From: a virus
Direction: 5' to 3' (one strand)
Virus record (IMG/VR): IMGVR_UViG_3300009768_000008
Coordinates: 905 to 64,904 of that record
Length of the DNA: 64,000 bases
Shown here piece after piece: positions 1-64,000 of the stretch (within the stretch, counting starts at the first letter, position 1; every line of letters starts with the position of its first letter). The position numbers were made by a program, and so were the translations under genes. The notes beneath the pieces were generated by a model that ran no database searches, was not told the DNA's origin, and saw nothing but the letters and a program-made list of their open reading frames with translations.

Positions 1-1195
1 TTGTAGTACCATCCCAACGATATTTGATAGTACCATTTCCATCAGCTAGTACAATGTTGTTAGATACGTTTCCAATCACTACTTCCTGGCCGATGACAGT
101 GTTATAAGAACCTGTTGTGATTCCAGTTCCGAAATTACCACCACCAATAATCGTGTTGTTATTACCTTGAGTAATGCCAGCTCCAGCATTTTGACCGAAA
201 GCTGCATTCTTAGCTCCAGATGTAACATTAGGAAGAGTAGTATATCCAACAGCCGTATTCAGATCACCTGTTGTACGACTGGCTAATACTCCGTCTGCTC
301 CGATAGCTACTGAGTAGTAATCTTTACCATCAGAGATTTCCATACCCATACCAACCATGATCTTGGTATCAAACTGTATAGAAAACCCATCTTGAGTGAT
401 TGTTCTATTACCAGTTAATACACCATCTGCAGTATAAAAGTTTGGAACACTCCAGGATCTATCAGTAGAAAGATCATAAGCAGTACCGTTTATTGTAAGA
501 ATACGTGCATTTGTTACCGGGGTGTATGTGAGAGCGGTAGTTACATCAGAAGCCCCCAGAGTGATTGCTCCAGTTCTTGTATTGAAAGAACTCACACCTG
601 CTGCAATAGTCCATGAACGATCAGCAGAAAGGTCATATGTGGTACCATTGATCGTAAGTGTACGAGAAGTTGGTACCAGGTTCAGTTGAGCTTTGGTCAT
701 GTATTTGAGCTCATACTGTGAACCGTTTAGTTGAAAGACTGCAATCTTATCAGGATCTGTTACTGCGTTATTAATAACAGTTGCAAAAAGACCACCACCA
801 GCTACTATATTTCCAAACGTAGAGAGAACTCCTGAAGAGTTTAATGTCATCAGATCTCCGTTGGTTGTAGAAAGTCCATCCGTGTTTATTCCCCACTTTA
901 ACTGTCCTGTACTATGTACATATATTGAGTAGGTAGAATTAGTAAGATTGGTATCTGTAATCCACATGCCAGGAGAACCCGCACGCTTTAAAAGTACATA
1001 ACCGTTTTCTGCGATCACGTTACCTTTAAGTCGTGTGTTACCATTAACATCTAGTTTATACCCAGAGTCAATAAGTGTTCCTACCAATAGATGCCCACTA
1101 GAAGGAATAGAAAGACTAGCTGGTAGCGTTACATTACCAGCATCGTCATAACTAACGATGTTAATAAGATTGGATGTCTTTCTTTGGGGGTTCAT
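1..1195 (-). CDS. tail fibre / receptor-binding protein, N-terminal ~398 aa (gene continues beyond the window start)
   Basis: ATG at 1195-1193 on the minus strand with an open frame to the window edge. Gly/Thr/Ser/Asn-rich. Internal repeats TLTINGTTYDLSADRSWTI and ILTINGTAYDLSTDRSWSV are shared with the 1860-aa fibre. Confidence 0.55.
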   Translation of the reverse strand, partial: MNPQRKTSNLINIVSYDDAGNVTLPASLSIPSSGHLLVGTLIDSGYKLDVNGNTRLKGNVIAENGYVLLKRAGSPGMWITDTNLTNSTYSIYVHSTGQLKWGINTDGLSTTNGDLMTLNSSGVLSTFGNIVAGGGLFATVINNAVTDPDKIAVFQLNGSQYELKYMTKAQLNLVPTSRTLTINGTTYDLSADRSWTIAAGVSSFNTRTGAITLGASDVTTALTYTPVTNARILTINGTAYDLSTDRSWSVPNFYTADGVLTGNRTITQDGFSIQFDTKIMVGMGMEISDGKDYYSVAIGADGVLASRTTGDLNTAVGYTTLPNVTSGAKNAAFGQNAGAGITQGNNNTIIGGGNFGTGITTGSYNTVIGQEVVIGNVSNNIVLADGNGTIKYRWDGTT

Positions 1196-1212
1196 TACGG
1201 ATTACTTAAAGA

Positions 1213-1491
1213 TTAAACCAGGGGAAGCAGTGTGATATTCAGCTTGTCAGCTACATACTGATAGGCTGATTCATTACTGTTATCCCAGGCTACATAGTCA
1301 TTACCTTCCATCAGAACATTACCTTCTGCAATAGAGGTTTCAACAAAAGGTTCTGTAACTGCTACGTTATAGAGTTGGTAGTAAAACTTAGCATAACTTT
1401 TAAGATCGTCATACACACTTACTACACTGATCTTGCTGATGGTCATTAACCGACCATTGTACCATACATCAAAAGGTTGGATTGTTCTCAT
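1213..1491 (-). CDS. hypothetical protein (92 aa) between the two fibre genes; possible fibre assembly factor
   Basis: ORF track; compact spacing in the fibre operon. Confidence 0.4.
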   Translation of the reverse strand: MRTIQPFDVWYNGRLMTISKISVVSVYDDLKSYAKFYYQLYNVAVTEPFVETSIAEGNVLMEGNDYVAWDNSNESAYQYVADKLNITLLPLV

Positions 1492-1496
1492 AGTTG

Positions 1497-4400
1497 TTAA
1501 TATTCTGTTTCGATATAAATACGGTTAATACCAAGCTGGATCTGGGTAGCTACTGTTAAAGCAGCATTACTAGCCAGAACACCAGCTGTAAGTAAGGTTG
1601 TGTTTGTGGGAAGGTTGGTTGTAGCAGTACCAGAAGCCTCGGTACCAGTTGTGATATCCACAATTCTCCAAGTATATTGTGAACTGTTTGGAGCACAGTA
1701 GATAAATAGATCATATCCTTTTTTGGATGTGATTGTAAAGCCAGTTGAAGCTTTTGTAGCAGCTGTACCTCTTGTAAGGAACGAGATAGCTCCGTTATCA
1801 GCAGCATCCACACAGAATCCTACAGTATTGTTCAAAGCTGAAGGATCTGCAGATACTACAGTGGTAGCAGAGTGCATGCCAGCAAAGAAACGACCACCAT
1901 TTGTCCATACGTCAAAACCACAACGAGTATAGAAGAAGAAACCACCTTGACCAGCAGCACCACCCCTCATAAACATGGCATCAGTATTTCTTTGACCAAG
2001 TACCTGGTTCGTTGTAGTTACCACATTTGCGTACCTACTTCTCTTTGTGGCAGTATAAACGTTGGTAGTTGTAGGAAGGGCTGACGTAAATGTACCAGAA
2101 CCAGCACCAGCTGTACCAATCCACAAACCAGCTGTTGCACCAGTGGTTGTCCACAGTACAATGTTGTTCTGCCATAAAGCAGATTGTAGAGACATGGCCA
2201 GACCAGTATCCCCGAGGATTCTAGCTGTTGCTCTACCAGCAATATACTTAGAGTATTTTACTGTGTTACCAGATGCAGGAACAGAAGGTTCTGTACTCAG
2301 ACCTTTGATAAGCATCTGACTATTTGTAGCCAGTAATGATAAGATACCATTTGTGTCATCCCAGGTAAAGTTAGCAGATGCTCCCAGGGTACCGGCATTA
2401 TTATATTGGATCTGGGTATTTGAACCAGCCGGTGAAGCTGTTACAGTAGCCCAAGTATTATCTCCCCTCAGATATGTTGACGCTGAAGGGGTACCTGTAG
2501 CTGAAAGGTTTGAGATACCTACAATGGAGTTAGCCAGAGTTGTAGCAATAGCTGTTGTCCCAGATCCTGTTACAGCTCCGGATAATGTGATTGTTTGGTT
2601 ACCTGTGAGATAAGTGTTTGTATCCAGAGCGAACGTACCAGCAGATGTCATCTTCACAAAGGAAGTTGAGACAAAGGACAGACCTGCTAAAGAAGTCAGG
2701 TTTGTGGACAAAGGTTGAGCACCAATAGTGTTATAACTTACTGTAAGAGCACTAGCTCCATTGAAAGTACTACCAGAAGTTCCACCGGTACCACCATTGT
2801 TGAATGTAATAGCATTTGTTGTTGTACCACCACTACCAGATGGCGCGGCCCATGTTCCATCTGCACGAAGGAAGTTAGAAGTTCCTCCACCAGAAGCAGG
2901 AACCAGACCTTTCAGAGTACTTGTAAAGACATCCAGAAGTGTGGTAGCTTGTGTACCAGTCAATGTTTCCACGTTACCAGTTCCAGCTGTCACCCTACCA
3001 TGGAATGTACCAGTAGCTACCTGGGCCAACATGGCATTGGTTACCTTATTAGCACCAATGGTTGTTGTGATTGCTGTTGTACCAGTACCGGAAATATCTC
3101 CAGAGAGTGTGATAGATTGGTTGGCTGTCAGATAAGTAGAACTATCCAGGCTACCATCACCTTTTACAAACTGACCAGACGTACCAGAAATATAGCTTAT
3201 AACACCGGCTGTGGATTTTACAATACCAGTTCCTGACAAAGGAGCCTGATAGCTAAGAGCAGGAATATCAGTAGCAACCAGTAACCTAAATCCTGGAGTA
3301 CCTGCAGAACCATTAGGAGCCGCATATACAAAGTTTGCAGTTTGAGATCCAAATGTGTTGTTTAGATCTGTACCGGTAACAGCTGTGTTACCCGTTACGC
3401 GACCCTTTGTATCCAGGGTGATCTTTACAAAGTTGGCACCAGTAGATTGAACTACAGTAGCTAAGGTAGTTGTAATAGCGGTTGACCCTGTACCAGAAAC
3501 GTCACCAGAAAGAGTGATCGACTGGTTTGCAGTTAGATAGGTTGAGGTATCAAATACCCAGGTATTGGTACCTGTACCAGTGTACTTCAGTAAGCCAGCA
3601 CTGGCTCCGAGAGCCGGGAGAGCTACCCCTCTAAGACCTGTAACTGTTATTGCGGGTGTCAGAGATGTAGCACCAGATCCACCAGAAGAAGATACATCTC
3701 CTGTAGGACTGAATGAGATTGTCTGGTTAGCTGTAAGATAAGTACTCGTGTCTAGAGTCCAGGTATTCAGAGCTGTTTTCTTAGCAAAACCTGTAGTTCC
3801 AGCCAGTGCTGCTATGGCACTAAGATCACCATCAAGCGGTTGATATGTTGTGGCAGCAGTAGCTGAAGTCAGATAAGGACTCAAAGCTGAACTGGTAATA
3901 TATCCAGAGTCATTCGTAAATGAAGATACGTTTGTCGGGGCCCCTGTTAGCTTACTATAGGCCAGGGAAGTAATCCAGGTTGGATCAGCGTACGAACCAC
4001 TTGTCAGAACATCACCAACACTCCAGGAACGGTTGAGAGATAAATCCAGGGTAGTACCGTTAATAGTCAAAGTTCTGGTTGTCTGTACATATCCGGTAAG
4101 GGCTGATGAGGTTATATAACCAGCATCATTTGTAAAACTGGATACGTTTGTGGGTGCTCCAGTCAGTTTACCATAAGCTAATGAAGTGATCCATGCAGGG
4201 TTTGCATAAGATCCAGAAGTATAAACTCCATTTGTTACAGTTCCGGCATTTCCACTAATACTGATGCTCCAGGTACCAGAAGCACCTGTACCGGTCAGAG
4301 AAGGAATATCAGTACCAATAGCCAGACCAAGATTTGTTCTAGCTGCCAGAGCTGTACTTGCACCAGTACCACCATTTACAATACCAAGTTCTCCAGATAC

Positions 4401-7079
4401 AGCTGCTGACTGATTTAAAGCTACCGCATTCCATTCTACCTGTGTACCGGTAGCATTAACCAGAAGTGATTTATAAGCGGCACCAAGAGTAAGTTTACCC
4501 CAGGTATTTAAGGCAGAACCGTATAACAGATCTCCTACTGCTACGGTACTTAAACCAGTACCACCATGAGTAGGATCTACAATTCCAGATAAAGAAAACT
4601 CAGTTCCAATAAGTTGTAAAGGAGCCAATGCTGAGTAATCCGGAGATGCACTAAAGAGTGTAAAGTCAATATCACTAACACCAAAGATAATTGGTGTACT
4701 GATCGTCATTACATAAGACTCACCAGCACCAGGACTACCTTCTTTCAGATAGAAGTAGTCACCCTGGCCAAGTTTTGATGTACTATTTGGTCCGTATTTA
4801 TTAGTATCAGTAGAGCGGGTAAGCACCCAGTTAGTAGAACCAGATCCTACGTTTGTTACGGTATAAATACCGTTTTTGTACATAGCAACATCTTGATCAA
4901 GTAAAACTCGATCACCCACATTCATTGTAACACCATTGATGACAAGAGCTGCTTGTACACCAGCATTTGTAAGAGTGGCTCCAACACCGGTATTAGCTTT
5001 ACCACCTAGAGTATATCCAGATCCATTTGTAAGAGTTGTAATCTCAACACCACCATAAGTGGCAGATACTAGAAATGTATTCGGTGTAGGTACATCATGT
5101 ACAAAGTAGGCAACACCAGTTGTCAGACCATAAGCTGATGTATTGAATGTCACTACATCATCTACAGATAATCCATGGTTTACAGAAGTTGTCAGTGTTG
5201 TACCGCCTGAGATTGCAGTTACTGTAAACGTAGTTCCACCATCAGCATAGGTGGCGTTAACAGGACCATGAAGTTCTACACGAACTGCAGGATGAATATC
5301 AATACCAGTTGAGGTAGCATTATCTACATACTCTTTTGTAGTAAGTTGTGTAGCGTAAGTAACTGGGGCTGTAGCATACATAGCACCAGTAGATGATACG
5401 TTTCCAGTAATTCTGGCTGAACCAACAACCTGGAGTTTGTTTACCGTATCATCAGTAATAGTATTCAGAAGCAGGTTACCTGTTGCTGCTTTCAAGGTCA
5501 TTTTGATATCAGCAGAAGACAGACCACCTGCAAACAGCACAATATCACTACCAGGAGTACCAGTACCTAAGTAGAGCATAGAAGGCTGAGCTCCTGCCCC
5601 ACCTCCGGTAAACACATAACCAGAGTTAGCTGGAAAGATTGAATAGGTACTAGAGCTGTAGTTAGAGCTGTTGATACCCATATCAATGAAATAAGAATCT
5701 ACATCTGATGCATCATTATAAGCTACAAAGTCAGCTGAAGCATCTGAACCAGCATGTAGGTTTTGTACATATACCAACTGATAGTTGTTGGTATTTGATA
5801 CAAAACTAGCCATGGTATTGATGTACGGGGTATTACTTGTAACACCAGTACCATATACCTGTAGAGTCTTTGCTATGATGTCAGTAGCTGTAAGATCGTG
5901 TAAACCAAGATCCAGATCAGAAGTTGCCCCACTATAAGGAACGAATCCTGATACAGCAGCTACAGAAAGTGTAAAGTTTGGATAACTACCAGTGATTGTT
6001 ACTCCACCTCCATTTGTAAGTGTTACTACCTGATCAGGAGCAGAGTTAGTAATTACACCAGTAGTATTGTTATAGTTAATACCAGTACCAGAAGATAAAC
6101 CAGTACGAGCTATATAGTTGTTTGGATTACTTAAAGGATAGTAAGTGGCTGCTGCTGTTACAGAAGTCAGATAACTACCAAGAGCAGAAGGTATGACATA
6201 GTCTACCCCAGCTGTGGCGGCACTGATAGCAGTACCATTACCTTTCAGTAAGCCATTGATTGTAGTAGATAAAGTGATGGCTGGTGTAGTTGTAGCATTA
6301 GCTACAGTTCCTGCAAAACCGTTTGCTGAAACAATAGAAACAGTAGTTACTCCACCTGTAGATACTGATGCCCAGGAAAGAGAAGAGCCATCTGTTGTCA
6401 GGAATTTACCTCCATTACCAGTTTGATCAGGAAGAGTTACTTCCATCAGAAGATCTGAGTAGATTACAATATCTACCACATCACCACTATGAACTGGATC
6501 AACAAATGTGATACTGTGAGAAGTATTAGAGAACGAAGAGGTATTTATACGAACACCATTGATGAATACATCAAAGTATCCTACAACGAGCGTATGAGTA
6601 GTATTAAAAAGAGTCTGACCTTCAATACCACTGAAACTTTCTGTATAACGAGTAGTTGCGGTACCGGAAATAGCAGCTGTGGATATGTTGGAGATACGAC
6701 CATACTGGTCAACAGTAATAATAGGAACAGCGTTTGTTCCTCCGTAAGTATCTGCAGTTACCCCGGTAGTTGCCAGATCCAGAGTAACATCACCTGTTCC
6801 AGGATCAACGCCAGTACTTAAGATTGAAAGATTAGGTCCAACTGATATCTTACTTACATATGCTACGTCAATAGAAGATCCACTCCAACCAGTACCATTC
6901 CAGGTAAACAGGTTATTTAGAGTAATATCATAAACAATGAAACCCTTATCACTAAGACCAAGAGTTCCACCAAGAGTGGTTCTATCAGTAGTAGTTAAAG
7001 GGTGAACCCGGGCGTTTAACAGCTTGTTTTTGTCCAGGTCTATGTTGTGTAGATATCTTGTTGTATCTAAGGTAGACAT
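1497..7079 (-). CDS. giant tail fibre / receptor-binding protein (1860 aa), repeat-rich
   Basis: Uninterrupted 5.6-kb ORF. Low-complexity G/T/S/N/A composition. Four or more copies of the module TYLTANQSITLSGDVSGTGSTAITTT and a tandem duplication of SGSYA(N/D)P(A/T)WITSLAY(G/S)KLTGAPTNVSSFTND(A/S)GYITSSAL. A strand-switched antisense ORF inside it was rejected. Confidence 0.7.
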   Translation of the reverse strand: MSTLDTTRYLHNIDLDKNKLLNARVHPLTTTDRTTLGGTLGLSDKGFIVYDITLNNLFTWNGTGWSGSSIDVAYVSKISVGPNLSILSTGVDPGTGDVTLDLATTGVTADTYGGTNAVPIITVDQYGRISNISTAAISGTATTRYTESFSGIEGQTLFNTTHTLVVGYFDVFINGVRINTSSFSNTSHSITFVDPVHSGDVVDIVIYSDLLMEVTLPDQTGNGGKFLTTDGSSLSWASVSTGGVTTVSIVSANGFAGTVANATTTPAITLSTTINGLLKGNGTAISAATAGVDYVIPSALGSYLTSVTAAATYYPLSNPNNYIARTGLSSGTGINYNNTTGVITNSAPDQVVTLTNGGGVTITGSYPNFTLSVAAVSGFVPYSGATSDLDLGLHDLTATDIIAKTLQVYGTGVTSNTPYINTMASFVSNTNNYQLVYVQNLHAGSDASADFVAYNDASDVDSYFIDMGINSSNYSSSTYSIFPANSGYVFTGGGAGAQPSMLYLGTGTPGSDIVLFAGGLSSADIKMTLKAATGNLLLNTITDDTVNKLQVVGSARITGNVSSTGAMYATAPVTYATQLTTKEYVDNATSTGIDIHPAVRVELHGPVNATYADGGTTFTVTAISGGTTLTTSVNHGLSVDDVVTFNTSAYGLTTGVAYFVHDVPTPNTFLVSATYGGVEITTLTNGSGYTLGGKANTGVGATLTNAGVQAALVINGVTMNVGDRVLLDQDVAMYKNGIYTVTNVGSGSTNWVLTRSTDTNKYGPNSTSKLGQGDYFYLKEGSPGAGESYVMTISTPIIFGVSDIDFTLFSASPDYSALAPLQLIGTEFSLSGIVDPTHGGTGLSTVAVGDLLYGSALNTWGKLTLGAAYKSLLVNATGTQVEWNAVALNQSAAVSGELGIVNGGTGASTALAARTNLGLAIGTDIPSLTGTGASGTWSISISGNAGTVTNGVYTSGSYANPAWITSLAYGKLTGAPTNVSSFTNDAGYITSSALTGYVQTTRTLTINGTTLDLSLNRSWSVGDVLTSGSYADPTWITSLAYSKLTGAPTNVSSFTNDSGYITSSALSPYLTSATAATTYQPLDGDLSAIAALAGTTGFAKKTALNTWTLDTSTYLTANQTISFSPTGDVSSSGGSGATSLTPAITVTGLRGVALPALGASAGLLKYTGTGTNTWVFDTSTYLTANQSITLSGDVSGTGSTAITTTLATVVQSTGANFVKITLDTKGRVTGNTAVTGTDLNNTFGSQTANFVYAAPNGSAGTPGFRLLVATDIPALSYQAPLSGTGIVKSTAGVISYISGTSGQFVKGDGSLDSSTYLTANQSITLSGDISGTGTTAITTTIGANKVTNAMLAQVATGTFHGRVTAGTGNVETLTGTQATTLLDVFTSTLKGLVPASGGGTSNFLRADGTWAAPSGSGGTTTNAITFNNGGTGGTSGSTFNGASALTVSYNTIGAQPLSTNLTSLAGLSFVSTSFVKMTSAGTFALDTNTYLTGNQTITLSGAVTGSGTTAIATTLANSIVGISNLSATGTPSASTYLRGDNTWATVTASPAGSNTQIQYNNAGTLGASANFTWDDTNGILSLLATNSQMLIKGLSTEPSVPASGNTVKYSKYIAGRATARILGDTGLAMSLQSALWQNNIVLWTTTGATAGLWIGTAGAGSGTFTSALPTTTNVYTATKRSRYANVVTTTNQVLGQRNTDAMFMRGGAAGQGGFFFYTRCGFDVWTNGGRFFAGMHSATTVVSADPSALNNTVGFCVDAADNGAISFLTRGTAATKASTGFTITSKKGYDLFIYCAPNSSQYTWRIVDITTGTEASGTATTNLPTNTTLLTAGVLASNAALTVATQIQLGINRIYIETEY

Positions 7080-7699
7080 TAGGATAAGTATGCTTTACCG
7101 GCAACAGCCTGGTTAAAATAGATTTTTAGTGTGTTGTTATCAACCACTTCTATGGTACCTACTATATCGTTTCCATCCTGATCTTCTGTTCTGACGTTTG
7201 GCACCATATTCATACCGTGGGTAATCACCCAAACAGTAGCAGGTGTGCTCTGTGTAAATACATAAGAGCTGTTATGATTGATGGTAACAGCCGGGTTAAG
7301 ATTGATCCTTGTGATACAACCACCACTGTTTACCTCAATAATATTCTGATTACCGTTTCCATATGCAAAACCAACTCCCAAAGTTTGGGGACCTGTTGGT
7401 GAACCCGTTTTGTAATAGCCCGGGCCCCAGGCATCTTTTGTAGAATCATATTGTACAAGAGAGTCGTTCCTATAGTTAACTGGTAGGAACGTAGTATAGT
7501 TCATATTAGTCTGACACAGTGCATCCTCGTCTTCGTTACTCTGCCAGTCTACCAGCTCTTTTCTCATAGAGATCAGATCCGGATCAGCAAAAGATGTCGT
7601 ACAAGAACTGATACCATAACGCATCTGCCGAGCCAGTTTGAACACTGAGTCAGCATATTCCTTATAGTACTTATCTTTTTTAGCGAGGAGGGTTCTCAT
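7079..7699 (-). CDS. hypothetical structural protein (206 aa)
   Basis: ORF track; its stop overlaps the fibre start (shared base), giving a coupled operon. Confidence 0.45.
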   Translation of the reverse strand: MRTLLAKKDKYYKEYADSVFKLARQMRYGISSCTTSFADPDLISMRKELVDWQSNEDEDALCQTNMNYTTFLPVNYRNDSLVQYDSTKDAWGPGYYKTGSPTGPQTLGVGFAYGNGNQNIIEVNSGGCITRINLNPAVTINHNSSYVFTQSTPATVWVITHGMNMVPNVRTEDQDGNDIVGTIEVVDNNTLKIYFNQAVAGKAYLS

Positions 7700-7850
7700 T
7701 AGGAGTAGGATTGATTGTTGTGGATACCACTTTTACCAGGCTATTTTCGTATGGAACTATACAGTTACTGCATACTTGTTTTCCATTGGAAGCTGTTCTG
7801 ATCTGGCAGCCACAGGTGATCTGGGCACCACAGTTACTACATTTTTTCAT
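7680..7850 (-). CDS. small zinc-ribbon-like protein (CxxC x4), 56 aa from an internal Met
   Basis: ORF 7680..7982 trimmed to the Met at 7850 to avoid a 113-nt overlap with the upstream gene. Motif CSNCGAQITCGC...CSNC. Confidence 0.35.
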   Translation of the reverse strand: MKKCSNCGAQITCGCQIRTASNGKQVCSNCIVPYENSLVKVVSTTINPTPNENPPR

Positions 7851-7869
7851 TTGTTTGGTTTTTATTGGT

Positions 7870-8418
7870 TCAGCATGCACACTTAGCAGTGTACTTGTTA
7901 AGTCTCTTCTGAGCGTAAACAAGCAGCTCCATGCCCTGTTCCGGGTCGTGAGCGTATTCCACCTTGGCTTTAGCTGCATCAATGAAGCTCTTGATCAGTC
8001 GAAGCTCGTTGAGCTGTTCCTTTACGTCGGCATCCGGCTCGCATCCACTAAGTTCCAGCTGGGCAAGCAGGTTGTAGTACTTATTGAGAGTCTGTGTTAC
8101 GCGTAAGTAGTCATACTCTACGAACACATTTGAGTTGGGAGATACAGAGTAGTTGATCTTGTAGATACCATCCGGAATCACTTGAGAGTACTCTCCACAA
8201 CCGGTACTTTGAAGACCCAAAGCACAGGCATTGAGAACCAGGTTAAAGTGAGGTAAAACCTCTATAACTACAGGCATGTTGAAACCTGGGGAAGTGATCA
8301 GCAGTTTTCCGCAGTCCACAGTCAGGCCCTCAGCATAGTAGCTGGTATCAAAAAGGCGTAAAACCTTGATATTATTGGTATCTGGCAGCTCTAAACTTAG
8401 CTGATGTTTGCTTGCCAT
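7870..8418 (-). CDS. hypothetical protein (182 aa)
   Basis: ORF track. Confidence 0.45.
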   Translation of the reverse strand: MASKHQLSLELPDTNNIKVLRLFDTSYYAEGLTVDCGKLLITSPGFNMPVVIEVLPHFNLVLNACALGLQSTGCGEYSQVIPDGIYKINYSVSPNSNVFVEYDYLRVTQTLNKYYNLLAQLELSGCEPDADVKEQLNELRLIKSFIDAAKAKVEYAHDPEQGMELLVYAQKRLNKYTAKCAC

Positions 8419-8497
8419 AGGGTATAAACTTTAGAGAGTTATATGTATAATGTGTACAGGTTCTCAATAATAATATACAAAATCTTAAGGACCTATC

Positions 8498-8533
8498 CAA
8501 AAAGAAAAGGGGAAGGTATAGACCTCCCCCTTT
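8498..8533 (-). terminator. intrinsic terminator after the 453-aa structural gene
   Basis: minus strand reads AAGGGGGAGG-tctata-CCTTCCCCTT followed by TTCTTTTTGG. Confidence 0.6.
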
Positions 8534-8551
8534 ATAATGGATCGTGTAAGA

Positions 8552-9913
8552 TTACACAGTTTCCAGACTTACTGAGTTACCAGCAGCAGTGCAGGATGCA
8601 GTGATGAAGGTAGTCAGGTCTGTGGTTGTTGTTCCAGTCGGAACGTGTACAACCAGCAGGTACTGATCGTTGTCGAAGGTACCGGTCGGGTTGTTGAACC
8701 GAGGTACGTTGTGCAGGATCAGCACGCGGTCGTAGAGGGCACTACGTGTTACGGTAGCCAGAGCCGGATCGGCTTCGATCTCACGCATACGCAGGTGTTC
8801 TACGCGGCCGCTATCAGGATAAGCGTTCTGGAGATAACGACCATCCTGGATCAGTTCACGAAGAACTGTTTCGCCAACACCCTGAGCTTGAACAGGAGTC
8901 TGGATCTCGGAAACTGCAAAGCAGTTCACGTCACAAGGCTCACCGTTGTCCATGGTGAAGGAAGGATACAGGAACAGGGGCTCCAGGTCGTACTTATCAG
9001 TTACTGTAAAGGTACAGTTACCGAAAGTAGTGTCTACATAAGCCACTGTCAGGGCCAGGTGGCTTACAACGTCAGTCCAGTTAGAAGTAACCGGAGTGTA
9101 ACCTGCAGTTGTGATCGGAGCGAATACCTGAGCGTTTACATTTGTAGAGCTTGTAGCTTTTGCACTCAGAACGATGTTTGTGTTGCTACCACCGGCAGAA
9201 CCAGCAGCACCAACGCTTACAACAGTAGTGTTACCAGGAAGACCTGCCGCAACTACTTTGTAACCAGCAACGAACTTAGTACGATCAGCATCAGCTACAA
9301 CGATTGTAGCACTACCAGAAGTAGGATCAATTGCTACAGAAGCTTGAGTTTGGTTCCAAACTTTAGCTTGCACAAAGTCCTTCAGCAGCGGGTAGCTGTT
9401 GATCTGGTCTGCCCACTGAAGCAGCACAACGTTCTGATCTACAGGGTTTCCAGAAGCATCACAGCAACCTGTGAAGGCATCCAGAGTACGGTAGATATTG
9501 TGGCTCAGGAAACGCAGAGCAGGGGATCCTTTGATGTCCAGACGAAGACGGTAAGTCTTGTTACACTCGATAGTGCAGCTGGAAGGATCTACGGTAACGA
9601 TTTGGTTTACCGGGCTTTTAGCAGACACCTTGATAAGGCGGCTGATGTACTTGGGGTTGATTACTTTAGACTTTACAGACTCTTTGTAACCACCGTGAAC
9701 GGGGCCAATCTTGTCTGAAGTGAAGTAAGAACCCTGAGCCAGGATAAACGGGGTAGCTTGAGCTGTAGTACCCAGAGCTGCATAAGTCTTGGCATCGAAG
9801 AAACCAAGCTTACCTGCAGTCAGGTCAGCTGTAGTACCAGCATTTGCAAGAGCGATTGCGTTGGTCTCAGGGACCGGCAGGAAGCTCTTTCTAAAGGCAT
9901 GAGGGAAATACAT
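8552..9913 (-). CDS. abundant structural protein (453 aa); candidate tail tube/sheath, decoration or second capsid protein
   Basis: Long ORF followed by a strong terminator. Thr/Ser/Ala-rich beta-type composition. Position is distal to the capsid module. Confidence 0.5.
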   Translation of the reverse strand: MYFPHAFRKSFLPVPETNAIALANAGTTADLTAGKLGFFDAKTYAALGTTAQATPFILAQGSYFTSDKIGPVHGGYKESVKSKVINPKYISRLIKVSAKSPVNQIVTVDPSSCTIECNKTYRLRLDIKGSPALRFLSHNIYRTLDAFTGCCDASGNPVDQNVVLLQWADQINSYPLLKDFVQAKVWNQTQASVAIDPTSGSATIVVADADRTKFVAGYKVVAAGLPGNTTVVSVGAAGSAGGSNTNIVLSAKATSSTNVNAQVFAPITTAGYTPVTSNWTDVVSHLALTVAYVDTTFGNCTFTVTDKYDLEPLFLYPSFTMDNGEPCDVNCFAVSEIQTPVQAQGVGETVLRELIQDGRYLQNAYPDSGRVEHLRMREIEADPALATVTRSALYDRVLILHNVPRFNNPTGTFDNDQYLLVVHVPTGTTTTDLTTFITASCTAAGNSVSLETV

Positions 9914-9949
9914 AGGGCTTTAAAGATTAGGGGTTAATAAATAAAAAAG

Positions 9950-10357
9950 TTATTTTAAGAACAGCAGTTTATACTTGATGCTGTTTATGGTTGACTTTAC
10001 ATTGTCCAGTTCATTCACGATCTCACTATATGGCATCTGACTTTGAAGACTAGTGATCATCTCTTTGATCTCTCTGAGGTAAGCAACAGCTTCCTGCACT
10101 GAGTTCAGAGGTCTTGGAGCTGAATCTTGATAATCCAGAAGCTTCTCAGAAGCTCCTTGAAAACCTTCTGCCAGATCATCAGCATGACCCGGGAGAGCGT
10201 CGTACAGCTCGTTCAGAGCTTTGTGGCCGGCAAAGGATCCAACACCAGTTATCTTCAAGTGAAGCTTGTGAAAGCTGGTTCTCGCGTTCATAAGCTCAGT
10301 AACACAAGAGGCGGTCGTTGATTCCAGTGAAGAACCTGGTCTGGGTAATTTTGTCAT
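9950..10357 (-). CDS. hypothetical protein (135 aa)
   Basis: ORF track. Confidence 0.45.
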   Translation of the reverse strand: MTKLPRPGSSLESTTASCVTELMNARTSFHKLHLKITGVGSFAGHKALNELYDALPGHADDLAEGFQGASEKLLDYQDSAPRPLNSVQEAVAYLREIKEMITSLQSQMPYSEIVNELDNVKSTINSIKYKLLFLK

Positions 10358-10359
10358 GA

Positions 10360-11061
10360 TTAGCTATTTCTTTGTCCGTTTTGAGTTTCTCTCTGATACT
10401 GGTTCATGCTCTCTATGTCACCGGCAAGGATAGCAGCCGCTTCATCTATAAGGATCTCAGTCACGTCATCTTTAAACTCACAGGTCACATCTGTTTGAGA
10501 TACATTACCGGTTGCAGGATCTACACAGTTTCTGAACTGCACCACACGTGGTTTTCTGTAGTAAACCAGATCAACCTGGGTAACTGAAAACTTACCGTTT
10601 GTATATACTCTCACAGTGTTTCCAACAAGAGTGCTCAGTGTTTCGGCCCAGTCAAAACTGGGTGCCTTGGTTTCAGTTGTAAGCAGGATACCTATGTTGG
10701 CTTCCTCTGCTTCATAGACCGTCATCCGTCTTGCAGGACAACAGTCATTCTTGGCCATTGCGTCTACCCGTACATAGTACAGGTAGTTATCCGGTAAATC
10801 ACTTTCTACGTAGAGATCTTTATTTCTCACAGTCATCTTCTCAGCGGTCGTCATCAGAACTCTCAGATCATCTGTCAGACCGGTCGACTGTTCTGTACCC
10901 TCTCTACGAGTATTGAGACCGTAGATCTGTCTCCTAGTCCACTCAAGTTGGGCTTTGTTAAACGCCTCCTGAACCATCCAACATTCGATGTTATCATAGT
11001 CCATAGAAGCCAGCTTGTTAAGCCGCTGCTTGATCTTGATCTGTAAGAGAGCGTTTGTCAT
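10360..11061 (-). CDS. hypothetical structural protein (233 aa); possible head-tail adaptor
   Basis: ORF track; 2-nt spacing to neighbours. Confidence 0.45.
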   Translation of the reverse strand: MTNALLQIKIKQRLNKLASMDYDNIECWMVQEAFNKAQLEWTRRQIYGLNTRREGTEQSTGLTDDLRVLMTTAEKMTVRNKDLYVESDLPDNYLYYVRVDAMAKNDCCPARRMTVYEAEEANIGILLTTETKAPSFDWAETLSTLVGNTVRVYTNGKFSVTQVDLVYYRKPRVVQFRNCVDPATGNVSQTDVTCEFKDDVTEILIDEAAAILAGDIESMNQYQRETQNGQRNS

Positions 11062-11066
11062 AGTTT

Positions 11067-12080
11067 TTACTGGTTCCAGTATTTTTCGACCGCTTTAGTC
11101 AGATCAATCAGGATCTCTTCGTTCAGCGGGTTTCTTAAAAACTCAGCTACATCTGTAGGAGTTCTGCCCATCATGGTACCAGTTTTCATATGGTAGATGA
11201 AGCCATCTGCTTTGGGAGAGATGAACTTGAAGTAGCCGGCATCTTTTACGATAGCCCGGATCTTCAGGCTCTCCATATCCAGGTTAGCTGCATCCAGGAA
11301 ACGCTGGGCTGTCTTACGCTTATCTTTATCTACCAGATCACCGTTGATGAACTTATCCATGTTGTCATAGATAATATCGTTCGGTGTAGTCTTCTTATAC
11401 TGTGCACTGTTCGGGTCAAGAACTTTAGCTACATACATGAGCTTGTTCTGATTCTTGTCATAGAGCTTCTGCAGTTCGGCCAGGGCCTTGTTGCGGATCT
11501 TCTTAACTTCTGTCTTGATAGAAGCTGTTTCTTCCAGCTTATCCAGATAGAACTTAGGAGGTACCGGCATTCTGCGGGCTTCTTCCAGGCTACGAGCAAT
11601 GATTGAGAAACCACCTGCTTCGATAGCGTAGAGTCTGATCAGATCATAAGGATCTTTGTCAGGTTCCAGATAAACTGGTTCATTACCACAACGGATCTTG
11701 ATCTTATCCCAGAACTCGTCATTATTAGGCTTCAGCAGTTTTACTTTGTTCCAGAACTCGGGATCATCTGCAGAGACCACATTGGCTGCAAGACTCTTCT
11801 CCAGTTCTGCCACGATTGTCCGAATCTGTTTGATCTTTGCTTCCTGGTCTTCCGGAGAAAGACTCTTAACTTCCGGAGCAAATTCGTTAAGCCCTGTTAC
11901 GTATCTTTTAATACCGTTGATCTCCAGACAAGAGATCGGTTCTTCGTAAAAGGCCCCGTCAAAAAGACTCAGTCCGTATTTCTCAAGACCCATGTTGGAT
12001 ACCATGGGATCGAAGTAGGGACGGATAGCAATAGAGCTACGTTTGTTCTGCGGATAAGCCTCCACAATAGTTACGCTCAT
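11067..12080 (-). CDS. hypothetical structural protein (337 aa)
   Basis: ORF track. Confidence 0.45.
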   Translation of the reverse strand: MSVTIVEAYPQNKRSSIAIRPYFDPMVSNMGLEKYGLSLFDGAFYEEPISCLEINGIKRYVTGLNEFAPEVKSLSPEDQEAKIKQIRTIVAELEKSLAANVVSADDPEFWNKVKLLKPNNDEFWDKIKIRCGNEPVYLEPDKDPYDLIRLYAIEAGGFSIIARSLEEARRMPVPPKFYLDKLEETASIKTEVKKIRNKALAELQKLYDKNQNKLMYVAKVLDPNSAQYKKTTPNDIIYDNMDKFINGDLVDKDKRKTAQRFLDAANLDMESLKIRAIVKDAGYFKFISPKADGFIYHMKTGTMMGRTPTDVAEFLRNPLNEEILIDLTKAVEKYWNQ

Positions 12081-12427
12081 GATTTGGTTTTTTGGTTTTT
12101 ATAATAAGCAACCTGATATCAGGTATGTCTTAATCTTGGTACCTGGGAAGAGTTACGAGCTCTTCGTGGACGCATCCCCAGGCTACTAAACAGGTTTTCC
12201 TCCTGTAAACTCCTTTCACGATCATGACTTCGTTACTCATCCCGTCATTGAGGGACCGGTAAAAACCGGGAGGGGGTACTAAATGACTCAAAGTGGTGCG
12301 GGTGTTTTCCGGTAAACCGGTGGCCATTAATCCCGTTCTGAGTACTGTTCTTTTTTAACTTAGCAGCCTTTCTTGCCGCCTTTCTTACCGCCTTTACCTT
12401 TCATGGTGTTTGGTTTTGAGCTAACTA

Positions 12428-12452
12428 CCCGGGGAGATTGCTCCCCCCGGGG
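12428..12452. other. GC-rich hairpin cccGGGGAG-attg-CTCCCCccgggg downstream of the capsid gene
   Basis: 6-bp plus 3-bp stem read directly; no U tract. Confidence 0.5.
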
Positions 12453-12474
12453 ATAGCAGGTTTATAGGATTGGA

Positions 12475-14094
12475 TTAGAAAGAACCACCAGTGATCGGGT
12501 TCCTCATCACGATCTTCAGCACTTTTGTCGGGTCTTTTACCCAGATTGCCGGCATGGTCTGAGTCATGAACACGCGGTAACCGTTGAAGTTACCAGAGCT
12601 TTGGAAGCCTTGTGTACGACCCATGTAGTCCATAGTACCGTTCTGGTAGAACCACTTCAGTTGATTGTCCCAAGACAGCTTCAGAAGGAAGATGTTGTCG
12701 TTGGTGTTATCAGTGATGTCGAAGATGATGAAGTTGTAGCTAGACAGCGGGAAACCGTCGATGATCGGGTTCTCGATGTCATTTGTGTGTACGTTGTCGA
12801 ACGCAGGGTTCAGGACAAACTTCACGTTAGCTAAGAACGGAATAACGTACTGAGTGTAAGCGAAACCGAAGTTCAGGTCCATACCCTTACCAGTGATAGC
12901 TCCGATTTCAGAAGCGTTGATCACCAGACCAGAGTTGATAGCCTCACGTTTGATGGCTTCGTTTACCAGGCGCATACCACCCATACCGGTCTGAACGATA
13001 AGCTGACGCTTAGGATCCGGACCTTGGAACTCAACCTTACCGTTGAAGAAGTTGAAGATCTCACTCTTGAACAGATCCAGGTTGAAGGAACCTTTGTTGT
13101 AGATGCGTTTGAAGCTGTTATCCAGCTGTTTCCACAGACCCACAGAAAGGCGGATATCGTCCGGACCGTCTTGCTTAACCTTACCACCTTGACCCCACAT
13201 TAGGTAAGTCTCGATGTCGTTAGCAATCTTAGTCAGGTGAGCAGCTTCCAGGGTTGTAAGGAAGGAGCGAGACAGTTGACCAGATTGATAAGCTTTCTTC
13301 ACGTAGTCCTTACCCATCTTGGCAGCCATGTCTTCCAGGTTGGTAATAGAAGGATCTACAGTCTTATCGAAGTTTCTCCACAGCTCGATTACCGGTACAG
13401 TACCGTCGGCTTTCATACCACCTTTCAGCATCAGGTCAGCGCGACTGGAGATGCTGTAGTGTACGTGAGCTTCTGCACCACCAACGTAGTTGTAGAACTC
13501 ACGGAAACCTGCAGACACATTACCGATATCAGAGAAACGTTCACCGTACTCACCGCGGGCAGAACCCTTACGGAATACTTTGGTACCAACACGCAGGTAC
13601 TTGTTATCCAGGTACTTAGCGTTGTCGTTGTTTACCAGTTGCACAGTGTAGATGAAACCATCACCAGCAGGGATGATATCATCTTGAGTGATATACATCT
13701 CAACACCGTTGTACTTGTCGTAGGTGATGATATCACCATGACCAAAGGAACGTTTGTTGATCTTGATCTTGAAGGTCTGGCCGTCAACACCTTTTGTAGT
13801 GTTTGAAGACTCAATATCCTCCACGATGTAAGGAAGGTCCTGGGCTACAGGTACCTGCCACTTATACTCACCTCTGGAGTTATCTACAGAGATAACATTC
13901 TTACCACCGAAAGAGGACATCTGGTACAGAGGCATTTCTACCTTTTGTGCCATAGCCCACAGGTCAACAGGTCCGAGATCAGTCGGCTCTGCTGATTTCA
14001 GCAGGTTAGAGAGGTGGTATGAGTCTACGTGTGAGCTAGTTTGATAGCTGGTATCCCGTAGAAATATACCATTGTTTAAAACAGGGGTTGCCAT
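12475..14094 (-). CDS. putative major capsid protein (539 aa)
   Basis: Immediately downstream of an acidic scaffold-like gene, in the canonical order terminase, portal, scaffold, capsid. Followed by a GC hairpin. Confidence 0.5.
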   Translation of the reverse strand: MATPVLNNGIFLRDTSYQTSSHVDSYHLSNLLKSAEPTDLGPVDLWAMAQKVEMPLYQMSSFGGKNVISVDNSRGEYKWQVPVAQDLPYIVEDIESSNTTKGVDGQTFKIKINKRSFGHGDIITYDKYNGVEMYITQDDIIPAGDGFIYTVQLVNNDNAKYLDNKYLRVGTKVFRKGSARGEYGERFSDIGNVSAGFREFYNYVGGAEAHVHYSISSRADLMLKGGMKADGTVPVIELWRNFDKTVDPSITNLEDMAAKMGKDYVKKAYQSGQLSRSFLTTLEAAHLTKIANDIETYLMWGQGGKVKQDGPDDIRLSVGLWKQLDNSFKRIYNKGSFNLDLFKSEIFNFFNGKVEFQGPDPKRQLIVQTGMGGMRLVNEAIKREAINSGLVINASEIGAITGKGMDLNFGFAYTQYVIPFLANVKFVLNPAFDNVHTNDIENPIIDGFPLSSYNFIIFDITDNTNDNIFLLKLSWDNQLKWFYQNGTMDYMGRTQGFQSSGNFNGYRVFMTQTMPAIWVKDPTKVLKIVMRNPITGGSF

Positions 14095-14125
14095 AGGGCA
14101 TCGGATTTAAGGGTTATTGTAAAAG

Positions 14126-15394
14126 TTACCTTTTGAATATGTTAGTAGGTCTTGCGATCTTTCTTGAACTTGGTTCGTCATCATCCTGTTGAGAAGCAGC
14201 AGTCTTACGTGATTGTTCAGTTTTCAGAAGACGAACTGTTTGTTCTATTTTTTGGTTCCCGCCTTGTTTCTGAAGCTGACCACGGTATCCTTCAGGATCA
14301 CTCAGCAGCCACAGAGCTTCTGCGATAAGGCTGTAGTTGGGTTCTACGAACTGGTATTTCTCGAGCAGGTGACCCAGCAGGTTTGTCTGGCGTCCACTGA
14401 TAGAGGGGTAATTAGGCTGGGTTAAACCGGAGTATAGTTGAGCCTGGGTTTTCTTGTCCAGTTTCAGACCGTTGATCTCTGCCGGCCGAAGGGCTTCAAA
14501 CACGTTTTGTTGGTAAGCCTGAGCAGCCTGTTTCTGTTGTTCTTTCCGGGCCTCCTGTTCAGCAAGCTGATTCTGCACGATTTCTTCCTGCATCTGGTCA
14601 AGCTTCGGCTTGAACTGTTTGGCTTTCTTTTCCAGAACACCCAGATCTTTCCAGGTAGTAAGCTCTTCTTCAATCTCTTCTGCAGTACCAAACTTGGTAG
14701 CTTGCAGGTAGTTCCGGATGATCACCTCCTGGTCATTGTCTTTGGTAGGATCCAGTTCACGAACCTCTTCTACCTGAGCCAGGGCTTTGAACAGTCCTTT
14801 GATGTCTTGTCCACCATCTGCTACATACTTTGCAGCATACTGGAGTTCTTGAGGAAGGCTATCAAAAAACTCTTGAGGTGTTTTAGCAGCCACCTCCTGC
14901 TTCATATTGTCTACGTTAGCTTGCCACAGCTCATCAATATCTTTTTCAGAAAGAGAGCCCAGATATTCGTCCAGTGTTTGTTTTGATTCATCATAGTCAT
15001 CAAAGGCAAACATCTCTTTGGACTCAATCCTTTTCTTCAGGAATCCTACGAGTGCGTTCTTATCGGTCTTAGGACGACCACCTTTTTTCTGTTCACCTTC
15101 CTGGTTCTCGTCGATCTCGTCAAGAAATTCTGTAGACGTTTCACGGGAAACTGCACCTTTAGAAGTATCAGTTTTCTCCACTTTCTTTTCAGGATCGTCT
15201 TCAACCTCTTCTTCATCTTCTTTATCCAGAAAGCTCATGTCAGCTGTCTTGGTAGTAAAGATGCTCGGTTTAGCCTTGTTGGGGTCACCGGTTGGAGTAA
15301 TAATACTATCAGCTCCAGGGGCAGCTCCAAAGATCTCATTCAGATCGACGTCCACTTGTTGTACAGAAGTTTGTACAGCGGGTTGGTTTTCCAT
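14126..15394 (-). CDS. putative scaffolding protein (422 aa; E/K/D/Q-rich, predicted coiled coil)
   Basis: Highly charged, acidic composition; position between portal and capsid. Confidence 0.5.
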   Translation of the reverse strand: MENQPAVQTSVQQVDVDLNEIFGAAPGADSIITPTGDPNKAKPSIFTTKTADMSFLDKEDEEEVEDDPEKKVEKTDTSKGAVSRETSTEFLDEIDENQEGEQKKGGRPKTDKNALVGFLKKRIESKEMFAFDDYDESKQTLDEYLGSLSEKDIDELWQANVDNMKQEVAAKTPQEFFDSLPQELQYAAKYVADGGQDIKGLFKALAQVEEVRELDPTKDNDQEVIIRNYLQATKFGTAEEIEEELTTWKDLGVLEKKAKQFKPKLDQMQEEIVQNQLAEQEARKEQQKQAAQAYQQNVFEALRPAEINGLKLDKKTQAQLYSGLTQPNYPSISGRQTNLLGHLLEKYQFVEPNYSLIAEALWLLSDPEGYRGQLQKQGGNQKIEQTVRLLKTEQSRKTAASQQDDDEPSSRKIARPTNIFKR

Positions 15395-15512
15395 AACTTA
15401 ACTTGGTTTTTTGTTGTATTCTTCTACAATAAAAATATACAACTTTAAACCTTATCAAGTTACTTTTTGTAGAACTTAGGGGGCTGATGTCCGTATAATA
15501 GGGCTATAGTTC

Positions 15513-18266
15513 TTAACTCTTTTTGGATTTAGGCTTCTCTCCTACTACCGGATTCTGAAGTTTTGTCTTTTCTATCTGAAGTCTTTTATCAGCAATCTCT
15601 TTATTGGCTTGAATCTTCTCACGTTCCAGGTTCATCTTTTGCTGGTTACTCATGTTCTTGTTAACCTCCTGCTCACGCTTGAAGTTCATCTGCTCACGAT
15701 AGTTATCCTGCTCCTGGATCTTTTCCAGGGCATCCTGATAATCACTCTGAGCGTTCTGGTTAAGATCTACAGCAGCCCCGTAGCCGGCAGAACGGATCTC
15801 AGCTACAGTGATGTCCTTCTTGATCATCTTATCGTCACGATTAGCCATAAACTCGCGTTCTGCAGCCTTATCACGTTCCTGAGAAGCAATCAGTTGCTGC
15901 TGCAGTTCTTGTTGATGCTGCTGATCAGCCAGTCTGATGGCGTTAGTCTTCTCTTCAGAAGTCTTCAGGGCATGGTTGATCTCAGCCAGAGAGTCAGCCT
16001 TGATGATGTTACCCAGATCATAGATGGAAGCACCGGCTGTATTGTTGTTCAGAGCCAGCTGTTTAAGCTGCTCCATGATGTTCCGGGAGTTTACCCTGGT
16101 AGTACAGAAGATGTTCAGATCGCGTAAAAGAAGACTTGTACCATTAATCTGGAAGTTGACCTTCTCATCGGACTGAGTAATGTACTGAAGACGGATAGAG
16201 GGCTTCTTAGAATGGTAGTACTGGGCCAGGTCGGTCCTCATCTGGTGAACCCGCGGCATTAGGTAGTCAGAGTGCTGAGTAAACAGGTGTTCTGTCTGAG
16301 CATAGGAGGCTGATTGAGCCATCTCAAGACCTTTTGCAGAATCCTGTACTCCAAGCTGCTGACCCATCCGCTGGGGGTTCAGACCAATGACCTCAAAGGC
16401 CTGGTTCTTAAAGTAGGTAGCCAGGTTAATACGGGAAAGCAGACGGTTTGTCTGTTCCAGGTTTAGTACCTGGTAGTGTTGGAAGGAAAGGGCGTTCTCA
16501 GTGTTTGTAATCGTACTGTCCAGGGGCAGCATCTGGAAGTTCTTCATAGCCACATAGGCTTTGGCCAGATTATTTTTACCCCAGTCTTCTCCCATAGAGT
16601 GACGAGGTAAAGCGTTCTGGTCCAAAAGAATAACCGTACCAAGCTCATCTACAAGGATGTCAGCTATCTGGTTATTCACTATGTTGTAGCCTATCTGGTA
16701 TGGCTTCATCAGATCGACCAGTGAAATACTGCGGGTGTTACGATCACCGAATACAGCACCTTCCACTGGGAGTTTGCAGCCATAGAGAGTACTATCTCCT
16801 TTAAACTGGAAAGGAATAGGGCCCGGTTTACCACCGTTCAGTCCGAGATAGATCGGATTGATACCACCAGGGTTATTCATACCCCAGAAACTTGGCCTAT
16901 TAGGACCAATCTTGATACCACCATAGGTCTCGTTAATCCAGATCCAGTCAATATGTTCACCAAAGATCAGGTTGTCCTTACTCTTCTGTTTGTATAATGC
17001 AGTGTTATAGAGAGGTTTATCTGTAACTTTGTAGGTCTCATCTACAATATCCTGAATAAGTTCTCCTTCTTCAGTGATCTTGGTAAGGTGTCCTACCTTC
17101 CGCTGACTTTTCCAGTAAGCAGTGGTTACCCTTAAAAGGTGCTGCTTTCCGAAGTCCTGAGTATCTTCTGAGTCGGCCAGGATCCACTCTACAATGTCCC
17201 CGGTACCAAACTTAGTATCATAGAGACTCATGAACTGACGGTAAGCCAGGGAGGGCATCTGAGTATTCCACTCATGAGATCTTGTAGGATCATAGTAGGT
17301 ACCATCATTCTGATATCCTTGTACAGCATAGCCGGCAGATCTTACCGGATAGATAGTCTCGATGGCTTCCAGTTGCTCCTGGGTCATCATCCAGCCATAC
17401 TTGTCAATGATATCAGCAGCACTGGCCAGGTCAATCTTACCTACCCAGGAACCCTGGGAAATATACCTGGTATCCGGTGATTTATGGTAGAAAGTCAGTA
17501 GAGGATTCCATAACTCAATTTCATAGTCATCCTCCATCATCCGGAAGTGCCAGAACTCACGGTCGGTGATCAACATGTCACGGAAACCGCGTTCTTCCAG
17601 CTCATCCATACGGAAACGTTCCTCATCAACGCGTTTTTGGTGAGCAGCCCACTCTTCGATCATACTACGATAATCCTTCTTGAAAAAACCCTCAATCTCC
17701 GGGAGCTTCTTGAGGTTATCTGGTTGCATGGCGGTTTGAGCCTCCTCACTGTCCAGTTCAAGGCCTTGGGACATCATCTGAAGCGTCATCTTACGTTGAG
17801 CGTTTTGAAGTAAAACCTGCTCGATCTGAGCACGTTTCTCTTCAAGCATCTCGTTGTAAGATAGGTCATCTACCGCCCGGAACATGATCTTTGAGGTTCT
17901 CTGGGCAAACTCGTTACACAGAACGTTGATTACGTTCGGAATGATCGGATAAAACTTGAGCTCTAACGCTGATGAGTCCTCTTTGGTAAGAGTTTCGATT
18001 AGGTCAGCCATCTCGTTGTCTTCCTCAACTATGTAGTCAGATTTATCAATAATCCCTTTGGCCAGCTTGTAGTTCTTCATGAGTCTGCGAGCATTACGTC
18101 TCAGCATCTTCATACCCTGCCACTCGAGCCAGTCAAGGTTCCATGCACGCCACTCATCATCCTTTTCCTTTGCAGGAAGGAACTGGATAGGTTGGGTCAG
18201 AGTACCCATCTTGTTGTACTCAACCTTCTTTCCGGCTTTTAGGTCAAGGGCGTTATATATTTGCAT
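15513..18266 (-). CDS. putative portal protein (917 aa) with a charged C-terminal coiled-coil extension
   Basis: Large ORF adjacent to the terminase; C-terminal KEQE-rich tail. Confidence 0.5.
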   Translation of the reverse strand: MQIYNALDLKAGKKVEYNKMGTLTQPIQFLPAKEKDDEWRAWNLDWLEWQGMKMLRRNARRLMKNYKLAKGIIDKSDYIVEEDNEMADLIETLTKEDSSALELKFYPIIPNVINVLCNEFAQRTSKIMFRAVDDLSYNEMLEEKRAQIEQVLLQNAQRKMTLQMMSQGLELDSEEAQTAMQPDNLKKLPEIEGFFKKDYRSMIEEWAAHQKRVDEERFRMDELEERGFRDMLITDREFWHFRMMEDDYEIELWNPLLTFYHKSPDTRYISQGSWVGKIDLASAADIIDKYGWMMTQEQLEAIETIYPVRSAGYAVQGYQNDGTYYDPTRSHEWNTQMPSLAYRQFMSLYDTKFGTGDIVEWILADSEDTQDFGKQHLLRVTTAYWKSQRKVGHLTKITEEGELIQDIVDETYKVTDKPLYNTALYKQKSKDNLIFGEHIDWIWINETYGGIKIGPNRPSFWGMNNPGGINPIYLGLNGGKPGPIPFQFKGDSTLYGCKLPVEGAVFGDRNTRSISLVDLMKPYQIGYNIVNNQIADILVDELGTVILLDQNALPRHSMGEDWGKNNLAKAYVAMKNFQMLPLDSTITNTENALSFQHYQVLNLEQTNRLLSRINLATYFKNQAFEVIGLNPQRMGQQLGVQDSAKGLEMAQSASYAQTEHLFTQHSDYLMPRVHQMRTDLAQYYHSKKPSIRLQYITQSDEKVNFQINGTSLLLRDLNIFCTTRVNSRNIMEQLKQLALNNNTAGASIYDLGNIIKADSLAEINHALKTSEEKTNAIRLADQQHQQELQQQLIASQERDKAAEREFMANRDDKMIKKDITVAEIRSAGYGAAVDLNQNAQSDYQDALEKIQEQDNYREQMNFKREQEVNKNMSNQQKMNLEREKIQANKEIADKRLQIEKTKLQNPVVGEKPKSKKS

Positions 18267-18271
18267 GGTTC

Positions 18272-18577
18272 TTAGTTATTTGTATACAGAGAGGGTGTAG
18301 GATGATCAGACCCCTGAGCTGTTAGTGAGCTTAAAGCTTGAACATTGTTACTATACAGAATACCACTATCTCTGGGCTGCCAGGGAGCAGTTGTAGGAGT
18401 ATTCCACGGATGATTAGGAGCAGCCGTACCTGGTATATTGATCGGCAGAAGAGGTTTGATACCCAGTGATTCTTCTTCTTTTAACAGCAGAATAGCTTCT
18501 TCCAGAGTAAGGGAGCTTTCTTTGATCAAACGAGAAAGTATAGCTACTTTCTGGGAATGTAATGTACTGTTTTCCAT
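18272..18577 (-). CDS. hypothetical protein (101 aa)
   Basis: ORF track; stop overlaps the portal start region. Confidence 0.35.
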   Translation of the reverse strand: MENSTLHSQKVAILSRLIKESSLTLEEAILLLKEEESLGIKPLLPINIPGTAAPNHPWNTPTTAPWQPRDSGILYSNNVQALSSLTAQGSDHPTPSLYTNN

Positions 18578-20775
18578 TATCTTAGGTTTTTAAAGGGTGT
18601 TCTGGGTGGTGTCATACTTTTGGAACCCCCTTCTGATGACCCAATATGTCTAAAAGGTCTCCAATTTAATTTACTGATTTTTTGGGAGTTCTCCAACTTT
18701 TGTTCCACTCGTTCTACACGTTTGGTGTATCCACGGTTGGCTTGTTGAACCTTGGCAAAGGCTATGAGTGCACAGAAAGATACCAGACGGTCCACGTTGA
18801 GTCCATCATAGTAAGCTTTCATCTCTTTGAGCAGCATTGGATCCGGAATACGTTCCACGCCGTAGGTTGTCCTTACAATGGTCCCGTCTTCCTTTGTTTC
18901 GTGGTCCAGTTCTTCCTTGGTAAACTCGATACCGTAGCTTAGGATGTTACCCTTGAATAGGGTCCCTACGTTTTTCCAACCATATTCCTGGAAGACGTTT
19001 CGGTTGGCTCCCAGGTCCTTCAGAAACAGAATCATGTCTTTTGGCACCAGGTACCGCTGTTTCTTTTTAGAGATCATGTACTGGATAAATAAGGCCACGT
19101 TATTCTCCACAACTGTCCAAGCATTATACCACTCGATCATCAACTCTAGGCGTTCATGAGTTTTGTTGATGTCATCAAAACGTCCACACCAGCTAGCCAC
19201 GATCTTATCCCGCTCTATGGTGTTCTCTACTTTACCATCACCATAGTCCTTAATGACTTCAACCGGGTTTTTATAGATGTAGATCGAGCATAGGGAATCT
19301 GAGGTTGTAGTCTTACCTTCTCCTACCGGGTCGACAGACGCGTAGTACATTCCAAAAGGAGGGTCTTTAACCGGTCGTTCGTAGATACAGATGACCCCTT
19401 CTTTGTTTTCCATCTTCTTTGGTACAGGAAACTCCATGATCGGAGTCTTCCTGGAGGGAGAGTCAATGATCTTCCCTTCAGCATTTCTGGAGAGCTCTAG
19501 GTATTCAACAGGGTACTCTTTATCAGCGATCCGTCGTTCTTGTTGTGCAACTAGGTGTGCAGGGAATACGCTTACTTTACGCGTATCAAACGCTTCCTCG
19601 ATGTTTCTGGGGTGCTGAGAAAGCTCTAGCTGGTAAGCTTGAGGGGTAAGATCTCGTTTGGCCTTCTCAAAGTACTTATCCAGGGCCTCTAAGGCTTTTT
19701 CTACCAGAGAGTTTCCAAATTCATCCATGTATGGAGGCATGGACCACTGTTCTGGTATAAAGAGCCCGGTTACTCTGATTGTACCATTCTTGTCTACAAG
19801 ATTGGACTCTACACCATAGAACCCGTTTTCTTCCGGATGCATAATGTATTCTTTCATGGGTTCACACTGATCCAGGTCACCCACGGAACCAGCAGCTATG
19901 AACTGACCGGTAATGATATGACCAGACTTCAGGGCCGGCTTGATATAACCATAGGTCAGGTCCATCTTGGGTGCGATACCGCCCTCTTCATGGAAGAAAT
20001 AAGTTACCGGTCCACCAACGCCATTTGTAGGATCCTTTTCAAAAGAGTAACCAGCAATGGTACTCTTAAGACCCTTATAGGTATCACGGCCATTTATACG
20101 TACTTTGATCTGCTGGTTCCAGGCAAATACCTTATCAGGTTCGGCCGGTCGGTACCAGGCAGTATGCTCGTTCAAGAAGTTTTTGTATTCATCCAGGAAC
20201 TTCCAGGAGCCTTTCTCGTTTATATAGTCTTTCAGTGAGGCACCGATCTTACAGATACTACCGGATTCAAACCAGTAAGTATTGATCAGTTTTGCCATAT
20301 GAAAGTAAGAAGAAGCTATCTGACGCTTCTTTAGGATGATAGCATGTTTGTAGTTCAGCTCAGCCAGATGTTCATACAAGGCCATATGATACTGGGCATC
20401 ACGAACCTTGGCAAAGTCAAACTTCTTTTCTTCCTTGTCATAGATAGGAAGAAAGTTGAGCCACATGTAGTAGTCCCTGGTTATATACCAGGTCTTTGAC
20501 TTGTTCTTTACAATGATGCCGTTTCTGCACTTATTCTTCTGGTCATCCCAGTAGGTCATGAAGTCTTTGCTCTTCAGTGGAGCATTGCAGTAGTAACCCT
20601 GGGTCTGAAACTTACGAGCCTCAGCATTAAAGATCCTGGTTACTTCATCAAACTCATACTTGCCTGGTTCTTTGAATAGAAAGAACAAGAAATCCCGGAA
20701 CTCCTCCCGGGTATTAAAAGTGGTTACGAACCAGTTACCGTTTTCGTAGGTAGGGACTTGTTTAAAGGGGGTCAT
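18577..20775 (-). CDS. terL: putative terminase large subunit (732 aa)
   Basis: Motif GMYYASVDPVGEGKTTTSDSLCSIYIY resembles the first catalytic-Asp strand of the terminase RNase-H-like nuclease domain. Size and position upstream of the portal also fit. Confidence 0.55.
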   Translation of the reverse strand: MTPFKQVPTYENGNWFVTTFNTREEFRDFLFFLFKEPGKYEFDEVTRIFNAEARKFQTQGYYCNAPLKSKDFMTYWDDQKNKCRNGIIVKNKSKTWYITRDYYMWLNFLPIYDKEEKKFDFAKVRDAQYHMALYEHLAELNYKHAIILKKRQIASSYFHMAKLINTYWFESGSICKIGASLKDYINEKGSWKFLDEYKNFLNEHTAWYRPAEPDKVFAWNQQIKVRINGRDTYKGLKSTIAGYSFEKDPTNGVGGPVTYFFHEEGGIAPKMDLTYGYIKPALKSGHIITGQFIAAGSVGDLDQCEPMKEYIMHPEENGFYGVESNLVDKNGTIRVTGLFIPEQWSMPPYMDEFGNSLVEKALEALDKYFEKAKRDLTPQAYQLELSQHPRNIEEAFDTRKVSVFPAHLVAQQERRIADKEYPVEYLELSRNAEGKIIDSPSRKTPIMEFPVPKKMENKEGVICIYERPVKDPPFGMYYASVDPVGEGKTTTSDSLCSIYIYKNPVEVIKDYGDGKVENTIERDKIVASWCGRFDDINKTHERLELMIEWYNAWTVVENNVALFIQYMISKKKQRYLVPKDMILFLKDLGANRNVFQEYGWKNVGTLFKGNILSYGIEFTKEELDHETKEDGTIVRTTYGVERIPDPMLLKEMKAYYDGLNVDRLVSFCALIAFAKVQQANRGYTKRVERVEQKLENSQKISKLNWRPFRHIGSSEGGSKSMTPPRTPFKNLR

Positions 20776-20777
20776 CT

Positions 20778-20999
20778 TTACTTCAGTTTGCTCAGATAGT
20801 CAGGGTCTTTTTCAACCTTGGCTATAAGCGTCTGCAGTGTAGTGATGCTAGATGATCTAATCACGCGTGGGTGGTTAAAGTCACTCCAATACTCATTGTA
20901 ACAGTCCCTGGGAATAGCTGCCCAGCTACCGGTCAAGTAGTTAAAGTGAAATACCCAATCATACAGATGCTCGTTCTGAGTTGTGGTTTCTTTTGCCAT
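20778..20999 (-). CDS. small protein (73 aa); possible small terminase subunit
   Basis: position immediately upstream of terL only. Confidence 0.3.
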   Translation of the reverse strand: MAKETTTQNEHLYDWVFHFNYLTGSWAAIPRDCYNEYWSDFNHPRVIRSSSITTLQTLIAKVEKDPDYLSKLK

Positions 21000-21169
21000 A
21001 GTCTTAGGTTTTTAGCTGTAAGGGGACGGGTCGAACGTCCACGCAGAGATTCAGTATTGGAACGGCATATACGCTTGCAAGCATTAGTGGTCAACCCTTA
21101 CCGTATACCTATTTCTTTATCTGCACCCACGAGACGAGTGGGCGTGTCTGCCAGTTTCACCACCTTACA

Positions 21170-21682
21170 TTATTGATCGTACGCTAGGTTTTGTCCTCCG
21201 CGTACTGTGGAACTTTGTTCTTCTTTCAGATCTCGGTAAACTCCTTTGAAAGACTGACGTACCTGGTCAAATCGTTCAGCTATACGTAACAGAGCAGTAG
21301 CAGATCCATCACGGCCGGCAGTAGGTTTCTCGTTAGCCATGAAAGTGGCCATGTTATCAAGTGCTACCTTGATACCGTGATATGCCCTGTATGTAGGAGT
21401 TTCATAAAGCTTCCTGCATCTGAATAAACCTTCTTTGATAAGATCATCATCAGTAGAAAAGTCGGCATCAACCTCCTGTAAGATCATCTCTTCCTTATCT
21501 TGTTCGGGTACATCAAAGAAGGGATTAAGATCCGGGTTAGGACAGGTCATATAGAACAAGTACGCATAGATCTTTAAGTGATCATCCGGATACTTGTCCA
21601 TGATGTCTTTCAAAAACTTCAGTGTGTAACAGTGTTCGGTAGCTGTTACTTTTCCATTCTGTATATCAAATAGTCTTACCAT
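21170..21682 (-). CDS. hypothetical protein (170 aa)
   Basis: ORF track. Confidence 0.45.
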   Translation of the reverse strand: MVRLFDIQNGKVTATEHCYTLKFLKDIMDKYPDDHLKIYAYLFYMTCPNPDLNPFFDVPEQDKEEMILQEVDADFSTDDDLIKEGLFRCRKLYETPTYRAYHGIKVALDNMATFMANEKPTAGRDGSATALLRIAERFDQVRQSFKGVYRDLKEEQSSTVRGGQNLAYDQ

Positions 21683-21965
21683 GGGTGTTTTTACGCATCT
21701 TCCTGCGTGTGGGTTTATTGGATCTTACTTTTTCAAAATACTTTCCTATAGCATCTTTGAAGTCGTCTAGCTTAAATTGTTTGTTATACGCCTGCTTGTT
21801 TCCTTCTTTCAACTGTTCATACAAGCCTTTATACCGGTTATCCAGCTCCTTTGCAATCATCTTTAGTCCTGTTGGACCTGTCATGATGCGTATTTGTCTT
21901 TCCATGTTTTCTTCTTCTGTTTTTCTTCTTCCTGGGTTCCGTTGTGATTCCGTTACTGACATCAA
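21666..21965 (-). CDS. hypothetical basic protein (99 aa)
   Basis: ORF track. Confidence 0.4.
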   Translation of the reverse strand: MMSVTESQRNPGRRKTEEENMERQIRIMTGPTGLKMIAKELDNRYKGLYEQLKEGNKQAYNKQFKLDDFKDAIGKYFEKVRSNKPTRRKMRKNTHGKTI

Positions 21966-21998
21966 GAAGTATAAAACTGTAACTCTCTAAAGGATCTT

Positions 21999-22937
21999 TC
22001 ATGACTTAGGTTTGAGTTTATCTCTGTTATCTTCTAACCAGTGCATAAGAGAGATCACCTCTGCCTTAAGATAAGGAAGCTCATACTGGACAACATCTTT
22101 TACAATCGGATCTCCATTTGTATCCAGGGCAGTAATGGGGTTACCATACTTATCCTCTCCTACTGTATCAAAAAGTATATGGTGGATGATCAGCTTACCT
22201 GGCTTTAACCTGGGATTATGTTTCAGGATCATATACATGTACAGAGAGAGCTGTAGATTATAATGATTCAGATTACAGTCATCCAGATGTCCTACTGGTG
22301 TCTGCATCTTTTGAGTGATACCTTCCCAGTTAGTATAGCCTTCTGTCTTGATCTCCTTATTTGTTTTGTAGTCTGTGATATGCACGACACCATTTACCAC
22401 CTCGACCAGGTCAGACTGTCCACATAGACCGGCAGACTTCAGATAAACCAAGTGTTCAGGATACACACCATCCTTAAGTTTTTGTTCCGGGGAATATTTG
22501 ATACCCTCTATCTCCACTGGTTTTATGATAGGGACTGATACACCATGGCGTTCTATTGTTTCCAGTTCACAGAGATCTCGTTCACGACAGTTATGGTACC
22601 AGGTACCTAGTGTAGTAGCACGGTTGGCTTCAGATCTCCAGGCTTCTTTGATAGCCTCTGGAGTCATACCATACCATTTGCTTTTCTTGTTTTTGGAGCT
22701 TTTAAGAGCTATTGCATCAGCATCAAAGGGTTGTTTGAAGTTGGATATGAAACTGGTTACGGAAACCCAGTCCCGTTTATCTTCGTCCTTTATACTTGTG
22801 TACTTGTGATCTTGGGGTGTGAATCTTAGTATCATAGGTAAATCCGATTTGGTTTTTAACTGGTCGGCACTCAAGTACGTTGAGTATTTCATCGACCGAG
22901 TGGTAAGTAGCATAGAACTGGGCAGAGTATTTATCAA
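21999..22937 (-). CDS. PD-(D/E)xK family nuclease (RecB/Cas4-like fold), 312 aa
   Basis: Motifs GQSDLVEVV and VHITDYKT give the D...E/D-x-K arrangement. The N-terminus may start at an internal Met because of overlap with the next ORF. Confidence 0.5.
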   Translation of the reverse strand: MINTLPSSMLLTTRSMKYSTYLSADQLKTKSDLPMILRFTPQDHKYTSIKDEDKRDWVSVTSFISNFKQPFDADAIALKSSKNKKSKWYGMTPEAIKEAWRSEANRATTLGTWYHNCRERDLCELETIERHGVSVPIIKPVEIEGIKYSPEQKLKDGVYPEHLVYLKSAGLCGQSDLVEVVNGVVHITDYKTNKEIKTEGYTNWEGITQKMQTPVGHLDDCNLNHYNLQLSLYMYMILKHNPRLKPGKLIIHHILFDTVGEDKYGNPITALDTNGDPIVKDVVQYELPYLKAEVISLMHWLEDNRDKLKPKS

Positions 22938-23169
22938 ATACCACCGACCTGGTTTTTGCTATCTTATGTTTAGAAGTCACATACTCCTCAATACTCACGA
23001 TCCCCTCTTTTCTTACCCACTTCTTTACCCGTAGCTGTTTAACCAGCTTTTGTTTCTTCACTGGAAAAAGATCACCCTCAGGCATTTTTTCAAACTCGAT
23101 CTTTTCCTTGTAGACAGAGTGTATGACTTCTAGCTGTATGCTTTCGTTAGTGTGAACAACAGGCATCAA
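22777..23169 (-). CDS. hypothetical protein (130 aa)
   Basis: ORF track; overlaps the 5' end of the nuclease ORF. Confidence 0.3.
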   Translation of the reverse strand: MMPVVHTNESIQLEVIHSVYKEKIEFEKMPEGDLFPVKKQKLVKQLRVKKWVRKEGIVSIEEYVTSKHKIAKTRSVVFDKYSAQFYATYHSVDEILNVLECRPVKNQIGFTYDTKIHTPRSQVHKYKGRR

Positions 23170-23549
23170 TAGCCGATTTTTTCTTTGAGTTTATCTTCTT
23201 CCTCTTCTGTAAGTTCAGCCTCCCACTTTTTTAGCGGACATGCTGATGAAAGACTTCTGGTCTTGAAATCCAGGGAGCATCCACAGCCTCCTTTTGTTGA
23301 GTCACAACAGGGATAAGTTCCCGGTACAACACAACCTTCAGAGTTATAGGTAAGAAGCTCACACTGCCGGCAGATTTGCATGCGTTCGTGAGCTATGTGT
23401 TCGACGTCTTCACGCTTGAACACGCTGTTCATTACTCCCTCAAGTATCTGACCCTTGTTCTTCCAGATCCTGATCAGGCTCTCCTTTAGTAACATAACTG
23501 GTCTTTTTGTGTAGTTTAATAAACTCTGCTCGTTGGTTTTCTTCCTCAA
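23166..23549 (-). CDS. Cys-rich hypothetical protein (127 aa; start uncertain)
   Basis: CRQC...CC...CGC cluster; overlaps its upstream neighbour, so the true start is probably an internal Met. Confidence 0.35.
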   Translation of the reverse strand: MRKKTNEQSLLNYTKRPVMLLKESLIRIWKNKGQILEGVMNSVFKREDVEHIAHERMQICRQCELLTYNSEGCVVPGTYPCCDSTKGGCGCSLDFKTRSLSSACPLKKWEAELTEEEEDKLKEKIGY

Positions 23550-23859
23550 TGATCTTCTTAAGACTCTTCAGATCATAAAGTGTCTCTGCAGTTTTGAACC
23601 TAGCCGTTATCTGCTGCAGACCTTTTAGTCTATTGGACTCTTCAAACTGTTCAAGCCTCATTATTTTTTCATCCAGTTTCCAGTGCTTTACTACGAAGTC
23701 ACCGAGATTAGTGACATGTACGCGTGAGTGTTTCAAACCGGATAAAGCTTTCCGAACCTCCCTCCAGTAGTGATTGATGATGACCATTGCCACATCGGGT
23801 GAGATGTCTACTTCCGTAGCTACCTGGGGAACCAGGTCTTTAGCTTTGATTGGTCTCAA
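23440..23859 (-). CDS. hypothetical protein (139 aa)
   Basis: ORF track. Confidence 0.4.
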   Translation of the reverse strand: MRPIKAKDLVPQVATEVDISPDVAMVIINHYWREVRKALSGLKHSRVHVTNLGDFVVKHWKLDEKIMRLEQFEESNRLKGLQQITARFKTAETLYDLKSLKKIIEEENQRAEFIKLHKKTSYVTKGEPDQDLEEQGSDT

Positions 23860-24211
23860 CGCTTAGGAATTTATAGTCAAGCAGAATGTTACCTTTTGCA
23901 TGGATCTTCAGTTCAGGGTTCAGATAGATCTTCTTCTTATTCTTACCCTCTTTCTTGATAAGGTTTTTCTTTTCTGCCTTTGTTAAACAGTTACGTACAG
24001 ACTGAGTGGATGAAAAGATTGCACTCTTTGAAGCATTGTTACAAAACTGGGTAAGCTCTTGCTCCCCACTTATTGCAAGCATGGTAAGACAGTTCAGATC
24101 AGCCTCACTTACAGATATCTTGGTCAGGTAACAATGAGTCATCAGCTGGTACTTTACAATGTCCCAGAGATTCATTCTTACTCTTTTATCAACCTGGTTT
24201 ACTAGTGCCAT
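23840..24211 (-). CDS. hypothetical protein (123 aa)
   Basis: ORF track. Confidence 0.4.
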   Translation of the reverse strand: MALVNQVDKRVRMNLWDIVKYQLMTHCYLTKISVSEADLNCLTMLAISGEQELTQFCNNASKSAIFSSTQSVRNCLTKAEKKNLIKKEGKNKKKIYLNPELKIHAKGNILLDYKFLSVETNQS

Positions 24212-24212
24212 G

Positions 24213-24644
24213 TTACAAATCCATTTTAAAAAACATGTAGTCTTCTCCTGTACCTCCCCAGTTTACATGCAGAACTACTGGTGTAGCTCCAAGGTTCTCG
24301 AAGATGTGCCAGCTCTTTCCTTTCCTGGCCTCTCCAGTTACATGCTTAAACCCAAACTCTTTAGCCCATTCCAGACCGGCTCTGACTATTTTGTAACCAA
24401 GACCTTTTCCTTGAAAGGCCGGGAGTACAGTGAAACTGTCAATGTGAGCCACGTTATCACTCTCCCAGCTAAAAAGGATCTCAGCTACTATTTCAGATCG
24501 GTCAACAAGCCAGATACCCTGAAACTTGTCTTCCTGGGTAAGCATGTACAACTTGTACTTATCATCCCATCGAAGCTCTTTGGGATGCTCGCGTTCAAAC
24601 TTGAAAGTCTCTTTGTAGTCTTTGAGTTTGTACAGGATCTTCAT
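24213..24644 (-). CDS. GNAT-family N-acetyltransferase (143 aa)
   Basis: acetyl-CoA binding motif A, Q-x-x-G-x-G, present as FQGKGLGYKIV. Confidence 0.55.
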   Translation of the reverse strand: MKILYKLKDYKETFKFEREHPKELRWDDKYKLYMLTQEDKFQGIWLVDRSEIVAEILFSWESDNVAHIDSFTVLPAFQGKGLGYKIVRAGLEWAKEFGFKHVTGEARKGKSWHIFENLGATPVVLHVNWGGTGEDYMFFKMDL

Positions 24645-24645
24645 A

Positions 24646-25041
24646 TTACTTTTTCAGTGTTCGTTCTTTTTTCTGCTCCTGCTCATTAGGGATGATCACT
24701 TCCTCACCAACGGTTAATCCCATCTCAGCCAGTTCCGGATTGTTATCCAGATCTTCCTGGGTAATCTTATGAGGAGTTCCTCCCTGATAAGGATCCGGAT
24801 CTGGTTTAGGGTTCGTGATCTGGGCAATAAAAGTCAACGCTTTTAGCTCCTCGGCCCTGGACACAGCTAAACGTGTGTTCAGATCCTGGAGCTCAACCTG
24901 GACTTTTTTTACTTCGATCTGTTCTTGGAAAAACTTGAGGATTTCCTCCCTGGTAGGGGCAGTCTTTTCCTCGGTGGGAGTTACATTGTCCTTAGACATA
25001 GGGCGTGGGTTTTTTAGGTGTTTAGAAATTCGGGCTATCAT
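24646..25041 (-). CDS. hypothetical protein (131 aa)
   Basis: ORF track. Confidence 0.4.
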   Translation of the reverse strand: MIARISKHLKNPRPMSKDNVTPTEEKTAPTREEILKFFQEQIEVKKVQVELQDLNTRLAVSRAEELKALTFIAQITNPKPDPDPYQGGTPHKITQEDLDNNPELAEMGLTVGEEVIIPNEQEQKKERTLKK

Positions 25042-25315
25042 CTGACTCTACCCCATGGTAGGCCAGAAACTTATGTTCAAACTCTTCAAACGGAGTGTCA
25101 ATGATCAGATGGTCGTCGTTCTTCATGAACAATGTGGTACATCCGCATGTCATCTCACCCTCATCATCTGAGGTAAGCTTAATACTTCTTACATCTTCCA
25201 AGAGAAACACAAAGTCCAGCCATTTACCTTTGTCGGTAATGTTCATGTCCTCAGCTTCTTTTGGATCCATGGAGTAGCAATGAAGCCTACACTTATGAAG
25301 CTTTAGAGTTTTCAT
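25022..25315 (-). CDS. hypothetical protein (97 aa)
   Basis: ORF track. Confidence 0.4.
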   Translation of the reverse strand: MKTLKLHKCRLHCYSMDPKEAEDMNITDKGKWLDFVFLLEDVRSIKLTSDDEGEMTCGCTTLFMKNDDHLIIDTPFEEFEHKFLAYHGVESDDSPNF

Positions 25316-25530
25316 TAGAGTACGGATTTGTTTTTCTTAGAAACATGGTACTGGTTATACCGCATATACTTGCTCTGGTTGGAGGCCTTGAGGATCTGGG
25401 TTGCCAGGGCACGTTCGGCTTCACCATCCCGGACATCTACTACGGGAACGTAGATCTTCTGTCCGTACTTATTTACAGTCTCTCTGAAATAGGATAACTG
25501 GGTTTGATCGTCTAATGATTGGTTTTCCAT
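25315..25530 (-). CDS. hypothetical protein (71 aa)
   Basis: ORF track; promoter-like element upstream at 25575-25605. Confidence 0.4.
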   Translation of the reverse strand: MENQSLDDQTQLSYFRETVNKYGQKIYVPVVDVRDGEAERALATQILKASNQSKYMRYNQYHVSKKNKSVL

Positions 25531-25730
25531 AGTGTAATAAGTTAAGGTTACAGTATAATATACTTAATAAGTTTAAACTCTACAAATTTATCTTGTAGAA
25601 CTTATAAAAAGTACACAAACTTATACACTATGTGTGGATATGTAAGCGTTGAGGAAGTACAAAGAAAGCCGGTTACTTGGAGAGATGCAAGTACCCGGGC
25701 CCTAAATATCTTAGAGAGGTTAGGTGGTAA

Positions 25731-26117
25731 CTAGGCAGAAAGCTGTTCCTTTTCTAATAAGACAATGATGTCTTCTGGGAGATTGTGCTTCTTATGATGC
25801 TTGTAGAAATAGTTCACCAGGGCTTTGTGGTAGACCTCCTGGGCATGCGTGAGAGGTTTGGTATCCTCATGAAGTTCATAGGTAACTTTTACCGGTATGG
25901 TCTGGTACTGCTTTCGTACAACCAGCTCATATTCTTCCAGATCTTTTAAGGTCTCACTGAGGACTTTGACAGATATATCCGGGAGCTTGCGTTTGAGTTC
26001 AGAGAATCTCATGGGGCCCTGGCGTAGGTGCCAGATAACTACTGCTCTCCACTTTTTGCCCCACATCTCGGAGGCTAGGTTCATCAGGTAAGCTGCTAAC
26101 ATATGATTACAACACAA
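25731..26117 (-). CDS. HxlR-family winged-helix transcriptional regulator (128 aa)
   Basis: WRAVVIWHLRQGPMRFSELKRKLPDISVKVLSETLKDLEEYELVVRKQYQTIPVKVTYEL matches the HxlR signature (GP-RF-EL...IS-K-L...L..L...LV.R..Y...P..V.Y.L). Confidence 0.6.
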   Translation of the reverse strand: MCCNHMLAAYLMNLASEMWGKKWRAVVIWHLRQGPMRFSELKRKLPDISVKVLSETLKDLEEYELVVRKQYQTIPVKVTYELHEDTKPLTHAQEVYHKALVNYFYKHHKKHNLPEDIIVLLEKEQLSA

Positions 26118-26245
26118 TAAACAAAACTCAGCAGTAGTAGTTGTCTTTAGAGTGGACTATTTCTCACTGAGGTAAGTAGATTACTAAGGGGTAATACTTA
26201 GTAAAATTAATCAGTGTCAGCTTATATACAACTGATTCTTATCAG

Positions 26246-26317
26246 TTTCCTCCCCTGGGTACGATCCAGGAACTGCAGGGCCAAAACCTGCCGTGATACC
26301 AGTTTCACCAAAAGGAA
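26246..26317 (-). tRNA. tRNA-Gln (anticodon UUG)
   Basis: Hand-folded cloverleaf. Acceptor UUCCUUU/GGAGGAA; D GUGA-AACUGGUA-UCAC; anticodon stem GCAGG/CCUGC with loop UUUUGGC; T CCUGG-AUCGUAC-CCAGG. Confidence 0.6.
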
Positions 26318-26323
26318 ATAGTG

Positions 26324-26395
26324 GGTGTAAGGACGGTACCGACCCGTCTTCCCCAGGTCCACAACCTGGTGCATCACCTTAATGCTTCAAACACC
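26324..26395 (-). tRNA. tRNA-His (anticodon GUG) with G-1:C73
   Basis: D GCAU/AUGC; anticodon CCAGG-UUGUGGA-CCUGG; T GACGG-GUCGGUA-CCGUC; extra 5' G pairs with C73; the acceptor stem has two U.U mismatches. Confidence 0.5.
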
Positions 26396-26400
26396 ATAAG

Positions 26401-26472
26401 AGCCTTCTACCGGAACCGACCCGGTAAGTCCTGTTTACAAGACAGGCAGTTTTCCAGTTAGCTTAAGAAGGC
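26401..26472 (-). tRNA. tRNA-Thr (anticodon UGU)
   Basis: acceptor GCCUUCU/AGAAGGC perfect; anticodon CCUGU-CUUGUAA-ACAGG; T ACCGG-GUCGGUU-CCGGU. Confidence 0.55.
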
Positions 26473-26477
26473 CTGTG

Positions 26478-26550
26478 TGGTACAGAGTGGTTACGATCCA
26501 CTTCCCCCGGTTTTTCAGACCGGTGCTTCTACCAAGTTAGCTTCTGCACC
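26478..26550 (-). tRNA. tRNA-Phe (anticodon GAA)
   Basis: acceptor GGUGCAG/CUGUACC; anticodon CCGGU-CUGAAAA-ACCGG; T AGUGG-AUCGUAA-CCACU. Confidence 0.6.
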
Positions 26551-26625
26551 AAGTAGGACTTTGTCAAAGCCGGCCACTCCTGCACAAAGAGGAGACCAGC
26601 TTGATCAGGTGTCCTGAAACCTTTG

Positions 26626-26698
26626 AGGTGGGTGGGAAACTCGAAGCCCCGTATGACTGTTTTGCGGACAGTTGCCTTACCATCTTGGCGAACCCACC
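26626..26698 (-). tRNA. tRNA-Cys (anticodon GCA)
   Basis: acceptor GGUGGGU/ACCCACC perfect; anticodon ACUGU-CCGCAAA-ACAGU (C33 unusual); T-loop UUCGAGU. Confidence 0.5.
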
Positions 26699-26704
26699 AT
26701 GTTG

Positions 26705-26776
26705 TCTAGCTGATCTGGATCGAACAGACGTAATCTTGCTCCCAAAGCAAGTGCCTTACCGCTAGGCTACAGCTAG
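26705..26776 (-). tRNA. tRNA-Pro (anticodon UGG)
   Basis: acceptor CUAGCUG/CAGCUAG; D GCCU-AGCGGUA-AGGC; anticodon CUUGC-UUUGGGA-GCAAG; T GUCUG-UUCGAUC-CAGAU. Confidence 0.65.
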
Positions 26777-26830
26777 AAAAAGAAAACCCCCAAACCGTTT
26801 TACCAGTCTGGGGGTTAGTATTTTGATTTT
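26774..26830. terminator. bidirectional terminator-like hairpin AACCCCC-(17 nt)-GGGGGTT flanked by U tracts on both strands
   Basis: read directly; abuts the 5' end of tRNA-Pro. Confidence 0.5.
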
Positions 26831-26944
26831 GTACTTCTTAACTCGTTGCTATGATCACTGTACATACACCAACACAACTACCCCCGCAGACCGGACAAGG
26901 TTGCGTAAACTGGGTAAACTGTGTATGGGTAGTAATCTTCTTCA

Positions 26945-26986
26945 TCTACAATACAAAGATACTACTTTTTGTAGAACTACCAAAAT
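26945..26986 (-). promoter_or_regulatory. Bacteroidetes-type sigma-A promoter (minus strand): -33 TTTG at 26983-26986 and -7 TATCTTTG at 26952-26959, 19-nt spacer containing GTTCTAC
   Basis: matches the TTTG / TAnnTTTG consensus with canonical spacing; the same extended motif recurs at six or more sites. Confidence 0.5.
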
Positions 26987-26993
26987 CTTTTTG

Positions 26994-27066
26994 CACGGGC
27001 CCAGGGAAACGATCCCTGTCCATCCGAGGTTTTGGAGACCTGGTGCATACCATTATGCTGGCCCAT
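26994..27066 (-). tRNA. tRNA-Trp (anticodon CCA), reduced D-loop
   Basis: acceptor AUGGGCC/GGCCCGU; anticodon CAGGU-CUCCAAA-ACCUC (4 bp); T CAGGG-AUCGUUU-CCCUG; D-loop only 4 nt. Confidence 0.45.
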
Positions 27067-27071
27067 GTATG

Positions 27072-27155
27072 TGGGAAGTGAGTGAGTCGAACACCCCGAG
27101 TCCGTAGACAGCTGGTTTACAATCAGCCCCGCTACCACTTACGGTATAACTTCCC
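27072..27155 (-). tRNA. tRNA-Tyr (anticodon GUA), long variable arm
   Basis: acceptor GGGAAGU/ACUUCCC perfect; anticodon GCUGA-UUGUAAA-CCAGC; variable hairpin; T GGGUG-UUCGACU-CACUC. Confidence 0.55.
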
Positions 27156-27235
27156 CTATTTCGCATATCCAGTCAGTAGTCTTTCCGTCAAAAGCTATCA
27201 ACCAGAGTATGCCGTTCATATTAACGATGTACATG

Positions 27236-27321
27236 CAGAGAGCAGAGTAGTCGAAACCCACCCCGGTTAAGGAGCCCACTGTTTAGCAAACAGGTCTGAC
27301 CACCTAGTCAGTTTACTCTCT
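27236..27321 (-). tRNA. tRNA-Ser (anticodon GCU), long variable arm
   Basis: acceptor AGAGAGU/GCUCUCU; 3-bp D-stem; anticodon CCUGU-UUGCUAA-ACAGU; T-loop UUCGACU. Confidence 0.5.
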
Positions 27322-27326
27322 AGATG

Positions 27327-27418
27327 CGGAAGGCAGAGGAACCGACCCCCATGCCCGTGTAAGGGGCAGCCTAGTTTTCAAGACTAGTCGCCACTCCAAT
27401 GTAGCTGCATTACCTTCC
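27327..27418 (-). tRNA. tRNA-Ser (anticodon UGA), long variable arm
   Basis: acceptor GGAAGGU/GCCUUCC; anticodon CUAGU-CUUGAAA-ACUAG; variable hairpin UGCCC-CUUACAC-GGGCA; atypical T-arm. Confidence 0.5.
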
Positions 27419-27424
27419 ATGTAG

Positions 27425-27510
27425 TACCGGTGGAGGGGGATGATCCCACACGATCCTTTCGGATCACAAGATTTTAAGTCTTGCGTGTCTGCCTATTTCA
27501 CCACACCGGC
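27425..27510 (-). tRNA. tRNA-Leu (anticodon UAA), long variable arm
   Basis: acceptor GCCGGUG/CACCGGU; anticodon CAAGA-CUUAAAA-UCUUG; variable hairpin GAUCC-GAAA-GGAUC. Confidence 0.55.
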
Positions 27511-27591
27511 AGTTGTCTGGACTCTCACCATAGCAGTCAGGGATTTCAGGTCCCCAGGTGTGCATTCAATTCGTCCCACCTTCTGACATCG

Positions 27592-27674
27592 TACCTCTGA
27601 CAGGCCTCGAACCTGCACCCGTTTCCGGACTAGATCCTAAGTCTAGCGTGTCTCCCAAGTTTCACCACAGAGGT
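27592..27674 (-). tRNA. tRNA-Leu (anticodon UAG), long variable arm
   Basis: acceptor ACCUCUG/CAGAGGU; anticodon CUAGA-CUUAGGA-UCUAG; T GCAGG-UUCGAGG-CCUGU. Confidence 0.55.
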
Positions 27675-27685
27675 ATAAAAACCAA

Positions 27686-27715
27686 AATCCCGACCAGGAA
27701 AACCTAATCGGGATT
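27686..27715. terminator. hairpin AATCCCGA-(14 nt)-TCGGGATT followed by a U tract (plus strand); also U-flanked on the minus strand
   Basis: read directly. Confidence 0.4.
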
Positions 27716-27941
27716 GGAAACTTTTTCAGTAACTACATACCTCACCCGATTGGTTTATGCAACCAATACAGACTGAGTGAGGATAGAGTAAACTGCTTCA
27801 TAAAAATTTGGTGGATGGTCACCCCACTTGTTTTAATCTAAACAAGAAATCATCGGTCGGTTACGTTAACTTCTCAGCTTGAACGCCTGTCGTGTGACCT
27901 TTCAGCTTTCACGCCTGTTAAGAGGCTTTACCGACCATCAC

Positions 27942-27990
27942 AATACAAATATACAACTCTTTTGGAGTTCTACAAAATATTTTTGTGGAG
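27942..27990 (-). promoter_or_regulatory. Bacteroidetes-type promoter (minus): -33 TTTG inside ATTTTGTAGAAC, 19-nt spacer, -7 TATATTTG. Also a near-palindrome TCTACAAAAtatTTTTGTGGAG.
   Basis: read on the minus strand: ctccacaaaaatatTTTGtagaactccaaaagagttgTATATTTGtattg. Confidence 0.55.
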
Positions 27991-28061
27991 ACTCTGGAAC
28001 TTGAATCCAGCTGATATCCTGCTTGCAAGGCAGGTGTCCACTCCTGGCAGACCCAGTCCCC
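27986..28061 (-). tRNA. tRNA-Ala (anticodon UGC)
   Basis: acceptor GGGGACU/AGUCUCC (G.U); anticodon CCUGC-CUUGCAA-GCAGG; T CUGGA-UUCAAGU-UCCAG; 7-nt variable region is unusual. Confidence 0.45.
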
Positions 28062-28067
28062 ATGCTG

Positions 28068-28139
28068 TACTCTCGGGTGGTAACGATCCACCTACCTTCT
28101 CCGTATCAGGGAGCTACTCTACCATTGAGCTACGAGAGT
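28068..28139 (-). tRNA. tRNA-Ile (anticodon GAU)
   Basis: acceptor ACUCUCG/CGAGAGU perfect; D GCUC-AAUGGUA-GAGU; loop CUGAUAC; T GGUGG-AUCGUUA-CCACC. Confidence 0.6.
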
Positions 28140-28144
28140 ATAAG

Positions 28145-28217
28145 TTGATCCGGGTGGGTACGATCCACCGACCTTGACGTTATGAGCGTCCTGCTACTAC
28201 CACTGAGCTACGGATCA
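28145..28217 (-). tRNA. tRNA-Met (anticodon CAU), copy 1
   Basis: acceptor UGAUCCG/CGGAUCA; D-arm GUAGCUCAGUGGUAG; loop CUCAUAA; T GGUGG-AUCGUAC-CCACC. Confidence 0.55.
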
Positions 28218-28222
28218 GTATG

Positions 28223-28296
28223 CGGTCCGTACCGGGATCAAACCGGTCATCTCTGGCGTGACAAGCCAGCGTCTTCATCGTGCAGACCCACGGACC
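28223..28296 (-). tRNA. tRNA-Asp (anticodon GUC)
   Basis: acceptor GGUCCGU/ACGGACC perfect; anticodon CUGGC-UUGUCAC-GCCAG perfect; T ACCGG-UUUGAUC-CCGGU. Confidence 0.6.
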
Positions 28297-28302
28297 AAAT
28301 AG

Positions 28303-28376
28303 TACCCCCACCGGAGATCGAATCCGGTTCTTCACCGTGAAAGGGTGGCGTCCTGTACCTTCTAGACGATAGGGGC
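28303..28376 (-). tRNA. tRNA-Glu (anticodon UUC)
   Basis: acceptor GCCCCUA/UGGGGGU; D CGUC/GACG; loop CUUUCAC; T CCGGA-UUCGAUC-UCCGG (canonical). Confidence 0.55.
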
Positions 28377-28456
28377 AAATTGGAGGCTTAGGACTCCATC
28401 ATCCTCCTTGAGATCCCGGCGTCCTTCTACTTTTTATAGTACGGATCTCTTTTACG

Positions 28457-28528
28457 AGCAGCATCTCGGGGTCGATCCGAGTTCTCCGGTTTGGAAGACC
28501 GGCACATCAGCCCTAATGCTTATGCTGC
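28457..28528 (-). tRNA. tRNA-Gly (anticodon UCC)
   Basis: acceptor GCAGCAU/AUGCUGC perfect; anticodon CCGGU-CUUCCAA-ACCGG perfect; T CUCGG-AUCGACC-CCGAG. Confidence 0.6.
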
Positions 28529-28639
28529 ATGAAAGAACAGAGCTCCAGGGGAATCTCACCCGTCTGTCCGGAACAGACCTCACTGCCTTTTACTATGTAC
28601 GGTATTTACTCGTACACAACAGCTACCTGAAGATGATCT

Positions 28640-28710
28640 TGGTTGCGGGGCCGGGATTTGAACCCGGGAAACACGGCTTATGAGACCGGTCGGCCACCTG
28701 GCTCCCCACA
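28640..28710 (-). tRNA. tRNA-Met/Ile2 (anticodon CAU), copy 2, CCA encoded, reduced D-arm
   Basis: T CCGGG-UUCAAAU-CCCGG; acceptor UGUGGGG/CCCCGCA plus ACCA; loop CUCAUAA; the 8-48 region is about 6 nt short. Confidence 0.45.
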
Positions 28711-28719
28711 ATAAAACTG

Positions 28720-28793
28720 CGGACTCTCCGGGGAACGATCCTGGAACCTTCACCTTAACAGGGTGCCGCTCTACCAGTTGAGCTAAGAGTCCG
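28720..28793 (-). tRNA. tRNA-Asn (anticodon GUU)
   Basis: acceptor GGACUCU/AGAGUCC perfect; D GCUC-AACUGGUA-GAGC; loop CUGUUAA; T-loop AUCGUUC. Confidence 0.55.
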
Positions 28794-28865
28794 TATACTT
28801 AGAAGGATTCCAACCTTCACTTTCAGTTTAGAAGACTGACGTGCTAAGCATTACACCATAAGTAC
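28794..28865 (-). tRNA. tRNA-Arg (anticodon UCU)
   Basis: acceptor GUACUUA/UAAGUAU; anticodon UCAGU-CUUCUAA-ACUGA perfect; T GAAGG-UUGGAAU-CCUUC. Confidence 0.55.
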
Positions 28866-28870
28866 ATATC

Positions 28871-28944
28871 TGGAAGACCCGGAGGTAGTCGAAACCCCAT
28901 CATCACGTTCGTAGCGTGATATCCTTCCATTGAACGACGGGTCC
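28871..28944 (-). tRNA. tRNA-Arg (anticodon ACG), CCA encoded
   Basis: acceptor GGACCCG/CGGGUCU; D GUUC-AAUGGAA-GGAU; anticodon UCACG-CUACGAA-CGUGA; T GGGGU-UUCGACU-ACCUC; 3' UCCA. Confidence 0.55.
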
Positions 28945-28996
28945 TTGTTAAGACCGTCTTCGGTAATATGTACTGTAGTGTGTCATGTCTTCTGTC

Positions 28997-29073
28997 TGGT
29001 AGCTCCTATCCGGGTCGAACGGATGCATTCTCGGTATGTAACACCGAAGCTCTACCACCTGAGCTAAGGAGCT
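28997..29073 (-). tRNA. tRNA-Val (anticodon UAC), CCA encoded
   Basis: acceptor AGCUCCU/AGGAGCU perfect; D GCUC-AGGUGGUA-GAGC; anticodon UCGGU-GUUACAU-ACCGA; T AUCCG-UUCGACC-CGGAU; 3' ACCA. Confidence 0.6.
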
Positions 29074-29136
29074 ATTTGAAGCTCATTATTGAGCTTGAAT
29101 GAGCTGAATATTGAGCTTAATCGGCTCATATATCTT

Positions 29137-29208
29137 GTTCCCCCGTCCGGTAACGATCCGGACCCCACGGATTAAAAGTCCGTTGCCTACACCTGTTTGC
29201 TACGAGGG
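29137..29208 (-). tRNA. tRNA-Lys (anticodon UUU)
   Basis: acceptor UCCCUCG/CGGGGGA (G.U); anticodon ACGGA-CUUUUAA-UCCGU perfect; T UCCGG-AUCGUUA-CCGGA; weak D-stem. Confidence 0.5.
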
Positions 29209-29244
29209 AAAATAAAAAACCCCGGTAGCTGGTGCTCCGGGGTT
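29208..29244 (-). terminator. intrinsic terminator (minus): AACCCCGG-(11 nt)-CCGGGGTT plus TTTTTTATTTT, abutting the 5' end of the tRNA array
   Basis: read directly. Confidence 0.6.
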
Positions 29245-29396
29245 CTTGTTATCTTAAACTTACTTCTAGTTATCCTAGATCAGTACAGACAAATGAACCC
29301 ACGGAGCGTACCTTCTCATCCGCTCTGCGTTCCATAATGCCTATATTGACTGTAAGTAACATTTGCTGTGTAATAGTTTTATGTAGATCTCTGACC

Positions 29397-29440
29397 TACA
29401 ATACAAATATACGTTAGTTCTACAACATGACCAAATTTAT
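29397..29440 (-). promoter_or_regulatory. Bacteroidetes-type promoter (minus): -33 TTTG, a 20-nt spacer containing GTAGAAC, -7 TATATTTG
   Basis: minus strand reads aaTTTGgtcatgttgtagaactaacgTATATTTGtattg. Confidence 0.5.
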
Positions 29441-29760
29441 TTCATCGTTTTTCCTGAGAAAAGTTTGTCGAGTTCTCGTACAGCAATGTTGTACGCTATC
29501 TGTTGAGCTTTCATTTGATCTGTCATTGAGTTATCCAGATCTGGTTTCAGTTCCTCTTCGTTTATAGGATCTATACCTACAATATAAGGTGGAGCTTCAG
29601 ACTTATTCCGGATAGTCTTCTTTACCTGCTTACGACGGTTATAGTGTTTCCGAGGAAGTGGAATCTTCCAACTCCACTCATCTTGTAACCCGATCACTAT
29701 GCTCTTCTTACCTTTCCCAGGTCCGTCAAACGCCGGGTTGTGTTCTACTTCTATCTTCAT
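29437..29760 (-). CDS. hypothetical protein (107 aa)
   Basis: ORF track. Confidence 0.4.
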   Translation of the reverse strand: MKIEVEHNPAFDGPGKGKKSIVIGLQDEWSWKIPLPRKHYNRRKQVKKTIRNKSEAPPYIVGIDPINEEELKPDLDNSMTDQMKAQQIAYNIAVRELDKLFSGKTMK

Positions 29761-29935
29761 GCTTCCTCATTTTTCTGCGGGTACGTTTTTTATCTTTGAT
29801 TATAGTCTTTGCCGGGCCCCACATCAGATAGGTTTCAACTGCTCTTTTCCATGCTTGTTCTCTTTCCTGTTCTTCCTCAGTCATCAAGCGTATAGCACCG
29901 GATCTGTCTTTAAGCATGAGTACCTTGTTACTCAT
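29726..29935 (-). CDS. hypothetical basic protein (69 aa)
   Basis: ORF track. Confidence 0.3.
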   Translation of the reverse strand: MSNKVLMLKDRSGAIRLMTEEEQEREQAWKRAVETYLMWGPAKTIIKDKKRTRRKMRKHEDRSRTQPGV

Positions 29936-30129
29936 TTCTGACCCTTTTTGGTATTGGAGCCCGGGTAAGCCTCGTTGAGTACTATCATCTTCTTAAGCTC
30001 ATCTCTGTGTACCCACTGTACCTTACCCACCGCGGCATAGTACTTCCAGGCCATCTCATCCTGGGGGAGATCACCATTCTTATACAGCTCGACCACACAA
30101 GCCAGGTCTGTATAGACTACTTCACTCAT
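29932..30129 (-). CDS. hypothetical protein (65 aa)
   Basis: ORF track; ATGA-type overlaps. Confidence 0.4.
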   Translation of the reverse strand: MSEVVYTDLACVVELYKNGDLPQDEMAWKYYAAVGKVQWVHRDELKKMIVLNEAYPGSNTKKGQK

Positions 30130-30523
30130 TGGGATTAAGTTTTAAAAGTCGATCCGGATCAAATCCCCTGGTGGCAAATGCCTTGAACGTCTCAGCGTAC
30201 TTGGGGGTCTCAGTTCTCTGAGGCATACCGTAGGTCTCCCCAGCCTGTACACAGAGAGCTGCTATCTTTCGTAGAAACTCCATGGTATACTGGTGTGGTA
30301 CCGATCCCTTATACCATGCCTCTAATGCTTTGTTCAGGTTATACTGAATTGCAGTGATGGTATCTCCAACATGCAGGTCCTGGATCATATCCGGCCTGGT
30401 CGGGTCAGCTATCATCTTTTCCTGGAAGTCACGCTCGGTGTCAATCACCTTATAGACTTCTTCTCTGGTCATAACGGTCGGTTTTTGGTAGACCGGTTCA
30501 AGATCCTGATAGGTTGTATTCAT
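30122..30523 (-). CDS. hypothetical protein (133 aa); first gene of the leftward operon at the divergent control region
   Basis: ORF track. Confidence 0.45.
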   Translation of the reverse strand: MNTTYQDLEPVYQKPTVMTREEVYKVIDTERDFQEKMIADPTRPDMIQDLHVGDTITAIQYNLNKALEAWYKGSVPHQYTMEFLRKIAALCVQAGETYGMPQRTETPKYAETFKAFATRGFDPDRLLKLNPNE

Positions 30524-30759
30524 AACTAAGCTGTTTTAAAAGTGAGGGGGCTTTTACACCCCCTTGGGCTAAGGCAGGTCTGTCAAGTTTCATGAGTTCT
30601 CTACAAATATAAGAAACCAGACTCCAGTTCTCCAAATATTTCTACAAGTTTCCTTGAGCTCATTTTTGAGCCCTAGAACATAGTAATAAGGAATACATGG
30701 TATGTTATAGAGCTCAGATTTGAGCTCAAGGAAAGTTGGACCCAGTTCTCCAAGATACC

Positions 30760-30900
30760 CCCCGGTACTATCGTAGTTTTACGATACCCCCCCGGGTAGT
30801 TTTACTAACCTCGGGTACCGGTATGGTTTGTAGGAGAGGATGGGGGTACCTCTCCCTGATCAACCCCCGCCACCCTCCAAAGAACTCCGTACCCCCCTCA
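30760..30900. repeat. C-rich direct repeats GATACCCCCCGGTAC / GATACCCCCCCGGGTAG / GGGGGTACC / CGTACCCCCCTC in the divergent control region
   Basis: read directly; three to four copies of a TACCCCCC core with GGTACC palindromes. Confidence 0.55.
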
Positions 30901-30931
30901 AATCCAGTGTTAACTTTTAAAAAAACTCTAT

Positions 30932-31168
30932 ATGGAGAAGAATCAAACACCGCTGAACAGCATCGCGCTGACTACCTTCAAACAACTGAACGGTATTGAC
31001 AAGATTTCCGTAAACAAGGGTGACGGACGCATGTTTGCGGACACCGTTGCGGGACGCCTCTACTTCGCGGAGAAGGTGGACCTGAATAAACCCCTGTTCG
31101 TGGCCAAGGGTCAGTACGACAGTTACTGGGTATTCAACCAGAACGTGAAACAGGTGGCAGAGCTTTAA
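30932..31168 (+). CDS. hypothetical protein (78 aa); first gene of the rightward arm
   Basis: ORF track. Confidence 0.4.
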   Translation: MEKNQTPLNSIALTTFKQLNGIDKISVNKGDGRMFADTVAGRLYFAEKVDLNKPLFVAKGQYDSYWVFNQNVKQVAEL

Positions 31169-31458
31169 GCTCTCCCTGTTCACGCAGTACAAAGAGAGCC
31201 GTGGCTTTACGTTACGGTTCTCTTCTACATCTCAAGTCCACCATTCTTTTCACCATTTAACGTTACTGTTCTATGAAACACGTACGAACACTCCGCTTTC
31301 AGTGTTACCAGCTCTTTGTATCCTGGTACACTAAGATCAGCCAAAGGTTTCACGACCTCAGACTCTGCAACATCAAGACACGTTGGCAGGACCATTGTGT
31401 TGTTGTAGTGGTAACTTACTGAGTTTTCCTCTGTAAGATGCTGATTACGAACTGATTG

Positions 31459-31492
31459 TGGGTGTATGACTGAGTGATAGTTATACACCCAC
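31459..31492. other. perfect 10-bp hairpin GTGGGTGTAT-(14 nt)-ATACACCCAC in an ORF-poor tract
   Basis: read directly. Confidence 0.5.
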
Positions 31493-32185
31493 TTCTTTCC
31501 TCATACTCTTCATCCACAGTCAACCTGAATACGGTCGGGCGTGGATCAAATAGCTATAGGCACGGGTGTTCCCTGCCGTATGCAAAACACAACAAACCCA
31601 AGTGGCACAGGGGGTAACTCTCTGCAGGGAGATATAGTAGATGTCTGTAACAAGCTCTATGGTCACACTAGGCATATTGGTAATTATTCTTGGTAAGCCG
31701 GTATATGCCACCGGCTCCAAAAAAACGCTAGAGACCAACGCCGGCACAGTGGACTGGACTACTGGAGGGGATGTGAAGAACCAGATATTAGCTGACTCCC
31801 TGACGTGCTGGTGTTGTTATCTCTACTACACAACTACTGTCTCTTATGTATCAATGCGTCACAACCTGGTTCCCAAGGCTAGGCAGTTGTAATAGGCTCA
31901 AGACTTTTAAGTCTGTAAGTAGTGGAAACAGTTAGGTTCAAATCCTACATATTACAACTGAACGCAGAGGGATATGATACCTGATTTCTCCACCGTTCTA
32001 AAACCTACGCTATATGCCACAGGATCCTTCATTACCGTTTACTATCATTTCAATGTATCCGTCTGTTGAACACCCTGGTAAGGTGGCTGTCCTTGTACAG
32101 TACAAAGATGGTATACAGAAAGTCTTATACCTGACCGACAAGCCTGTCTATGGTATTCAGGTAGAACAATAAAACCGACCCGGAT

Positions 32186-32458
32186 ATGAAACTTGAGACA
32201 AAGAGAAAGCTGTTATTCAGGCTCACTGAAGCCTGGCAGCAGTCCTTCCCGGGACAGTATGGTTACTTCCGGGTGTTTACGCGTCCACCGATTAGGTATT
32301 CTCCACGATACAGGGGAGTAAGGGACACTAAACGCAGAGTTACCGTACAGATCGTACACAGGATGGACACAACAGATAATGCTGTGTACCAGAGCCTGAA
32401 ACAATTCACCAAACCTTTTAATCAGGACTTCCCACACCTGCACTGGCAGTGGTGGTAG
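32186..32458 (+). CDS. hypothetical protein (90 aa)
   Basis: ORF track. Confidence 0.35.
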   Translation: MKLETKRKLLFRLTEAWQQSFPGQYGYFRVFTRPPIRYSPRYRGVRDTKRRVTVQIVHRMDTTDNAVYQSLKQFTKPFNQDFPHLHWQWW

Positions 32459-32476
32459 TCTGCAAATCAACCCGTT

Positions 32477-32698
32477 ATGAAATACTTCACTCTCATCTAC
32501 GGTATTGTGGTATTCCTTCTGGCCACTGTTCTTCTGATCATGGTACCTCAGCGTGTACCTCATATGAACGCAGGTCAGTGGACCATGCTTCTTATGATCT
32601 GTATACTGGGATACTTCTCAGCCGGCCTGTGTTTCTGGGTGTATACCCAGACCAGGAAAGATCCGGTCATGGAAGACTATGCCAGACTGGGTCATTGA
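32477..32698 (+). CDS. small membrane protein (73 aa, 2 predicted TM helices)
   Basis: hydrophobic segments. Confidence 0.4.
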   Translation: MKYFTLIYGIVVFLLATVLLIMVPQRVPHMNAGQWTMLLMICILGYFSAGLCFWVYTQTRKDPVMEDYARLGH

Positions 32699-32992
32699 TC
32701 GTCTTTCCCAATGCACATATTCTCATGTGGTAACATGTCGTACGGCAACGACTATAACAAGTAATAAGGAGTAAGTCACCTCAGATAACATCTCCTACGA
32801 CGTGAAGCCACACTGATTAACCTGTTATAGAAACAGGCTACTGTATATGTAATGCAGTGAAATAAAGTAATCAGTCTCTTCAAGAGATGAGAAAACAGTT
32901 GTAATAAGCTAATACAGGCTGAATAGAGTAAACGTGAAACCTTACGTTACAACTGTTTGTGCAAAGGGATCTCGGCAAGGTGGTGTTAAGCC

Positions 32993-33214
32993 TTGTGCGT
33001 TCAGTGTGGTATATCCATACTGAGGTCACCAGATCTTATTGTTATGTGGGTATTTAACCTTAAGAAATACCAGTTTGACCATATCGCATCTACCATGAGA
33101 AAACATGGTCGTGGTTATGAATGGCATACTGGTGATTACACTGCTATCAAGCTTAAGATAGAAGATTGGAAAGAGTTCTTTCCACACTATCTCAACTCCT
33201 CTGTGGGAGTATAA
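32993..33214 (+). CDS. hypothetical protein (73 aa)
   Basis: ORF track. Confidence 0.3.
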   Translation: MCVQCGISILRSPDLIVMWVFNLKKYQFDHIASTMRKHGRGYEWHTGDYTAIKLKIEDWKEFFPHYLNSSVGV

Positions 33215-33273
33215 ACCGTGTTAAGCACAGAGCGTTCACATAGTTAAAGTATACACTTTAAGGCTAAGCTGTA

Positions 33274-33519
33274 TTGTTTAAACCAGCCCAACTATGTGGG
33301 ATCACCAAATCTTTTTTTATGTATAAGCTCCTTCAATATCACATGATACCCAATCCTGAGTATCTGTTCGGACACGCAGAAATAGCTGGTATGCTGGCCA
33401 ACAACGATGAAAAGGTAAACACCTGGACTAAATATGTTCTGGAGTGTCAGCGTAGGGGTATTATATACTACAGTGAGGAATGTTACAACCAGTTTATGAT
33501 CGACTGTAACCGTCTTTAA
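33274..33519 (+). CDS. hypothetical protein (81 aa)
   Basis: ORF track. Confidence 0.35.
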   Translation: MFKPAQLCGITKSFFMYKLLQYHMIPNPEYLFGHAEIAGMLANNDEKVNTWTKYVLECQRRGIIYYSEECYNQFMIDCNRL

Positions 33520-33726
33520 GATATCCTTCTCTTTAGTGGTACGAGAGAGGTGCTGGGAACAGCCTTAGGTATCGTATATAAATACGCGGACCGGTTTGAC
33601 TGGTCTGAATAATCGTATATGGTATGGCCACACCAATGTCGGTTGGTAAATCTATATTAGGAAAACATGGGAGACTTGGTTCGACGGCTGGGTCTCCCTA
33701 CTTTTTAACTCACCCAAACTCACTAT

Positions 33727-33960
33727 ATGAAAGTCTTCATCATCTTTCTTTTGTCTTGTATGCTCTTGGCATGCAAGGAACATAGTAAACGTCAAGTACT
33801 GTTTCGTGCCAAACAAGTCTGGTCAGATCACATGGGTACAAAAAGAGTGTCTCAGGATGTTTATATCGTGTGGTTTGACAGTGCATACCATGTAGGAGAT
33901 ACTGTGGATGCTGGTCCATGGAATACTTTCAGTTACATACTCTTGGAACGCGTCCGATAA
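33727..33960 (+). CDS. putative lipoprotein (77 aa; lipobox LLAC)
   Basis: MKVFIIFLLSCMLLAC signal plus Cys. Confidence 0.35.
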   Translation: MKVFIIFLLSCMLLACKEHSKRQVLFRAKQVWSDHMGTKRVSQDVYIVWFDSAYHVGDTVDAGPWNTFSYILLERVR

Positions 33961-34026
33961 CCACGCTCCTTCTTTTTTTTCTTTTTTCCCACGTCCTAAA
34001 CCTGATAACTCACCTAAAACAAGTTT

Positions 34027-34287
34027 ATGATCGACTTCCAAATCCCGGATCTTACACTGGATATGTGTAAGGCCGGCCGTGTTTCCGAACACCAGTACTA
34101 TCCCAGACATGTCATCGAACTCCTGGTTGACCAGGAAGGCTACAAACACTGTGGCTGGCTTAATGATGGAATTTTTCCTCCGGCTCTTGATGACTGGATG
34201 GAGGTATACCGTAACTACACCGGCTCCTATACGATCATGGTATCCCATGGTTCTAAGATGCTCTACTGCGTAGACATGGGAGACTAA
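34027..34287 (+). CDS. hypothetical protein (86 aa)
   Basis: ORF track. Confidence 0.35.
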   Translation: MIDFQIPDLTLDMCKAGRVSEHQYYPRHVIELLVDQEGYKHCGWLNDGIFPPALDDWMEVYRNYTGSYTIMVSHGSKMLYCVDMGD

Positions 34288-34367
34288 AATAAATGGTGAG
34301 CTGGGGTCCGCGAGGGCTCTGGCTCACTTAACTTTTTTGTTCACACCCTAAACCAAATAACACCAGA

Positions 34368-34802
34368 ATGAAAAAGCTTTTGCTTATGGTGTCTATACTG
34401 TCATGTCTGGCGGTATCAGCCCAAACCACTTTAACAGTGGAGAGTTACAGGAACCTCTACTCTGTCTTTAATGAAGACGATAAAACCTGGTACAATGTGG
34501 AAGACAACTCGGACAATATCGAGATTGTATTATCCAGTGTTACAAACACACTTGCTGTACATGCAAAGAAAGAACTTCTCTTTCATTACTACGGTGAGTC
34601 CAAAAAGATCTCCAGTCCACTGGATGATGATGCCGGCTATGACGGCATAGAACGTGGCGTATACTGGTATGCAAACGGATACAAGTTCACCGGTGATCTT
34701 CGGGTCATTACGTACAGAAAAGACAAGGCCCACCGGATAGATATATTCTTCCGAAATGCCGCAGATATATACTCTGTATACAGTTACTGGTTCCGAATGT
34801 AA
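34368..34802 (+). CDS. secreted protein with signal peptide (144 aa)
   Basis: MKKLLLMVSILSCLAVSAQT. Confidence 0.45.
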   Translation: MKKLLLMVSILSCLAVSAQTTLTVESYRNLYSVFNEDDKTWYNVEDNSDNIEIVLSSVTNTLAVHAKKELLFHYYGESKKISSPLDDDAGYDGIERGVYWYANGYKFTGDLRVITYRKDKAHRIDIFFRNAADIYSVYSYWFRM

Positions 34803-34856
34803 CCTCAACTCTTTCAAACACAAGTAAATCACCTCAACCTTAAAAACGTAAACAAA

Positions 34857-35441
34857 ATGCGTAAACTTTCATTGTTCTTTGTACTGATTACAGTTACACT
34901 GACATCGTTCTCACAGAACGTCGCCTTCAACCCTTTCTATTCTTCTCAGAAATCCAACATGCTTGGAGCTGATGTATACAATGCATCCAACTCTGGTCTG
35001 ATCCTGGGAGCTGGTTTCTCTTTTGCCCTGCGTACCTATAACGGTACCAGTAAGATCTATGAAGAGAATATCCACATCCTGCAGGATTATCCCATGAGCA
35101 GCAAAGATGTGATCTCTGAGTTCTCTTACTACACCAAACAGGTACACGGTATCGTGGGTTACCAGTTCGGTACTGTATCCGTGGCTACTGAATGGGGTAT
35201 TGCCTGGAGACTGAAATACTGGGCATGTAACAGTCATCTGTCCGGTAATACAGTCATGCTCCCCAACTCCAATCCTTCGGGTGCATACTTCACCTATACC
35301 AAGCTTCCTGAAAAGTTCCTGATGGGTGCAACCGTGGCTATTCCTGTAGTTGGAACAACCAGAGTGTACCTGGGATACAATAACGTGGAACAGTTCAAAT
35401 TCGGAGTATCTCTGCCGATCACACCGATCTTCAGAATGTAA
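34857..35441 (+). CDS. secreted protein with signal peptide; possible outer-membrane beta-barrel (194 aa)
   Basis: MRKLSLFFVLITVTLTSFSQN signal; alternating amphipathic strands; C-terminal aromatic residue. Confidence 0.4.
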   Translation: MRKLSLFFVLITVTLTSFSQNVAFNPFYSSQKSNMLGADVYNASNSGLILGAGFSFALRTYNGTSKIYEENIHILQDYPMSSKDVISEFSYYTKQVHGIVGYQFGTVSVATEWGIAWRLKYWACNSHLSGNTVMLPNSNPSGAYFTYTKLPEKFLMGATVAIPVVGTTRVYLGYNNVEQFKFGVSLPITPIFRM

Positions 35442-35467
35442 TTATCTGATTTCAAATCACCATCTGT

Positions 35468-35728
35468 ATGAGAGTCTTTAAATCTATACCGTTTTGGTCC
35501 TGGGTAAGCTTTTGCTTATGCATAAGTACATTCTGGACCTGGGTGTTCTACCGTCTGCACCCTGCATTATGGGTGCCTACAGTTATTTCTTTACTTATGA
35601 CGCTGATACTTTTCAGAAAAGACAGTCTGGAAAACCAGCGTATTGATAAGAAGTATACTGATCCACCCAGAAAATGTGGACTCATCAAGGACAAAGACGA
35701 TGGGATCTACTGGGACTACAAGAACTGA
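35468..35728 (+). CDS. membrane protein (86 aa)
   Basis: two hydrophobic helices. Confidence 0.35.
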   Translation: MRVFKSIPFWSWVSFCLCISTFWTWVFYRLHPALWVPTVISLLMTLILFRKDSLENQRIDKKYTDPPRKCGLIKDKDDGIYWDYKN

Positions 35729-35911
35729 CACGTTAGGTACCATGGTACTTAGTACGGTCGAATGACATATCTACAACAGGCAGCCGCATCTCCGCCTCTG
35801 GGCCGTGTACGGCTGTTTTCTATCTTCTTTTTCTGGTGAACCTGGTCTCGAAAGGGGCTGGGTTCACCTTGTTATCACTGTAAGAATCAGTGACAAAGAG
35901 GATAATATAGT

Positions 35912-36115
35912 ATGGCAGCTAAAAAAGCTCAACTCATCATCGTTGGGATGTTGAAGCCACTGGGTAACTTAAGTAACTCCTGGGTACGGTGTACATACTG
36001 GTCAACAACTATATTTATTTTCTTGGGGCTTATATCCTTGATTATCCTTGTCTGGACAGTAAAGGCAGGTGTGTACTACTTAAAGAGATTGGTAATCAAG
36101 GTAATTAGTGCGTAA
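35912..36115 (+). CDS. small membrane protein (67 aa)
   Basis: hydrophobic. Confidence 0.3.
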   Translation: MAAKKAQLIIVGMLKPLGNLSNSWVRCTYWSTTIFIFLGLISLIILVWTVKAGVYYLKRLVIKVISA

Positions 36116-36133
36116 CATTAAAAACACTACACC

Positions 36134-36457
36134 ATGAAAGGACTAACAAAAAGAGTACGCCATGTACACTATAAAAGAATGTTGGAGTACTTTGAGAAAC
36201 ACATTGAACAAAAAAAGAAGTCTGTGTTTGGTATCCACTGTATGGGTCTTTGCAGGCTTGTATACCTTTCACTACGTCCTCTGTACAAGTGGGAGTCGGA
36301 CGTTCCTTTTCTGGAGCACTATCCAGAACTTATGGCAAAAAGACCAAAAAGGTATTATGGACCTTTTTGGTGGGATACCAGGATCAAAGATGGAGGACAT
36401 CTCAAACGTATTCGTGCACTTAAAAAGTGCATAGAGGAAACCAAACGAACCTCATAA
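36134..36457 (+). CDS. hypothetical protein (107 aa)
   Basis: ORF track. Confidence 0.35.
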   Translation: MKGLTKRVRHVHYKRMLEYFEKHIEQKKKSVFGIHCMGLCRLVYLSLRPLYKWESDVPFLEHYPELMAKRPKRYYGPFWWDTRIKDGGHLKRIRALKKCIEETKRTS

Positions 36458-36519
36458 CTCACAGCTAACTGACCAGGATATCTTCCTGGTTTTTTAATAC
36501 ACCCACAAACCATCCAAAA

Positions 36520-36894
36520 ATGGAAAAACTTTTTATCGACCTTAACGAAGGTTACATTCATCTTACACTCGGTATCTCTGAAGAACGTGCCCGTGAGCTT
36601 GGAAAAGCTGTGGCAGAAACAGTTAAAAATGCTCGTCAAAACGGCATCATCACAGATGTTGAGAAAGACGGTCAAAAAGGCGTTAAGATCAGCGGTCCGC
36701 GTCTGTTGGAAATCCTGCTGAATGATGTGGCTCAAACTGAACCGGAACGGATCATGTTGATGTCCAAGTTTGAAAGTATGATAAAAGATCTCAGATCTAG
36801 CATGGATGATACTTTTGAACAGCTTAAAGATCTGCTGAAACAGATGAAAGAAGCTCAATCTGCTGGTTCGGATGAGTCTACTACTCAGCTGTAA
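36520..36894 (+). CDS. hypothetical protein, paralog A of a tandem pair (124 aa)
   Basis: clear paralogy with 36978..37310 (MEKLFIDLNEGYIHLTLGISEERARELGK... versus MEKINIVHGPDYLHLNFGITDERAEKLGK...); conserved upstream ACCATCCAA. Confidence 0.5.
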   Translation: MEKLFIDLNEGYIHLTLGISEERARELGKAVAETVKNARQNGIITDVEKDGQKGVKISGPRLLEILLNDVAQTEPERIMLMSKFESMIKDLRSSMDDTFEQLKDLLKQMKEAQSAGSDESTTQL

Positions 36895-36977
36895 AAACAC
36901 TCACACCCTGTTACTCATGTGACAGGGTGTTTCTTAAGTACACAACTATTCCTCATACACCCTAAAACCATCCAAGT

Positions 36978-37310
36978 ATGGAAAAGATTAACATCGTCCA
37001 CGGACCTGACTATCTGCATCTGAACTTCGGTATCACCGACGAACGTGCTGAAAAACTGGGCAAGATCGTCTTTGACGAGATCATAGCCAAAGCTGTCGAG
37101 AGAGGCATCATTGCCACCTACAAAGACGAGAACACAGGAGACGAAGGTCTTACTGTTATTGGTAGCAAACTGGCTGAAGCTCTGCTCAATGAGGTTGCTC
37201 AGACAACTGCTGAACAGATCTTTCTGTTCGTAAGGTTCGATGACCTCCTGAACAACCTGGGCGCGAAGATCATGGTCATGCAGCAAGAAGCTGATGAACA
37301 GGTCGAGTAA
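36978..37310 (+). CDS. hypothetical protein, paralog B of a tandem pair (110 aa)
   Basis: see paralog A. Confidence 0.5.
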   Translation: MEKINIVHGPDYLHLNFGITDERAEKLGKIVFDEIIAKAVERGIIATYKDENTGDEGLTVIGSKLAEALLNEVAQTTAEQIFLFVRFDDLLNNLGAKIMVMQQEADEQVE

Positions 37311-37339
37311 CTCAAATCATCCTGTTACATACCTCTAAA

Positions 37340-37645
37340 GTGTGTAACAGGATCTTTAACTCACCAAAAAACATTGTTATGAACGCTAAACATCTGCAAG
37401 GTTTGCTGGTTCTGGTAGCATCAGCTACACCCAGAGAAAAACTTCTGGAAGATCTGGAAGAAGCCTGCAAAGAGGCGCGACTGCGGCCTGATAACAAAGA
37501 AGCCCAGGCTCTTGTTGCTTTTCATGCTCAACTCATTCTGATCAACATCGGTACGGACGGTAAGTTTGAGAAAGCAGCACAAATGCTGGAACGCATGGAT
37601 CATATCGACAAGATGAGTGAACTGGTCAAACCTGCTGACAACTAA
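37340..37645 (+). CDS. hypothetical protein (101 aa)
   Basis: ORF track. Confidence 0.4.
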   Translation: MCNRIFNSPKNIVMNAKHLQGLLVLVASATPREKLLEDLEEACKEARLRPDNKEAQALVAFHAQLILINIGTDGKFEKAAQMLERMDHIDKMSELVKPADN

Positions 37646-37820
37646 GACATTTCTTATATGGATGGTTGCCCTGGAGACAATGTTCAAAGGGGCAGCCATT
37701 CTTTCTTTACTGAACAACTAAGTTGTATGCCGTAAAGCATGCAGACCCTGAGCAGTAGTATAAACGGCCCTGATACCTGGTACTGGGGCCACTTTTTTAT
37801 AGTGTAAAATCGTCCTCAAC

Positions 37821-38045
37821 ATGAAAAAACTTCTTTTACTACTTGGTTTCCATAGTACTAATGAAGTAGAGGCCCCTACTCCTCGTTCTGAAGTTGTTGA
37901 ACGCCCCTTTGATGCAAAAGACTATGCATTGTGGTGTAAGCAGTTTAACGTATCCAGGATGAGTAACCGTAACGGTCAGTTCACTGTTCGGATTGGAGAA
38001 ACTGAAAAGGTTGTAGAACTTGACAGCAACCTCAACATTTCTTAA
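37821..38045 (+). CDS. hypothetical protein (74 aa)
   Basis: ORF track. Confidence 0.35.
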   Translation: MKKLLLLLGFHSTNEVEAPTPRSEVVERPFDAKDYALWCKQFNVSRMSNRNGQFTVRIGETEKVVELDSNLNIS

Positions 38046-38065
38046 CTTTACTTTTTTGTAGAACT

Positions 38066-38629
38066 ATGGTATTCCAAAACATCAAGCTTAACCATGAAGT
38101 AGATGACTTCAAGGAAGCACTCGGCCTTACAAAAAGTCTGATGAATGTCTGCAGGGAAAGGATCTTCTTCTCCCACTTTGCCAACAACTTGATGGCCATT
38201 GAGTTATATGACTCAAAGGATGCAGCACCTAATGACCTGACCACCATATCTGGTGACCTTCAGCGTTGTCTGAAGATGATAACAGATCCTCTGGAGTATG
38301 AAGCTACACTTCTGTTCTTTTCACACTACCACGAGATAGCAATCCATGCTTTCAAGTATTGGAAGCTTGAGCATGCAAAAGATTTGACTGTAGAACAGAA
38401 ACTCAAACTCTCCATTCTGAAGCTGACTTTAGAAGCAGCCAAGAAGAAGGTAGAGCGTGAGAACAAAGAAAACGTCCTTTTACTCAGCGACCTGGTACAA
38501 CGCATAGATGTAGTAGTTAAATCTAACTATAACTTCAGTAAGTACATGAAAATCATAGGCATTCCCTATGACGATGGTACTTCCCAGGTGGACGACATGC
38601 TGAAAGACCTCTTTAAAGATGGTGACTAA
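38066..38629 (+). CDS. hypothetical protein (187 aa); ATG 3 nt after a TTTGTAGAAC motif
   Basis: ORF track. Confidence 0.45.
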   Translation: MVFQNIKLNHEVDDFKEALGLTKSLMNVCRERIFFSHFANNLMAIELYDSKDAAPNDLTTISGDLQRCLKMITDPLEYEATLLFFSHYHEIAIHAFKYWKLEHAKDLTVEQKLKLSILKLTLEAAKKKVERENKENVLLLSDLVQRIDVVVKSNYNFSKYMKIIGIPYDDGTSQVDDMLKDLFKDGD

Positions 38630-38718
38630 GTTACCAGTCCAAACTTTTTTTGTTTACACTTTGTAGAACTAAGAAAAACGTCTACATTTGTTCTACATCT
38701 TTAAAGTTTACATGTTAC

Positions 38719-39003
38719 ATGAAAAAGAATCCCCGGTTGTCCGGTGGGTTTGGAATGGTATCCAAGACAGTAATGTCAGATCCAGAACTCTCCATGAGAG
38801 AGAAGGGTCTGTATGCTTACCTGGCTACATATGCTGATAGTGTAACAAACGAGCTGACAGTAAGTGTAAACAGGATGTGTGCTGAGCTTGGTATTACCCA
38901 GGCCACCGTTAAAAGATCTTTGAGTTTACTTGAGAAGAAAGGTATCATAACCAGAGTTGACAAACGTGCATGCACTGTAAGAACTACAGTGCTTTTAAAA
39001 TAA
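38719..39003 (+). CDS. winged-helix DNA-binding protein (HTH_36 / replication-initiator-like), 94 aa from the Met at 38719
   Basis: LYAYLATYAD...LTVSVNRMCAELGITQATVKRSLSLLEKKGII; preceded by operator-like TTGTAGAAC...GTTCTACAT. Confidence 0.45.
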   Translation: MKKNPRLSGGFGMVSKTVMSDPELSMREKGLYAYLATYADSVTNELTVSVNRMCAELGITQATVKRSLSLLEKKGIITRVDKRACTVRTTVLLK

Positions 39004-39230
39004 CTAGGTACCAGGTCGAGGGAATGTTTGCTCACGTAATGGGTAAATCCTTCTATGCATAGGTTTATGCTGTTATTGGAACAGATACCCCTCGATCCTA
39101 GTACCAAACTTTTTGTTGACTGATCACTAGAGCCATACAAACTCTGTAGAGGGCAGATCGAGCTGGTTCATGTAAAGAAGATGCTAACCTTACACTGGCT
39201 GTAAGAAGATGCAGATTTCTTGCAGGTAGG

Positions 39231-39437
39231 TTGAAACACTTGCCACATGTTCAAGTGCTCTCTGTTTGCAGCAGAAGCGGTCTCCTCATAAGAGACTTAT
39301 GTCCTGGAGATAGCCCCAACAAAGCCAAGTCTGATCCTGGTGGGTGTTGCTTTGAAACATGCTCCAAGGGTACGCCGTGCTACAGAGAATGCGTAGACAA
39401 CACCACCCAGGATAGACTTAAAAACAGTACAGTATGA
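39231..39437 (+). CDS. Cys-rich small protein (68 aa)
   Basis: ORF track. Confidence 0.3.
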   Translation: MKHLPHVQVLSVCSRSGLLIRDLCPGDSPNKAKSDPGGCCFETCSKGTPCYRECVDNTTQDRLKNSTV

Positions 39438-40165
39438 AACATTCTAAAGTCGTAGGCCAGATCTACGAAACAACCAATTATGAAATGTTCAAAAAACGCA
39501 GTGACAACCGTCAGCTGAAAGAACACATCGTAAAAGAAAGAATGGAAAGCATCAAGCAGATTGGCCAACAAGATGCTATCAAGGTTTCTAAAGACTTTAT
39601 GGTAGACGACGGCCAACATCGGTTGGAAGCTTGCAGAAGGCTTCAAAAACCGGTAAAATATACTTTCCAGGAAGAGCCGCTCAGTACTCACGAGCTGGCC
39701 ACCTTGCAGACACAATCTTCCCGGTGGAAGGTTGAAGACCACGCTCAATCTTTCCTGTCAAAAGGAATTGAAGACTACAGACTTTATAACCTGTTTGTAA
39801 AACTCTATCCTGAGTTCAACCACAGTGTTGCGTTAGTTCTTCTGACCAATACGATCAGCAGAAACCGTCACACTGAAGAACAATTCAAGATCGGAACATT
39901 CAAAGTGAAAAGCTATACGAAAGCCGTTAAGCTGGCAGATCAGCTTAGAAAAATAGGTGAGTACTATGAAGGCTATGTTCGTAATGGATTTATCCAGGCA
40001 TTTCTGACTTTGGCTGAACATCCGGACTTTGAGTTCAACCGGTTACTCCGGAAGATTCCTAAGCGTAGGAAAGAACTGATGGACTTCTCTAAAGCAGAGG
40101 ATTACATCCAAACACTGGAACATATGTACAACTGGAAAGAAACCAAGAAAGTACAGTTTACATAA
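39434..40165 (+). CDS. ParB-like nuclease-domain protein (243 aa)
   Basis: VDDGQHRLEACRRL matches the ParB/Srx DGxHR motif. Confidence 0.5.
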   Translation: MKHSKVVGQIYETTNYEMFKKRSDNRQLKEHIVKERMESIKQIGQQDAIKVSKDFMVDDGQHRLEACRRLQKPVKYTFQEEPLSTHELATLQTQSSRWKVEDHAQSFLSKGIEDYRLYNLFVKLYPEFNHSVALVLLTNTISRNRHTEEQFKIGTFKVKSYTKAVKLADQLRKIGEYYEGYVRNGFIQAFLTLAEHPDFEFNRLLRKIPKRRKELMDFSKAEDYIQTLEHMYNWKETKKVQFT

Positions 40166-40200
40166 TCCAGCTTCAACAACTTTTAAAACCTCAATCGTCT

Positions 40201-40422
40201 ATGCGTAAACTAATCTTAGAGATCCTGGTAGCACTGGTAACACTTTGTGTGACTGTTAATGCGGTGTACTACCTGGGAGATATCCTCTCCGGAAAAATCA
40301 ACTTCCTCATCATGTTTGTGGTACTGTTTGCTCTCGGAGTTTGTGTCATAGCATCAGTTTACGTTCTGATGAGAGTGGTTAAAACCTATTCTCAAACTGT
40401 AAAAAAACAAAGTAAGTCATGA
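40201..40422 (+). CDS. small membrane protein (73 aa) coupled to an SPFH gene; NfeD-like partner?
   Basis: two TM helices; 4-nt overlap with the downstream gene. Confidence 0.35.
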   Translation: MRKLILEILVALVTLCVTVNAVYYLGDILSGKINFLIMFVVLFALGVCVIASVYVLMRVVKTYSQTVKKQSKS

Positions 40423-41405
40423 TTTTCCTCATCACCCTCATCTTGTCACTCGGCCTTTTAGGTCTGATGTTCGGGATCTTCAATTTCAACAACTACGTTA
40501 AAGTAGTCAAAAAAGAAGTAAACTACGGTAGCAGAACCCAAACTATTGAAGAAGAACAAGTCAACGTTGCTCAGATCATTAAGACAGCAGCCGTTGTTCT
40601 CTTCTGTATCATCGCATCTGCTGTAAATCCTCTTTCCCTGCAGCGTATTGACGCCGGTAATGTGGGTCTTAAGATCGACAAAGTCGGTAACATGAAAGGT
40701 ATCCCTACCGCTATCCCGGTAAAGGGTTGGGTATTCTATAATGACTGGACTACAGACATCGTAGAGTATTCTATCCGCCAGGGTCACGTACAGTATGAAG
40801 CATTCGATGTAACTACCAAAGGTGGTTTCAACATCAAGGTAAACCCGAGCTTCAACTTTGCCCTGAAACCTGAGAAAGCCGCGGACGTCTATATCAACCT
40901 GCTGAAAGGTGGAAGCTTCTCCAGTCTTACTGATAACTGGATCAAGACAGCTACCAACATCGCCATGAATAATGCTACGAATAAGTATACCATTGACAGC
41001 ATCTTCAACAACCGGGAACACTATCAACAGGATATCATCAAAGAGCTCAACAAAGAAATGAGTGCTTACTTTACTGTGTCCCAGATCAATCCTGGTGTTG
41101 TCCCGCCTCCGGAACTGGCTAACGTAATCAAGCAGAAAACTGAAACTATTCAGAAAGCACAACAGGCTGAGCTTGACCGTATTACAGCTGAGAACGAAGC
41201 TCTTACAAAGATCGCTACGGCTCGTGGTGACTCAGCTCAGGCTGTGATCCAGGCTGCAGGTAGGGCCGAAGCTATCAAGCGTGAACAACAGACTCTTACA
41301 CCCTTATACATCGAGTATATCAAAACTCAGAAGTGGAACGGTGATGTACCCAGTACTGTGTTAGGTAACTCCAACGGGTTCATGATCAACCTCAATAACA
41401 AGTAA
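40419..41405 (+). CDS. SPFH/band-7 (stomatin/HflK-like) domain protein (328 aa)
   Basis: N-terminal TM, central alpha/beta region, C-terminal Ala/Glu-rich coiled coil (AQQAELDRITAENEA...AAGRAEAIKREQ). Confidence 0.45.
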   Translation: MIFLITLILSLGLLGLMFGIFNFNNYVKVVKKEVNYGSRTQTIEEEQVNVAQIIKTAAVVLFCIIASAVNPLSLQRIDAGNVGLKIDKVGNMKGIPTAIPVKGWVFYNDWTTDIVEYSIRQGHVQYEAFDVTTKGGFNIKVNPSFNFALKPEKAADVYINLLKGGSFSSLTDNWIKTATNIAMNNATNKYTIDSIFNNREHYQQDIIKELNKEMSAYFTVSQINPGVVPPPELANVIKQKTETIQKAQQAELDRITAENEALTKIATARGDSAQAVIQAAGRAEAIKREQQTLTPLYIEYIKTQKWNGDVPSTVLGNSNGFMINLNNK

Positions 41406-41460
41406 CAAAGAGCCGGGTAAAACCGGCTCCCTTCATATCACCCTAAAAAATACTACTGCT

Positions 41461-41700
41461 ATGTGGTTTAACAGCAAGCCCCAAGACAGTGTCCTGGAAC
41501 TCCAGGATCGTTCTAAAAACGTGGTGGACGTGTTTACAAGAACCGTTGAAGATCTGAAACAGATTAACCACGATATCCAGAATCTTTCTGAGAAGAAAGA
41601 ACAAGAAAAAGCCAAGTTGGAAGGTGAACTGGCTACCCTGGATGGCCAGAAGGTTTCCAACAACAAAGTCATCGAGAAGATCAACAAGATCTTTGAGTAA
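41461..41700 (+). CDS. coiled-coil protein (79 aa)
   Basis: ORF track. Confidence 0.4.
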   Translation: MWFNSKPQDSVLELQDRSKNVVDVFTRTVEDLKQINHDIQNLSEKKEQEKAKLEGELATLDGQKVSNNKVIEKINKIFE

Positions 41701-41714
41701 CCCAAACTAAAAGC

Positions 41715-42020
41715 ATGGAAAAAAGACGTGTAGGAGCAATCCTCTCCTCTTCAGAAAACGAAGTTCGGTTTCTGGGATATGGATGGTACGTCGGTGATCA
41801 CGTACCTGAATACAAAGAAGGTGCAGGTATGAGAAACTTGATGAGTAAGATGGATATGACCAACCCCAAAATCGAATTGGACAACGGTACCGTTGTATAC
41901 GGCTGTGAATGCTGGTGGGGTCCGGAAGAAAAGATCAAAGAGCATATGGAAGGTCGTAATGTAGTTGAAGTAAGCATCGAAGAACTCTTCGGTCCTGAAC
42001 CTGCAGCACAACCTGAATGA
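41715..42020 (+). CDS. hypothetical protein (101 aa)
   Basis: ORF track. Confidence 0.4.
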   Translation: MEKRRVGAILSSSENEVRFLGYGWYVGDHVPEYKEGAGMRNLMSKMDMTNPKIELDNGTVVYGCECWWGPEEKIKEHMEGRNVVEVSIEELFGPEPAAQPE

Positions 42021-42221
42021 TCTGATACTGAGAGCTAGTAAGTAATCTATGGGGAAGTCCGTCGAACAGTTTTTCACTTAGTACCGTCCCCGTGTGATAA
42101 TAGGCGTAGCCGGTCTGGGAACCGTGCATAAACCCAGTAGATCCACTCGAAGTAGTGTGAAAGCTATCCTCAGTATAGACCTTGGCTTGGAACACTTGTG
42201 CCAGTAAACAGGTGTACTCAG

Positions 42222-42294
42222 GGAGTAGCTCAGATAGGAGAGCATCCGGGCGACCCCCGGAAGGTCGGTGGTGCAAGTCCACCCTTCCTAACTA
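42222..42294 (+). tRNA. tRNA-like gene with non-canonical anticodon loop GCGACCC (no U33); acceptor stem has 6 of 7 pairs
   Basis: D GCUC-AGAUAGGA-GAGC; anticodon stem UCCGG/CCGGA; T GGUGG-UGCAAGU-CCACC; acceptor CAGGGAG/CUUCCUA. Confidence 0.4.
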
Positions 42295-42308
42295 AACCAA
42301 AGAAACCT

Positions 42309-43109
42309 ATGAGTTACGCCATTAAACTTTTATTCTTTTTAGGTAGTTGTATTCTTGCATTTGTAGCCGGTAGGCTTACAAGCAGTCTGTCTTACCACTG
42401 GAGTCAAGTGGATGGGCCGAATCAGGCCGTTATAGTTTCACCCAATGACAGTACCACACAAGTCAACGGTTTGGTACAGGGTGTCTATCATTTTGAGTTA
42501 GCAGTTACCGACCCTCAAGGAGCTACAGGACGGGATACCATGATGGTTACCGTACTTCCTGGAGTTCTTCCTATCAAACTGGTTTACTTCAAAGCGTACC
42601 CGCTGGCTGATGTAAACATGATCAAGTGGAAAACATCTGAAGAGATAAACATAAAAGAGTTTATCCTGGAATCCTCTACAGACGGTGTTCATTTTTACGG
42701 TCTCTATCATACGTTTGCTATCGGAGCTACACCAACCTCTCCTTCTGAGTATGACTATGAACATAAGTTCCCAGGAAGAGAGCAGTATTACAGACTTAAG
42801 TCTATTGAGACATCTGGTACTTATACATACAGTGATGTTGTAAAAGTAACCAGATCTATTTCGACATCTATTTGGTCAAACAACCCTGTTACATCGACTC
42901 TTAATGTTACCATAAACGTAGATAATGCTACTACAGCTAACTTCTACATTTATGATGCTACCGGAAGAAGAATGGCATTCTATACGTACAATCTAAGTCC
43001 TGGTAAGAACAGTTTCAGTTATCATACTGGTCAGTATGCTTCTGGTCTGTATATCATTAAAGTTGACGTAGGAGGTATTATCTCAACCAAAAAATTCGTC
43101 AAACAATGA
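42309..43109 (+). CDS. secreted protein with a T9SS (Por) C-terminal sorting domain (267 aa from the Met at 42309)
   Basis: N-terminal signal/TM (MSYAIKLLFFLGSCILAFVAG). C-terminus FYIYDATGRRMAFYTYNLSPGKNSFSYHTGQYASGLYIIKVDVGGIISTKKFVKQ matches the type-A CTD consensus. The ORF-track start at 42198 was rejected as an N-terminal extension. Confidence 0.55.
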   Translation: MSYAIKLLFFLGSCILAFVAGRLTSSLSYHWSQVDGPNQAVIVSPNDSTTQVNGLVQGVYHFELAVTDPQGATGRDTMMVTVLPGVLPIKLVYFKAYPLADVNMIKWKTSEEINIKEFILESSTDGVHFYGLYHTFAIGATPTSPSEYDYEHKFPGREQYYRLKSIETSGTYTYSDVVKVTRSISTSIWSNNPVTSTLNVTINVDNATTANFYIYDATGRRMAFYTYNLSPGKNSFSYHTGQYASGLYIIKVDVGGIISTKKFVKQ

Positions 43110-43369
43110 ACCCTCATGCTTTAATAACCTTTATCGTTTGTATAGGAGGTTTTCTTTGGCTTGTTACATCCAGTACTATCGTTGTTCTATGCAAGCCACA
43201 GCTTCCCAAGCTTTGGTGGTATAAAAACTGGTTACTTATTGTACAGGTACTCTGTGCTTTTATACTACTTCTGATGGGACTTCAGAAAGCTTCTCAAGAT
43301 GTTGGATTCAAAGAAGACAAACCTCAATACGAACAAATCAATGAACCTTTATACAGATTAAAACAGTAA
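43106..43369 (+). CDS. membrane protein (87 aa)
   Basis: two TM helices. Confidence 0.4.
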   Translation: MNPHALITFIVCIGGFLWLVTSSTIVVLCKPQLPKLWWYKNWLLIVQVLCAFILLLMGLQKASQDVGFKEDKPQYEQINEPLYRLKQ

Positions 43370-43381
43370 AACGAAACACAC

Positions 43382-43780
43382 ATGAAAAAGCTCTTCTTTA
43401 TCCTTTGTCTGACAGTAGGATCTCTTATGGCAAACGCCCAACACGTTACTGTTGAACCCCACGTTGTAGTGGAACCGCATGTAACCCCTGTTGAACACGT
43501 TACTCCGGTCACAGAACATGCTGTACCGGTAGAACATTTCACGCCCAGTCATCCATATTCAGCATCCGAAGAATACCACCCGGTATATAATGGTGGTGTC
43601 TGGTTTGCCCTGATCCATAACCACCAGACCGGTAATACCGATACTGTAAAGGCATCCTCTAAGAATGAACTGGATAAGATGATCCAGGATAAAACGGTAG
43701 ATGAAGATGAAGGACGTACCGGAGCAATGCTCTTGGTACTGGTTATTCTTTTATTTGTTCTTGGTCTGTTCTTTTTATAA
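43382..43780 (+). CDS. secreted, membrane-anchored repeat protein (132 aa)
   Basis: signal peptide; VEPHV/VEHVTP repeats; C-terminal TM. Confidence 0.45.
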   Translation: MKKLFFILCLTVGSLMANAQHVTVEPHVVVEPHVTPVEHVTPVTEHAVPVEHFTPSHPYSASEEYHPVYNGGVWFALIHNHQTGNTDTVKASSKNELDKMIQDKTVDEDEGRTGAMLLVLVILLFVLGLFFL

Positions 43781-43787
43781 CCACCAT

Positions 43788-44096
43788 ATGAAAAAACAAA
43801 TCATTGTTACGATCCCGGATAATCCGGATTATAGAGTTGTAGCCGACTTTGGTACTTTCAACAATGTGATTGAAGACGTCTGGTTCTTTGTACTTCAAAA
43901 ACGAGAGTATCGGAAAAAGTGGGGGTTCTTTGGTAAACCTCAACCACGATGGATCGAAGTAGATTCCAGATGGACGTCTGACGATTTTACAACGTCTTCA
44001 AAAGTATACAAATATGCTTTTGAACTCTATGATTTACTCGTAGGGAAACGTCTCAACAGAGCCCGTAACGCACAGGAGATAGAACGTTCACTATAA
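43788..44096 (+). CDS. hypothetical protein (102 aa from an internal Met)
   Basis: ORF 43701..44096 trimmed to avoid overlap. Confidence 0.35.
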   Translation: MKKQIIVTIPDNPDYRVVADFGTFNNVIEDVWFFVLQKREYRKKWGFFGKPQPRWIEVDSRWTSDDFTTSSKVYKYAFELYDLLVGKRLNRARNAQEIERSL

Positions 44097-44335
44097 ACTT
44101 CTTAATACCTGCTGAAAGCAAAACAACTGAAACCAAGTATCCGCCGGTAGTAGCGGTTTAAACAGTGAGTACACTTACCTTGGTTAATTCAGAACCCCTA
44201 CCAAGAGGGAGTTGTTTGTGGACAGATACTCTGATAAGTAAAGCCTCTTGGACTCAAACTCCAACGTAACGTAAGGATAAAGTATTCACACACTTGGAGT
44301 GACAGGTATTAACTTCTAAAACCCTTAACAAGCAT

Positions 44336-44791
44336 ATGGCTACTAAAAAGAAAGCTGCTAAAAAGAAAGCAGCGTACAAACCACTGAACCCTACGTTCTT
44401 TAAACAGGTTACAGTATCGGAGCTTGACTGGTCAAAAGTTCCTGTTGGTACAAAAGTGACAGCAAAAGTAGACCGAACAATCATTACTGGAAGGATCTAC
44501 AAAGAAGATAAAGAGATTTTGATCTGTCACAATAACAGAAACAAAGACTGCTATACAGAAGGTTTATTAGGATATAAATACTCTGTTAACATTGGAACCG
44601 GTTCTCCTGTTGATCTTAAACACAACGAAGTTCAGATCCTGGAACTTGAACGTGATCCTAACTGGGTAGCACCAGTTCAGATCTTTATTGACGGGGATGC
44701 TATCATCTTCGGAAAAGGTAAGATCAGAGTGGGATGTACCACCGTTAAAAACGAAGTTGTCAGAGAGATAGCAAAGAATCTCGTTGACTAA
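44336..44791 (+). CDS. hypothetical protein with a Lys/Ala-rich N-terminus (151 aa)
   Basis: ORF track. Confidence 0.45.
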   Translation: MATKKKAAKKKAAYKPLNPTFFKQVTVSELDWSKVPVGTKVTAKVDRTIITGRIYKEDKEILICHNNRNKDCYTEGLLGYKYSVNIGTGSPVDLKHNEVQILELERDPNWVAPVQIFIDGDAIIFGKGKIRVGCTTVKNEVVREIAKNLVD

Positions 44792-45485
44792 TAAGCTTGT
44801 AAAGTATGTAGTCTTCCAGTGACATGAGGACGGTAAGATGTATCGGTTAATAACCAGAGTCTTACGAGTAAGTCACCTTTACATGATCAGGCTAAACATT
44901 GAAGCCTTTGTACGCTGCTCGACGACATTTGTAACGTGAGTCAGACTGCATAAAGATAACAACCCTGAATGAACAGGGTGTAGATAACCTTAAAGCAATA
45001 AGAGGTGAGAAAAGTACCTTGAGGGTCTAAGAACGATGGACACTTTTATAGTGCACCAGTTTCCCGCCAGAGTAAGGACGGAGGGACTAAGACTATATCT
45101 TTCAAAATCTATGGAGTAATCCTGTACGTGTTGTTCCCTTGAGAAAGGAAGGGTTACGTGGATGAGCGTGGTTAAGAGCCTACCCCCAACAACACGAATG
45201 AGTTTTCAGCAAGTAGTTATGAGGAGGAGATTAAGATTCTCTATCAGGTACAGAAGCCAAAGCGGAGTGCTCTGTTAGGTAAATGGGATGCTTGAGTAAG
45301 CCGTTATATTAAAGCATCGGTAATAACTACACGACCCTACTCTTATAGAAGACTGAGGCTTGATAAGAGCCCATCCTCACTGAAATATGACCAGACCTCT
45401 TTTACATGACCAAGTTTGTAGAAGAAGGGTACTGTAAGGAGTCATTACTATAAGACAAGAGGGTGCTAGTGATTTACAAGGAACA

Positions 45486-46151
45486 ATGACGCATTACGGC
45501 CTGGGTCTTTACCCGGGCCTCTTTTTCTTAATCCAAAAAACCAGAAACATGAGTCAAAAGGAAGACTTGAGTATAGCCGGATCAGGTAGTCCAATCTCAC
45601 TTAAAAAGTTCTTACTAAAACATCCTGATGCCAAACCTCTGACTGTCTTGGTTGACGGTACAGGGTTAGGTATAGCTAAGGATGATTCAGGTACAATATA
45701 CATCACTCGTGAAGATTGTGCCCAACAAGCCCTGTACTACTGTAAAGAAGTATTTGATGGAGTAAGAGTTCCTGCTTACCTATTCAGGTACCTGAACTAC
45801 ATGATGTTTGATGACGAGCGTTGGAATGACGATAAACAAGTAGCCCAGGCTTTCATTGACGGTACAGTAAACGATCAGTCAGAAGAGTACCTCCGGGTCA
45901 AAAACTTCTTGACCTATGCAGAACACAATCCAGAAGGATTACAGGTCATAGGTCTTATTCAGCTTATTGGAGGTAGTCTGAACATGGCTCGTAAACGTAA
46001 CTCAGGTATCCGGATCTATCTTGAACACCCTGAGACAGCCTTGCATCCAAAAAGACAATCACGTTTTATAAGCTTGTTTTACAAGCTTCAAAAAGATTAT
46101 GGTTATGAGGAGGTTCAACCAGCGCATGACGTGGATGGTGACCAAGACTAG
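45486..46151 (+). CDS. hypothetical protein (221 aa)
   Basis: ORF track. Confidence 0.4.
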   Translation: MTHYGLGLYPGLFFLIQKTRNMSQKEDLSIAGSGSPISLKKFLLKHPDAKPLTVLVDGTGLGIAKDDSGTIYITREDCAQQALYYCKEVFDGVRVPAYLFRYLNYMMFDDERWNDDKQVAQAFIDGTVNDQSEEYLRVKNFLTYAEHNPEGLQVIGLIQLIGGSLNMARKRNSGIRIYLEHPETALHPKRQSRFISLFYKLQKDYGYEEVQPAHDVDGDQD

Positions 46152-46195
46152 TAACCATAGTCTTTTTTAACAAATCTAAAACCCCTTTACATACA

Positions 46196-46531
46196 ATGAA
46201 AAAGATCATCTTTTCAATCTTAACAGCAGTAGTACTGCTGAGTGCATGTGAAACATCTGAAGGTATCAAAGCTGGTACCTTACAGAAAGTAAGTCATAAG
46301 ACCTTCCCCTGCTCCTACTATGTAGCGGAGTTTGCATTTGAAGGTGGCCGGGCATCTGGTTCTAACGACTCAAAAGCTTACGCGAACACCCAGGAAGTGG
46401 AAATCACTAAAGAAGCTTTTGACAGCCTCCAGAACCTGGTAGGAAGCCGTGTACGGTTCTCCTACAAAGACGAAGGTTTCAAGGCGTGTGCTCCGAATAA
46501 AAAACTGGAGACACTGGCTGTCATTAAATGA
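46196..46531 (+). CDS. lipoprotein (111 aa; lipobox LLSAC)
   Basis: MKKIIFSILTAVVLLSAC. Confidence 0.45.
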   Translation: MKKIIFSILTAVVLLSACETSEGIKAGTLQKVSHKTFPCSYYVAEFAFEGGRASGSNDSKAYANTQEVEITKEAFDSLQNLVGSRVRFSYKDEGFKACAPNKKLETLAVIK

Positions 46532-46884
46532 TCAAACCGGTTGGGTAGCACAAACACAGAAACTGTCCAAATGTTGTACAACTCTGTATGAACATCTGAG
46601 CCAAGTAGTGCGTCGGTGTCCAAAGCCGAAGATGATGGGGTAGGTCCATCCCTGGCCACACGTTCCGAAACATGACAACGGATAGTACCATCCTGTATGA
46701 TGAGAAGCAGAGTGATGTCTGTATGGATAAGTGACAACTTCTTTGAAAGTTGTGGGCCGACAGCCTGAGATCTGTGATCTTAAAAGTCTAGTCCTAACTC
46801 ACCTAGAAAAAACAGCAGGGAGGGGATAACCCTCTGTGAGGACAGCCACGGTACTTGCAAGCTGGATAAATTAGAGTACCACAC

Positions 46885-47005
46885 GGGCTTATTAGTTCAG
46901 TGGCAGAACACCGGGTCCGATGAGGCGGCTTTTATTAAGGTTATTGCAACCCCAAAAGAAAACCGAAACCCCGGGAGGTCACCAGTTCAAATCTGGTATA
47001 AGCCC
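46885..47005 (+). tRNA. tRNA-like gene with a roughly 50-nt insertion in the anticodon loop. Acceptor and D arm (GGGCUUAU-UA-GUUC..GAAC) and T arm plus acceptor (ACCAG-UUCAAAU-CUGGU-AUAAGCC-C) are intact.
   Basis: acceptor 7/7 pairs plus G-1:C73; anticodon-stem halves CCGGG ... CCCGG separated by 53 nt. Confidence 0.4.
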
Positions 47006-47039
47006 CTATAAACAAACACTTTAAATTAGTCTAAAGCTT

Positions 47040-47279
47040 ATGAAAGTCTTATTCGGAAAGATGCCCAGTAAGTTGATCGTACGTTTGAAGATAGCACTGG
47101 GTATCTTTACTATCTGTACGATCTTTGGGATTATAGGGTACTTTGTACCTTCTTCAAAGCCTCCCTTACTTAGAACATTTGCTGCGTTCATCCTACCACT
47201 TGCTTGTCTAACAGCAGTTCTGATCTTGTTTAAGATCATGGAATTTATCCTGTGGTGTTTTGATTGTAAGCCCAGGTAA
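47040..47279 (+). CDS. small membrane protein (79 aa)
   Basis: hydrophobic. Confidence 0.3.
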   Translation: MKVLFGKMPSKLIVRLKIALGIFTICTIFGIIGYFVPSSKPPLLRTFAAFILPLACLTAVLILFKIMEFILWCFDCKPR

Positions 47280-48363
47280 AAATATAGTACAGAGGAGGTA
47301 GGCTTGGAAGTAGCCATAAGGTAGAACCTTACTCTTGGGTTGAGGCTGGCTGAGATCAGATATACATCTAAGAGTCCTTTAAAGAGTTGCAAGTAGGACC
47401 CGTAACTGATTATGTGACGACTAAAAGTGGTAAAACTACAGGAGATATAGTCCTGATGAAAAGAAGTAAGCGTCAATAGGACTGAGTAGCTGGATTATTA
47501 TACACTCCTTAGAGCATTTGGTGTAACAACACACTCTGTACTTTTTTCTTAGCTCCGGGGATCACACCATCCGTCAATCTGGTTGTGTTATGTTTAAGCA
47601 AGCTTAAAAGAGCAGCTCCATTGGTCTGTTTACTGTCTGGTGAGCTCAGACTTTAAAAAGTAGAATGGGTCAACTGGAAAAGCTGCAGAAATATTTGTAG
47701 AACTCCTAAAAAAGTTCTATATTTGTTCTACACTGGGCCCGTCTGGTTTAGACAGCAGAGTGAGTGGTAACTACACATGTGGACAAAGTAAGAACGTCCT
47801 AAAATACTTACAAAACAATAAACGCTATGACTAAGTCTGAGCGTGTAGCAGAAGGTGAAGCTATCCTGGCTTCTATCTTCGTTGATGAGGCTGTAGCAGC
47901 CTGATCCTACGGGGGATCTATCCCTGGCAACAGAAAATAGAACTGAAGTCTTATATGAGCATACAGAACTAAACGGGACATATGCCGTAAAGTAATCCGT
48001 GTATAAGACGTAGAGTGGCTCCCTTAATAGTCTAGGCTGACCTAGAGCATTCTAACTGAAGCATGGTATACAGGGGGTGAAGCCGTGCAACCCAGCTATG
48101 GGTTACCAGAATGATACAGTTACAGATGAGCGTAGTATGTGAAAACATTCAAATAAGTATCTGTTATAAAAAGTATAGTGACTGAATGTTTGGTAGTAAT
48201 AGCATGTTTTCCTGGTTATGTCAAAACTAGGTGGTGGAGTAGGCGGTCTTGATTGGACGCCCCCAAACTACGGTGCAGATGAAGTGACGCAGTCTTTTAG
48301 ACTTGATCCAAAGTAATCAGTACTAAACATGTAATACGTTGTAGTTATTGACTTCTTTGTTGG

Positions 48364-48392
48364 ACACGAGTTCGATTCTCGTCGGGTCCACT
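48364..48392 (+). other. tRNA 3'-half-like element: T arm ACGAG-UUCGAUU-CUCGU plus acceptor CGGGUCC-A, with no 5' half
   Basis: read directly; canonical T-loop. Confidence 0.4.
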
Positions 48393-48785
48393 CTCTCAAA
48401 GCTAAGCAATCGTTAGACCCCCGGTGGTTTCTACTACTGGGGTTTTCTTTTTAAACAAGTTACTCAACATATTTTCTTAGAGATGTTCTCTTTGAAAATC
48501 TGGATACGTCTTTATCCAAGTCCCGTGGGGAAGGTCATTGAGACCATAGACTGTCACAAGAGGAAAAAACTGGAAGATTCTTACGGCAGTTAAGATATCC
48601 TGACTTCAATGTCGAAGTAACACTTGTCGTAGACGGGTTTAAAAAAGAGTAGTACAATTCTAGATATGTACGTTGATCCTGAGTATTTATACAATATACC
48701 CGCTGATACAGAAGTATCAGAGACGTAAACTCCTGTCTGACGACCAGTACGTTAAACTGGTCTTTTTACATCCTTAACCAAGCAT

Positions 48786-49094
48786 ATGGAAGAATACCTG
48801 ATTATCAACAAGAAGAATGATGAAATAGAGTACATCATCTCTGTGATTACAGACAGTATCGGAACCAGTTACATGATGCGTAGGTCTAAAGCTAGTTCCT
48901 GGTCAGAAGACGTACGTGATAAACGTGTTCTGACAATTACAGACACCGGTGACAACATGATCGTAGATCCTAAGCTCGGTAAGAAGCTTGAGTACGACGT
49001 ATATGCAGAACTTTTAATCCTAATGAACTTCATCAAGAGTAAAGACAAAAACCTCACTGAAGAATACATGGTTGCAAACTATTCAAAGCCATAA
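48786..49094 (+). CDS. hypothetical protein (102 aa)
   Basis: ORF track. Confidence 0.4.
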   Translation: MEEYLIINKKNDEIEYIISVITDSIGTSYMMRRSKASSWSEDVRDKRVLTITDTGDNMIVDPKLGKKLEYDVYAELLILMNFIKSKDKNLTEEYMVANYSKP

Positions 49095-49353
49095 TATGAG
49101 CAGAATCACTCGTCGTAACTGGACCGAAGATAAATTCGGCATAGTATCAAAAGGTAGCCTACCAGATCTTTTTGACAACACTGTTAAAAGTGTTTACAGA
49201 ATCACAGATCAGGAGTATGATCTGTTGGCAGAGAAAATGACAGAGACAGAGATGAACTTGTTTATTACGGAAAATCCAACGTATGCTGAAAAGCGTGTTA
49301 TGATTCAACTGTTGAACAAGTACATCGACTACTCAGTATTGCAAGATCAGTAA
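49072..49353 (+). CDS. hypothetical protein (93 aa)
   Basis: ORF track. Confidence 0.4.
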   Translation: MQTIQSHNMSRITRRNWTEDKFGIVSKGSLPDLFDNTVKSVYRITDQEYDLLAEKMTETEMNLFITENPTYAEKRVMIQLLNKYIDYSVLQDQ

Positions 49354-49395
49354 CCTGTATTCACAGGCATTTTAAACAAGACAAAAACATACAGC

Positions 49396-50436
49396 ATGAA
49401 CAATGTATGGTCACAACGTGGGAGCAGTTTTATCCCCGAAGAAATCACCCACCAGGTACAGAAGTTACCGGTTGGGATTTATAAAGTTCAAGAGCATCCG
49501 GCTCTGAAGTTCCTGTACTTGGATCGTGTTCAGGACAGTTTCCCTTTCCCGTATAAAGTATACGGTATTGAAAGGCCGTTCATCGACCGCGTGAAAAAGT
49601 CTTATGAAAACACCACAGGAAACTTTGGTGTACTGCTTAACGGTATGAAAGGTACCGGTAAGACTGTCACAGCTGAAATCATCTGTAACGAGATGAACCT
49701 ACCGGTTATCATCATCCCCAGGCACTATGACAGTATAGTGTCCTTCTTAAATAACATACAGCAGGATGTTATTGTTTTTATCGACGAGTTTGAGAAAATC
49801 TATGATCGGTACCAGAACAGTCTTCTGACGATCATGGATGGAGCCATGAAGACCAAACACCGTATTTTCTTCCTGCTGACTACCAATGAAACCAGGATTG
49901 ATTCAAACTTGTTACAACGTCCGAGCCGTATCCGGTACGTAAAAATGTTCAGTGACATGAAACTGGAAGTCATCATGGAAGTAGTAGATGATCTCTTAAA
50001 GCACAAACACCACAGAGAGTCTGCTATCAAGATGATCTCCGAGATGCCGATCATCACCATGGACCTGGTAAAAGCTGTGATCAACGAGATCAACATCCAC
50101 GATGAAGATCCTTACGAGTTCCGTGAGATCTTCAACGTACACGCAGATCGTTCTGAACTGTACAACATTTTTGAGATCAAAGATGGAGAACGTCTGGAGA
50201 TCAAAACGTTTGCTACGATCAGTCCAAGCTGGCTCAGTGAGTACAGTGTAGGTGAAGACTTCGAGATCAATGGAAGACCCATTGGTTACATCAAATCCGT
50301 TCTGTCTAGCCGCCAGCTCCTGGTTGCTGAAAGAGAGGACGAAGATGATGCATCCACAGAAGTAGCCCGTCTGATCCTGCTGGAACCGGCTGTAAAAACA
50401 CATAAAGCTTTTGCCGGAAGCTCTCTGGCATTTTAA
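49396..50436 (+). CDS. AAA+ ATPase (346 aa)
   Basis: Walker A GMKGTGKT; Walker B VIVFIDEFEK; sensor-1 LLTTNE; Arg-finger-like RPSRIR. Confidence 0.6.
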   Translation: MNNVWSQRGSSFIPEEITHQVQKLPVGIYKVQEHPALKFLYLDRVQDSFPFPYKVYGIERPFIDRVKKSYENTTGNFGVLLNGMKGTGKTVTAEIICNEMNLPVIIIPRHYDSIVSFLNNIQQDVIVFIDEFEKIYDRYQNSLLTIMDGAMKTKHRIFFLLTTNETRIDSNLLQRPSRIRYVKMFSDMKLEVIMEVVDDLLKHKHHRESAIKMISEMPIITMDLVKAVINEINIHDEDPYEFREIFNVHADRSELYNIFEIKDGERLEIKTFATISPSWLSEYSVGEDFEINGRPIGYIKSVLSSRQLLVAEREDEDDASTEVARLILLEPAVKTHKAFAGSSLAF

Positions 50437-50439
50437 GCC

Positions 50440-51006
50440 ATGTTGACAAAAGAAGAATATAAAGAACTTAAAGATTCCTTCTTCAACTTTATGAAGAAGC
50501 TTCTGGTCGAACAAGGTGACCTGAATCCCTGTATTGTACTAATGGGAAAGAAGCTTGCTAATGCCTTGGGAGAAGAAGAAGAATCAAACGCAGTAGTTTA
50601 CGTTCCCATTCCTGGTAAGTACATGAAGACAGAGAAGACCAAGGAAGAATTTGTAACAGAAGTAATACCAAAAATGGGAACAGAAATACGTCAATACTTT
50701 TCTATCTACGCAGTAGCATGGGTAGCAGAAGCCTGGGTACGTGAAGTTCATCAAGGTGAAGTTCCTGTTAACTGGAAAGATCTTCCTATTCAAAAAGAAG
50801 TTTTGATCATTACGATTGAAACCAAGGATGCCACAGAAGGTATTACATTTGAGATCAAACGAAACGGGAAAGAAGTAAACGCAGAAGGTGAGCTGATTGA
50901 CCACATCGAACTGATCGAAGATATACGAGCCAATGGGTTTATTCCTTCAGGAGGACGTTTCAGTGGTTTGTACAAACAATTCACAGAATCTGGGACAAGC
51001 TCTTAA
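50440..51006 (+). CDS. hypothetical protein (188 aa)
   Basis: ORF track. Confidence 0.45.
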   Translation: MLTKEEYKELKDSFFNFMKKLLVEQGDLNPCIVLMGKKLANALGEEEESNAVVYVPIPGKYMKTEKTKEEFVTEVIPKMGTEIRQYFSIYAVAWVAEAWVREVHQGEVPVNWKDLPIQKEVLIITIETKDATEGITFEIKRNGKEVNAEGELIDHIELIEDIRANGFIPSGGRFSGLYKQFTESGTSS

Positions 51007-51325
51007 ACTTGTTCCAGATTTTTATATAGTACCCCCTTTTTTTCATTAATACAAAGCTTATGAATTGGTTAAAAAAACTATTCACTAAAGATGATTGTGA
51101 ACAAGCTAAAAAAGAGCTGGAGCAAAAAGTCGTCATCTTAGAGGCTGAACTGGAGAAAAGGCAGGAAGCCATTAACCGGACCAATGCCTACTGGAAAAAA
51201 CGCTTCTACAACAGACGAAGAAATCCTTCCAGTTCCTGATTATAGCTCTATTATCCACACTTCCAAACTCCGGATTTTGTATAACTAGTTGTAGACCTTA
51301 TCTTTATAAGATAAGTAAACACCCT

Positions 51326-51586
51326 ATGTTGTACCAACTGCCAAACGGTAAGGTCATTGAGATCTCCACTGAGCAGTATCTGGAACTATCTGATGAAGAA
51401 CTGGAATACCTCGTTGCTTACAATTACGGAGAAACCGTGGAAAACCCATGGTTTGGATCCGTTTTAAGCAGACGTGAATCAGCTTCCATCACTGAAGATC
51501 CAGAAACAGCTGAAGATCTGACTGAGATTCCGGAAGAAGATAAGCTATCTGCACTTGATATGGACTTTGAGCCTGAGGAAGAATAA
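51326..51586 (+). CDS. acidic hypothetical protein (86 aa)
   Basis: ORF track. Confidence 0.35.
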   Translation: MLYQLPNGKVIEISTEQYLELSDEELEYLVAYNYGETVENPWFGSVLSRRESASITEDPETAEDLTEIPEEDKLSALDMDFEPEEE

Positions 51587-51673
51587 TCCCCAAGCCTGAG
51601 TTTCTCAATAACGTAATAACCCTGGTTACCTGAGGTAGCTGGGGTTTTTTATTCATTCCCTAAACAGTTCGTT

Positions 51674-52147
51674 ATGTACGGAAAAGTAAAGGTGACTGCT
51701 GATGAAAACGGAAACATCATCGGTCGGTCCCAAAACAACCCCGAGTTCGGCTATATCCGTGTAGAACAACAGGTTACGCAAATCAACCAGGAAGGTTGGC
51801 TCAGGCGTGCCACTCGTTCTGCTCTGATCAAAGGCCGTGTAGATGATTTGGTAGCAGCGTCGTTCACTGCTGGCCAGGAACTCCCCGGAAAGATCGTAGT
51901 ACGGGAGTCTTTTGAACCCTTCAATCCGCAGAATCCGGATCGTGATCTGAAAATGGCGGGAACCACCGGCGTTATCTGCCGCGTAGGTGATCAGCCGATC
52001 TATCGTCAAAGCTTCTATGTCACTGATGATACAGCTTCTGATGAGCTGATCATGCACGACAACAGAGAAGAGATCCGCCAGGTCCAAGCTGTCTTACGTC
52101 TGACAGAAAAGGACACCTTTAAAGAAACACCTGTAGCTACTCTCTAA
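51674..52147 (+). CDS. hypothetical protein (157 aa)
   Basis: ORF track. Confidence 0.45.
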   Translation: MYGKVKVTADENGNIIGRSQNNPEFGYIRVEQQVTQINQEGWLRRATRSALIKGRVDDLVAASFTAGQELPGKIVVRESFEPFNPQNPDRDLKMAGTTGVICRVGDQPIYRQSFYVTDDTASDELIMHDNREEIRQVQAVLRLTEKDTFKETPVATL

Positions 52148-52266
52148 GTAGCTCTATAAGAGTAGGAGTGCCTGGTAACCTAGTTACTGGGCACTCTTTT
52201 TATATGTAGACTATTCTTTGGAGAACTGTCACAAGTTCTCTAACTTCACCATTTAAACTGTAGATC

Positions 52267-52788
52267 ATGCGTTACAATCCTCACAAGACCGTATCCGCTA
52301 ACTCTAAAGGCATCATTATCTCCTTCAGAGATGTAAACAAACATAAGTTTCAACCTTATGAAGCTCTTCACATAGAAGAAATTCAGACCAAGGGCCGGAA
52401 ACGGTACCAGGAACTGGAAAAGCCGGCTTTCAACAAAGTTCAGCAACAGCTCTATGCCGAAGCTGTCTATGGTTTAAGCCATTACTCTGAGGATGATGTC
52501 AACAAGATGTCCAAGTCTAAGAAATTACGCGTACTTGCTAAGTACGCAAAAGCCCAACGGATCCTTAACCGGTGGAAACAAGAGATTATAAACGAGAGGG
52601 TGGATAGCTTTCTTATGGCTTTCTTCCCTAACTCACCGATCACTAAAGCCCTGGTTGAGACCAAAGGTCATGACCGATCCATCCATGAAAGTCATTCTTT
52701 CAAAGAACTGGGACTCTCCCAACAAGACGTAGCCTCTAAACTCATGGAGGTCAACATTTTACCCAAAAACTTTTATCAACTAGTATGA
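52267..52788 (+). CDS. hypothetical protein (173 aa); preceded by the palindrome GAGAAC-tgtcacaa-GTTCTC
   Basis: ORF track. Confidence 0.45.
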   Translation: MRYNPHKTVSANSKGIIISFRDVNKHKFQPYEALHIEEIQTKGRKRYQELEKPAFNKVQQQLYAEAVYGLSHYSEDDVNKMSKSKKLRVLAKYAKAQRILNRWKQEIINERVDSFLMAFFPNSPITKALVETKGHDRSIHESHSFKELGLSQQDVASKLMEVNILPKNFYQLV

Positions 52789-53069
52789 AAAAGATCTATA
52801 AGTATCCAATCAATCCTGGGTTCAACGGAGTTTGGATAGTAGACATCCCCCAAGAAGCAACCTTTTTATATGCAGGACTGGACCCTACTGGTCAACTCTG
52901 TATGTGGTGGGAGATAGACCCTGATGAAGAAGCCACACCCTGTACATTCTGTATTGTAGGTACAGGGCAAGAGTATGATCCAAACGAGTGGGTATACCTG
53001 CAAACAGTTCAAGATGGCCGCTTCATGTGGCATCTTTTTTCATCGAGCAAAGACATCAAAGAAGTATGA
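52785..53069 (+). CDS. hypothetical protein (94 aa)
   Basis: ORF track. Confidence 0.4.
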   Translation: MKKIYKYPINPGFNGVWIVDIPQEATFLYAGLDPTGQLCMWWEIDPDEEATPCTFCIVGTGQEYDPNEWVYLQTVQDGRFMWHLFSSSKDIKEV

Positions 53070-53470
53070 TCCAAACCAAGTTAAAACCGTGTGCCGGCTG
53101 TAAACAGCTGAAGCATATATGGAAGTCCCATGGAAAGGAAAAGTACTGTAAAGAGTGCTGGTACTCTATGGAAAAACCCAAACCCATCCCGCCTATCTCT
53201 AAGAAAAGGAAGACGGAGATGTCCGAGTATGATAAACGCAGAAGTCTGTTCTTGATAGCGAATCCTAAGTGTCAGGCCAATCTCGTGGGGTGTACGTTGG
53301 TAGCAACCGATGTACACCACACGGAGGGCCGTATAGGAGAGAACTATCTGAACATGTCTAAGTGGAAAGCTCTCTGCAGAAACTGTCATACCTGGATAGA
53401 AACACATCCCGAAGAGGCTAAAGAGCTTGGCCTTTCTTCATCACGTTTAAACGAACCTAAAAATGAATAA
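53066..53470 (+). CDS. HNH endonuclease (134 aa from the Met at 53066)
   Basis: Cys pairs CAGC/CKEC; DVHHTEGR...N...CRNCH matches the HNH motif; ATGA start/stop overlap. Confidence 0.55.
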   Translation: MIQTKLKPCAGCKQLKHIWKSHGKEKYCKECWYSMEKPKPIPPISKKRKTEMSEYDKRRSLFLIANPKCQANLVGCTLVATDVHHTEGRIGENYLNMSKWKALCRNCHTWIETHPEEAKELGLSSSRLNEPKNE

Positions 53471-53741
53471 GTATTCCCTGTTACTGAACATCGGTATCAT
53501 AGTTATCTGTGCGTTGTTCTTGGCTCAGATCTCTATCCAGTTCAAACCGTTCAAAATCGAACTGAAGAACTGGTTACAAGCCGTGGGATACCTGGTACTG
53601 TTTGCCGGTATCGGTATTCTGATCGTAGACACACACTCAAAAGCTTATGCAAAGGGTGTTCATGATGGTGGTGAGGTCTATGAGAAAGCCTTGATAGAAA
53701 AAATCAATGAGTTCAAGATGAACCACCCGACCAAAGAATAA
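53463..53741 (+). CDS. membrane protein (92 aa)
   Basis: two TM helices. Confidence 0.4.
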   Translation: MNKYSLLLNIGIIVICALFLAQISIQFKPFKIELKNWLQAVGYLVLFAGIGILIVDTHSKAYAKGVHDGGEVYEKALIEKINEFKMNHPTKE

Positions 53742-53763
53742 TTCTAACACCAAAAACATAGTT

Positions 53764-54498
53764 ATGCATCTCTATAGTAAGTATGCATCAGAAGCTGCTG
53801 CGTATTGCAGACAAAAAATCAAAGAGTTCAAAGAGGATCAGGACCGTGATCCTAACAAAGTATTCAGTGTCCACTATAACGCAAGACATCGGGATCAGGT
53901 GTGGATACCATGGGTATATTGGAAATGGAGGAGTACAGATATGGAACCTGGTTGTCACATACTCAAAGGCTTTGTGGCCAACACTCTTGAACAAGTAGAC
54001 CTGGGGGACAACAGAAGGGTCACCAGTGGATCTTTCAAGTATAATCGTACTAAGAATGCCCTGGTAGGTACTATTAACACAAGTAAACACTACGAGTCTC
54101 TCTTAAAGCATTCAATCCGGTTCAAAGAAGAGATCAACGCTGATAAAGCTACTTTGTTTATACAGATCCATGGCAGAACAAAAGTGTATGTAACACTCTC
54201 TATTGAACTGAAGAACGGGTTTGTTGATAATACACTTGTAGCTCAAGTAGAAAAAAGGATCGAAAACGGGATCAAAGTCTCACTTGAAAAAGCTCTGAAA
54301 AACTGCAAAGGAAAACTGAGCAGAATTGATGAACGGATAGCATTGAATAACGGGTTAGCTAAGACAAAAGTAGATATTGAGCTTAGTCTGAATACATATG
54401 AGTCTATCCCGAACATTCCCTACACCATTTCTTTCAAAAAATCTGTAAACCATGATGAAGCTAAAAATAGACACGAGCAAGCTAACCTCGACGCATAG
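53764..54498 (+). CDS. hypothetical protein (244 aa)
   Basis: ORF track. Confidence 0.45.
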   Translation: MHLYSKYASEAAAYCRQKIKEFKEDQDRDPNKVFSVHYNARHRDQVWIPWVYWKWRSTDMEPGCHILKGFVANTLEQVDLGDNRRVTSGSFKYNRTKNALVGTINTSKHYESLLKHSIRFKEEINADKATLFIQIHGRTKVYVTLSIELKNGFVDNTLVAQVEKRIENGIKVSLEKALKNCKGKLSRIDERIALNNGLAKTKVDIELSLNTYESIPNIPYTISFKKSVNHDEAKNRHEQANLDA

Positions 54499-55231
54499 AT
54501 ATGAGATGTTCGAGTATGTAGTATGTGGGCTACCTCAACTTGGTCTGACAGAGGCCCTGCGTCTTTGGAGAACAAAGTATGATGACTTCAAAGACTTCAA
54601 CAAAGAAGTTATTGAAGGAAAACCAGGCATGAAAGACTTCGGTGAGTTCGTATACGAGATGTGGGACAAAATCCAAAAAGTAACCGTCACAGAAGCCCTG
54701 GCTTTGGAGAATGCGGAAAAACGCAGAGTATACTTTGACTGCATTGGTGTTGAGACCATCTTTAAACAGATGGAACCAACCCTCAGAGATCGTCAGGTCA
54801 TCAAGAAAAAACGCATGCGTTGGGACACTAACAATGACCCGTACGATTACGAGTTTGAGGATGTCTACGAACTCTATGAGATCGAAGGAGAAAAACTCTT
54901 TGGTAAAGACAGATGGAACCGGATGTTAAACCCGGTTTACGCAGTAAGATGCTGGTGTACTACCACAAACCGTGAGTACTGGCTCTATGTATCACCAGAA
55001 GCTGTAGAAGAAGGTCCGGTTGCAAGATGGGGCAGAAGACAACAAGAAGAGATAAAGTATGATGCTATCAGTGCCATAGCATGGACTATCAGGATAGACA
55101 TCAGTCATCCTGAACGTATCTACCGGCAAGGAGATATCATCGTAGCCAAAATGAGTGATCAAAGTGAGACTGTAAGCCGTTACCATCTTACCAAAGAAAA
55201 CTATCTCGAGCTGATGTATTCTGAAACCTGA
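54452..55231 (+). CDS. hypothetical protein (259 aa)
   Basis: ORF track. Confidence 0.45.
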   Translation: MMKLKIDTSKLTSTHRYEMFEYVVCGLPQLGLTEALRLWRTKYDDFKDFNKEVIEGKPGMKDFGEFVYEMWDKIQKVTVTEALALENAEKRRVYFDCIGVETIFKQMEPTLRDRQVIKKKRMRWDTNNDPYDYEFEDVYELYEIEGEKLFGKDRWNRMLNPVYAVRCWCTTTNREYWLYVSPEAVEEGPVARWGRRQQEEIKYDAISAIAWTIRIDISHPERIYRQGDIIVAKMSDQSETVSRYHLTKENYLELMYSET

Positions 55232-55270
55232 TACCAGGTTTCCTTTTATAACCGTTTTAAAAACAGAACC

Positions 55271-55522
55271 ATGGCAGTAAAGAAAGCTAAGCGGATCGTG
55301 CTTGGAGAAGGAGAGATCTTCGGACACAAGCATATCCTGGAATGCAACAAAGACATGAGTGTTGAAGAGACAAATAACTCTATCACATTCATGCTGCACG
55401 AAATGGGTATCCTTACTCATGACGAGCATGATCGTATGGTGTTTGAGCCCGGTAAATACCGATCTTATAACCAGGTCGAGTACAATCCATTCGACGGATC
55501 TGTATCTCGTGTATATGACTAA
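55271..55522 (+). CDS. hypothetical protein (83 aa)
   Basis: ORF track. Confidence 0.4.
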   Translation: MAVKKAKRIVLGEGEIFGHKHILECNKDMSVEETNNSITFMLHEMGILTHDEHDRMVFEPGKYRSYNQVEYNPFDGSVSRVYD

Positions 55523-55533
55523 ACCCGTAACAC

Positions 55534-55821
55534 ATGAATCAGGACAACTATAAAAAGCCCGCATACCCGGAACCAACTAGTGAAGACGGTTGGCCAACCA
55601 CAACTAATACGGGCTTTACAAAGCTTGAAGCTGCAAGCATACAGATAGCTACTGGTCTATTAAATCTAGATCCTAGTTGGGAAACAATGTTTTCTACGCC
55701 TTTGGATGAGCCAAAAAAAGGAAGCAAGTTCTCACAAGCTAAACTAGCTCGTAATGCTGTAGCCATAGCTAAGGCTGTTCTTGATGAGTGTGCAAAAGAA
55801 CAACAAGATGAGCAAACGTAA
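55534..55821 (+). CDS. hypothetical protein (95 aa)
   Basis: ORF track. Confidence 0.4.
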   Translation: MNQDNYKKPAYPEPTSEDGWPTTTNTGFTKLEAASIQIATGLLNLDPSWETMFSTPLDEPKKGSKFSQAKLARNAVAIAKAVLDECAKEQQDEQT

Positions 55822-56905
55822 CGAAGTCCAGAAAGAAGCTCTCGAAATGGCTGTAAAACATAAACACTGTGGACTGGGCATTAGTATGGGCGTCGGTAAA
55901 ACTCTCATCGGTTTACGGTATGTAGATCATTTCCAGAAGGAAAAAGATGGGAATCTTAAAGTGCTGGTAGCAGCACCTAAGGTTTCCATCTTTGAAACCT
56001 GGAAAGCTGAAGGAAAGAAGCATGGTATATCAACTGACAACATAGAGTTTACAACCTATTTGTCACTGAACAAGCTTACTCCTTCTCACTATGATATCGT
56101 AATCTTAGATGAGTGTCACAGTTTACTCTACAGTCATGAGATCTTTCTTTCTCAGTTCACAGGGCGTATACTTGGCTTGAGCGGAACTCCGCCCAGGTAC
56201 CATAAGTCCGAAAAAGGACAAATGGTATTCAAGTACTGCCCTATTATGTACACGTACATCACGGATGATGCTGTGGACGATAATATTCTTAACGACTACA
56301 GAATCATAGTACACCGTCTGAGCTTAGATGAGAGGCTAATCATGCCGGTAAAAACAAAGAACAACACCACCTTCTATACGTCCGAGAAGAAGACCTACGA
56401 CTACTGGACAAAACGTTTTATGACTGCTGGCTCAAAGAAAGAAGAGCAGATAACAGCTGTCATGAGGATGAAGTCTATGATAGATTTCCGTAGTAAGGAG
56501 GTCTATACAAAAACTCTTCTAGACGAGATAGAAGACAAGTGTCTTGCTTTTTGTAATACTCAGGCCCAGGCTGACAGGATCTGTGAACACTCTATACATT
56601 CTGAAAACCCGAAGGCAGATGAAAATCTGGTAAAGTTTAAGAATGATGAAATCACAAAAGCTTCTTGTGTTCTTCAACTCAATGAGGGTGTCAATATACC
56701 GAATCTAAGAGCAGCTGTTATCATGCACGCCTACGGTAATGAACGTAAAAGCAATCAACGTATAGGTAGATTACTCAGGTTGAACCCAGACGATACCGCG
56801 GTTATTCATGTACTGTGTTATAAGGATACCGTTGATGAACGCTGGGTAGCTGAAGCCCTGAAAGACCTCGACCCTAAAAAGATCAAGTACCATGATGTTA
56901 CGTAA
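55781..56905 (+). CDS. superfamily-2 DNA/RNA helicase (DExH-type), 374 aa
   Basis: motif I GISMGVGKT, II ILDECHSL, III LSGTP, VI QRIGRLLR. Confidence 0.6.
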   Translation: MMSVQKNNKMSKRNEVQKEALEMAVKHKHCGLGISMGVGKTLIGLRYVDHFQKEKDGNLKVLVAAPKVSIFETWKAEGKKHGISTDNIEFTTYLSLNKLTPSHYDIVILDECHSLLYSHEIFLSQFTGRILGLSGTPPRYHKSEKGQMVFKYCPIMYTYITDDAVDDNILNDYRIIVHRLSLDERLIMPVKTKNNTTFYTSEKKTYDYWTKRFMTAGSKKEEQITAVMRMKSMIDFRSKEVYTKTLLDEIEDKCLAFCNTQAQADRICEHSIHSENPKADENLVKFKNDEITKASCVLQLNEGVNIPNLRAAVIMHAYGNERKSNQRIGRLLRLNPDDTAVIHVLCYKDTVDERWVAEALKDLDPKKIKYHDVT

Positions 56906-57161
56906 ATCAGATATTCTTCTTAAGATAGAAGAACCTCCTGTAGATTCATTCTTTTCACCAGGTGTCACAGTTGTCACCGGGTGGTACAAAGACAATAGTG
57001 CTATGGTTGATGACCACCTCTGTATAAAATTCCCCGAGCTTGAGAACATAGAAGAACTCTATGATCTTCAGGAAGGAGCACTTGAATACTCAGGGCGTCT
57101 TACCAAAGATGAACTGAAAGATGAACTTGAAAGTCTTGGATTCCAAACTGTAATTGTATGA
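56892..57161 (+). CDS. hypothetical protein (89 aa)
   Basis: ORF track. Confidence 0.35.
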   Translation: MMLRKSDILLKIEEPPVDSFFSPGVTVVTGWYKDNSAMVDDHLCIKFPELENIEELYDLQEGALEYSGRLTKDELKDELESLGFQTVIV

Positions 57162-57553
57162 GCCAGCACTTTACAGGAAAGTATATAAAAAAGCATGGCT
57201 TACTGCAGCCTTTCTCGTCTGCTCTTTCTAAGCAGATGGAGCTGTTTGTAAGCCATGTTCCCGAAGGAAGTATCGTAGAATGCTTCTATGAAGTACAGCA
57301 TGATGATGGCACGTTACCTCAACTGGCCAAGCTTCATGTCATGATCAAACAACTCTCTACTCACGTTGGTGAGACAGTAGAGAACATGAAGCTTCTCGTT
57401 AAAGATCGTGCCGGCCTCTGTATAGCAAGAGAGGTAGCAGGCAAAGAGTATTTCCTTGCTAAAAGTTTCGGAGAGTGTTCCAAAGAGGAACTGTCTCTGG
57501 CTATCCAGGCAGCCATTGAGATCGGTAACGATGTCAATTGTCTTCTGTACTAG
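57158..57553 (+). CDS. hypothetical protein (131 aa)
   Basis: ORF track. Confidence 0.4.
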   Translation: MSQHFTGKYIKKHGLLQPFSSALSKQMELFVSHVPEGSIVECFYEVQHDDGTLPQLAKLHVMIKQLSTHVGETVENMKLLVKDRAGLCIAREVAGKEYFLAKSFGECSKEELSLAIQAAIEIGNDVNCLLY

Positions 57554-57824
57554 AAGCAATGTCTTGCTGAACAGTCTGACCTTGCTTTACAGCTTCTGCT
57601 TCAATAGCTCCAATAAACTGAGTCAAAAAGAAAACCTGGTCCATCCATTCCTCAGGAAAATCTGTGTTCTTTTCAGTGATCAACTGATTGAGCAGGGCTA
57701 ACTCCTCAGTAGAATGTTCTGCAACCATTGATGTTAAGATCTGCTGAAACTTCTGGATAATACCAGCTCCAAGCTGGACACTGATAACAGCATCTTTTTT
57801 AACTATAGTAACTGTTGTAGACAT
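57534..57824 (-). CDS. hypothetical protein (96 aa), the only antisense gene inside the rightward arm
   Basis: ORF track; convergent with 57158..57553. Confidence 0.35.
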   Translation of the reverse strand: MSTTVTIVKKDAVISVQLGAGIIQKFQQILTSMVAEHSTEELALLNQLITEKNTDFPEEWMDQVFFLTQFIGAIEAEAVKQGQTVQQDIASSTEDN

Positions 57825-57855
57825 ATGGTAGTGTTTTCACAAAAGTAGAGAACTT

Positions 57856-58575
57856 ATGACAAAATCTGTAGATCTTGAAGAAATAAAACTCAAGCTTATA
57901 GAAAAACTGAGACCCTCCGGCTGGTCTACAAAGCTCAAAGGGTTTATCCAGAGCTCCGACTTTGACAAGATCCTGGAGGTCTTGTACAAGGAACGAGAAG
58001 CCGGTAATCGGTTTACCCCTCCTCTGAAACTGGTCTTTAAGGCTTTTGAAGAGTGTCCGCTGGATAAGCTTAAGGTGGTTATTATTGGACAGGATCCCTA
58101 TCCTCATCTTGGGGTAGCTGATGGCATAGCCTTCAGCTGTGGGATCACAAAGAAACCTCAACCAAGCCTTCAGCAGTTATTCCGGGCCATAGAAACCACG
58201 GTTTACTCCGGAGAACACCGGGAACTAATGGATCCGGATCTGACTCGATGGTCCAATCAGGGAGTTCTTCTCCTTAACCGGGCCCTGACCTGCCAGGTAG
58301 ATAAAGTAGGCTCCCACTATGCTATCTGGCAAGACTTCATCATGTATGTAATTGACATGTTGAGTCTTACAAACTCAGGTCTGATATTCGTCTTACTGGG
58401 AGCCAAGGCTCAAGAGCTGGAGAGCAGCATCTCTGAGAATCACTATGTTCTGAAGGCGTCCCATCCTGCATCAGCTTCATACAGTAAGACACAGTGGGAC
58501 TGCAATAACCTGTTCAACGAGGCCAACAGGATCATTACAGCTAACAACGGCCCCGATTACGTAATCAAGTGGTAA
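57856..58575 (+). CDS. ung: uracil-DNA glycosylase, family 1 (239 aa)
   Basis: water-activating loop VVIIGQDPYPH and C-terminal His motif KASHPASAS (compare HPSPLS). Confidence 0.65.
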   Translation: MTKSVDLEEIKLKLIEKLRPSGWSTKLKGFIQSSDFDKILEVLYKEREAGNRFTPPLKLVFKAFEECPLDKLKVVIIGQDPYPHLGVADGIAFSCGITKKPQPSLQQLFRAIETTVYSGEHRELMDPDLTRWSNQGVLLLNRALTCQVDKVGSHYAIWQDFIMYVIDMLSLTNSGLIFVLLGAKAQELESSISENHYVLKASHPASASYSKTQWDCNNLFNEANRIITANNGPDYVIKW

Positions 58576-58579
58576 CACT

Positions 58580-58882
58580 ATGGAAGACGAAAAGAAAAGC
58601 TTTACCGTAGACGAGTTCTACGAGTATATCACAAAATTCATGACCCCGGAGCAAGCCCTTAAAAAGCTTTTACAGGGTAGTGTTATGAAGTATCACTATC
58701 TCAAGTTCAAAGAAGGTGAAGAGCTCCACCCTCTGATGGTAATGACTTTCGCAGCCATGGATATGGGCTGGGCCATCATGGTTAAAGAAACTCAGGACCC
58801 CAACGAGGAAGTAAAAGGTTTGGTCCTTGGTACCAGAGAGTACATGGACCAGATCACATTTAAAAAACAAGATAACTCTTAA
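58580..58882 (+). CDS. hypothetical protein (100 aa)
   Basis: ORF track. Confidence 0.4.
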   Translation: MEDEKKSFTVDEFYEYITKFMTPEQALKKLLQGSVMKYHYLKFKEGEELHPLMVMTFAAMDMGWAIMVKETQDPNEEVKGLVLGTREYMDQITFKKQDNS

Positions 58883-58893
58883 AACAACAACTC

Positions 58894-59265
58894 ATGGTAG
58901 AAAGAGTACAACTTGGCGTAACTGCCATCAAGACCCTACTGGAAAACGGGTATACCTGGCTTAAACAGGATGATCTGGGCTTTGGCTCCATCCAGGAAAA
59001 GTACCAGGCAACCGACGTACAGATAGCAACCATCCGTAAGCACCCCTTACTGAAGGACCTGGACACTGTAGCCAGAATCTTTGTGATCGTTGACGATACA
59101 AAAGAAACCACTGAACCGGCAAAAAGTAGCCAACCTGTAGAACAACTGCCTGTTACTGAAAAGCATGCTCCGGTCGTTACTGATTTCCCCGTAGAGGAGG
59201 CTCACTCAACGGCACCGGTAACAACTACAGAAGTAGCCGGCTTTGAAGCTTTCGAGCAACTCTAA
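58894..59265 (+). CDS. hypothetical protein (123 aa)
   Basis: ORF track. Confidence 0.4.
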   Translation: MVERVQLGVTAIKTLLENGYTWLKQDDLGFGSIQEKYQATDVQIATIRKHPLLKDLDTVARIFVIVDDTKETTEPAKSSQPVEQLPVTEKHAPVVTDFPVEEAHSTAPVTTTEVAGFEAFEQL

Positions 59266-60904
59266 TACACAATTCTCTATGACAAAAGTAAGACCAAGTC
59301 CGACCGATAGTGCTACCATCTATGCACCTGGTACCGTAAAACGGGGTAACGATGGTGACGATTGGGAGGTTAGAGTAAACAGTGCTGGTGTGCAACGTTG
59401 GGTAAAAATAACAAGCATCCAACCTCCGGCTCCACAACCAGTTGTAGCAAAAGCTATAGCAAGACCTCATGTATTGATCAAACCAACAGCAATACCCCAA
59501 GTAGTAACTCCACATAAATTCAAAGTAGGAGACCGTGTTAAGATTGTCAGTTGGGGTGCAGGTTGCAACGATGCTACAATAGGTGAAGTTGTAACTATCA
59601 CTGAACTAGGATACTATAATGGAACTCCTGGTTATAAGATCGACAATCTTACTATCAAGACCAACACAAAAAGTGGTTTCTATGATGGTTTTATCGGAGA
59701 AGCCTCCTTTGAACTTGTAAAAAGTGCTCCACAACAAACGTTAACAACAAACCCAAGAATAATGTCTACACAGACTAAACGCCCCACCGTAGCTCCTCGT
59801 AAAAAAGCAGCAGAAACCCGCAACATTGAAACTTCCCTGATCAACAAGGAAGAAGTCTTCAAGATGCTGGCCCTTGCAGAATCTACCGGTTTACCCCTGC
59901 TCTTAGTAGGACAGCCTGGTGTAGCCAAAACCAAGACTGTGATCGAGTATGCAAAAGCCTGGCTGAACCGTGACGGTCAGATGTCTCCGGCTGACTTTGC
60001 CAACAAGATCTACATCCTGGAAACTGATGAAGGTACCAAAGCATCAGAAATCAAGGGTATGCCTGACCTGGGCAAACTCTTTACAGAAAACAAGTATGAG
60101 CTGGCAGCTCCCATTGCAGAAGCCGAGATCGTAGTGATCAACGAGGTGGATAAAGCATCCTCCGCCATCCGTAACGCCATGTTGGGTGTTATGAACGAAC
60201 GTTTCCTGTTCAACGGTAAACACAAGATTCCCTGTAAGTGGAAGCTCTTCGTGGCTACCTGTAACGAGATCCCCAAGGAAGAGGCTAACTCTCCTTTCTG
60301 GGACCGTTTCATGCTGAAACACACAGTAAACCGTGTATCTGCTGGTGAGATGGTGAAGTACTACAAGAAAGGTGCCCGTAACTACCGGGAAAAGTTCGCC
60401 ATCGGCATCCCCAGCAAGACTGAGATCGAAGCAGTGGATGTACCGCATAACAAACTGGAAAAGTACCTGGAAGTAGGTTATACATCCAGCTCTGACCGTA
60501 CGCTGACCTTCGTGCCCAGCCTGACCAAGGCCGTAAGCTATATCTGGGATATCTCCATGGATAAAGCCCTGGTGAAAACTGCCCAGATCATGATCAGCCA
60601 AACTGCCGGCTCAGAACTGCAAAATAAGCTGATGAGCCCTGAAGTGAAAGCTGTTATGTCCAAAGTAGAGATGCTGCACAGCTATACTACTTCTGAACAG
60701 CTGGAACTGGCCGTGGCCGAGATCGAGTCTCTGATCAACACATATGCCACTCGTGGTGTAATGGATGAAGGCCAGGTACTGGAGATCGAAACCTCCATGC
60801 AGTATATCCTGAACGAACATCCTGCCCGTGCTGAGTATAAGTCAGCAGAGGAGTTCGACGAGATGCTGGACGAAGTAGACACAAAGGAAAGTCCGGGTTT
60901 TTAA
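59243..60904 (+). CDS. MoxR-like AAA+ ATPase with an N-terminal extension (553 aa)
   Basis: Walker A LLLVGQPGVAKTKT; Walker B VVINEVD; next to a vWA protein. Confidence 0.5.
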   Translation: MKLSSNSNTQFSMTKVRPSPTDSATIYAPGTVKRGNDGDDWEVRVNSAGVQRWVKITSIQPPAPQPVVAKAIARPHVLIKPTAIPQVVTPHKFKVGDRVKIVSWGAGCNDATIGEVVTITELGYYNGTPGYKIDNLTIKTNTKSGFYDGFIGEASFELVKSAPQQTLTTNPRIMSTQTKRPTVAPRKKAAETRNIETSLINKEEVFKMLALAESTGLPLLLVGQPGVAKTKTVIEYAKAWLNRDGQMSPADFANKIYILETDEGTKASEIKGMPDLGKLFTENKYELAAPIAEAEIVVINEVDKASSAIRNAMLGVMNERFLFNGKHKIPCKWKLFVATCNEIPKEEANSPFWDRFMLKHTVNRVSAGEMVKYYKKGARNYREKFAIGIPSKTEIEAVDVPHNKLEKYLEVGYTSSSDRTLTFVPSLTKAVSYIWDISMDKALVKTAQIMISQTAGSELQNKLMSPEVKAVMSKVEMLHSYTTSEQLELAVAEIESLINTYATRGVMDEGQVLEIETSMQYILNEHPARAEYKSAEEFDEMLDEVDTKESPGF

Positions 60905-60989
60905 AACCAGATCATTATAGCCCACAAGGTGTACCGGTTTACATACCGGTCACCTTTCAGGCTTTAAGTGATCTGTTAAAAAGCTACTG

Positions 60990-62489
60990 ATGAGTAAAAA
61001 ACAATACAAGAACGTATATACGATTCTTGAAAAAGTAAAGAAAGGTGAGATCAAAACTCACTATAACGAAAAGCAAGGTGGTCTCTTTGGTAAGCTGAAC
61101 TTTTATAAGAAAACCGATCTTGTCAAACCCTATGTACACTACATAGACGAAGACAGACTTGATAGTATTGTAGGGTCAGAAGTAAAGAGAGTTGAAGCTA
61201 TCAAAGAAATGTGGGATCGGTTTACAAAAAGCCGGAGTTATGATACTCTTGCCCAGGATAAGAAACCGGATCTTGATAAGTTCCACAAAAAGCTTCAACA
61301 AAACTACGAGAAGATCCCTCGTTCTATGAAGTATGACATCCACAAGATGTACTACCATAAGATCGAGAAACTGGAGTTTGAAGAGCGGACCGACAAAAAC
61401 CACGGTCGATATAAGTTCCTGGAACGTGCCAACAACCCGGTGGGTAAGATTATGTCTGAAGGTTCCAACCTAAAGTCAGCCATCTTCACAAAGAACATGA
61501 TGCTGTATTATCTGATGCAGCTCACTATGATGGAGTATACCGATCCGGAGGCTCACAAGCAGATGATGCAAAGTCTGGGAGGCAACGGTAATCCTGATCA
61601 AAACGACGACTTTGATGACTCCATGAACAAGATGATGGATAACCAGTTGAGTAAGAACATGCTGGATAAGATGATGAAAGACGCTCAGGATACCTGTAAG
61701 ATGATGGACCAAAACATCGACAAAGAGATCCAGGAGAAAATGTTTGAAGATTCTGACAAATCTGGTGGTAATCAGGCCGGTAAACTGTCACCTGACTATA
61801 TGCGTCAGATCACAGCTCAGCTTCAAAACATGAGGATCAATACCACCTCTCTAAAAGATCAGATCAAACATCTGCTCGACCGGAGTACCAGCTTCTTCTC
61901 TGCCCGTAAAGAAGTCATCTATGACGACCTTCTGAACACTCAGGATGTCAGTGCCCTGGATGACTTTGAACTGTTACATCCCAAGCTTCGGAAACTCTTC
62001 ATCGAAGATATCCAGGTAAAAGATGTAAAGTATCTGGGTAAGATCGACGTCTATGTGGATATTTCAGGTTCTATGAGCAGCAACTGTGGAGCTAAAAACT
62101 CTGAAGGAAAGAACGTCTCTAAGATCGACTTTGCTAAGAGTATCATAGCTAAGCTGAAAGAGATGGATATGCTGAATGACGTATACTTATTTGACACCCG
62201 TGTTAAGAAGTATCGTAATGATCTGATTTCCATCTCAACTATCGGCTGTGGTGGTGGTACAACCATCAATGAGGCTGTACGTTCCATTATCCGCAACGAT
62301 CTGAACTCCCTGGTAATCACTGATGCTGAAGATCACTGCGATGTTTACTCTAATAAAGCTTTCTTTATTGGTGTAGAAGGAGCACGTTTTACCAGCTTTA
62401 CAAGTGAGTACATGCAAGCCAAACAGTGTGTTGTCTTTGATGGTAAACGAATCTTCAAAGTCGACAGCCATGGACATACGATCCACTAA
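60990..62489 (+). CDS. von Willebrand factor A (vWA) domain protein with a MIDAS motif (499 aa)
   Basis: VYVDISGSMSS (DxSxS), a downstream T and a D in vWA-like spacing. Confidence 0.5.
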   Translation: MSKKQYKNVYTILEKVKKGEIKTHYNEKQGGLFGKLNFYKKTDLVKPYVHYIDEDRLDSIVGSEVKRVEAIKEMWDRFTKSRSYDTLAQDKKPDLDKFHKKLQQNYEKIPRSMKYDIHKMYYHKIEKLEFEERTDKNHGRYKFLERANNPVGKIMSEGSNLKSAIFTKNMMLYYLMQLTMMEYTDPEAHKQMMQSLGGNGNPDQNDDFDDSMNKMMDNQLSKNMLDKMMKDAQDTCKMMDQNIDKEIQEKMFEDSDKSGGNQAGKLSPDYMRQITAQLQNMRINTTSLKDQIKHLLDRSTSFFSARKEVIYDDLLNTQDVSALDDFELLHPKLRKLFIEDIQVKDVKYLGKIDVYVDISGSMSSNCGAKNSEGKNVSKIDFAKSIIAKLKEMDMLNDVYLFDTRVKKYRNDLISISTIGCGGGTTINEAVRSIIRNDLNSLVITDAEDHCDVYSNKAFFIGVEGARFTSFTSEYMQAKQCVVFDGKRIFKVDSHGHTIH

Positions 62490-62562
62490 CTAGAAAAAGA
62501 AACATAAGTCTAAGGCATGTCCTTAGGCTTATGTTTTTTTCATCAAATCTAATCATGCAATC

Positions 62563-62844
62563 ATGAAAGTATATGCAATCAGACACCGGATTACTGGTAA
62601 GTTTTCCAAAGGTGGGTCATCTGTTGATGAACATGGTACTGGATATCATTGGGGTAAACGTGGTAAAATATGGACTGATATTGGTCCTCTTAAACTGCAT
62701 TTACGTCAATACATAGAAGATTCTGGATATAGAAAGCATTATAAAAACAACATCCCTCAAGACTGGATTGTAGTAGAAAACTTTAATGGTGACTGGAAAG
62801 AAGTACAGACTGCCCGGTCATACTATCCTGAAACCAAATACTAA
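62563..62844 (+). CDS. hypothetical protein (93 aa)
   Basis: ORF track. Confidence 0.4.
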   Translation: MKVYAIRHRITGKFSKGGSSVDEHGTGYHWGKRGKIWTDIGPLKLHLRQYIEDSGYRKHYKNNIPQDWIVVENFNGDWKEVQTARSYYPETKY

Positions 62845-62849
62845 ACATC

Positions 62850-63065
62850 ATGGACACCCCTATACCAAAAGCAACCGATATAGCCCTGGGAGATCTGGAA
62901 GCTAAAAGAATGATCGAGTTTGCCAAGGCTCACGTAAAAAACGCTCTACGGATTGTAGCTAAACAGCAGGTTCCTCCTGAGTACTATGGTCAGGAACCTC
63001 GGTTCAGAACATCTGTAGATAAAGAAACCATCTTAAACGCTTACCCTGAAACCTGGATACAATGA
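62850..63065 (+). CDS. small protein, paralog 1 of a tandem triplet (71 aa)
   Basis: shares the FAKAHVKNAL...ILNAYPETWIQ architecture with the next two genes; ATGA junction. Confidence 0.45.
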   Translation: MDTPIPKATDIALGDLEAKRMIEFAKAHVKNALRIVAKQQVPPEYYGQEPRFRTSVDKETILNAYPETWIQ

Positions 63066-63313
63066 GTAGTAAAGTACCAACAGCTCAAGAAGTATTAAAT
63101 AGTACTCTTGAGCATTCAGAACACGGCTGGCCTATATGGACAATGGAAGACGCTTTAAAAGCCATGAAAAAGTATGCCCAACTTCACGTAAAAGCTGCTT
63201 TAGAAGCTGCTTACAACAACGCCCAGGTTGCAGAAGAACTGGGAGACAACTCTGACGAGTGGATCGTCAAAGACTCTATCATCAATGCTTACCCCGAAAA
63301 ACTGTTACAATGA
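63062..63313 (+). CDS. small protein, paralog 2 (83 aa)
   Basis: YAQLHVKAAL...IINAYPEKLLQ; ATGA junction. Confidence 0.45.
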   Translation: MSSKVPTAQEVLNSTLEHSEHGWPIWTMEDALKAMKKYAQLHVKAALEAAYNNAQVAEELGDNSDEWIVKDSIINAYPEKLLQ

Positions 63314-63543
63314 ATACTAAAATACCTACAGCAGAAGAAATGGAAATGTCTGATAAGTATGATAGCTATCAGGCTATGATGATAGACTTTGCCCGGATGC
63401 ACGTAGAAGCTGCTCTTAAAGCTGCTAGTGAACAAGCAAGAGCTTATGTAGATGGTAATGGAGAATGGATGCCTGTACAATCAAGTGCATCCATTAACAA
63501 GCAGTCTATCCTTAACGCTTACCCTAAAGAGTTAATACAATGA
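63310..63543 (+). CDS. small protein, paralog 3 (77 aa from the Met at 63310)
   Basis: FARMHVEAAL...ILNAYPKELIQ; ATGA junction. Confidence 0.45.
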   Translation: MNTKIPTAEEMEMSDKYDSYQAMMIDFARMHVEAALKAASEQARAYVDGNGEWMPVQSSASINKQSILNAYPKELIQ

Positions 63544-63821
63544 ATACAAAAGCTATTTTAGAAGTAATTGGTTTATTCTTAGTTCTTATTGGAGGGATGA
63601 CTTGGGCCGGGTTATCAATGGCAAAACAATCTAGAAAGGATTGGGAAACATTAAGAGAACTTGAACAGAAAGCCGATAATGTTAAAACAAAAGAAGAAGT
63701 TGAATTATTGCATAGAGAGTTTGTTGAAAAAGCAAATAAAATTTACAACCAATATATTCGAGTAAGACTATCAAGACTTGATGGATATTTAAGAGGCTTA
63801 TATAAAAGTTTAAATAGTTAA
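63540..63821 (+). CDS. membrane protein (93 aa)
   Basis: N-terminal TM; ATGA junction. Confidence 0.4.
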   Translation: MNTKAILEVIGLFLVLIGGMTWAGLSMAKQSRKDWETLRELEQKADNVKTKEEVELLHREFVEKANKIYNQYIRVRLSRLDGYLRGLYKSLNS

Positions 63822-63836
63822 TACAATGAAACCATA

Positions 63837-64000
63837 CTTTGCTAAATACCTCCCCGTACCTGGAGAGATAAAAGAAGGGGACCTAATGTTCATGATAGGA
63901 AGTCCTACACTTCTTAGAGCGGGAGGTGACAATTTTAACAACAGTGCTTATACAAAAGTCAAACTCCTCCTTTGCTCAAGAGATATACAGGTGGGTGATA
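63837..64000 (+). CDS. hypothetical protein, partial (runs off the window end)
   Basis: ATG at 63837 with an open frame to the edge. Confidence 0.3.

What the first reader, a model, noticed from the sequence alone, without database searches (positions are those of the whole stretch)
42309..43109. Phage-encoded cargo of the host type IX secretion system
The protein starts with a signal peptide and ends with a sequence matching the T9SS type-A C-terminal sorting domain (FYIYDATGRR...GKNSFSYHTGQYASGLYIIKVDVGGIISTKKFVKQ). T9SS exists only in Bacteroidetes. This fixes the host phylum. It also implies the phage places a protein on the host surface through the T9SS, which could mean superinfection exclusion, receptor masking, or a lysogenic-conversion-like function.
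Basis: partly seen in the sequence, partly recalled or inferred. Interest (0 to 1): 0.65.

Follow-up and report, generated by a model that had tools for sequence, protein, structure and literature searches.

The report
Phage gene for a T9SS-exported protein
A large phage of Bacteroidota carries a small accessory gene whose product has both signals needed for export through the host's type IX secretion system; this kind of gene has been reported in phages before and its function has never been tested.

Summary

The window is a phage. It has a major capsid protein, portal, TerL, about 20 tRNAs and a tmRNA. A Bacteroidota host is supported independently by TerL relatives (crAss-like phages), cellular homologues (77 of 80 Bacteroidota) and, weakly, a promoter motif.

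- The passenger has no enzyme. It is a PKD domain lacking about 26-36 N-terminal positions, followed by an unannotated FN3-like β-sandwich. It aligns end to end with the C-terminal 240 aa of a 1688-aa cellular multi-PKD T9SS cargo.
- The gene lies in a variable island that the closest related phages lack.

Phage-encoded T9SS CTD proteins are already published (Bellas 2020, de Jonge 2019) and annotated in UniProt phage entries. This is a new member of a known, experimentally untested kind. Export is inferred. Surface function is speculation.

The parts
42309..43109 (+). Complete ORF, 266 aa plus stop. Architecture: signal peptide, truncated PKD, FN3-like β-sandwich, T9SS type-A CTD.
   Evidence: The identical protein occurs on about 9-10 metagenomic contigs, the longest 135,633 bp.
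42309..42386 (+). Sec-type signal-peptide-like leader, aa 1-26. K6, h-region L7-G21, candidate cleavage after G21 or S26.
   Evidence: Hydropathy and residue pattern. AF2 models a lone helix at 2-22. Heuristic only. Less canonical than the MKK...AQ leaders of neighbouring phage genes.
42390..42554 (+). Partial K319L-like PKD domain, aa 28-82. It lacks roughly the first 26-36 positions, where the first β-strands would lie.
   Evidence: PF22352 E 8.9e-14, but only profile positions 27-84 of 84. An HMM built from P0050's PKD repeats matches from position 37 of 94, and no remnant lies upstream in any frame. pLDDT is low for aa 18-55.
42561..42857 (+). FN3/Ig-like β-sandwich, aa 85-183, with motifs LPxxLxxF...W.T..E.N..F.xE...YYRLK..D..G.Y.YS. 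Not in Pfam or NCBIfam. A common N-terminal neighbour of the CTD in Bacteroidota.
42882..43106 (+). T9SS type-A C-terminal sorting domain, aa 192-266. Motif-B-like IWSNNP (188-193), motif D SGLY (245-248), motif E lysines K261, K262 and K265.
42219..42291 (+). Degenerate tRNA-like gene, Val(GAC) with anticodon loop GCGACCC (C33, C37). It ends 17 nt before the ATG, leaving no room for a separate promoter.
   Evidence: Rfam tRNA 42.8 bits when the region is scanned alone. ARAGORN calls it only at a relaxed threshold.
43106..43369 (+). Downstream 87-aa ORF with two hydrophobic helices. Its ATG overlaps the target's stop (ATGA), so the two are probably translationally coupled.
   Evidence: No PHROG hit, and only a sub-threshold Pfam hit.
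43382..43780 (+). Next ORF, 132 aa. Classical signal peptide, His/Pro/Val/Glu-rich repeats, C-terminal hydrophobic anchor. With the two genes before it, it forms a run of envelope-targeted products.
   Evidence: No family hit.
38660..38690 (+). Nearest upstream Bacteroidota-type promoter-like site on the + strand (TTTG-N19-TACATTTG).
   Evidence: No TAnnTTTG occurs on the + strand between here and the target's ATG.

Best explanation
The gene encodes a small exported protein that uses the host's secretion machinery in two steps. The N-terminal leader takes it through Sec into the periplasm. The C-terminal type-A sorting domain is then recognised by the host type IX secretion system and carried across the outer membrane. 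[quoted passage not shown]

The passenger is a partial PKD domain plus an FN3-like β-sandwich. It has no enzyme domain, so any activity would be binding, coating or spacing rather than catalysis.

The gene most likely descends from the 3' end of a cellular gene for a large multi-PKD T9SS-secreted adhesin-like protein. The breakpoint lay inside the last PKD repeat, and a new hydrophobic leader was added. It is an accessory gene in a variable island of a roughly 135-kb phage that is distantly crAss-like by its terminase and infects a T9SS-positive member of Bacteroidota, possibly Chitinophagales or Saprospirales.

Shown: the sequence and fold signals, the phage context, the truncation, and the accessory status. 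Inferred: actual export, CTD cleavage, final location, and any effect on the host surface.
For: 1. CTD. It passes two curated HMMs above their cutoffs, is full length and sits at the very C-terminus. The predicted fold superposes on solved type-A CTDs, including two caught in the T9SS translocon. Motif D (GxY) and the motif-E lysines within the last 13 residues, which are reported as required for secretion, are present.

2. Leader. The N-terminus has signal-peptide-like features.

3. Adjacent Ig-like domain. An Ig-like domain next to the CTD is typical of cargo. Reference 54 of the review links such domains to cargo stability.

4. Family invariants. Positions invariant across 67 family members (W107, T109, E112, Y148, L163, G219, G246) are all kept, even though identity to any cellular homologue is only about 20-32%. 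Base composition is within the phage's range, although GC3 is about 1.5 sd low. Together these argue for long residence with the ORF kept intact.

5. Descent. Residues 28-265 align end to end with residues 1447-1686 of P0050 (E 6e-30). P0050 is a 1688-aa protein with a β-helix, 9 PKD repeats, the FN3-like domain and a CTD.

6. Recurrence in phages. The huge phages LR756504.1 and LR756500.1 and 21 IMG/VR contigs encode homologues. Nearly all of these have classical signal peptides, and 4 of the 19 scanned pass TIGR04183.

7. Gene position. It lies in the + strand block with ParB-like, SPFH, ATPase and helicase genes, about 20 kb from the head module. It sits next to two other envelope-targeted ORFs.

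8. Host. TerL relatives are crAss-like phages of Bacteroides, Flavobacterium and Azobacteroides. 77 of the 80 best genomic loci for the FN3-like-plus-CTD module are Bacteroidota. The bipartite -33/-7 promoter motif occurs 6 times against 1.9 expected.
Against: - No experiment exists, and no signal-peptide predictor was run.
- The leader is atypical compared with the other exported proteins of this phage, which begin MKK and end in AQ.
- The PKD domain lacks its first strands and is modelled with low confidence. Part of the passenger may therefore be unfolded, and T9SS cargo is thought to fold before export.
- The closest related phages lack the gene at this position, so it is dispensable.
- All recovered copies are identical, so selection could not be measured.
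- The structure model used an alignment of CTD-bearing proteins. Its agreement with solved CTDs is therefore not fully independent of the HMM hits.
Confidence: 0.65

Rival explanations
1. Neutral remnant. The ORF is a leftover 3' fragment of a host adhesin gene picked up by illegitimate recombination next to a tRNA-like gene. It may or may not be exported and contributes nothing to the phage.
For: - The PKD domain is cut in mid-domain, with no trace of the missing part.
- There is no enzymatic or recognisable ligand-binding module.
- The gene is absent from the closest relatives, and the 4-kb stretch between the conserved SPFH and AAA-like genes is non-homologous between phages.
- The leader is non-canonical for this phage.
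Against: - The 266-codon ORF is intact despite divergence to about 32% identity from the nearest cellular homologue.
- Its composition is within the phage's range.
- All family-invariant residues and the CTD motifs are retained.
- A functional-looking leader has been added exactly at the breakpoint.
- Its stop codon overlaps the next gene's start.
- Similar signal-peptide-bearing genes recur in many large phages.
Confidence: 0.2
2. Virion or particle-associated Ig-like protein. The β-sandwich domains, including the CTD-like one, would decorate the capsid or tail, as Ig-like domains do on many phages. The hydrophobic N-terminus would not be a secretion signal.
For: - Fold searches also return phage tail proteins with FN3 domains, namely the T5 and T1 tail tips.
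- De Jonge et al. found T9SS-sorting-domain ORFs next to head genes in crAss-like phages.
Against: - The gene is about 20 kb from the structural module, on the opposite strand block.
- A 15-residue uncharged N-terminal stretch is not expected in a cytoplasmically assembled virion protein.
- No paralogous domain exists in any other ORF of the window, including the structural genes.
- The best structural matches of the last domain are true T9SS CTDs, not phage proteins.
Confidence: 0.05
3. Secretion-system decoy. This stripped-down cargo has little function of its own. It would compete for the T9SS translocon, the PorV shuttle or the PorU sortase. That would lower display of host T9SS-dependent adhesins that serve as phage receptors, giving superinfection exclusion or protecting progeny from adsorbing to debris.
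For: - The passenger is minimal, with a complete high-scoring CTD.
- In Flavobacterium, phage resistance maps to gliding-motility and T9SS genes, so T9SS-dependent surface structures matter for adsorption (paper titles and abstracts, e.g. PMC9804748).
- The gene lies in the non-structural + strand block alongside replication-type genes.
Against: - There is no direct evidence.
- Hosts express dozens to hundreds of CTD proteins, so competition by one more would need very high expression.
- The gene is not conserved among related phages.
Confidence: 0.1

Closest known systems
Cellular T9SS type-A cargo proteins of Bacteroidota (TIGR04183 / PF18962), e.g. the mirolase CTD 8qb1, the NucA and FspA CTDs 8glk/8glj, and the 1688-aa multi-PKD protein P0050
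   Same: - Signal peptide plus a C-terminal Ig-like sorting domain with motifs D and E.
- An Ig/FN3-like domain directly before the CTD.
- Residues 28-265 align end to end with the C-terminal 240 aa of P0050.
   Different: - Encoded by a phage.
- Only 266 aa, with no catalytic or large adhesive N-terminal region.
- The PKD domain is truncated at its N-terminus.
'Cryophage' T9SS-CTD genes (Bellas et al. 2020, PMC7468147)
   Same: - Phage-encoded proteins with type-A sorting domains.
- Located in variable or flexible genome islands.
- Proposed to hijack the host T9SS, with possible roles in competition or superinfection.
   Different: The Cryophage cargoes carry recognisable passengers: an endoglucanase, a GH39 and a PA14 domain. 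This one carries only a partial PKD and an FN3-like domain. Sequence relatedness to those genes was not tested.
T9SS sorting-domain ORFs in crAss-like and related gut phages (de Jonge et al. 2019, PMC6949934)
   Same: Phages of Bacteroidota related to crAssphage carry ORFs with T9SS sorting domains. This phage's TerL is about 25% identical to crAss-like TerL.
   Different: There the ORFs lie beside the head module and are linked with BACON repeats. Here the gene is far from the structural genes and has no BACON domain.
UniProt/BFVD entry A0A6J5M2J1 'Secretion system C-terminal sorting domain [uncultured Caudovirales phage]' and homologues in the huge phages LR756504.1 / LR756500.1
   Same: Similar size (260-369 aa) and the same layout: signal peptide, variable N-terminal part, FN3-like domain, CTD-like end.
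   Different: - Only 22-34% identity.
- Their N-terminal parts are unrelated.
- The two huge-phage proteins did not reach E 0.001 on PF18962. The LR756500.1 C-terminus carries the YPNP and terminal-lysine motifs, and the LR756504.1 C-terminus is more degenerate.

Membership tests
T9SS type-A cargo (TIGR04183 / PF18962) | C-terminal sorting domain that passes the curated HMM cutoffs and lies at the extreme C-terminus | tested here: met
   TIGR04183 40.5 bits (cutoff 23), residues 192-266, profile positions 4-72 of 72. PF18962 35.6 bits (cutoff 27).
T9SS type-A cargo (TIGR04183 / PF18962) | Seven-stranded Ig-like β-sandwich fold of the CTD | tested here: met
T9SS type-A cargo (TIGR04183 / PF18962) | Conserved motif D (GxY) and the motif-E lysines within the last 13 residues, needed for secretion | tested here: met
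   S245-G-L-Y248, and K261, K262 and K265 in TKKFVKQ. Motif roles are taken from review PMC10202324.
T9SS type-A cargo (TIGR04183 / PF18962) | [quoted passage not shown] | tested here: met
   K6, a 15-residue uncharged h-region, a polar c-region, and small residues at -3 and -1 (V19-A20-G21 or T24-S25-S26). AF2 models a lone helix at 2-22. Met only by heuristics, as no SignalP-type predictor was available.
T9SS type-A cargo (TIGR04183 / PF18962) | PorU cleavage site (T/E/D/N | G/A/S) at the N-terminal border of the CTD | tested here: inconclusive
   Candidate sites are T186|S187 and T195|S196. The motif is too short to be diagnostic.
T9SS type-A cargo (TIGR04183 / PF18962) | Secretion depends on T9SS components of the producing cell, followed by CTD removal and release or A-LPS attachment | not testable with these tools
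   The host is unknown. This needs expression in wild-type and T9SS-mutant Bacteroidota.
K319L-like PKD domain (PF22352) | Complete domain of about 84 positions, including its N-terminal strands | tested here: not met
   The match covers only profile positions 27-84. It starts at position 37 of 94 of a repeat HMM built from P0050, with nothing upstream in any frame. The protein contains a PKD fragment, not a whole PKD domain.
Phage genome (not a cellular locus) | Hallmark virion and packaging genes flank the gene on the same molecule | tested here: met
   Major head protein 12475-14094, portal 15513-18266, TerL 18577-20775. Helicase and ATPases at 49-62 kb. The same roughly 135.6-kb contig recurs across data sources.
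crAss-like phages (Crassvirales) | Terminase, portal and capsid proteins that cluster with Crassvirales | tested here: inconclusive
   TerL is about 25% identical over 85-91% of its length to cr1_1, cr55_1, Azobacteroides phage ProJPt-Bp1 and Flavobacterium phage FpV4. No phylogeny was made, and there is no DNA-level match to any known phage.

The most novel reading that the evidence does not exclude
The phage makes a cargo stripped down to little more than the export signals in order to occupy or redirect the host T9SS (translocon, PorV shuttle or PorU sortase). This would remodel the set of T9SS-dependent surface proteins during infection. It would be a secretion-system-level form of superinfection exclusion or receptor down-regulation not described for any phage.
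Probability: 0.1. Interest if true: 0.7.

Novelty: new member of a known kind. Interest (0 to 1): 0.3.

Why it matters
The CTD narrows the host to a T9SS-positive lineage of Bacteroidota, which is useful for assigning a host to an uncultured 135-kb phage.

It adds a clean, minimal example to a small and purely bioinformatic body of reports that phages of Bacteroidota send their own proteins through the host's type IX secretion system. Nobody has yet shown such export or what it does for the phage. A 266-aa protein with so small a passenger would be an easy construct for the first test.

The domain-truncation evidence also documents how such genes arise. The tail end of a host adhesin gene is captured and fitted with a new leader.

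By itself the finding is not surprising to a specialist.

Tried and rejected
- A megablast of the structural module against 50,697 phage records found no match.
- PHROGs has no family for the target or for its small neighbours.
- A search for close relatives of the SPFH neighbour in IMG/VR found none. Relatives were found later through the protein database.
- The exhaustive representative search with the whole protein was swamped by giant multi-PKD proteins. Only P0050 was informative.
- I tested whether the IMG/VR homologues with a short tail of about 35 aa carry another T9SS signal, type B or type C. One weak type-C hit (E 0.0011) appeared among the 20 proteins scanned. Nothing appeared when ten were scanned individually. 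This is left open.
- The lipoprotein reading of the leader (L11-G12-S13-C14) was rejected. The Cys is at position 14, only 7 hydrophobic residues precede it, and the hydrophobic run continues after it.
- Recent horizontal transfer judged by composition is not supported. GC is 0.40 and codon-usage cosine 0.90, both within the range of other genes.
- No paralogue or second CTD protein exists in the window.
- No remnant of the missing PKD strands lies upstream.
- No Bacteroidota-type or convincing σ70 promoter lies between the tRNA-like gene and the ATG.
- One literature query was badly framed and returned nothing relevant.
- The afdb50 fold library was unavailable.

Full report
**Observation**

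It has an ATG at 42309 and a TGA at 43107-43109, and it encodes 266 aa. A longer GTG-initiated reading from 42198 runs through a tRNA-like gene at 42219-42291 (Rfam tRNA 42.8 bits when the region is scanned alone). The next Met lies inside a domain. The ATG at 42309 is therefore the start.

The C-terminal 75 residues match the T9SS type-A sorting domain above both curated thresholds:
- TIGR04183: E 2e-10, 40.5 bits against a cutoff of 23, profile positions 4-72 of 72.
- PF18962: E 1.1e-08, 35.6 bits against a cutoff of 27.

The N-terminus has K6, then a 15-residue uncharged hydrophobic run (L7-G21), then a polar stretch with small residues suited to signal peptidase I. AlphaFold2 models it as a lone helix. 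No dedicated predictor was available, so the signal peptide is confirmed only heuristically. It is less canonical than the MKK...AQ leaders of other exported proteins of this phage.

**Anatomy of the protein**

Four parts follow one another.

1. The leader, aa 1-26.

2. A K319L-like PKD match, aa 25-82 (PF22352, E 8.9e-14). It covers only profile positions 27-84 of 84. I built an HMM from the PKD repeats of a cellular homologue. The match starts at position 37 of 94, exactly at the SYxW motif. No trace of the missing segment exists in any frame upstream. The PKD domain is therefore a fragment lacking its first strands. It is modelled with low confidence (pLDDT below 50 for aa 18-42 and 47-55), although the alignment used had almost no PKD coverage.

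3. A confidently modelled β-sandwich, aa 85-183 (block-mean pLDDT mostly 83-97). Pfam and NCBIfam have no model for it. It resembles FN3 domains. Its motifs are LPxxLxxF, W.T..E.N..F.xE and YYRLK..D..G.Y.YS. In the protein database it sits directly in front of a CTD in hundreds of proteins. Among those that carry a source name, most are called 'T9SS type A sorting domain-containing protein', from Cyclobacteriaceae, Cytophagales, Saprospiraceae and Flavobacteriales.

The GxY of motif D (S245-G-L-Y248) and the lysines of motif E (K261, K262, K265) are present. A review reports these among the residues required for secretion and for contacts with PorM and PorV (PMC10202324). No catalytic domain is present, and PHROGs has no family for the protein.

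**Origin**

The exhaustive HMMER search was dominated by giant proteins with many PKD repeats. One of them, P0050, aligns end to end with residues 28-265 of the phage protein through its last 240 residues (32% identity, E 6e-30). P0050 is 1688 aa long and has a signal peptide, a β-helix, 9 PKD repeats, the FN3-like domain and a CTD.

The simplest reading has three steps. The phage gene descends from the 3' end of such a cellular gene. The breakpoint lay inside the last PKD repeat. A new hydrophobic leader was joined at the breakpoint.

The capture is not recent. Identity to cellular homologues is 20-32%. GC content (0.40) and codon usage (cosine 0.90 to the phage's large genes) are ordinary for this genome. 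Over that divergence the ORF has stayed open. It has kept every position that is invariant in a 67-member family alignment. This is indirect evidence of constraint. Direct measurement was impossible because all recovered copies are identical.

**Context**

The window is a phage. On the - strand it has a major head protein (12475-14094), a portal (15513-18266) and a large terminase (18577-20775). On the + strand it has a helicase and ATPases. It also carries an array of about 20 tRNAs and a tmRNA. The same protein lies on contigs of 135,633 and 135,619 bp from several data sources, which suggests a genome of about 135 kb.

The target lies in the + strand block, about 20 kb from the head genes. 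It follows ParB-like and SPFH/Band-7 genes.
- A degenerate tRNA-like gene ends 17 nt before its ATG.
- Its stop overlaps the ATG of an 87-aa two-helix membrane ORF.
- After that comes a 132-aa ORF with a signal peptide and a C-terminal anchor.

No promoter-like site lies between the tRNA-like gene and the ATG. The nearest Bacteroidota-type -33/-7 site on this strand is at 38660-38690.

I found related phages through the SPFH protein, at 75%, 62% and 57% identity on contigs of 123, 42 and 111 kb. They conserve the SPFH gene. The closest one also conserves the AAA-like gene that lies 4 kb downstream in the window. The stretch in between shares no homology and holds no CTD gene. The gene is thus an accessory gene in a variable island.

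The closest relative carries, just upstream of its SPFH gene, a 152-aa lipoprotein made of rearranged pieces of the same FN3-like domain, without a CTD.

**Host**

Three lines independent of the CTD point to Bacteroidota.
- The terminase's only relatives among 50,697 phage records (about 25% identity over 85-91% of its length) are crAss-like phages and phages of Flavobacterium, Bacteroides and Azobacteroides.
- 77 of the 80 best genomic loci encoding the FN3-like-plus-CTD module are Bacteroidota, mostly Chitinophagaceae and Saprospiraceae. The three exceptions are metagenome bins with doubtful labels.
- The bipartite motif TTTG-N17-23-TAnnTTTG occurs 6 times against 1.9 expected, with 1 of 100 shuffles reaching 6. 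Several copies share a longer consensus, one of them directly in front of the tmRNA. This line is weak, because the -7 element alone is not enriched.

Some Bacteroidota, such as gut Bacteroides, lack T9SS (my own knowledge, not tested here). A working CTD would therefore narrow the host further.

**Mechanism and rivals**

The best-supported reading is Sec export followed by T9SS transport, then CTD removal, then release or surface attachment of a small non-enzymatic β-sandwich passenger (confidence 0.65).

The main rival is that the gene is a neutral remnant (0.2). The truncation, the absence from relatives and the odd leader favour it. The intact, constrained-looking ORF, the leader placed exactly at the breakpoint, the translational coupling to the next gene and the recurrence of similar genes in other large phages count against it.

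A virion-decoration role is unlikely (0.05). The gene is far from the structural genes, it has a hydrophobic leader, and it has no paralogue among them.

The most novel reading not excluded is a decoy cargo that competes for the T9SS and lowers display of T9SS-dependent receptors (0.1). Phage resistance in Flavobacterium does map to gliding and T9SS genes, but nothing here tests the idea.

**Comparison with what is known**

Phage-encoded T9SS cargo is already described.
- Bellas et al. 2020 reported three variable genes with type-A sorting domains in 'Cryophage'. They proposed hijacking of the host system and possible roles in competition or superinfection (PMC7468147).
- De Jonge et al. 2019 noted T9SS sorting-domain ORFs in crAss-like gut phages (PMC6949934).
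- UniProt phage entries are annotated 'Secretion system C-terminal sorting domain'. One of these is the best BFVD fold match of the model (A0A6J5M2J1, E 1.3e-12).

Homologues with a signal peptide, a variable N-terminal part and the FN3-like domain, ending in a CTD or a short tail, occur in the huge phages LR756504.1 (636 kb) and LR756500.1 (462 kb) and in 21 IMG/VR contigs. Only 4 of the 19 that were scanned pass TIGR04183.

I found no experimental test of export for any phage-encoded CTD protein in the searchable literature.

**Verdict**

This is a real feature, correctly read by the first stage in its essentials, but it is a new member of a known kind. What this analysis adds:
- structural confirmation of the CTD;
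- the truncated-PKD origin from a cellular adhesin-like cargo;
- the unannotated FN3-like partner domain;
- the accessory status of the gene;
- independent support for the host phylum.

Interest is 0.3.

Noticed in passing
window 42219-42291 (+): tRNA-like gene 17 nt upstream of the target. It has a cloverleaf with anticodon GAC (Val), but its anticodon loop is GCGACCC (C33 instead of U33, and C37). It was missed by ARAGORN at default settings and by the whole-window Rfam scan. Scanned alone it scores 42.8 bits. It could be a decayed tRNA or a recombination scar beside the captured gene.
   Followed up: partly
window 47735-48393 (+): Phage-encoded tmRNA, Rfam RF00023 at 60.7 bits. It is unusually long (659 nt), and ARAGORN did not call it. 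A Bacteroidota-type promoter-like site lies directly upstream at 47694-47725. Related phages also carry tmRNAs near their SPFH gene: L106 8625-9020, and a permuted tmRNA at L107 2053-2256.
   Followed up: partly
window 46886-47005 (+); L105 8319-8425: tRNA matches that are 120 nt and 107 nt long. Each is a tRNA with an insertion of about 35-50 nt, possibly an intron. They occur in this phage and in its closest relative.
   Followed up: no
window 26245-29209 (-): Dense array of about 20 tRNA genes. ARAGORN finds 17, and Rfam adds 26626-26698, 28303-28376 and 28643-28710. Promoter-like sites are interspersed at 26954-26984, 27946-27976 and 29404-29435.
   Followed up: no
window 27944-27976 (-), 30604-30636 (-), 38660-38692 (+), 47694-47725 (+): Shared extended promoter-like consensus, TTTGTAGAACT-N(about 14)-TAnnTTTG. 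It combines the Bacteroidota -33 and -7 elements. The extended motif occurs 3 times against 0.47 expected, and the plain bipartite motif 6 times against 1.9.
   Followed up: partly
L105 5082-5540 (+), the closest related phage contig (123 kb): 152-aa predicted lipoprotein (lipobox LAAC) containing the two halves of the FN3-like domain in swapped order (YRLKVVDVD...YS first, then LPIKLEYF...WKTS..EN..FIIE). It has no CTD. The same domain is sent to the envelope by a different route in a sister phage.
   Followed up: partly
L007, L009-L011, L013-L015, L017-L021, L023, L024 (IMG/VR contigs): Many viral homologues end about 35-40 aa after the FN3-like domain, with a tail such as ...YNILGxxVxxxxxGxxIxxxxDGxxxKxx. 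The tail looks like the last strands of a CTD. The ten scanned individually match no T9SS signal model. It may be an unrecognised short sorting signal or a degenerate one.
   Followed up: partly
window 40419-41405 (+): SPFH/Band-7 (HflC-like) membrane protein. It has more than 1500 homologues at E below 1e-20, several of them on contigs over 100 kb (three looked up look phage-like). It matches PHROG 200, annotated 'lipoprotein'. It appears to be a conserved marker of this group of large phages.
   Followed up: partly
window 43382-43780 (+): 132-aa ORF with a classical signal peptide, then imperfect repeats rich in His, Pro, Val and Glu (HVTVEPHVVVEPHVTPVEHVTPVTEHAVPVEH), then a C-terminal hydrophobic anchor. 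It has no family hit.
   Followed up: no
L107 7403-12942 / L108 4230-9769 (related phage of about 111 kb): Downstream of the SPFH gene this relative carries a cluster of COOH-NH2 ligase, peptidase C26/GATase, GATase_6 and amidoligase_2 genes, in place of the island that holds the CTD gene here.
   Followed up: no
window 1497-7079 (-): 1860-aa ORF with no hit in PHROGs or Pfam. It has unusually low GC3 (0.26, against a mean of 0.47 for the other large genes).
   Followed up: no
window 33727-33960, 34368-34802, 34857-35441, 46196-46531 (+): Four more small ORFs with classical Bacteroidota-style signal peptides or lipoboxes (MKK...AQ, LLAC, LSAC). They have no Pfam hits. This phage encodes several envelope-targeted proteins.
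   Followed up: partly

Follow-up and report, generated by a model that had tools for sequence, protein, structure and literature searches.

Positions 44097-48785 of the phage DNA analysed here (the window, the whole stretch of 64,000 nucleotides) hold few genes, and the question raised by this locus is whether the tracts between them are decayed or recoded coding DNA or encode something else. JGI gene calls on the source contig assign 1,698 of the 4,689 bases of this region (36%) to genes, and about 80% and 94% of its flanks.

Coding status of the gene-poor tracts

A preliminary description had singled out tracts without long ORFs, dense in stop codons, where no frame stays open beyond about 60 codons. 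The ORF listing and the analysis of stop-to-stop frames bear this out, with no long ORF in 44097-44335, 44792-45548, 46532-47039 and 47280-48785, and with a stop-codon share of 2.4-10% in each of the six frames, as in the non-coding frames of a real gene. The limit of about 60 codons was slightly too strict, as stop-to-stop frames on the minus strand reach 71-107 codons. In the separate tract 31169-32185 the longest such frame is 98 codons. The second tract is given here up to 45548 because the 221-aa ORF that follows it probably starts at 45549, as the alignments with its homologues begin at residue 22. A point against structured RNA genes is that the z-scores of minimum free energy lie in the ordinary range for the tracts (-0.8 to +0.3).

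Recoding of stop codons is known among Bacteroidota-infecting phages, and in the cultured Cellulophaga phage phi14:2 tiny ORFs were originally annotated in GenBank over the homologous region. Both points would fit protein-coding tracts masked by a reassigned stop codon, by frameshifts or pseudogenisation, or by an error of assembly. However, a frame check of all tracts showed that reassigning TGA, TAG or TAA singly opens none of them, and no suppressor tRNA is present among the 17-21 tRNAs. Two JGI metagenome assemblies (samples 3300009710 and 3300009716) carry this sequence with 100% identity, which makes an assembly error unlikely, and the small phi14:2 ORFs were dropped by RefSeq in 2020. 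Conservation is moreover of the RNA type (compensatory pairs, invariant loops and hairpins of variable length), and related phages carry homologous non-coding RNAs at these positions and no intact protein genes. We regard a masked coding origin as extremely unlikely. The ORF-free tracts very probably form an RNA island in which every phage RNA gene lies on the + strand, and the following features were delineated:

44097-44335, no strand: intergenic tract 1, 239 nt, with no ORF and no Rfam match
44888-45470, + strand: large structured RNA of about 580 nt (581), with conserved blocks and covarying helices
45498-45529, + strand: intrinsic terminator of the large RNA, with a T run after a GC-rich stem of 9 bp
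about 46676-46882, + strand: second structured RNA, about 205 nt, directly 5' of the tRNA-shaped gene
46886-47005, + strand: tRNA-shaped RNA, 120 nt, Rfam tRNA model (RF00005) 46.2 bits
47280-47550, no strand: 270-nt stretch whose end, from about 47520 to 47550, is a weak hairpin with a T run resembling a terminator
47541-47588, + strand: nearly invariant 48-nt element GCUCCGGGGAUCACACCAUCCGUCAAUCUGGUUGUG, recognised by conservation
47694-47725, + strand: putative host-type promoter (Bacteroidota-type, sigma-A-like) TTTGTAGAACT-N-TATATTTG, a motif match ending 9 nt 5' of the tmRNA
47735-48393, + strand: phage tmRNA, 659 nt, Rfam RF00023
48419-48452, + strand: intrinsic terminator of the tmRNA
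48453-48785, no strand: 333-nt stretch with a third + strand terminator at 48742-48772
31871-31989, + strand: long conserved hairpin CCCAAG..GGCAGUUGUAAUAGG...CCUAnAUUACAACUGAnCGCAGAGGG, within the separate tract 31169-32185

A large structured RNA and its class in phages

The large RNA is ended by its own terminator, which falls in the stretch by which the 221-aa ORF is wrongly prolonged at its 5' end. Its parts are:

44889-44907, + strand: 5' hairpin with loop AAACAUUGA
after the 5' hairpin, + strand: conserved block CAUAAAGAU
after CAUAAAGAU, + strand: hairpin CCCUG-AAUGAA-CAGGG, a conserved block
45113-45122, + strand: GNRA hairpin GGAGUAAUCC
45127-45135 with 45188-45196, + strand: long-range helix, supported by covariation
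45137-45148, + strand: hairpin with a UUGAGA loop
3' of the UUGAGA-loop hairpin, + strand: conserved block AAUGAG..UCAGC
45333-45346, + strand: GACCCUACUCUUAU, pairing with AUAAGACAAGAGGGU
at 45468, + strand: 3' end GGGUGCUA

Every helix tested covaries (at least seven covarying helices), while loops and junctions are near-invariant. Changes on both sides were found in 32 out of the 50 pairs tested and in 8 of the 9 pairs of the long-range helix, and for each segment tested none of 500 shuffles equalled or exceeded the observed covariation score. In the alignment 87-93% of cells are paired, compared with 35-60% once the partners have been shifted by 1-3 columns, and the G-U pairs agree with the + strand.

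We defined the class on two type copies, in the window and at 2911-3365 of phi14:2. Its members share, in this order, the loop (U)AAACAUUGA, CAUAAAGAUACUA, the hairpin CCUG-AAUUGA-CAGG, GGAGUAAUCC, the UUGAGA-loop hairpin, AAUGAG..UCUCAGC, GACCCUAC and GGGUGCUAA. All these blocks are present in the same order in the window copy, the helices joining them are kept by compensatory changes, and the conserved blocks are common to the window, the related loci L003 and L023 and more than 80 viral contigs. IMG/VR was scanned with three patterns, which returned 32, 30 and 104 matching stretches, partly overlapping, from which 86 distinct full-length copies in viral contigs were obtained (237-856 nt, median 363); phi14:2, a crAss-like phage, carries one further copy. 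The hosts of the class are Bacteroidota-type and crAss-like phages. The class is phage-specific: in a scan of genomes the only true copies lay on three small MAG contigs. Within 2 kb of 34 of the 86 copies ARAGORN predicts a tRNA or tmRNA, on the same strand in all 34 cases, and the other 52 have no canonical tRNA or tmRNA at this distance; a tmRNA lies within 3 kb of 16 copies. No protein family recurs among the 146 ORFs neighbouring class copies. Some members are invaded by homing endonuclease genes (an HNH_3 ORF in L025 and L041; antisense inserts in L059, L067 and L072).

No family of Rfam 15 was matched by the large RNA. Even at E<=10 neither the window copy nor a minimal copy of 239 nt matched anything in Rfam other than a terminator-like match and one random match. 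As judged by comparison of sequences, the large RNA is thus a member of a widespread class of phage structured RNAs that has no Rfam family. It could instead be a known ribozyme or RNP RNA (RNase P RNA, GOLLD, ROOL, 6S RNA or SRP RNA) that has diverged too far for the models. A setting on the same strand among tRNA and tmRNA genes would suit an RNA involved in tRNA processing and matches that of GOLLD and ROOL (PMC12286853), and the unpaired nucleotides are strongly conserved, as in ribozymes and RNP RNAs. Besides the lack of Rfam matches, what makes this explanation unlikely is that the GOLLD model does work in these phages (250 bits in L032), that the universal RNase P motifs (P4, CR-I to CR-V) are absent on reading the consensus and that no RNase P model of Rfam matches.

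Transcription of the homologous locus of phi14:2 has been described. Its large-RNA copy (about 455 nt) lies in the g004-g005 junction and a tmRNA (4031-4500) in the g005-g006 junction. The RNA-seq study of Drobysheva et al. (10.1101/2020.03.07.982082) describes rightward transcripts from both junctions that are commoner than most mRNAs, appear early, persist and outlast the early mRNAs; there they are termed long non-coding RNAs and their function is stated to be unknown.

The tRNA-shaped RNA, the tmRNA and the remaining elements

Both tRNA-like elements mentioned in the preliminary description are real and correspond to the tRNA-shaped gene at 46886-47005 and to the tRNA-like domain of the tmRNA, recognised by Rfam. 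The tRNA-shaped RNA has intact acceptor, D and T arms in the Rfam alignment and in the fold, and 53 nt stand in for 6 loop positions of RF00005. Neither a canonical 5-bp stem with a 7-nt anticodon loop nor a recognised intron at 37/38 is found. Because these 53 nt replace the 7-nt anticodon loop, the RNA is predicted to be incapable of decoding. ARAGORN misses it in default mode and in intron mode proposes a non-canonical 28-nt "intron" at 31/32 together with an implausible variable arm. Similar long tRNA-like RNAs occur in L003, L022, L023, L037, L041 and L084, and several of these relatives resemble tRNA-Leu with an A73 discriminator.

The structured RNA directly 5' of this gene has no Rfam match but is 67% identical to L084 704-925 over 220 nt, and its pairing is kept through changes on both sides in 9 of 34 predicted pairs, a count based on two sequences only. 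The same arrangement, a structured RNA with a tRNA-shaped RNA directly 3', is found in the window, L003, L026 and L037. A tRNA-shaped RNA in this position would allow RNase P to form the 3' end.

The tmRNA matches positions 1-374 of RF00023 with 60.7 bits (gathering threshold 47, E=2.9e-21), although ARAGORN misses it. Its acceptor stem pairs GGGCCCG with CGGGUCC and includes G3:U70, the alanine identity pair, and its T arm reads ACGAG-UUCGAUU-CUCGU. The tag frame (47824-47904) runs from a GCU resume codon at 47824 to a UGA at 47902-47904 and encodes 26 residues, AMTKSERVAEGEAILASIFVDEAVAA, ending in hydrophobic residues, AA and the stop. Homologous tmRNAs and tags were found in L037/L083 and L084, and three diverged phages have kept the amino-acid sequence of the tag (AMTKSERVAEGEAILASIFVDEAVAA, AKTRSQRVAEGEAILASIFQTEAVAA and GKTKSDRVAEGEAILASLFSAPVAIAA) around a core RVAEGEAILAS(I/L)F. 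In the Rfam alignment the helices are placed, with insertions of 189 nt and 227 nt against the model's 44 and 101 positions. About 260 nt of extra pseudoknot or hairpin modules, mapped by nhmmer to 47940-48200, include a pseudoknot-like module also found in L025 and L076, and this expansion could impair tmRNA function. The promoter motif preceding the tmRNA occurs 6 times in the window where 1.9 occurrences are expected, and three of the further occurrences, near-identical in sequence, sit within or next to the tRNA array.

The preliminary description had offered large structured non-coding RNAs, self-splicing introns with degenerate ORFs and a regulatory or origin region as explanations. The first holds, given the tmRNA identified by Rfam, the tRNA-shaped RNA and two structured RNAs with compensatory base changes; the second is not supported. 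Group I or II introns interrupting genes, possibly with degenerate endonuclease ORFs, would agree with the homing endonuclease genes inside some class members, an arrangement typical of group I introns, and a genuine group I intron splits the tmRNA T loop in the relative L084. The Rfam group I model scores 85.5 bits on that intron, indicating that it does work on these phages, yet no Rfam intron model is matched in the window at E<=1, nor on tract 2 or a compact class member at E<=10. The T loop of the window tmRNA is intact, and the 53-nt insert of the tRNA-shaped RNA is far smaller than known self-splicing introns. The large RNA ends at a terminator and is flanked in different phages by complete, unrelated genes, tRNAs or tmRNA, with no gene halves. 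The structured RNAs of the window likewise have independent genes around them and no split exons. Introns are therefore a very unlikely source of the tracts.

The remaining sequences are less well characterised. Tract 1, which might serve the 151-aa gene as a leader or promoter, has no nhmmer match in 80 related loci. The stretch at 47280-47550 showed no ORF, Rfam match or nhmmer homologue; its terminator-like hairpin was read from the sequence and matches one in L084 in position. Similarly, 48453-48785, which could be a small RNA or a leader, gave no ORF, Rfam match or nhmmer homologue. The hairpin at 31871-31989 is common to L040 1774-1898 (blastn; nhmmer E=0.002). In total about 1.3 kb of the tracts is without comparative support (44097-44335, 47280-47693 except for the 48-nt element, 48453-48785 and most of 31169-32185).

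The 48-nt element is 94% identical to L084 4217-4262 and 86% identical to L022 8195-8229, and its distance to the tmRNA varies, from 125 nt in L022 and about 150 nt in the window to 2.3 kb in L084. It is possibly a protein-binding site or a promoter. Being conserved without clear compensatory changes, this block could be a site acting at the DNA level, and the region might then be a replication origin or DNA-level regulatory element; alternatively, the large RNA might be a cis-acting leader or riboswitch-like regulator of the 200-aa gene, as it lies directly 5' of this gene, the one protein gene nearby whose homologues were looked for and identified. An intrinsic terminator, however, separates the two, the large RNA elsewhere precedes unrelated genes, tRNAs or tmRNA, and most homologues of the 200-aa gene occur without it. 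The abundance of the phi14:2 transcript and its persistence beyond the early mRNAs (10.1101/2020.03.07.982082) also argue against a leader. The origin was addressed weakly, through GC skew, and gave no sign in the window, the skew being without anomaly across 44-49 kb. We consider these cis-acting and DNA-level explanations quite unlikely.

Proposed roles and comparison with known systems

In the model that we propose for the RNA island, host RNA polymerase would make the RNAs as stable, abundant transcripts, whose ends would be set by RNase P and RNase Z cuts at the tRNA-like modules or by terminators, as in tRNA operons. The tmRNA would be charged by host AlaRS and, with host SmpB, would free stalled ribosomes and add the conserved tag of 26-27 residues ending in AVAA or AIAA. 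The large RNA would act in trans, alone or with a conserved host factor; judging from its genomic neighbourhood alone, the likeliest partner would be the translation or tRNA machinery.

Phage-encoded tmRNAs are known, for example in cluster C mycobacteriophages and in huge phages. The window RNA resembles them (RF00023) in its tRNA-like domain with G3:U70, its resume codon and its tag of hydrophobic residues, AA and stop, but at 659 nt it is longer than its closest homologue, in L037 (about 400 nt). Likewise, tRNA-like processing modules and mimics are known from the MALAT1 mascRNA, the small stable RNAs of the T4 tRNA cluster and bacterial YrlA. The tRNA-shaped RNA of the window shares with these its acceptor, D and T arms and its predicted inability to decode. 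It differs in that 30-60 nt of extra hairpins replace the anticodon arm in RNAs of the window type and, unlike YrlA, it ends at the acceptor stem.

Gene order in phi14:2 is as in the window (large RNA, one or more small genes, tmRNA), with a large-RNA copy of about 455 nt compared with 581 nt here. In its available part, the phi14:2 study (10.1101/2020.03.07.982082) reports intergenic transcription only, defines no family or structure and does not identify its second RNA with tmRNA.

GOLLD and ROOL are large multi-helix RNAs of phages and prophages, often located by tRNA islands, without a cognate protein or known function (PMC12286853). The large-RNA class resembles them (RF02032 and RF03087) in being phage-borne, in lying near tRNA islands, a likeness of placement and not of family membership, and in having no recurrent protein neighbour. 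In contrast, there is no detectable similarity of sequence or structure, and the GOLLD and ROOL covariance models do not match the large RNA at E<=10. The class is also smaller (as its length range and median show), resides in Bacteroidota-type and crAss-like phages and is targeted by homing endonucleases. Assembly into homo-oligomeric, RNA-only cages is a further trait by which GOLLD and ROOL are recognised. Both kinds of RNA can share a genome, as in L032, where GOLLD lies 1.7 kb from the large-RNA copy. By analogy, the large RNA would fill the niche that elsewhere among phages belongs to GOLLD and ROOL RNAs.

The ORF-free tracts and the genes within them

The ORF list and a six-frame stop-to-stop scan bore out the ORF-free tracts to which the preliminary description had drawn attention: no long frame was found in 44097-44335, 44792-45548, 46532-47039 or 47280-48785. 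Stop codons were as dense in all six frames as had been claimed (2.4-10% of codons per frame), but the proposed ceiling of about 60 codons proved a little too strict, since minus-strand frames run up to 71-107 codons. The gene calls of JGI, made on the 135.6-kb JGI contig that includes the window, cover 36% of the stretch versus approximately 80% and 94% in its flanks, and the 221-aa ORF next to the second tract probably starts at 45549. Stop-codon recoding was rejected as the reassignment of TGA, TAG or TAA singly opened none of the tracts. An assembly error, which had been set against the reality of the tracts, is unlikely because all of them are present at 100% identity in a second assembly. 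Comparison of 44000-49000 with 50,697 phage records by megablast and blastn gave no match, and searches of IMG/VR for the 221-aa protein and for the 3' end of the tmRNA likewise did not turn up the window phage. The 221-aa protein was dropped as a synteny anchor: most of the contigs encoding a homologue (L017, L018 and L020) are densely packed with genes and have no such tracts, and consequently could not be used as comparators. Minimum-free-energy z-scores of the tracts were not significant and uninformative, so that thermodynamic stability was also dropped as evidence.

The tracts are an RNA-gene island. We found in it a tmRNA, a tRNA-shaped RNA and two structured RNAs, the larger of which is one of a widespread class of phage RNAs absent from Rfam. 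Large structured ncRNAs, one of the explanations first put forward, thus gained support from Rfam for the tmRNA, from covariation for the large RNA and from pairs changed on both sides for the second RNA. Introns, recoded genes, cis-regulatory leaders and origins were rejected or found unlikely as explanations of the tracts.

Main features of the window (window coordinates)
26245-29209, minus strand, tRNA array
31871-31989, long-hairpin element
44888-45470, plus strand, large structured RNA
about 46676-46882, candidate second structured RNA
46886-47005, tRNA-shaped RNA
47541-47588, conserved 48-nt block
47735-48393, plus strand, tmRNA
48742-48772, plus strand, third terminator

The tmRNA, its promoter and the small RNAs of the island

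A search with Rfam, among the checks initially proposed, matched the tmRNA model inside the tracts at 47735-48393 (+) with 60.7 bits against a gathering score of 47 (E=3e-21). ARAGORN reported neither this gene nor the tRNA-shaped RNA. The acceptor stem, GGGCCCG/CGGGUCC, contains the G3:U70 pair, the T arm is normal and the T loop is intact. The tag frame (47824-47904) starts with the resume codon GCU at 47824, ends with a UGA stop at 47902-47904 and comprises 26 codons, AMTKSERVAEGEAILASIFVDEAVAA. The tags of the tmRNAs in related loci, AKTRSQRVAEGEAILASIFQTEAVAA in L037/L083 (L037 1849-1929) and GKTKSDRVAEGEAILASLFSAPVAIAA in L084 (about 6667-6750), are homologous to it, which shows that the tag is conserved as a protein sequence. 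All are unusually long, with 26-27 residues and a common core RVAEGEAILAS(I/L)F upstream of an AVAA or AIAA end; this conserved core suggests that the tag may have a function beyond that of a simple degron. Compared with the L037 gene of 401-403 nt, the window tmRNA has approximately 260 extra nucleotides at a single site, and it is followed by a strong terminator. It is a new, unusually large member of a known family. Within the expansion lies a pseudoknot-like module, GGCUCCCU..hairpins..ACAGGGGGUGAA (48014-48081), which is also found in RNA islands of other phages without a called tmRNA (L025 6325-6393 and L076 5987-6046) and which in L025 ends 8 nt upstream of the large RNA. The tmRNA homologue of L084 (IMGVR_UViG_3300016665_000106, 6573-7300) is split in the T loop by a group I intron (7071-7287, Rfam 85.5 bits), and ARAGORN is silent on it because of this interruption.

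A promoter, TTTGTAGAACT-N-TATATTTG, ends 9 nt upstream of the tmRNA, and near-identical promoters are located in the minus-strand tRNA array. The extended motif, TTTG(T/G)AGAAC..TA(t/c)(a/c)TTTG, agrees with the Bacteroidota -33/-7 consensus. Matches to this type of promoter number six in the window (26954-26984, 27946-27976, 29404-29435 and 30604-30636 on the minus strand; 38660-38690 and 47694-47725 on the plus strand) versus 1.9 expected. The tRNA array and the tmRNA would be driven by this predicted promoter of the Bacteroidota type. Together with a protein that has a Por_Secre_tail domain, these predicted promoters point to a Bacteroidota host. The array contains 17 tRNAs according to ARAGORN, and at least three further ones that it does not report were found with Rfam (26626-26698, 28303-28376 and 28643-28710). 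GGCUAAACAUUGA was rejected as a general promoter: it occurs once per locus, at the RNA 5' end only, and the sequences on either side of it covary as a stem.

For the third tract no relative closer than L084 was available, and its sequence is 67% identical to 46660-46877 of the window. RNAalifold, run on these two sequences only, predicted 34 pairs, and the changes on both sides in nine of them suggest a second structured RNA some 205 nt long. It adjoins the tRNA-like gene in the window; its counterpart in L084 comes after two tRNA-likes of 125-128 nt and ends at a T run. A strict pattern scan for its relatives returned L084 alone. The tRNA-shaped RNA at 46886-47005 matches the Rfam tRNA model, with its anticodon loop replaced by 53 nt, and long tRNA-likes recur in L003, L022, L023, L037, L041 and L084. 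Those resembling tRNA-Leu measure 100-146 nt (L084 522-649 and 246-370; L003 3760-3866 and 4867-4973; L041 9085-9215; L023 8132-8277). The long tRNA-likes keep intact acceptor, D and T arms, several with a tRNA-Leu-type D arm and an A73 discriminator, and have extra hairpins where the anticodon arm should be, among them one with a GAAA cap. In the tRNA-Leu-likes these hairpins number one to three, and A73 is present in most. Intron-containing tRNAs were rejected, as the intron mode of ARAGORN gave inconsistent, non-canonical positions across these genes. We infer that they are non-decoding tRNA mimics, most likely serving as RNase P/Z processing handles or stable scaffolds. LeuRS does not read the anticodon, and therefore the long tRNA-Leu-likes might still be chargeable.

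The stretches 44097-44335, 47280-47693 and 48453-48785 contain no ORF, have no Rfam match and, in a search of 80 loci with nhmmer, have no homologues except for the 48-nt block, present in L084 (4217-4262, 94% identical) and L022 (8195-8229, 86%). In the window and L084 the block directly follows a T run that resembles a terminator. It is near-invariant in three phages whose tmRNAs are just 65-76% identical, and lies anywhere between 125 nt and 2.3 kb from the tmRNA. The terminator at 48742-48772 may belong to a further small transcript. In the separate tract 31169-32185 the sole shared part is the long-hairpin element of about 120 nt, GGCAGUUGUAAUAGG...CCUAnAUUACAACUG, flanked by CCCAAG and CGCAGAGGG and found in L040 at 1774-1898; it may represent another small phage RNA family. 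The loop of the window copy holds a T-arm-like GGUUCAAAUCC.

A widespread class of large phage RNAs

The second tract contains ordered conserved blocks common to L003, where they are followed by a long tRNA-like gene, and to L023, a 310-kb jumbo-phage contig where they lie within an array of 29 tRNAs. Three of the blocks, each used as a pattern to scan IMG/VR, gave 32, 30 and 104 partly overlapping stretches, and after filtering for the remaining blocks 86 distinct full-length copies of 237-856 nt (median 363) were left, the window copy (581 nt) being among the largest.

Consensus elements of the large RNA, 5' to 3'
1. 5' hairpin with loop (U)AAACAUUGA
2. helix UGUGAAU/AUUCACA around a variable insert
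3. CAUAAAGAUACUA
4. hairpin AUCCUG-AAUUGA-CAGGAU
5. variable region
6. tetraloop hairpin GGA-GUAA-UCC
7. long-range helix of 9 bp around a hairpin with a UUGAGA loop
8. AAUGAG..UCUCAGC
9. optional hairpin
10. GACCCUAC-UCUUAU paired with AUAAGA-(C)AAG-AGGGU
11. GCUAA

Pair counts on MAFFT alignments showed that 87-93% of cells are paired in the helices versus 35-60% with the partners slid. The compensatory changes that the preliminary description had proposed to look for in related phages are present, as 32 of the 50 pairs change on both sides, and in every segment none of 500 shuffles reached the observed covariation score. The UUGAGA loop is kept in five copies with a wholly different hairpin stem (L057, L060, L068, L069 and L075). 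No Rfam 15 family matched the window copy or a minimal copy of 239 nt (L027 5367-5605) at E<=10, a terminator-like and a random hit apart; GOLLD (250 bits in L032) and the group I intron of L084 were detected in the same data. This argues against self-splicing introns, which had been another candidate for the tracts.

The class ranges from crAss-like phages to jumbo phages of about 300 kb, and L060 carries a long and a short copy in tandem. A scan of a genome collection gave seven matches, four by chance and three true, and the class appears phage-specific because the true copies lie on three small MAG contigs only. A tRNA or tmRNA called by ARAGORN lies within 2 kb of 34 of the 86 copies, on the same strand in all 34, and a tmRNA within 3 kb of 16. 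Several copies start 8-15 nt past a tRNA 3' end or have a tRNA-like gene directly 3'. A cognate protein partner was rejected, as Pfam revealed no recurrent family among 146 neighbouring ORFs. Band_7/SPFH, the only family seen more than twice (4/146), is encoded at a distance of a few kb from the island in the window (40419-41405), L022 (4901-5848) and several other loci. L032 (3961-4386, minus strand) carries GOLLD, about 20 tRNAs and a class copy within 6.5 kb; the two RNAs therefore coexist and are not mutual replacements.

Homing endonuclease genes occur at two distinct sites within the large-RNA gene. L025 (6825-7310) has a sense HNH_3 ORF of 161 aa, with an equivalent ORF in L041, inside a variable hairpin, and the RNA continues 3' of it. 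In L059, L067 and L072 an antisense insert interrupts the core after GGAGUAAUCCUAG (GGAGTAATCCTAG) and is followed by a short-form copy restarting with GGCUAAACAUUGA; judged by sequence reading, these inserts look like endonuclease genes. This recurrent targeting may be a sign of the importance of the class.

A consensus-like member matches the Cellulophaga phage phi14:2 (NC_021806; crAss-like, Crassvirales) at 3110-3359, the route by which this phage emerged, and the full large RNA spans about 2911-3365, with a tmRNA at 4031-4500. The original GenBank record placed seven ORFs of 33-42 aa over both genes (3106-3431 and 3912-4519). RefSeq dropped them in June 2020, and the RefSeq feature table that we retrieved has no RNA feature in their place. 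According to Drobysheva et al., transcription runs rightward through both the g004-g005 and the g005-g006 intergenic region, at levels above most protein genes (10.1101/2020.03.07.982082). The feature table places g004 at 2194-2904 and g006 at 4602-4901, so that the two transcribed junctions contain the large RNA and the tmRNA; as it has no entry for g005, we infer that this gene is the ORF 3590-3910. The large RNA of the window has a homologue in a phi14:2 transcript that had been observed before.

Possible function and relation to known large RNAs

The RNAs of the island would be transcribed by the host RNA polymerase, with ends set by tRNA-processing enzymes and terminators, and AlaRS and SmpB of the host would be the partners of the tmRNA. 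The large RNA would act in trans on a conserved host machine, or together with one, and translation is the most plausible setting. Tentatively, and with the odds against it, the 580-nt RNA may represent a functional class that is new among large phage RNAs, and it could be a ribozyme or RNA-only machine that acts on host tRNAs, tmRNA or ribosomes during takeover. Its partners or substrates could be the anticodon-less tRNA-shaped RNAs, for instance as aminoacylated tRNA-Leu-like mimics, an idea suggested by the indifference of LeuRS to the anticodon.

Two practical consequences concern annotation. ARAGORN overlooks phage tmRNAs when they are expanded, as in the window, or intron-interrupted, as in L084. 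A long ORF-free stretch in a Bacteroidota phage, crAss-like or other, should be taken for an RNA-gene island, and not for a gap in the annotation or a row of tiny hypothetical proteins. In Rfam 15 and the literature searched, the large RNA has no earlier definition, fold or name as a family; fragments of it may be listed among 10,006 catalogued candidate structured RNAs of viruses. The class is now delimited by a consensus with covarying helices and by 86 natural variants, from a minimal form of 237 nt to 856 nt. A cultured system exists in Cellulophaga baltica and phi14:2, where the large RNA is among the most abundant phage transcripts, and its function is therefore directly testable. Large, highly structured bacterial and phage RNAs of unexplained function are rare, the short list being OLE, GOLLD, ROOL and raiA, and its members have repeatedly revealed unexpected architectures. 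The niche inferred here for the large RNA is the one that GOLLD and ROOL occupy (PMC12286853).

Follow-up and report, generated by a model that had tools for sequence, protein, structure and literature searches.

What is a phage gene that has every stem of a tRNA and no anticodon loop? The question arises at a locus in the 64,000-nt stretch of viral DNA analyzed here (hereafter the window, in whose numbering all positions are given). The window belongs to a phage with a genome of ~133–135 kb, as it encodes a major head protein, a portal, and a large terminase at 12.5–20.8 kb. It contains promoters of the TTTG...TAnnTTTG type, and an ORF at 42198–43109 (+) encodes a PKD-like domain together with a T9SS C-terminal sorting domain, which is unusual for a phage protein. 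We take such promoters and the sorting domain to be hallmarks of Bacteroidota, and the host is therefore probably a Bacteroidota species. The features of the locus and its surroundings are collected in Table 1.

Table 1. RNA features discussed in the text, in window coordinates.
Feature	Position	Strand	Description
tRNA-like gene	46885–47005	+	8-bp acceptor including G-1:C73 (G-1 at 46885, C73 at 47005), D arm, 5-bp anticodon stem, T arm; without anticodon loop
Acceptor stem of the tRNA-like gene	46886–46892 / 46998–47004	+	GGCUUAU / AUAAGCC
D arm of the tRNA-like gene	46895–46898 / 46906–46909	+	GUUC / GAAC; loop AGUGGCA
Anticodon stem of the tRNA-like gene	46911–46915 / 46970–46974	+	CCGGG / CCCGG
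Segment replacing the 7-nt anticodon loop (cargo)	46916–46969	+	54 nt; 3′ half C/A-rich
T arm of the tRNA-like gene	46981–46997	+	ACCAG (46981–46985), loop UUCAAAU, CUGGU (46993–46997)
Core RNA	46661–46880	+	conserved ~220-nt pseudoknotted ncRNA; ends 4 nt before G-1 (gap 46881–46884)
Degenerate tRNA-like remnant (low confidence)	46599–46660	+	T-arm-like GAUGG-GGUAGGU-CCAUC, then CCUGGCC-ACA
Second tRNA-like	21017–21169	-	acceptor UGUAAGG/CCUUACA, tRNA-Leu-type D arm, ~80 extra nt, normal T arm
tRNA cluster	26245–29209	-	17 ARAGORN default calls and 3 extra Rfam hits; 24 calls at relaxed threshold
tmRNA	47735–48393	+	659 nt; Rfam 60.7 bits; no ARAGORN call; predicted tag AMTKSERVAEGEAILASIFVDEAVAA

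A first-pass annotation of the window had described a tRNA-like gene at this place, and the gene is real. All four stems are perfect, with 22 of 22 pairs Watson–Crick when G-1:C73 is counted in, and the positions of tertiary interactions are kept (U8, A14, the GG of the D loop, and the UUCAAAU T loop). The Rfam model RF00005 scores the element at 46.2 bits, above its gathering score of 29 (E = 1.1e-6 when the whole 64-kb window is compared with all 4227 families, E = 8.4e-9 locally) and is the only member of the tRNA-like clan CL00001 to match at the locus; this match is not a chance hit. Folding under a cloverleaf constraint yields -32.5 kcal/mol, about equal to the free minimum of -32.6 kcal/mol. 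A strict search of both strands of the whole window for a 7-bp acceptor plus T arm returned 11 matches, nine of them in the tRNA cluster, one being this element and one the odd second tRNA-like of Table 1. ARAGORN with default settings makes no call on the element. Nor does the element have the canonical 7-nt loop, in which U33 and a purine at position 37 are expected; 54 nt stand in its place, and positions 32–33 read UC. The long separation of the stem halves had been noted before, with a length of 53 nt; the true count is 54, and the figure of 53 agrees with the Rfam alignment, in which one U is counted apart from the other 53. CCA is not encoded, and the acceptor stem is followed by CCUA.

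Two traits point to tRNA-His. The G-1:C73 pair is characteristic of that tRNA, and over 18 nt the T arm has the same sequence as that of a tRNA-His(GUG) from a related phage (L028). Nevertheless, the element does not derive from the phage's own tRNA-His by recent copying, and the anticodon GUG is absent anywhere in the 54-nt segment. For decoding, the phage would not need it, because it carries its own tRNA cluster of at least 20 genes (up to 24 at the relaxed ARAGORN threshold); the relaxed calls provide a tRNA for every one of the 20 amino acids, His(GUG) and Cys(GCA) among them.

The 54-nt segment starts with UC after the 5′ half of the stem and ends with CCGAAAC before the 3′ half. Within its closing stem, it folds at -13.1 kcal/mol compared with -15.1 ± 2.7 kcal/mol for shuffled sequences (z = +0.75), and a second comparison likewise placed it no better than shuffles (z = +1.24). 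BLAST found no homologue in ~1.6 Mb of related loci, only chance 12–18-mers. As for an antisense target in the window, complementarity does not exceed 11 nt, and matches of 10–11 nt occur about as often as expected by chance. No remnant of an original loop flanks the segment, so the anticodon loop has been replaced and not interrupted; a simple insertion event, one of the origins proposed in the first-pass annotation, is for the same reason unlikely.

Immediately upstream of the element lies a second RNA. We collected loci of related phages from IMG/VR (numbered with the prefix L), the first of which were found through the neighboring AAA ATPase. In BLAST comparisons, positions 46787–46877 are conserved in related loci whereas the tRNA-like element is not, and alignment widened this conserved unit to the ~220-nt core RNA, which is conserved in L001, L008, and L010. 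An exact pattern from its 3′ part, GGACAGCC N4-10 YTGYAAGYTGGATA, occurs in 83 IMG/VR stretches and in just 1 of 185,579 GTDB species genomes. A profile of the core RNA recovered 94 copies in the fetched loci and scores the window copy at 114.8 bits (E = 2.7e-33, nhmmer). Its structure, built on 42 sequences, comprises seven helices, one of them pseudoknotted, with 93.6% of cells paired, compared with 35–47% in slid controls. Compensatory changes occur in 27 of the 34 pairs, and none of 500 shuffles reached the observed covariation score. Invariant motifs include GAUAGU, CGAUGAGAA, UAUUCCUAAC, GGGACAGCC, and the terminal 18-nt loop UGUAAGUUGGAUAAAUUA, which holds two T-loop-like pentamers. The core RNA is genuinely structured and widespread; it has no family in Rfam 15 and is not similar to the GOLLD RNA found in L034. 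Together, these findings fill in the ORF-free tract of roughly 500 nt that the first-pass annotation had reported: the tract (46532–47039) indeed has no convincing plus-strand ORF, and conserved structured RNA occupies most of it.

The core RNA is bordered on its 5′ side by a putative degenerate remnant of a tRNA-like. This remnant aligns with the ...CCUGACU-ACA 3′ ends of tRNA-likes that precede the core elsewhere, and five of its seven acceptor pairs form; its fold is no better than shuffles, and it has no Rfam match.

What follows the core RNA differs among phages. Across 63 distinct loci, a tRNA or tRNA-like starts within 25 nt of the last core hairpin in 22 and a T-run stands there in 18, the rest showing other sequence that includes degenerate tRNA-likes and, in L001, a minihelix of acceptor plus T arm. 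The spacing from the core hairpin to the tRNA-like is short and constant (4–7 nt). The nearest relatives of the window's core have a T-run (L008, L010) or that minihelix (L001) in the slot; reduction to a minihelix is also seen in L043, and ordinary tRNAs fill the slot in L032, L048, and L073. On the other side, a tRNA-like directly precedes the 5′ end of the core RNA in 34 of the 63 loci. In L031, where both sides are occupied, the two flanking elements align to the Rfam model as tRNAs, with 11 and 56 nt standing in for the anticodon arm. As a separate observation, L042, L068, L094, and L108 share a motif, AAUGCACCAUUCU..., directly after the core, instead of a tRNA-like or T-run, and this motif may be a further RNA module.

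Most of the slot elements have a common body, AGUCAGG-UGGCGGAAUUGGUAGACGC ... ACAGG-UUCGAAU-CCUGU-CCUGACU-A, which shares A1:U72, the D arm, and A73 with the tRNA-Leu genes of the phages themselves. We found 84 distinct copies of this type with lengths of 66–199 nt, a conservative count, as the finder demanded perfect stems, and one that is not a test of covariation. Of the 84, ARAGORN recognizes 9, to which it assigns anticodons that do not agree with one another. By BLAST, the middles of the 84 group into 59 clusters, and ten of these recur in different phages. Several such elements are present per genome, where they alternate with conserved non-coding blocks; in L028, for example, element B lies between two tRNA-likes, the second of which is followed by the core RNA and then by a third tRNA-like, and the alternation continues. 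Arrays of AGUCAGG...CCUGACU elements also lie inside tRNA clusters (L028:1895–3110, L088:6806–8000, L104 (-) 6044–6913, and other IMG/VR loci), and in some of the arrayed elements, the D loop contains a conserved insert of ~65 nt. Bacterial RNase P favors substrates with U-1, A73, and C74-type flanks. Elements of the AGUCAGG type have U at -1 in 76 of 90, A73 in 71 of 90, and C74 in 89 of 90 cases; by sequence, these flanks look like those of pre-tRNA substrates.

The window element sits in the same slot, with a 4-nt gap after the core hairpin, and follows the same design as in L031, with intact acceptor, D, and T arms and a loop replaced by non-tRNA sequence. Its body is another one: it is of class I (GGCUUAU.../...AUAAGCC-C) and not of the Leu-type AGUCAGG kind, and the base before G-1 is a C, without the U at -1 of the family. 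Owing to this different body, the element is, as far as its sequence tells, an analogue in the same slot and not a sequence homologue of the AGUCAGG family. It is also a singleton. All other contigs that carry it are 100% identical, and the next relative has 65% identity in the neighboring ATPase and a different synteny. Relatives found through the AAA ATPase in IMG/VR, JGI metagenomes, and a set of 5.8 billion proteins reach at most 62–65% identity and do not have the window element, and blastn of 46400–48500 against INPHARED phages gave no match. A pattern of the window D arm, a gap of 58–88 nt, and the T arm had zero matches in IMG/VR. With a normal gap, the same arms matched unrelated tRNA-Leu, Val, and Ile genes only, so the parent tRNA is not traceable by arm pattern. 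The comparison with related phages that the first-pass annotation had suggested thus showed the core RNA and the slot to be conserved but produced no divergent copy of the element itself.

Our preferred reading, to which we give about an even chance of being right, is that the element serves RNA processing and stability as a tRNA-shaped module (punctuation or scaffold), is cut by RNase P, and does not decode. The core RNA and the tRNA-like are probably made as one transcript; between them, no Bacteroidota-type promoter or terminator was found, and the next predicted terminator (48419–48442) lies after the tmRNA. Host RNase P would recognize the intact acceptor, T arm, and elbow and cut at the 5′ end of the tRNA-like. 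This cut would at the same time set the 3′ end of the core RNA, which is the job of the T-run in sister phages. The freed 121-nt tRNA-like would then be trimmed at its 3′ end in the manner of a pre-tRNA and persist as a stable, nuclease-resistant molecule that displays the 54 nt at the tip of its anticodon stem. Since decoding would not be required of such a module, the anticodon loop would have been free to be replaced. With its intact tRNA fold without a usable anticodon loop, and with tRNA-likes of relatives in the same slot, the element bears out the suggestion in the first-pass annotation of a tRNA-derived ncRNA. Punctuation alone, however, would need just the acceptor and T arm, which leaves the kept D arm, the perfect anticodon stem, and the 54 nt unexplained. 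These parts, surplus to a minihelix, leave room for a functional insert, for charging by HisRS, or for continued attachment to the core RNA.

Continued attachment would make the tRNA-like the 3′ domain of an RNA of ~345 nt (core plus tRNA-like), comparable to the tRNAs in the GOLLD linker, and we regard it as unlikely. The constant, short spacing of 4–7 nt is compatible with a single folded RNA, in which the T-loop-like pentamers of UGUAAGUUGGAUAAAUUA could conceivably dock onto the tRNA elbow. GOLLD has been reported near tRNA islands with tRNAs in its linker (PMC12286853), and a GOLLD RNA is present in the core-bearing phage L034. The core, however, ends in a T-run without a tRNA-like in 18 of the 63 loci, from which it follows that it works without one. 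In the relatives, moreover, the flanks show U-1 and C74, as RNase P substrates do, and the ordinary tRNAs that at times occupy the slot also speak against a fixed domain.

That the element is instead a decaying pseudogene appears improbable to us. On this account, the element would be the nonfunctional relic of a tRNA, perhaps a tRNA-His, whose anticodon loop was replaced or disrupted by an insertion; this would fit a singleton without homologue and an insert no better structured than shuffles; the upstream slot of the same phage holds a clearly degenerate tRNA-like, and the middles of related elements are extremely variable. Decay should not, however, rewrite the loop alone while leaving 22 stem pairs Watson–Crick and every tertiary position intact, and tRNA-shaped elements hold this slot in many phages.

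A third possibility, which we rate as quite unlikely, is an aminoacylatable tRNA mimic with a function in trans, charged by HisRS through G-1:C73 and, in the Leu-type relatives, by LeuRS. It could act as a decoy, a sponge, or an amino-acid donor, or deliver the 54 nt to tRNA-binding machinery. The anticodon plays little or no part in the identities of tRNA-His and tRNA-Leu. G-1:C73 is kept here, the family scaffold matches the phages' tRNA-Leu in A1:U72, the D arm, and A73, and full elbows are kept instead of just minihelices. Charging is harder to reconcile with the CCUA in place of an encoded CCA and with the bare minihelices of L001 and L043.

The first-pass annotation had also considered an intron-bearing or split tRNA, and such genes with an interrupted anticodon region are known, with bulge-helix-bulge introns in archaea and eukaryotes (PMC4090602) and group I introns in bacteria (PMC13011429). 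Unlike these, the window element has no splice motif, no ribozyme, and no loop that can be reconstructed. With UC at the start of the loop and CCGAAAC at its end, a 7-nt loop between CCGGG and CCCGG could be made by eight joins, all of which yield C33; the resulting anticodons are GAA, CAA, CGA, and others, never GUG. For a bulge-helix-bulge (two 3-nt bulges separated by a 4-bp helix), the fold that had been proposed for inspection, the 122-nt stretch was searched exhaustively in either orientation, with 0 matches. The group I model RF00028, which detects an intron in L010, has no match in the element at E ≤ 1, and at 54 nt, the segment is far below the size of such introns (typically 200 nt or more). 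No RNA-splicing enzyme was found among the window ORFs scanned (20 by Pfam and 10 by PHROGs, partly the same ORFs). In favor of an intron, the tRNA halves are perfect, and ARAGORN in intron mode does return a tRNA-Cys(GCA) with a 28-nt intron, because UUGCAAC in the insert resembles an anticodon loop. This model is forced: its 5-bp stem would contain two C-A mismatches, its variable region would run to 25 nt, and the perfect CCCGG partner goes unused. The phage, moreover, already has a tRNA-Cys(GCA) candidate at 26626–26698 (Rfam 45.2 bits; ARAGORN at relaxed threshold). A short intron spliced out to give a working tRNA is therefore very unlikely.

Least credible of all, an insert that is a small self-cleaving ribozyme or a K-turn or box C/D-like protein-binding motif is suggested by CGAUGAG and CGAAAC, which resemble the hammerhead core and box C, by CCGAUGAGG...CCGAAAC flanking the insert beside a GUC triplet, and by the invariance of CGAUGAGAA in the core RNA too, but both readings of CGAUGAG...CGAAAC were rejected on geometry and Rfam: a hammerhead would lack the whole of stem I as well as U4, and its helix III would lie in a register that disrupts the tRNA stem; in a K-turn, GA must abut the C-stem strand on its 5′ side, where the sequence reads three extra bases in between; and ribozyme, hammerhead, snoRNA, tmRNA, and YrlA models have no match at the locus even at E ≤ 10.

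Returning to the processing module, its logic is that of tRNA punctuation. In mitochondrial transcripts, MALAT1-mascRNA, the tRNA-miRNA RNAs of gammaherpesvirus 68, and synthetic tRNA-gRNA arrays, tRNA shapes stand between or after other RNAs, and RNase P and RNase Z free the neighbors with exact ends. The arrangement proposed here shares this logic, including 3′-end formation of the mascRNA type, but those systems are eukaryotic, organellar, or synthetic. Among tRNA-like domains in which a non-tRNA module takes the position of the anticodon arm, tmRNA and YrlA mimic the acceptor, T arm, and D arm; YrlA is permuted and ends in a long stem, whereas the window element ends in its acceptor stem. 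It has no Rfam match to either, and a standard tmRNA is encoded separately further downstream (Table 1). The closest geometry is that of the engineered tRNA scaffold of Ponchon and Dardel, in which an intact tRNA carries a foreign RNA on its anticodon stem, and tRNA processing together with the compact fold gives defined ends and nuclease resistance (PMC3753655). That scaffold is man-made, while the phage arrangement is natural, phage-encoded, and recurrent, and is known here from sequence. The genomic setting recalls GOLLD and ROOL, large structured phage RNAs in or near tRNA islands that at times have tRNAs in the transcript (PMC12286853). In comparison, the core RNA has ~220 nt and no Rfam match to either, and its tRNA-likes are without anticodon loops. 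Phage T4 RNA C and RNA D are small stable RNAs of unexplained role from a tRNA region (PMC3014915); we liken them by this setting alone, with no sequence relation expected. Large surveys have listed tRNA-like candidates in viral contigs, without such an architecture (PMC10690425). In the literature searched, whose coverage is incomplete, we found no description of anticodon-less tRNA-Leu-like units alternating with ncRNAs in bacterial viruses. The conserved 220-nt RNA and the array organization are more novel than the tRNA-like element itself.

Tentatively, and as something we would rather doubt than assert, the arrays invite a broader reading: freshwater Bacteroidota phages may use natural 'tRNA scaffold' arrays to punctuate polycistronic ncRNA transcripts, the ~220-nt RNA among them. 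The bodies would be mostly derived from tRNA-Leu and, in the window, tRNA-His-like; they would hold dozens of different structured inserts as cargo, the 54-nt insert being functional as well, and, through identity marks for the synthetase that do not depend on the anticodon, they might be charged. If the proposed processing is true, phages have arrived independently at a trick of RNA engineers (tRNA scaffolds and tRNA-gRNA arrays) that gives ncRNAs exact ends and stability. It would also explain tRNA look-alikes that gene finders miss or supply with spurious anticodons. The analysis has in addition exposed an unannotated, widespread, and strongly covarying phage RNA of ~220 nt with several conserved RNA blocks around it. 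For annotation purposes, the element should be counted neither as a tRNA gene nor as a case of a bacterial-type tRNA intron.

The second tRNA-like of the window, located just upstream of the ORF in front of the terminase, was missed by both Rfam and ARAGORN. Its ~80 extra nt stand before the T arm, and it has an invariant hairpin, CCCAC-UCGUCUC-GUGGG. It is kept in L058, L033, L091, and L063 (three distinct sequences), with a compensatory change in the hairpin stem.

Further observations concern the tRNA cluster and other non-coding parts of these genomes. Several cluster tRNAs are non-canonical, such as the tRNA-His(GUG) candidate at 26323–26394, which has two U-U acceptor mismatches and a GUCGGUA T loop. 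The inter-tRNA stretches 27160–27423, 27675–27984, and 26780–26992 are ORF-free, with a Bacteroidota-type promoter at their start. The tmRNA is flanked by a promoter of this type at 47694–47725 and by the terminator at 48419–48442, and in L010, the corresponding tmRNA region has a group I intron at its 3′ end. Upstream of the tmRNA in the window, a block at 47538–47590 (+), AGCUCCGGGGAUCACACCAUCCGUCAAUCUGGUUGUGU, is 86–94% conserved in L010/L087, L008/L116/L029, L117, and L057, in the last of which it stands directly after the core RNA. Within a 5.6-kb stretch (29.2–34.9 kb) without any ORF of at least 150 aa, a 39–41-nt block at 31853–31893 is 90–95% conserved in L107 and L035. Another block, UACGUGUUGUUCCCUUGAGAAAGGA...CAACAACAC, lies at ~45120–45200 (+) in the ORF-free tract 44792–45485; 24–25 exact bases of it are common to L028, L034, L077, L090, L097, L098, and L100, and in L028 two tRNA-likes flank it immediately ahead of the core RNA. 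The block probably represents a further ncRNA. Finally, L034 carries GOLLD RNA (311.9 bits) beside its tmRNA, at 2643–3056 (-) and 2090–2488 (+), and the same phage also has the core RNA and tRNA-like arrays.
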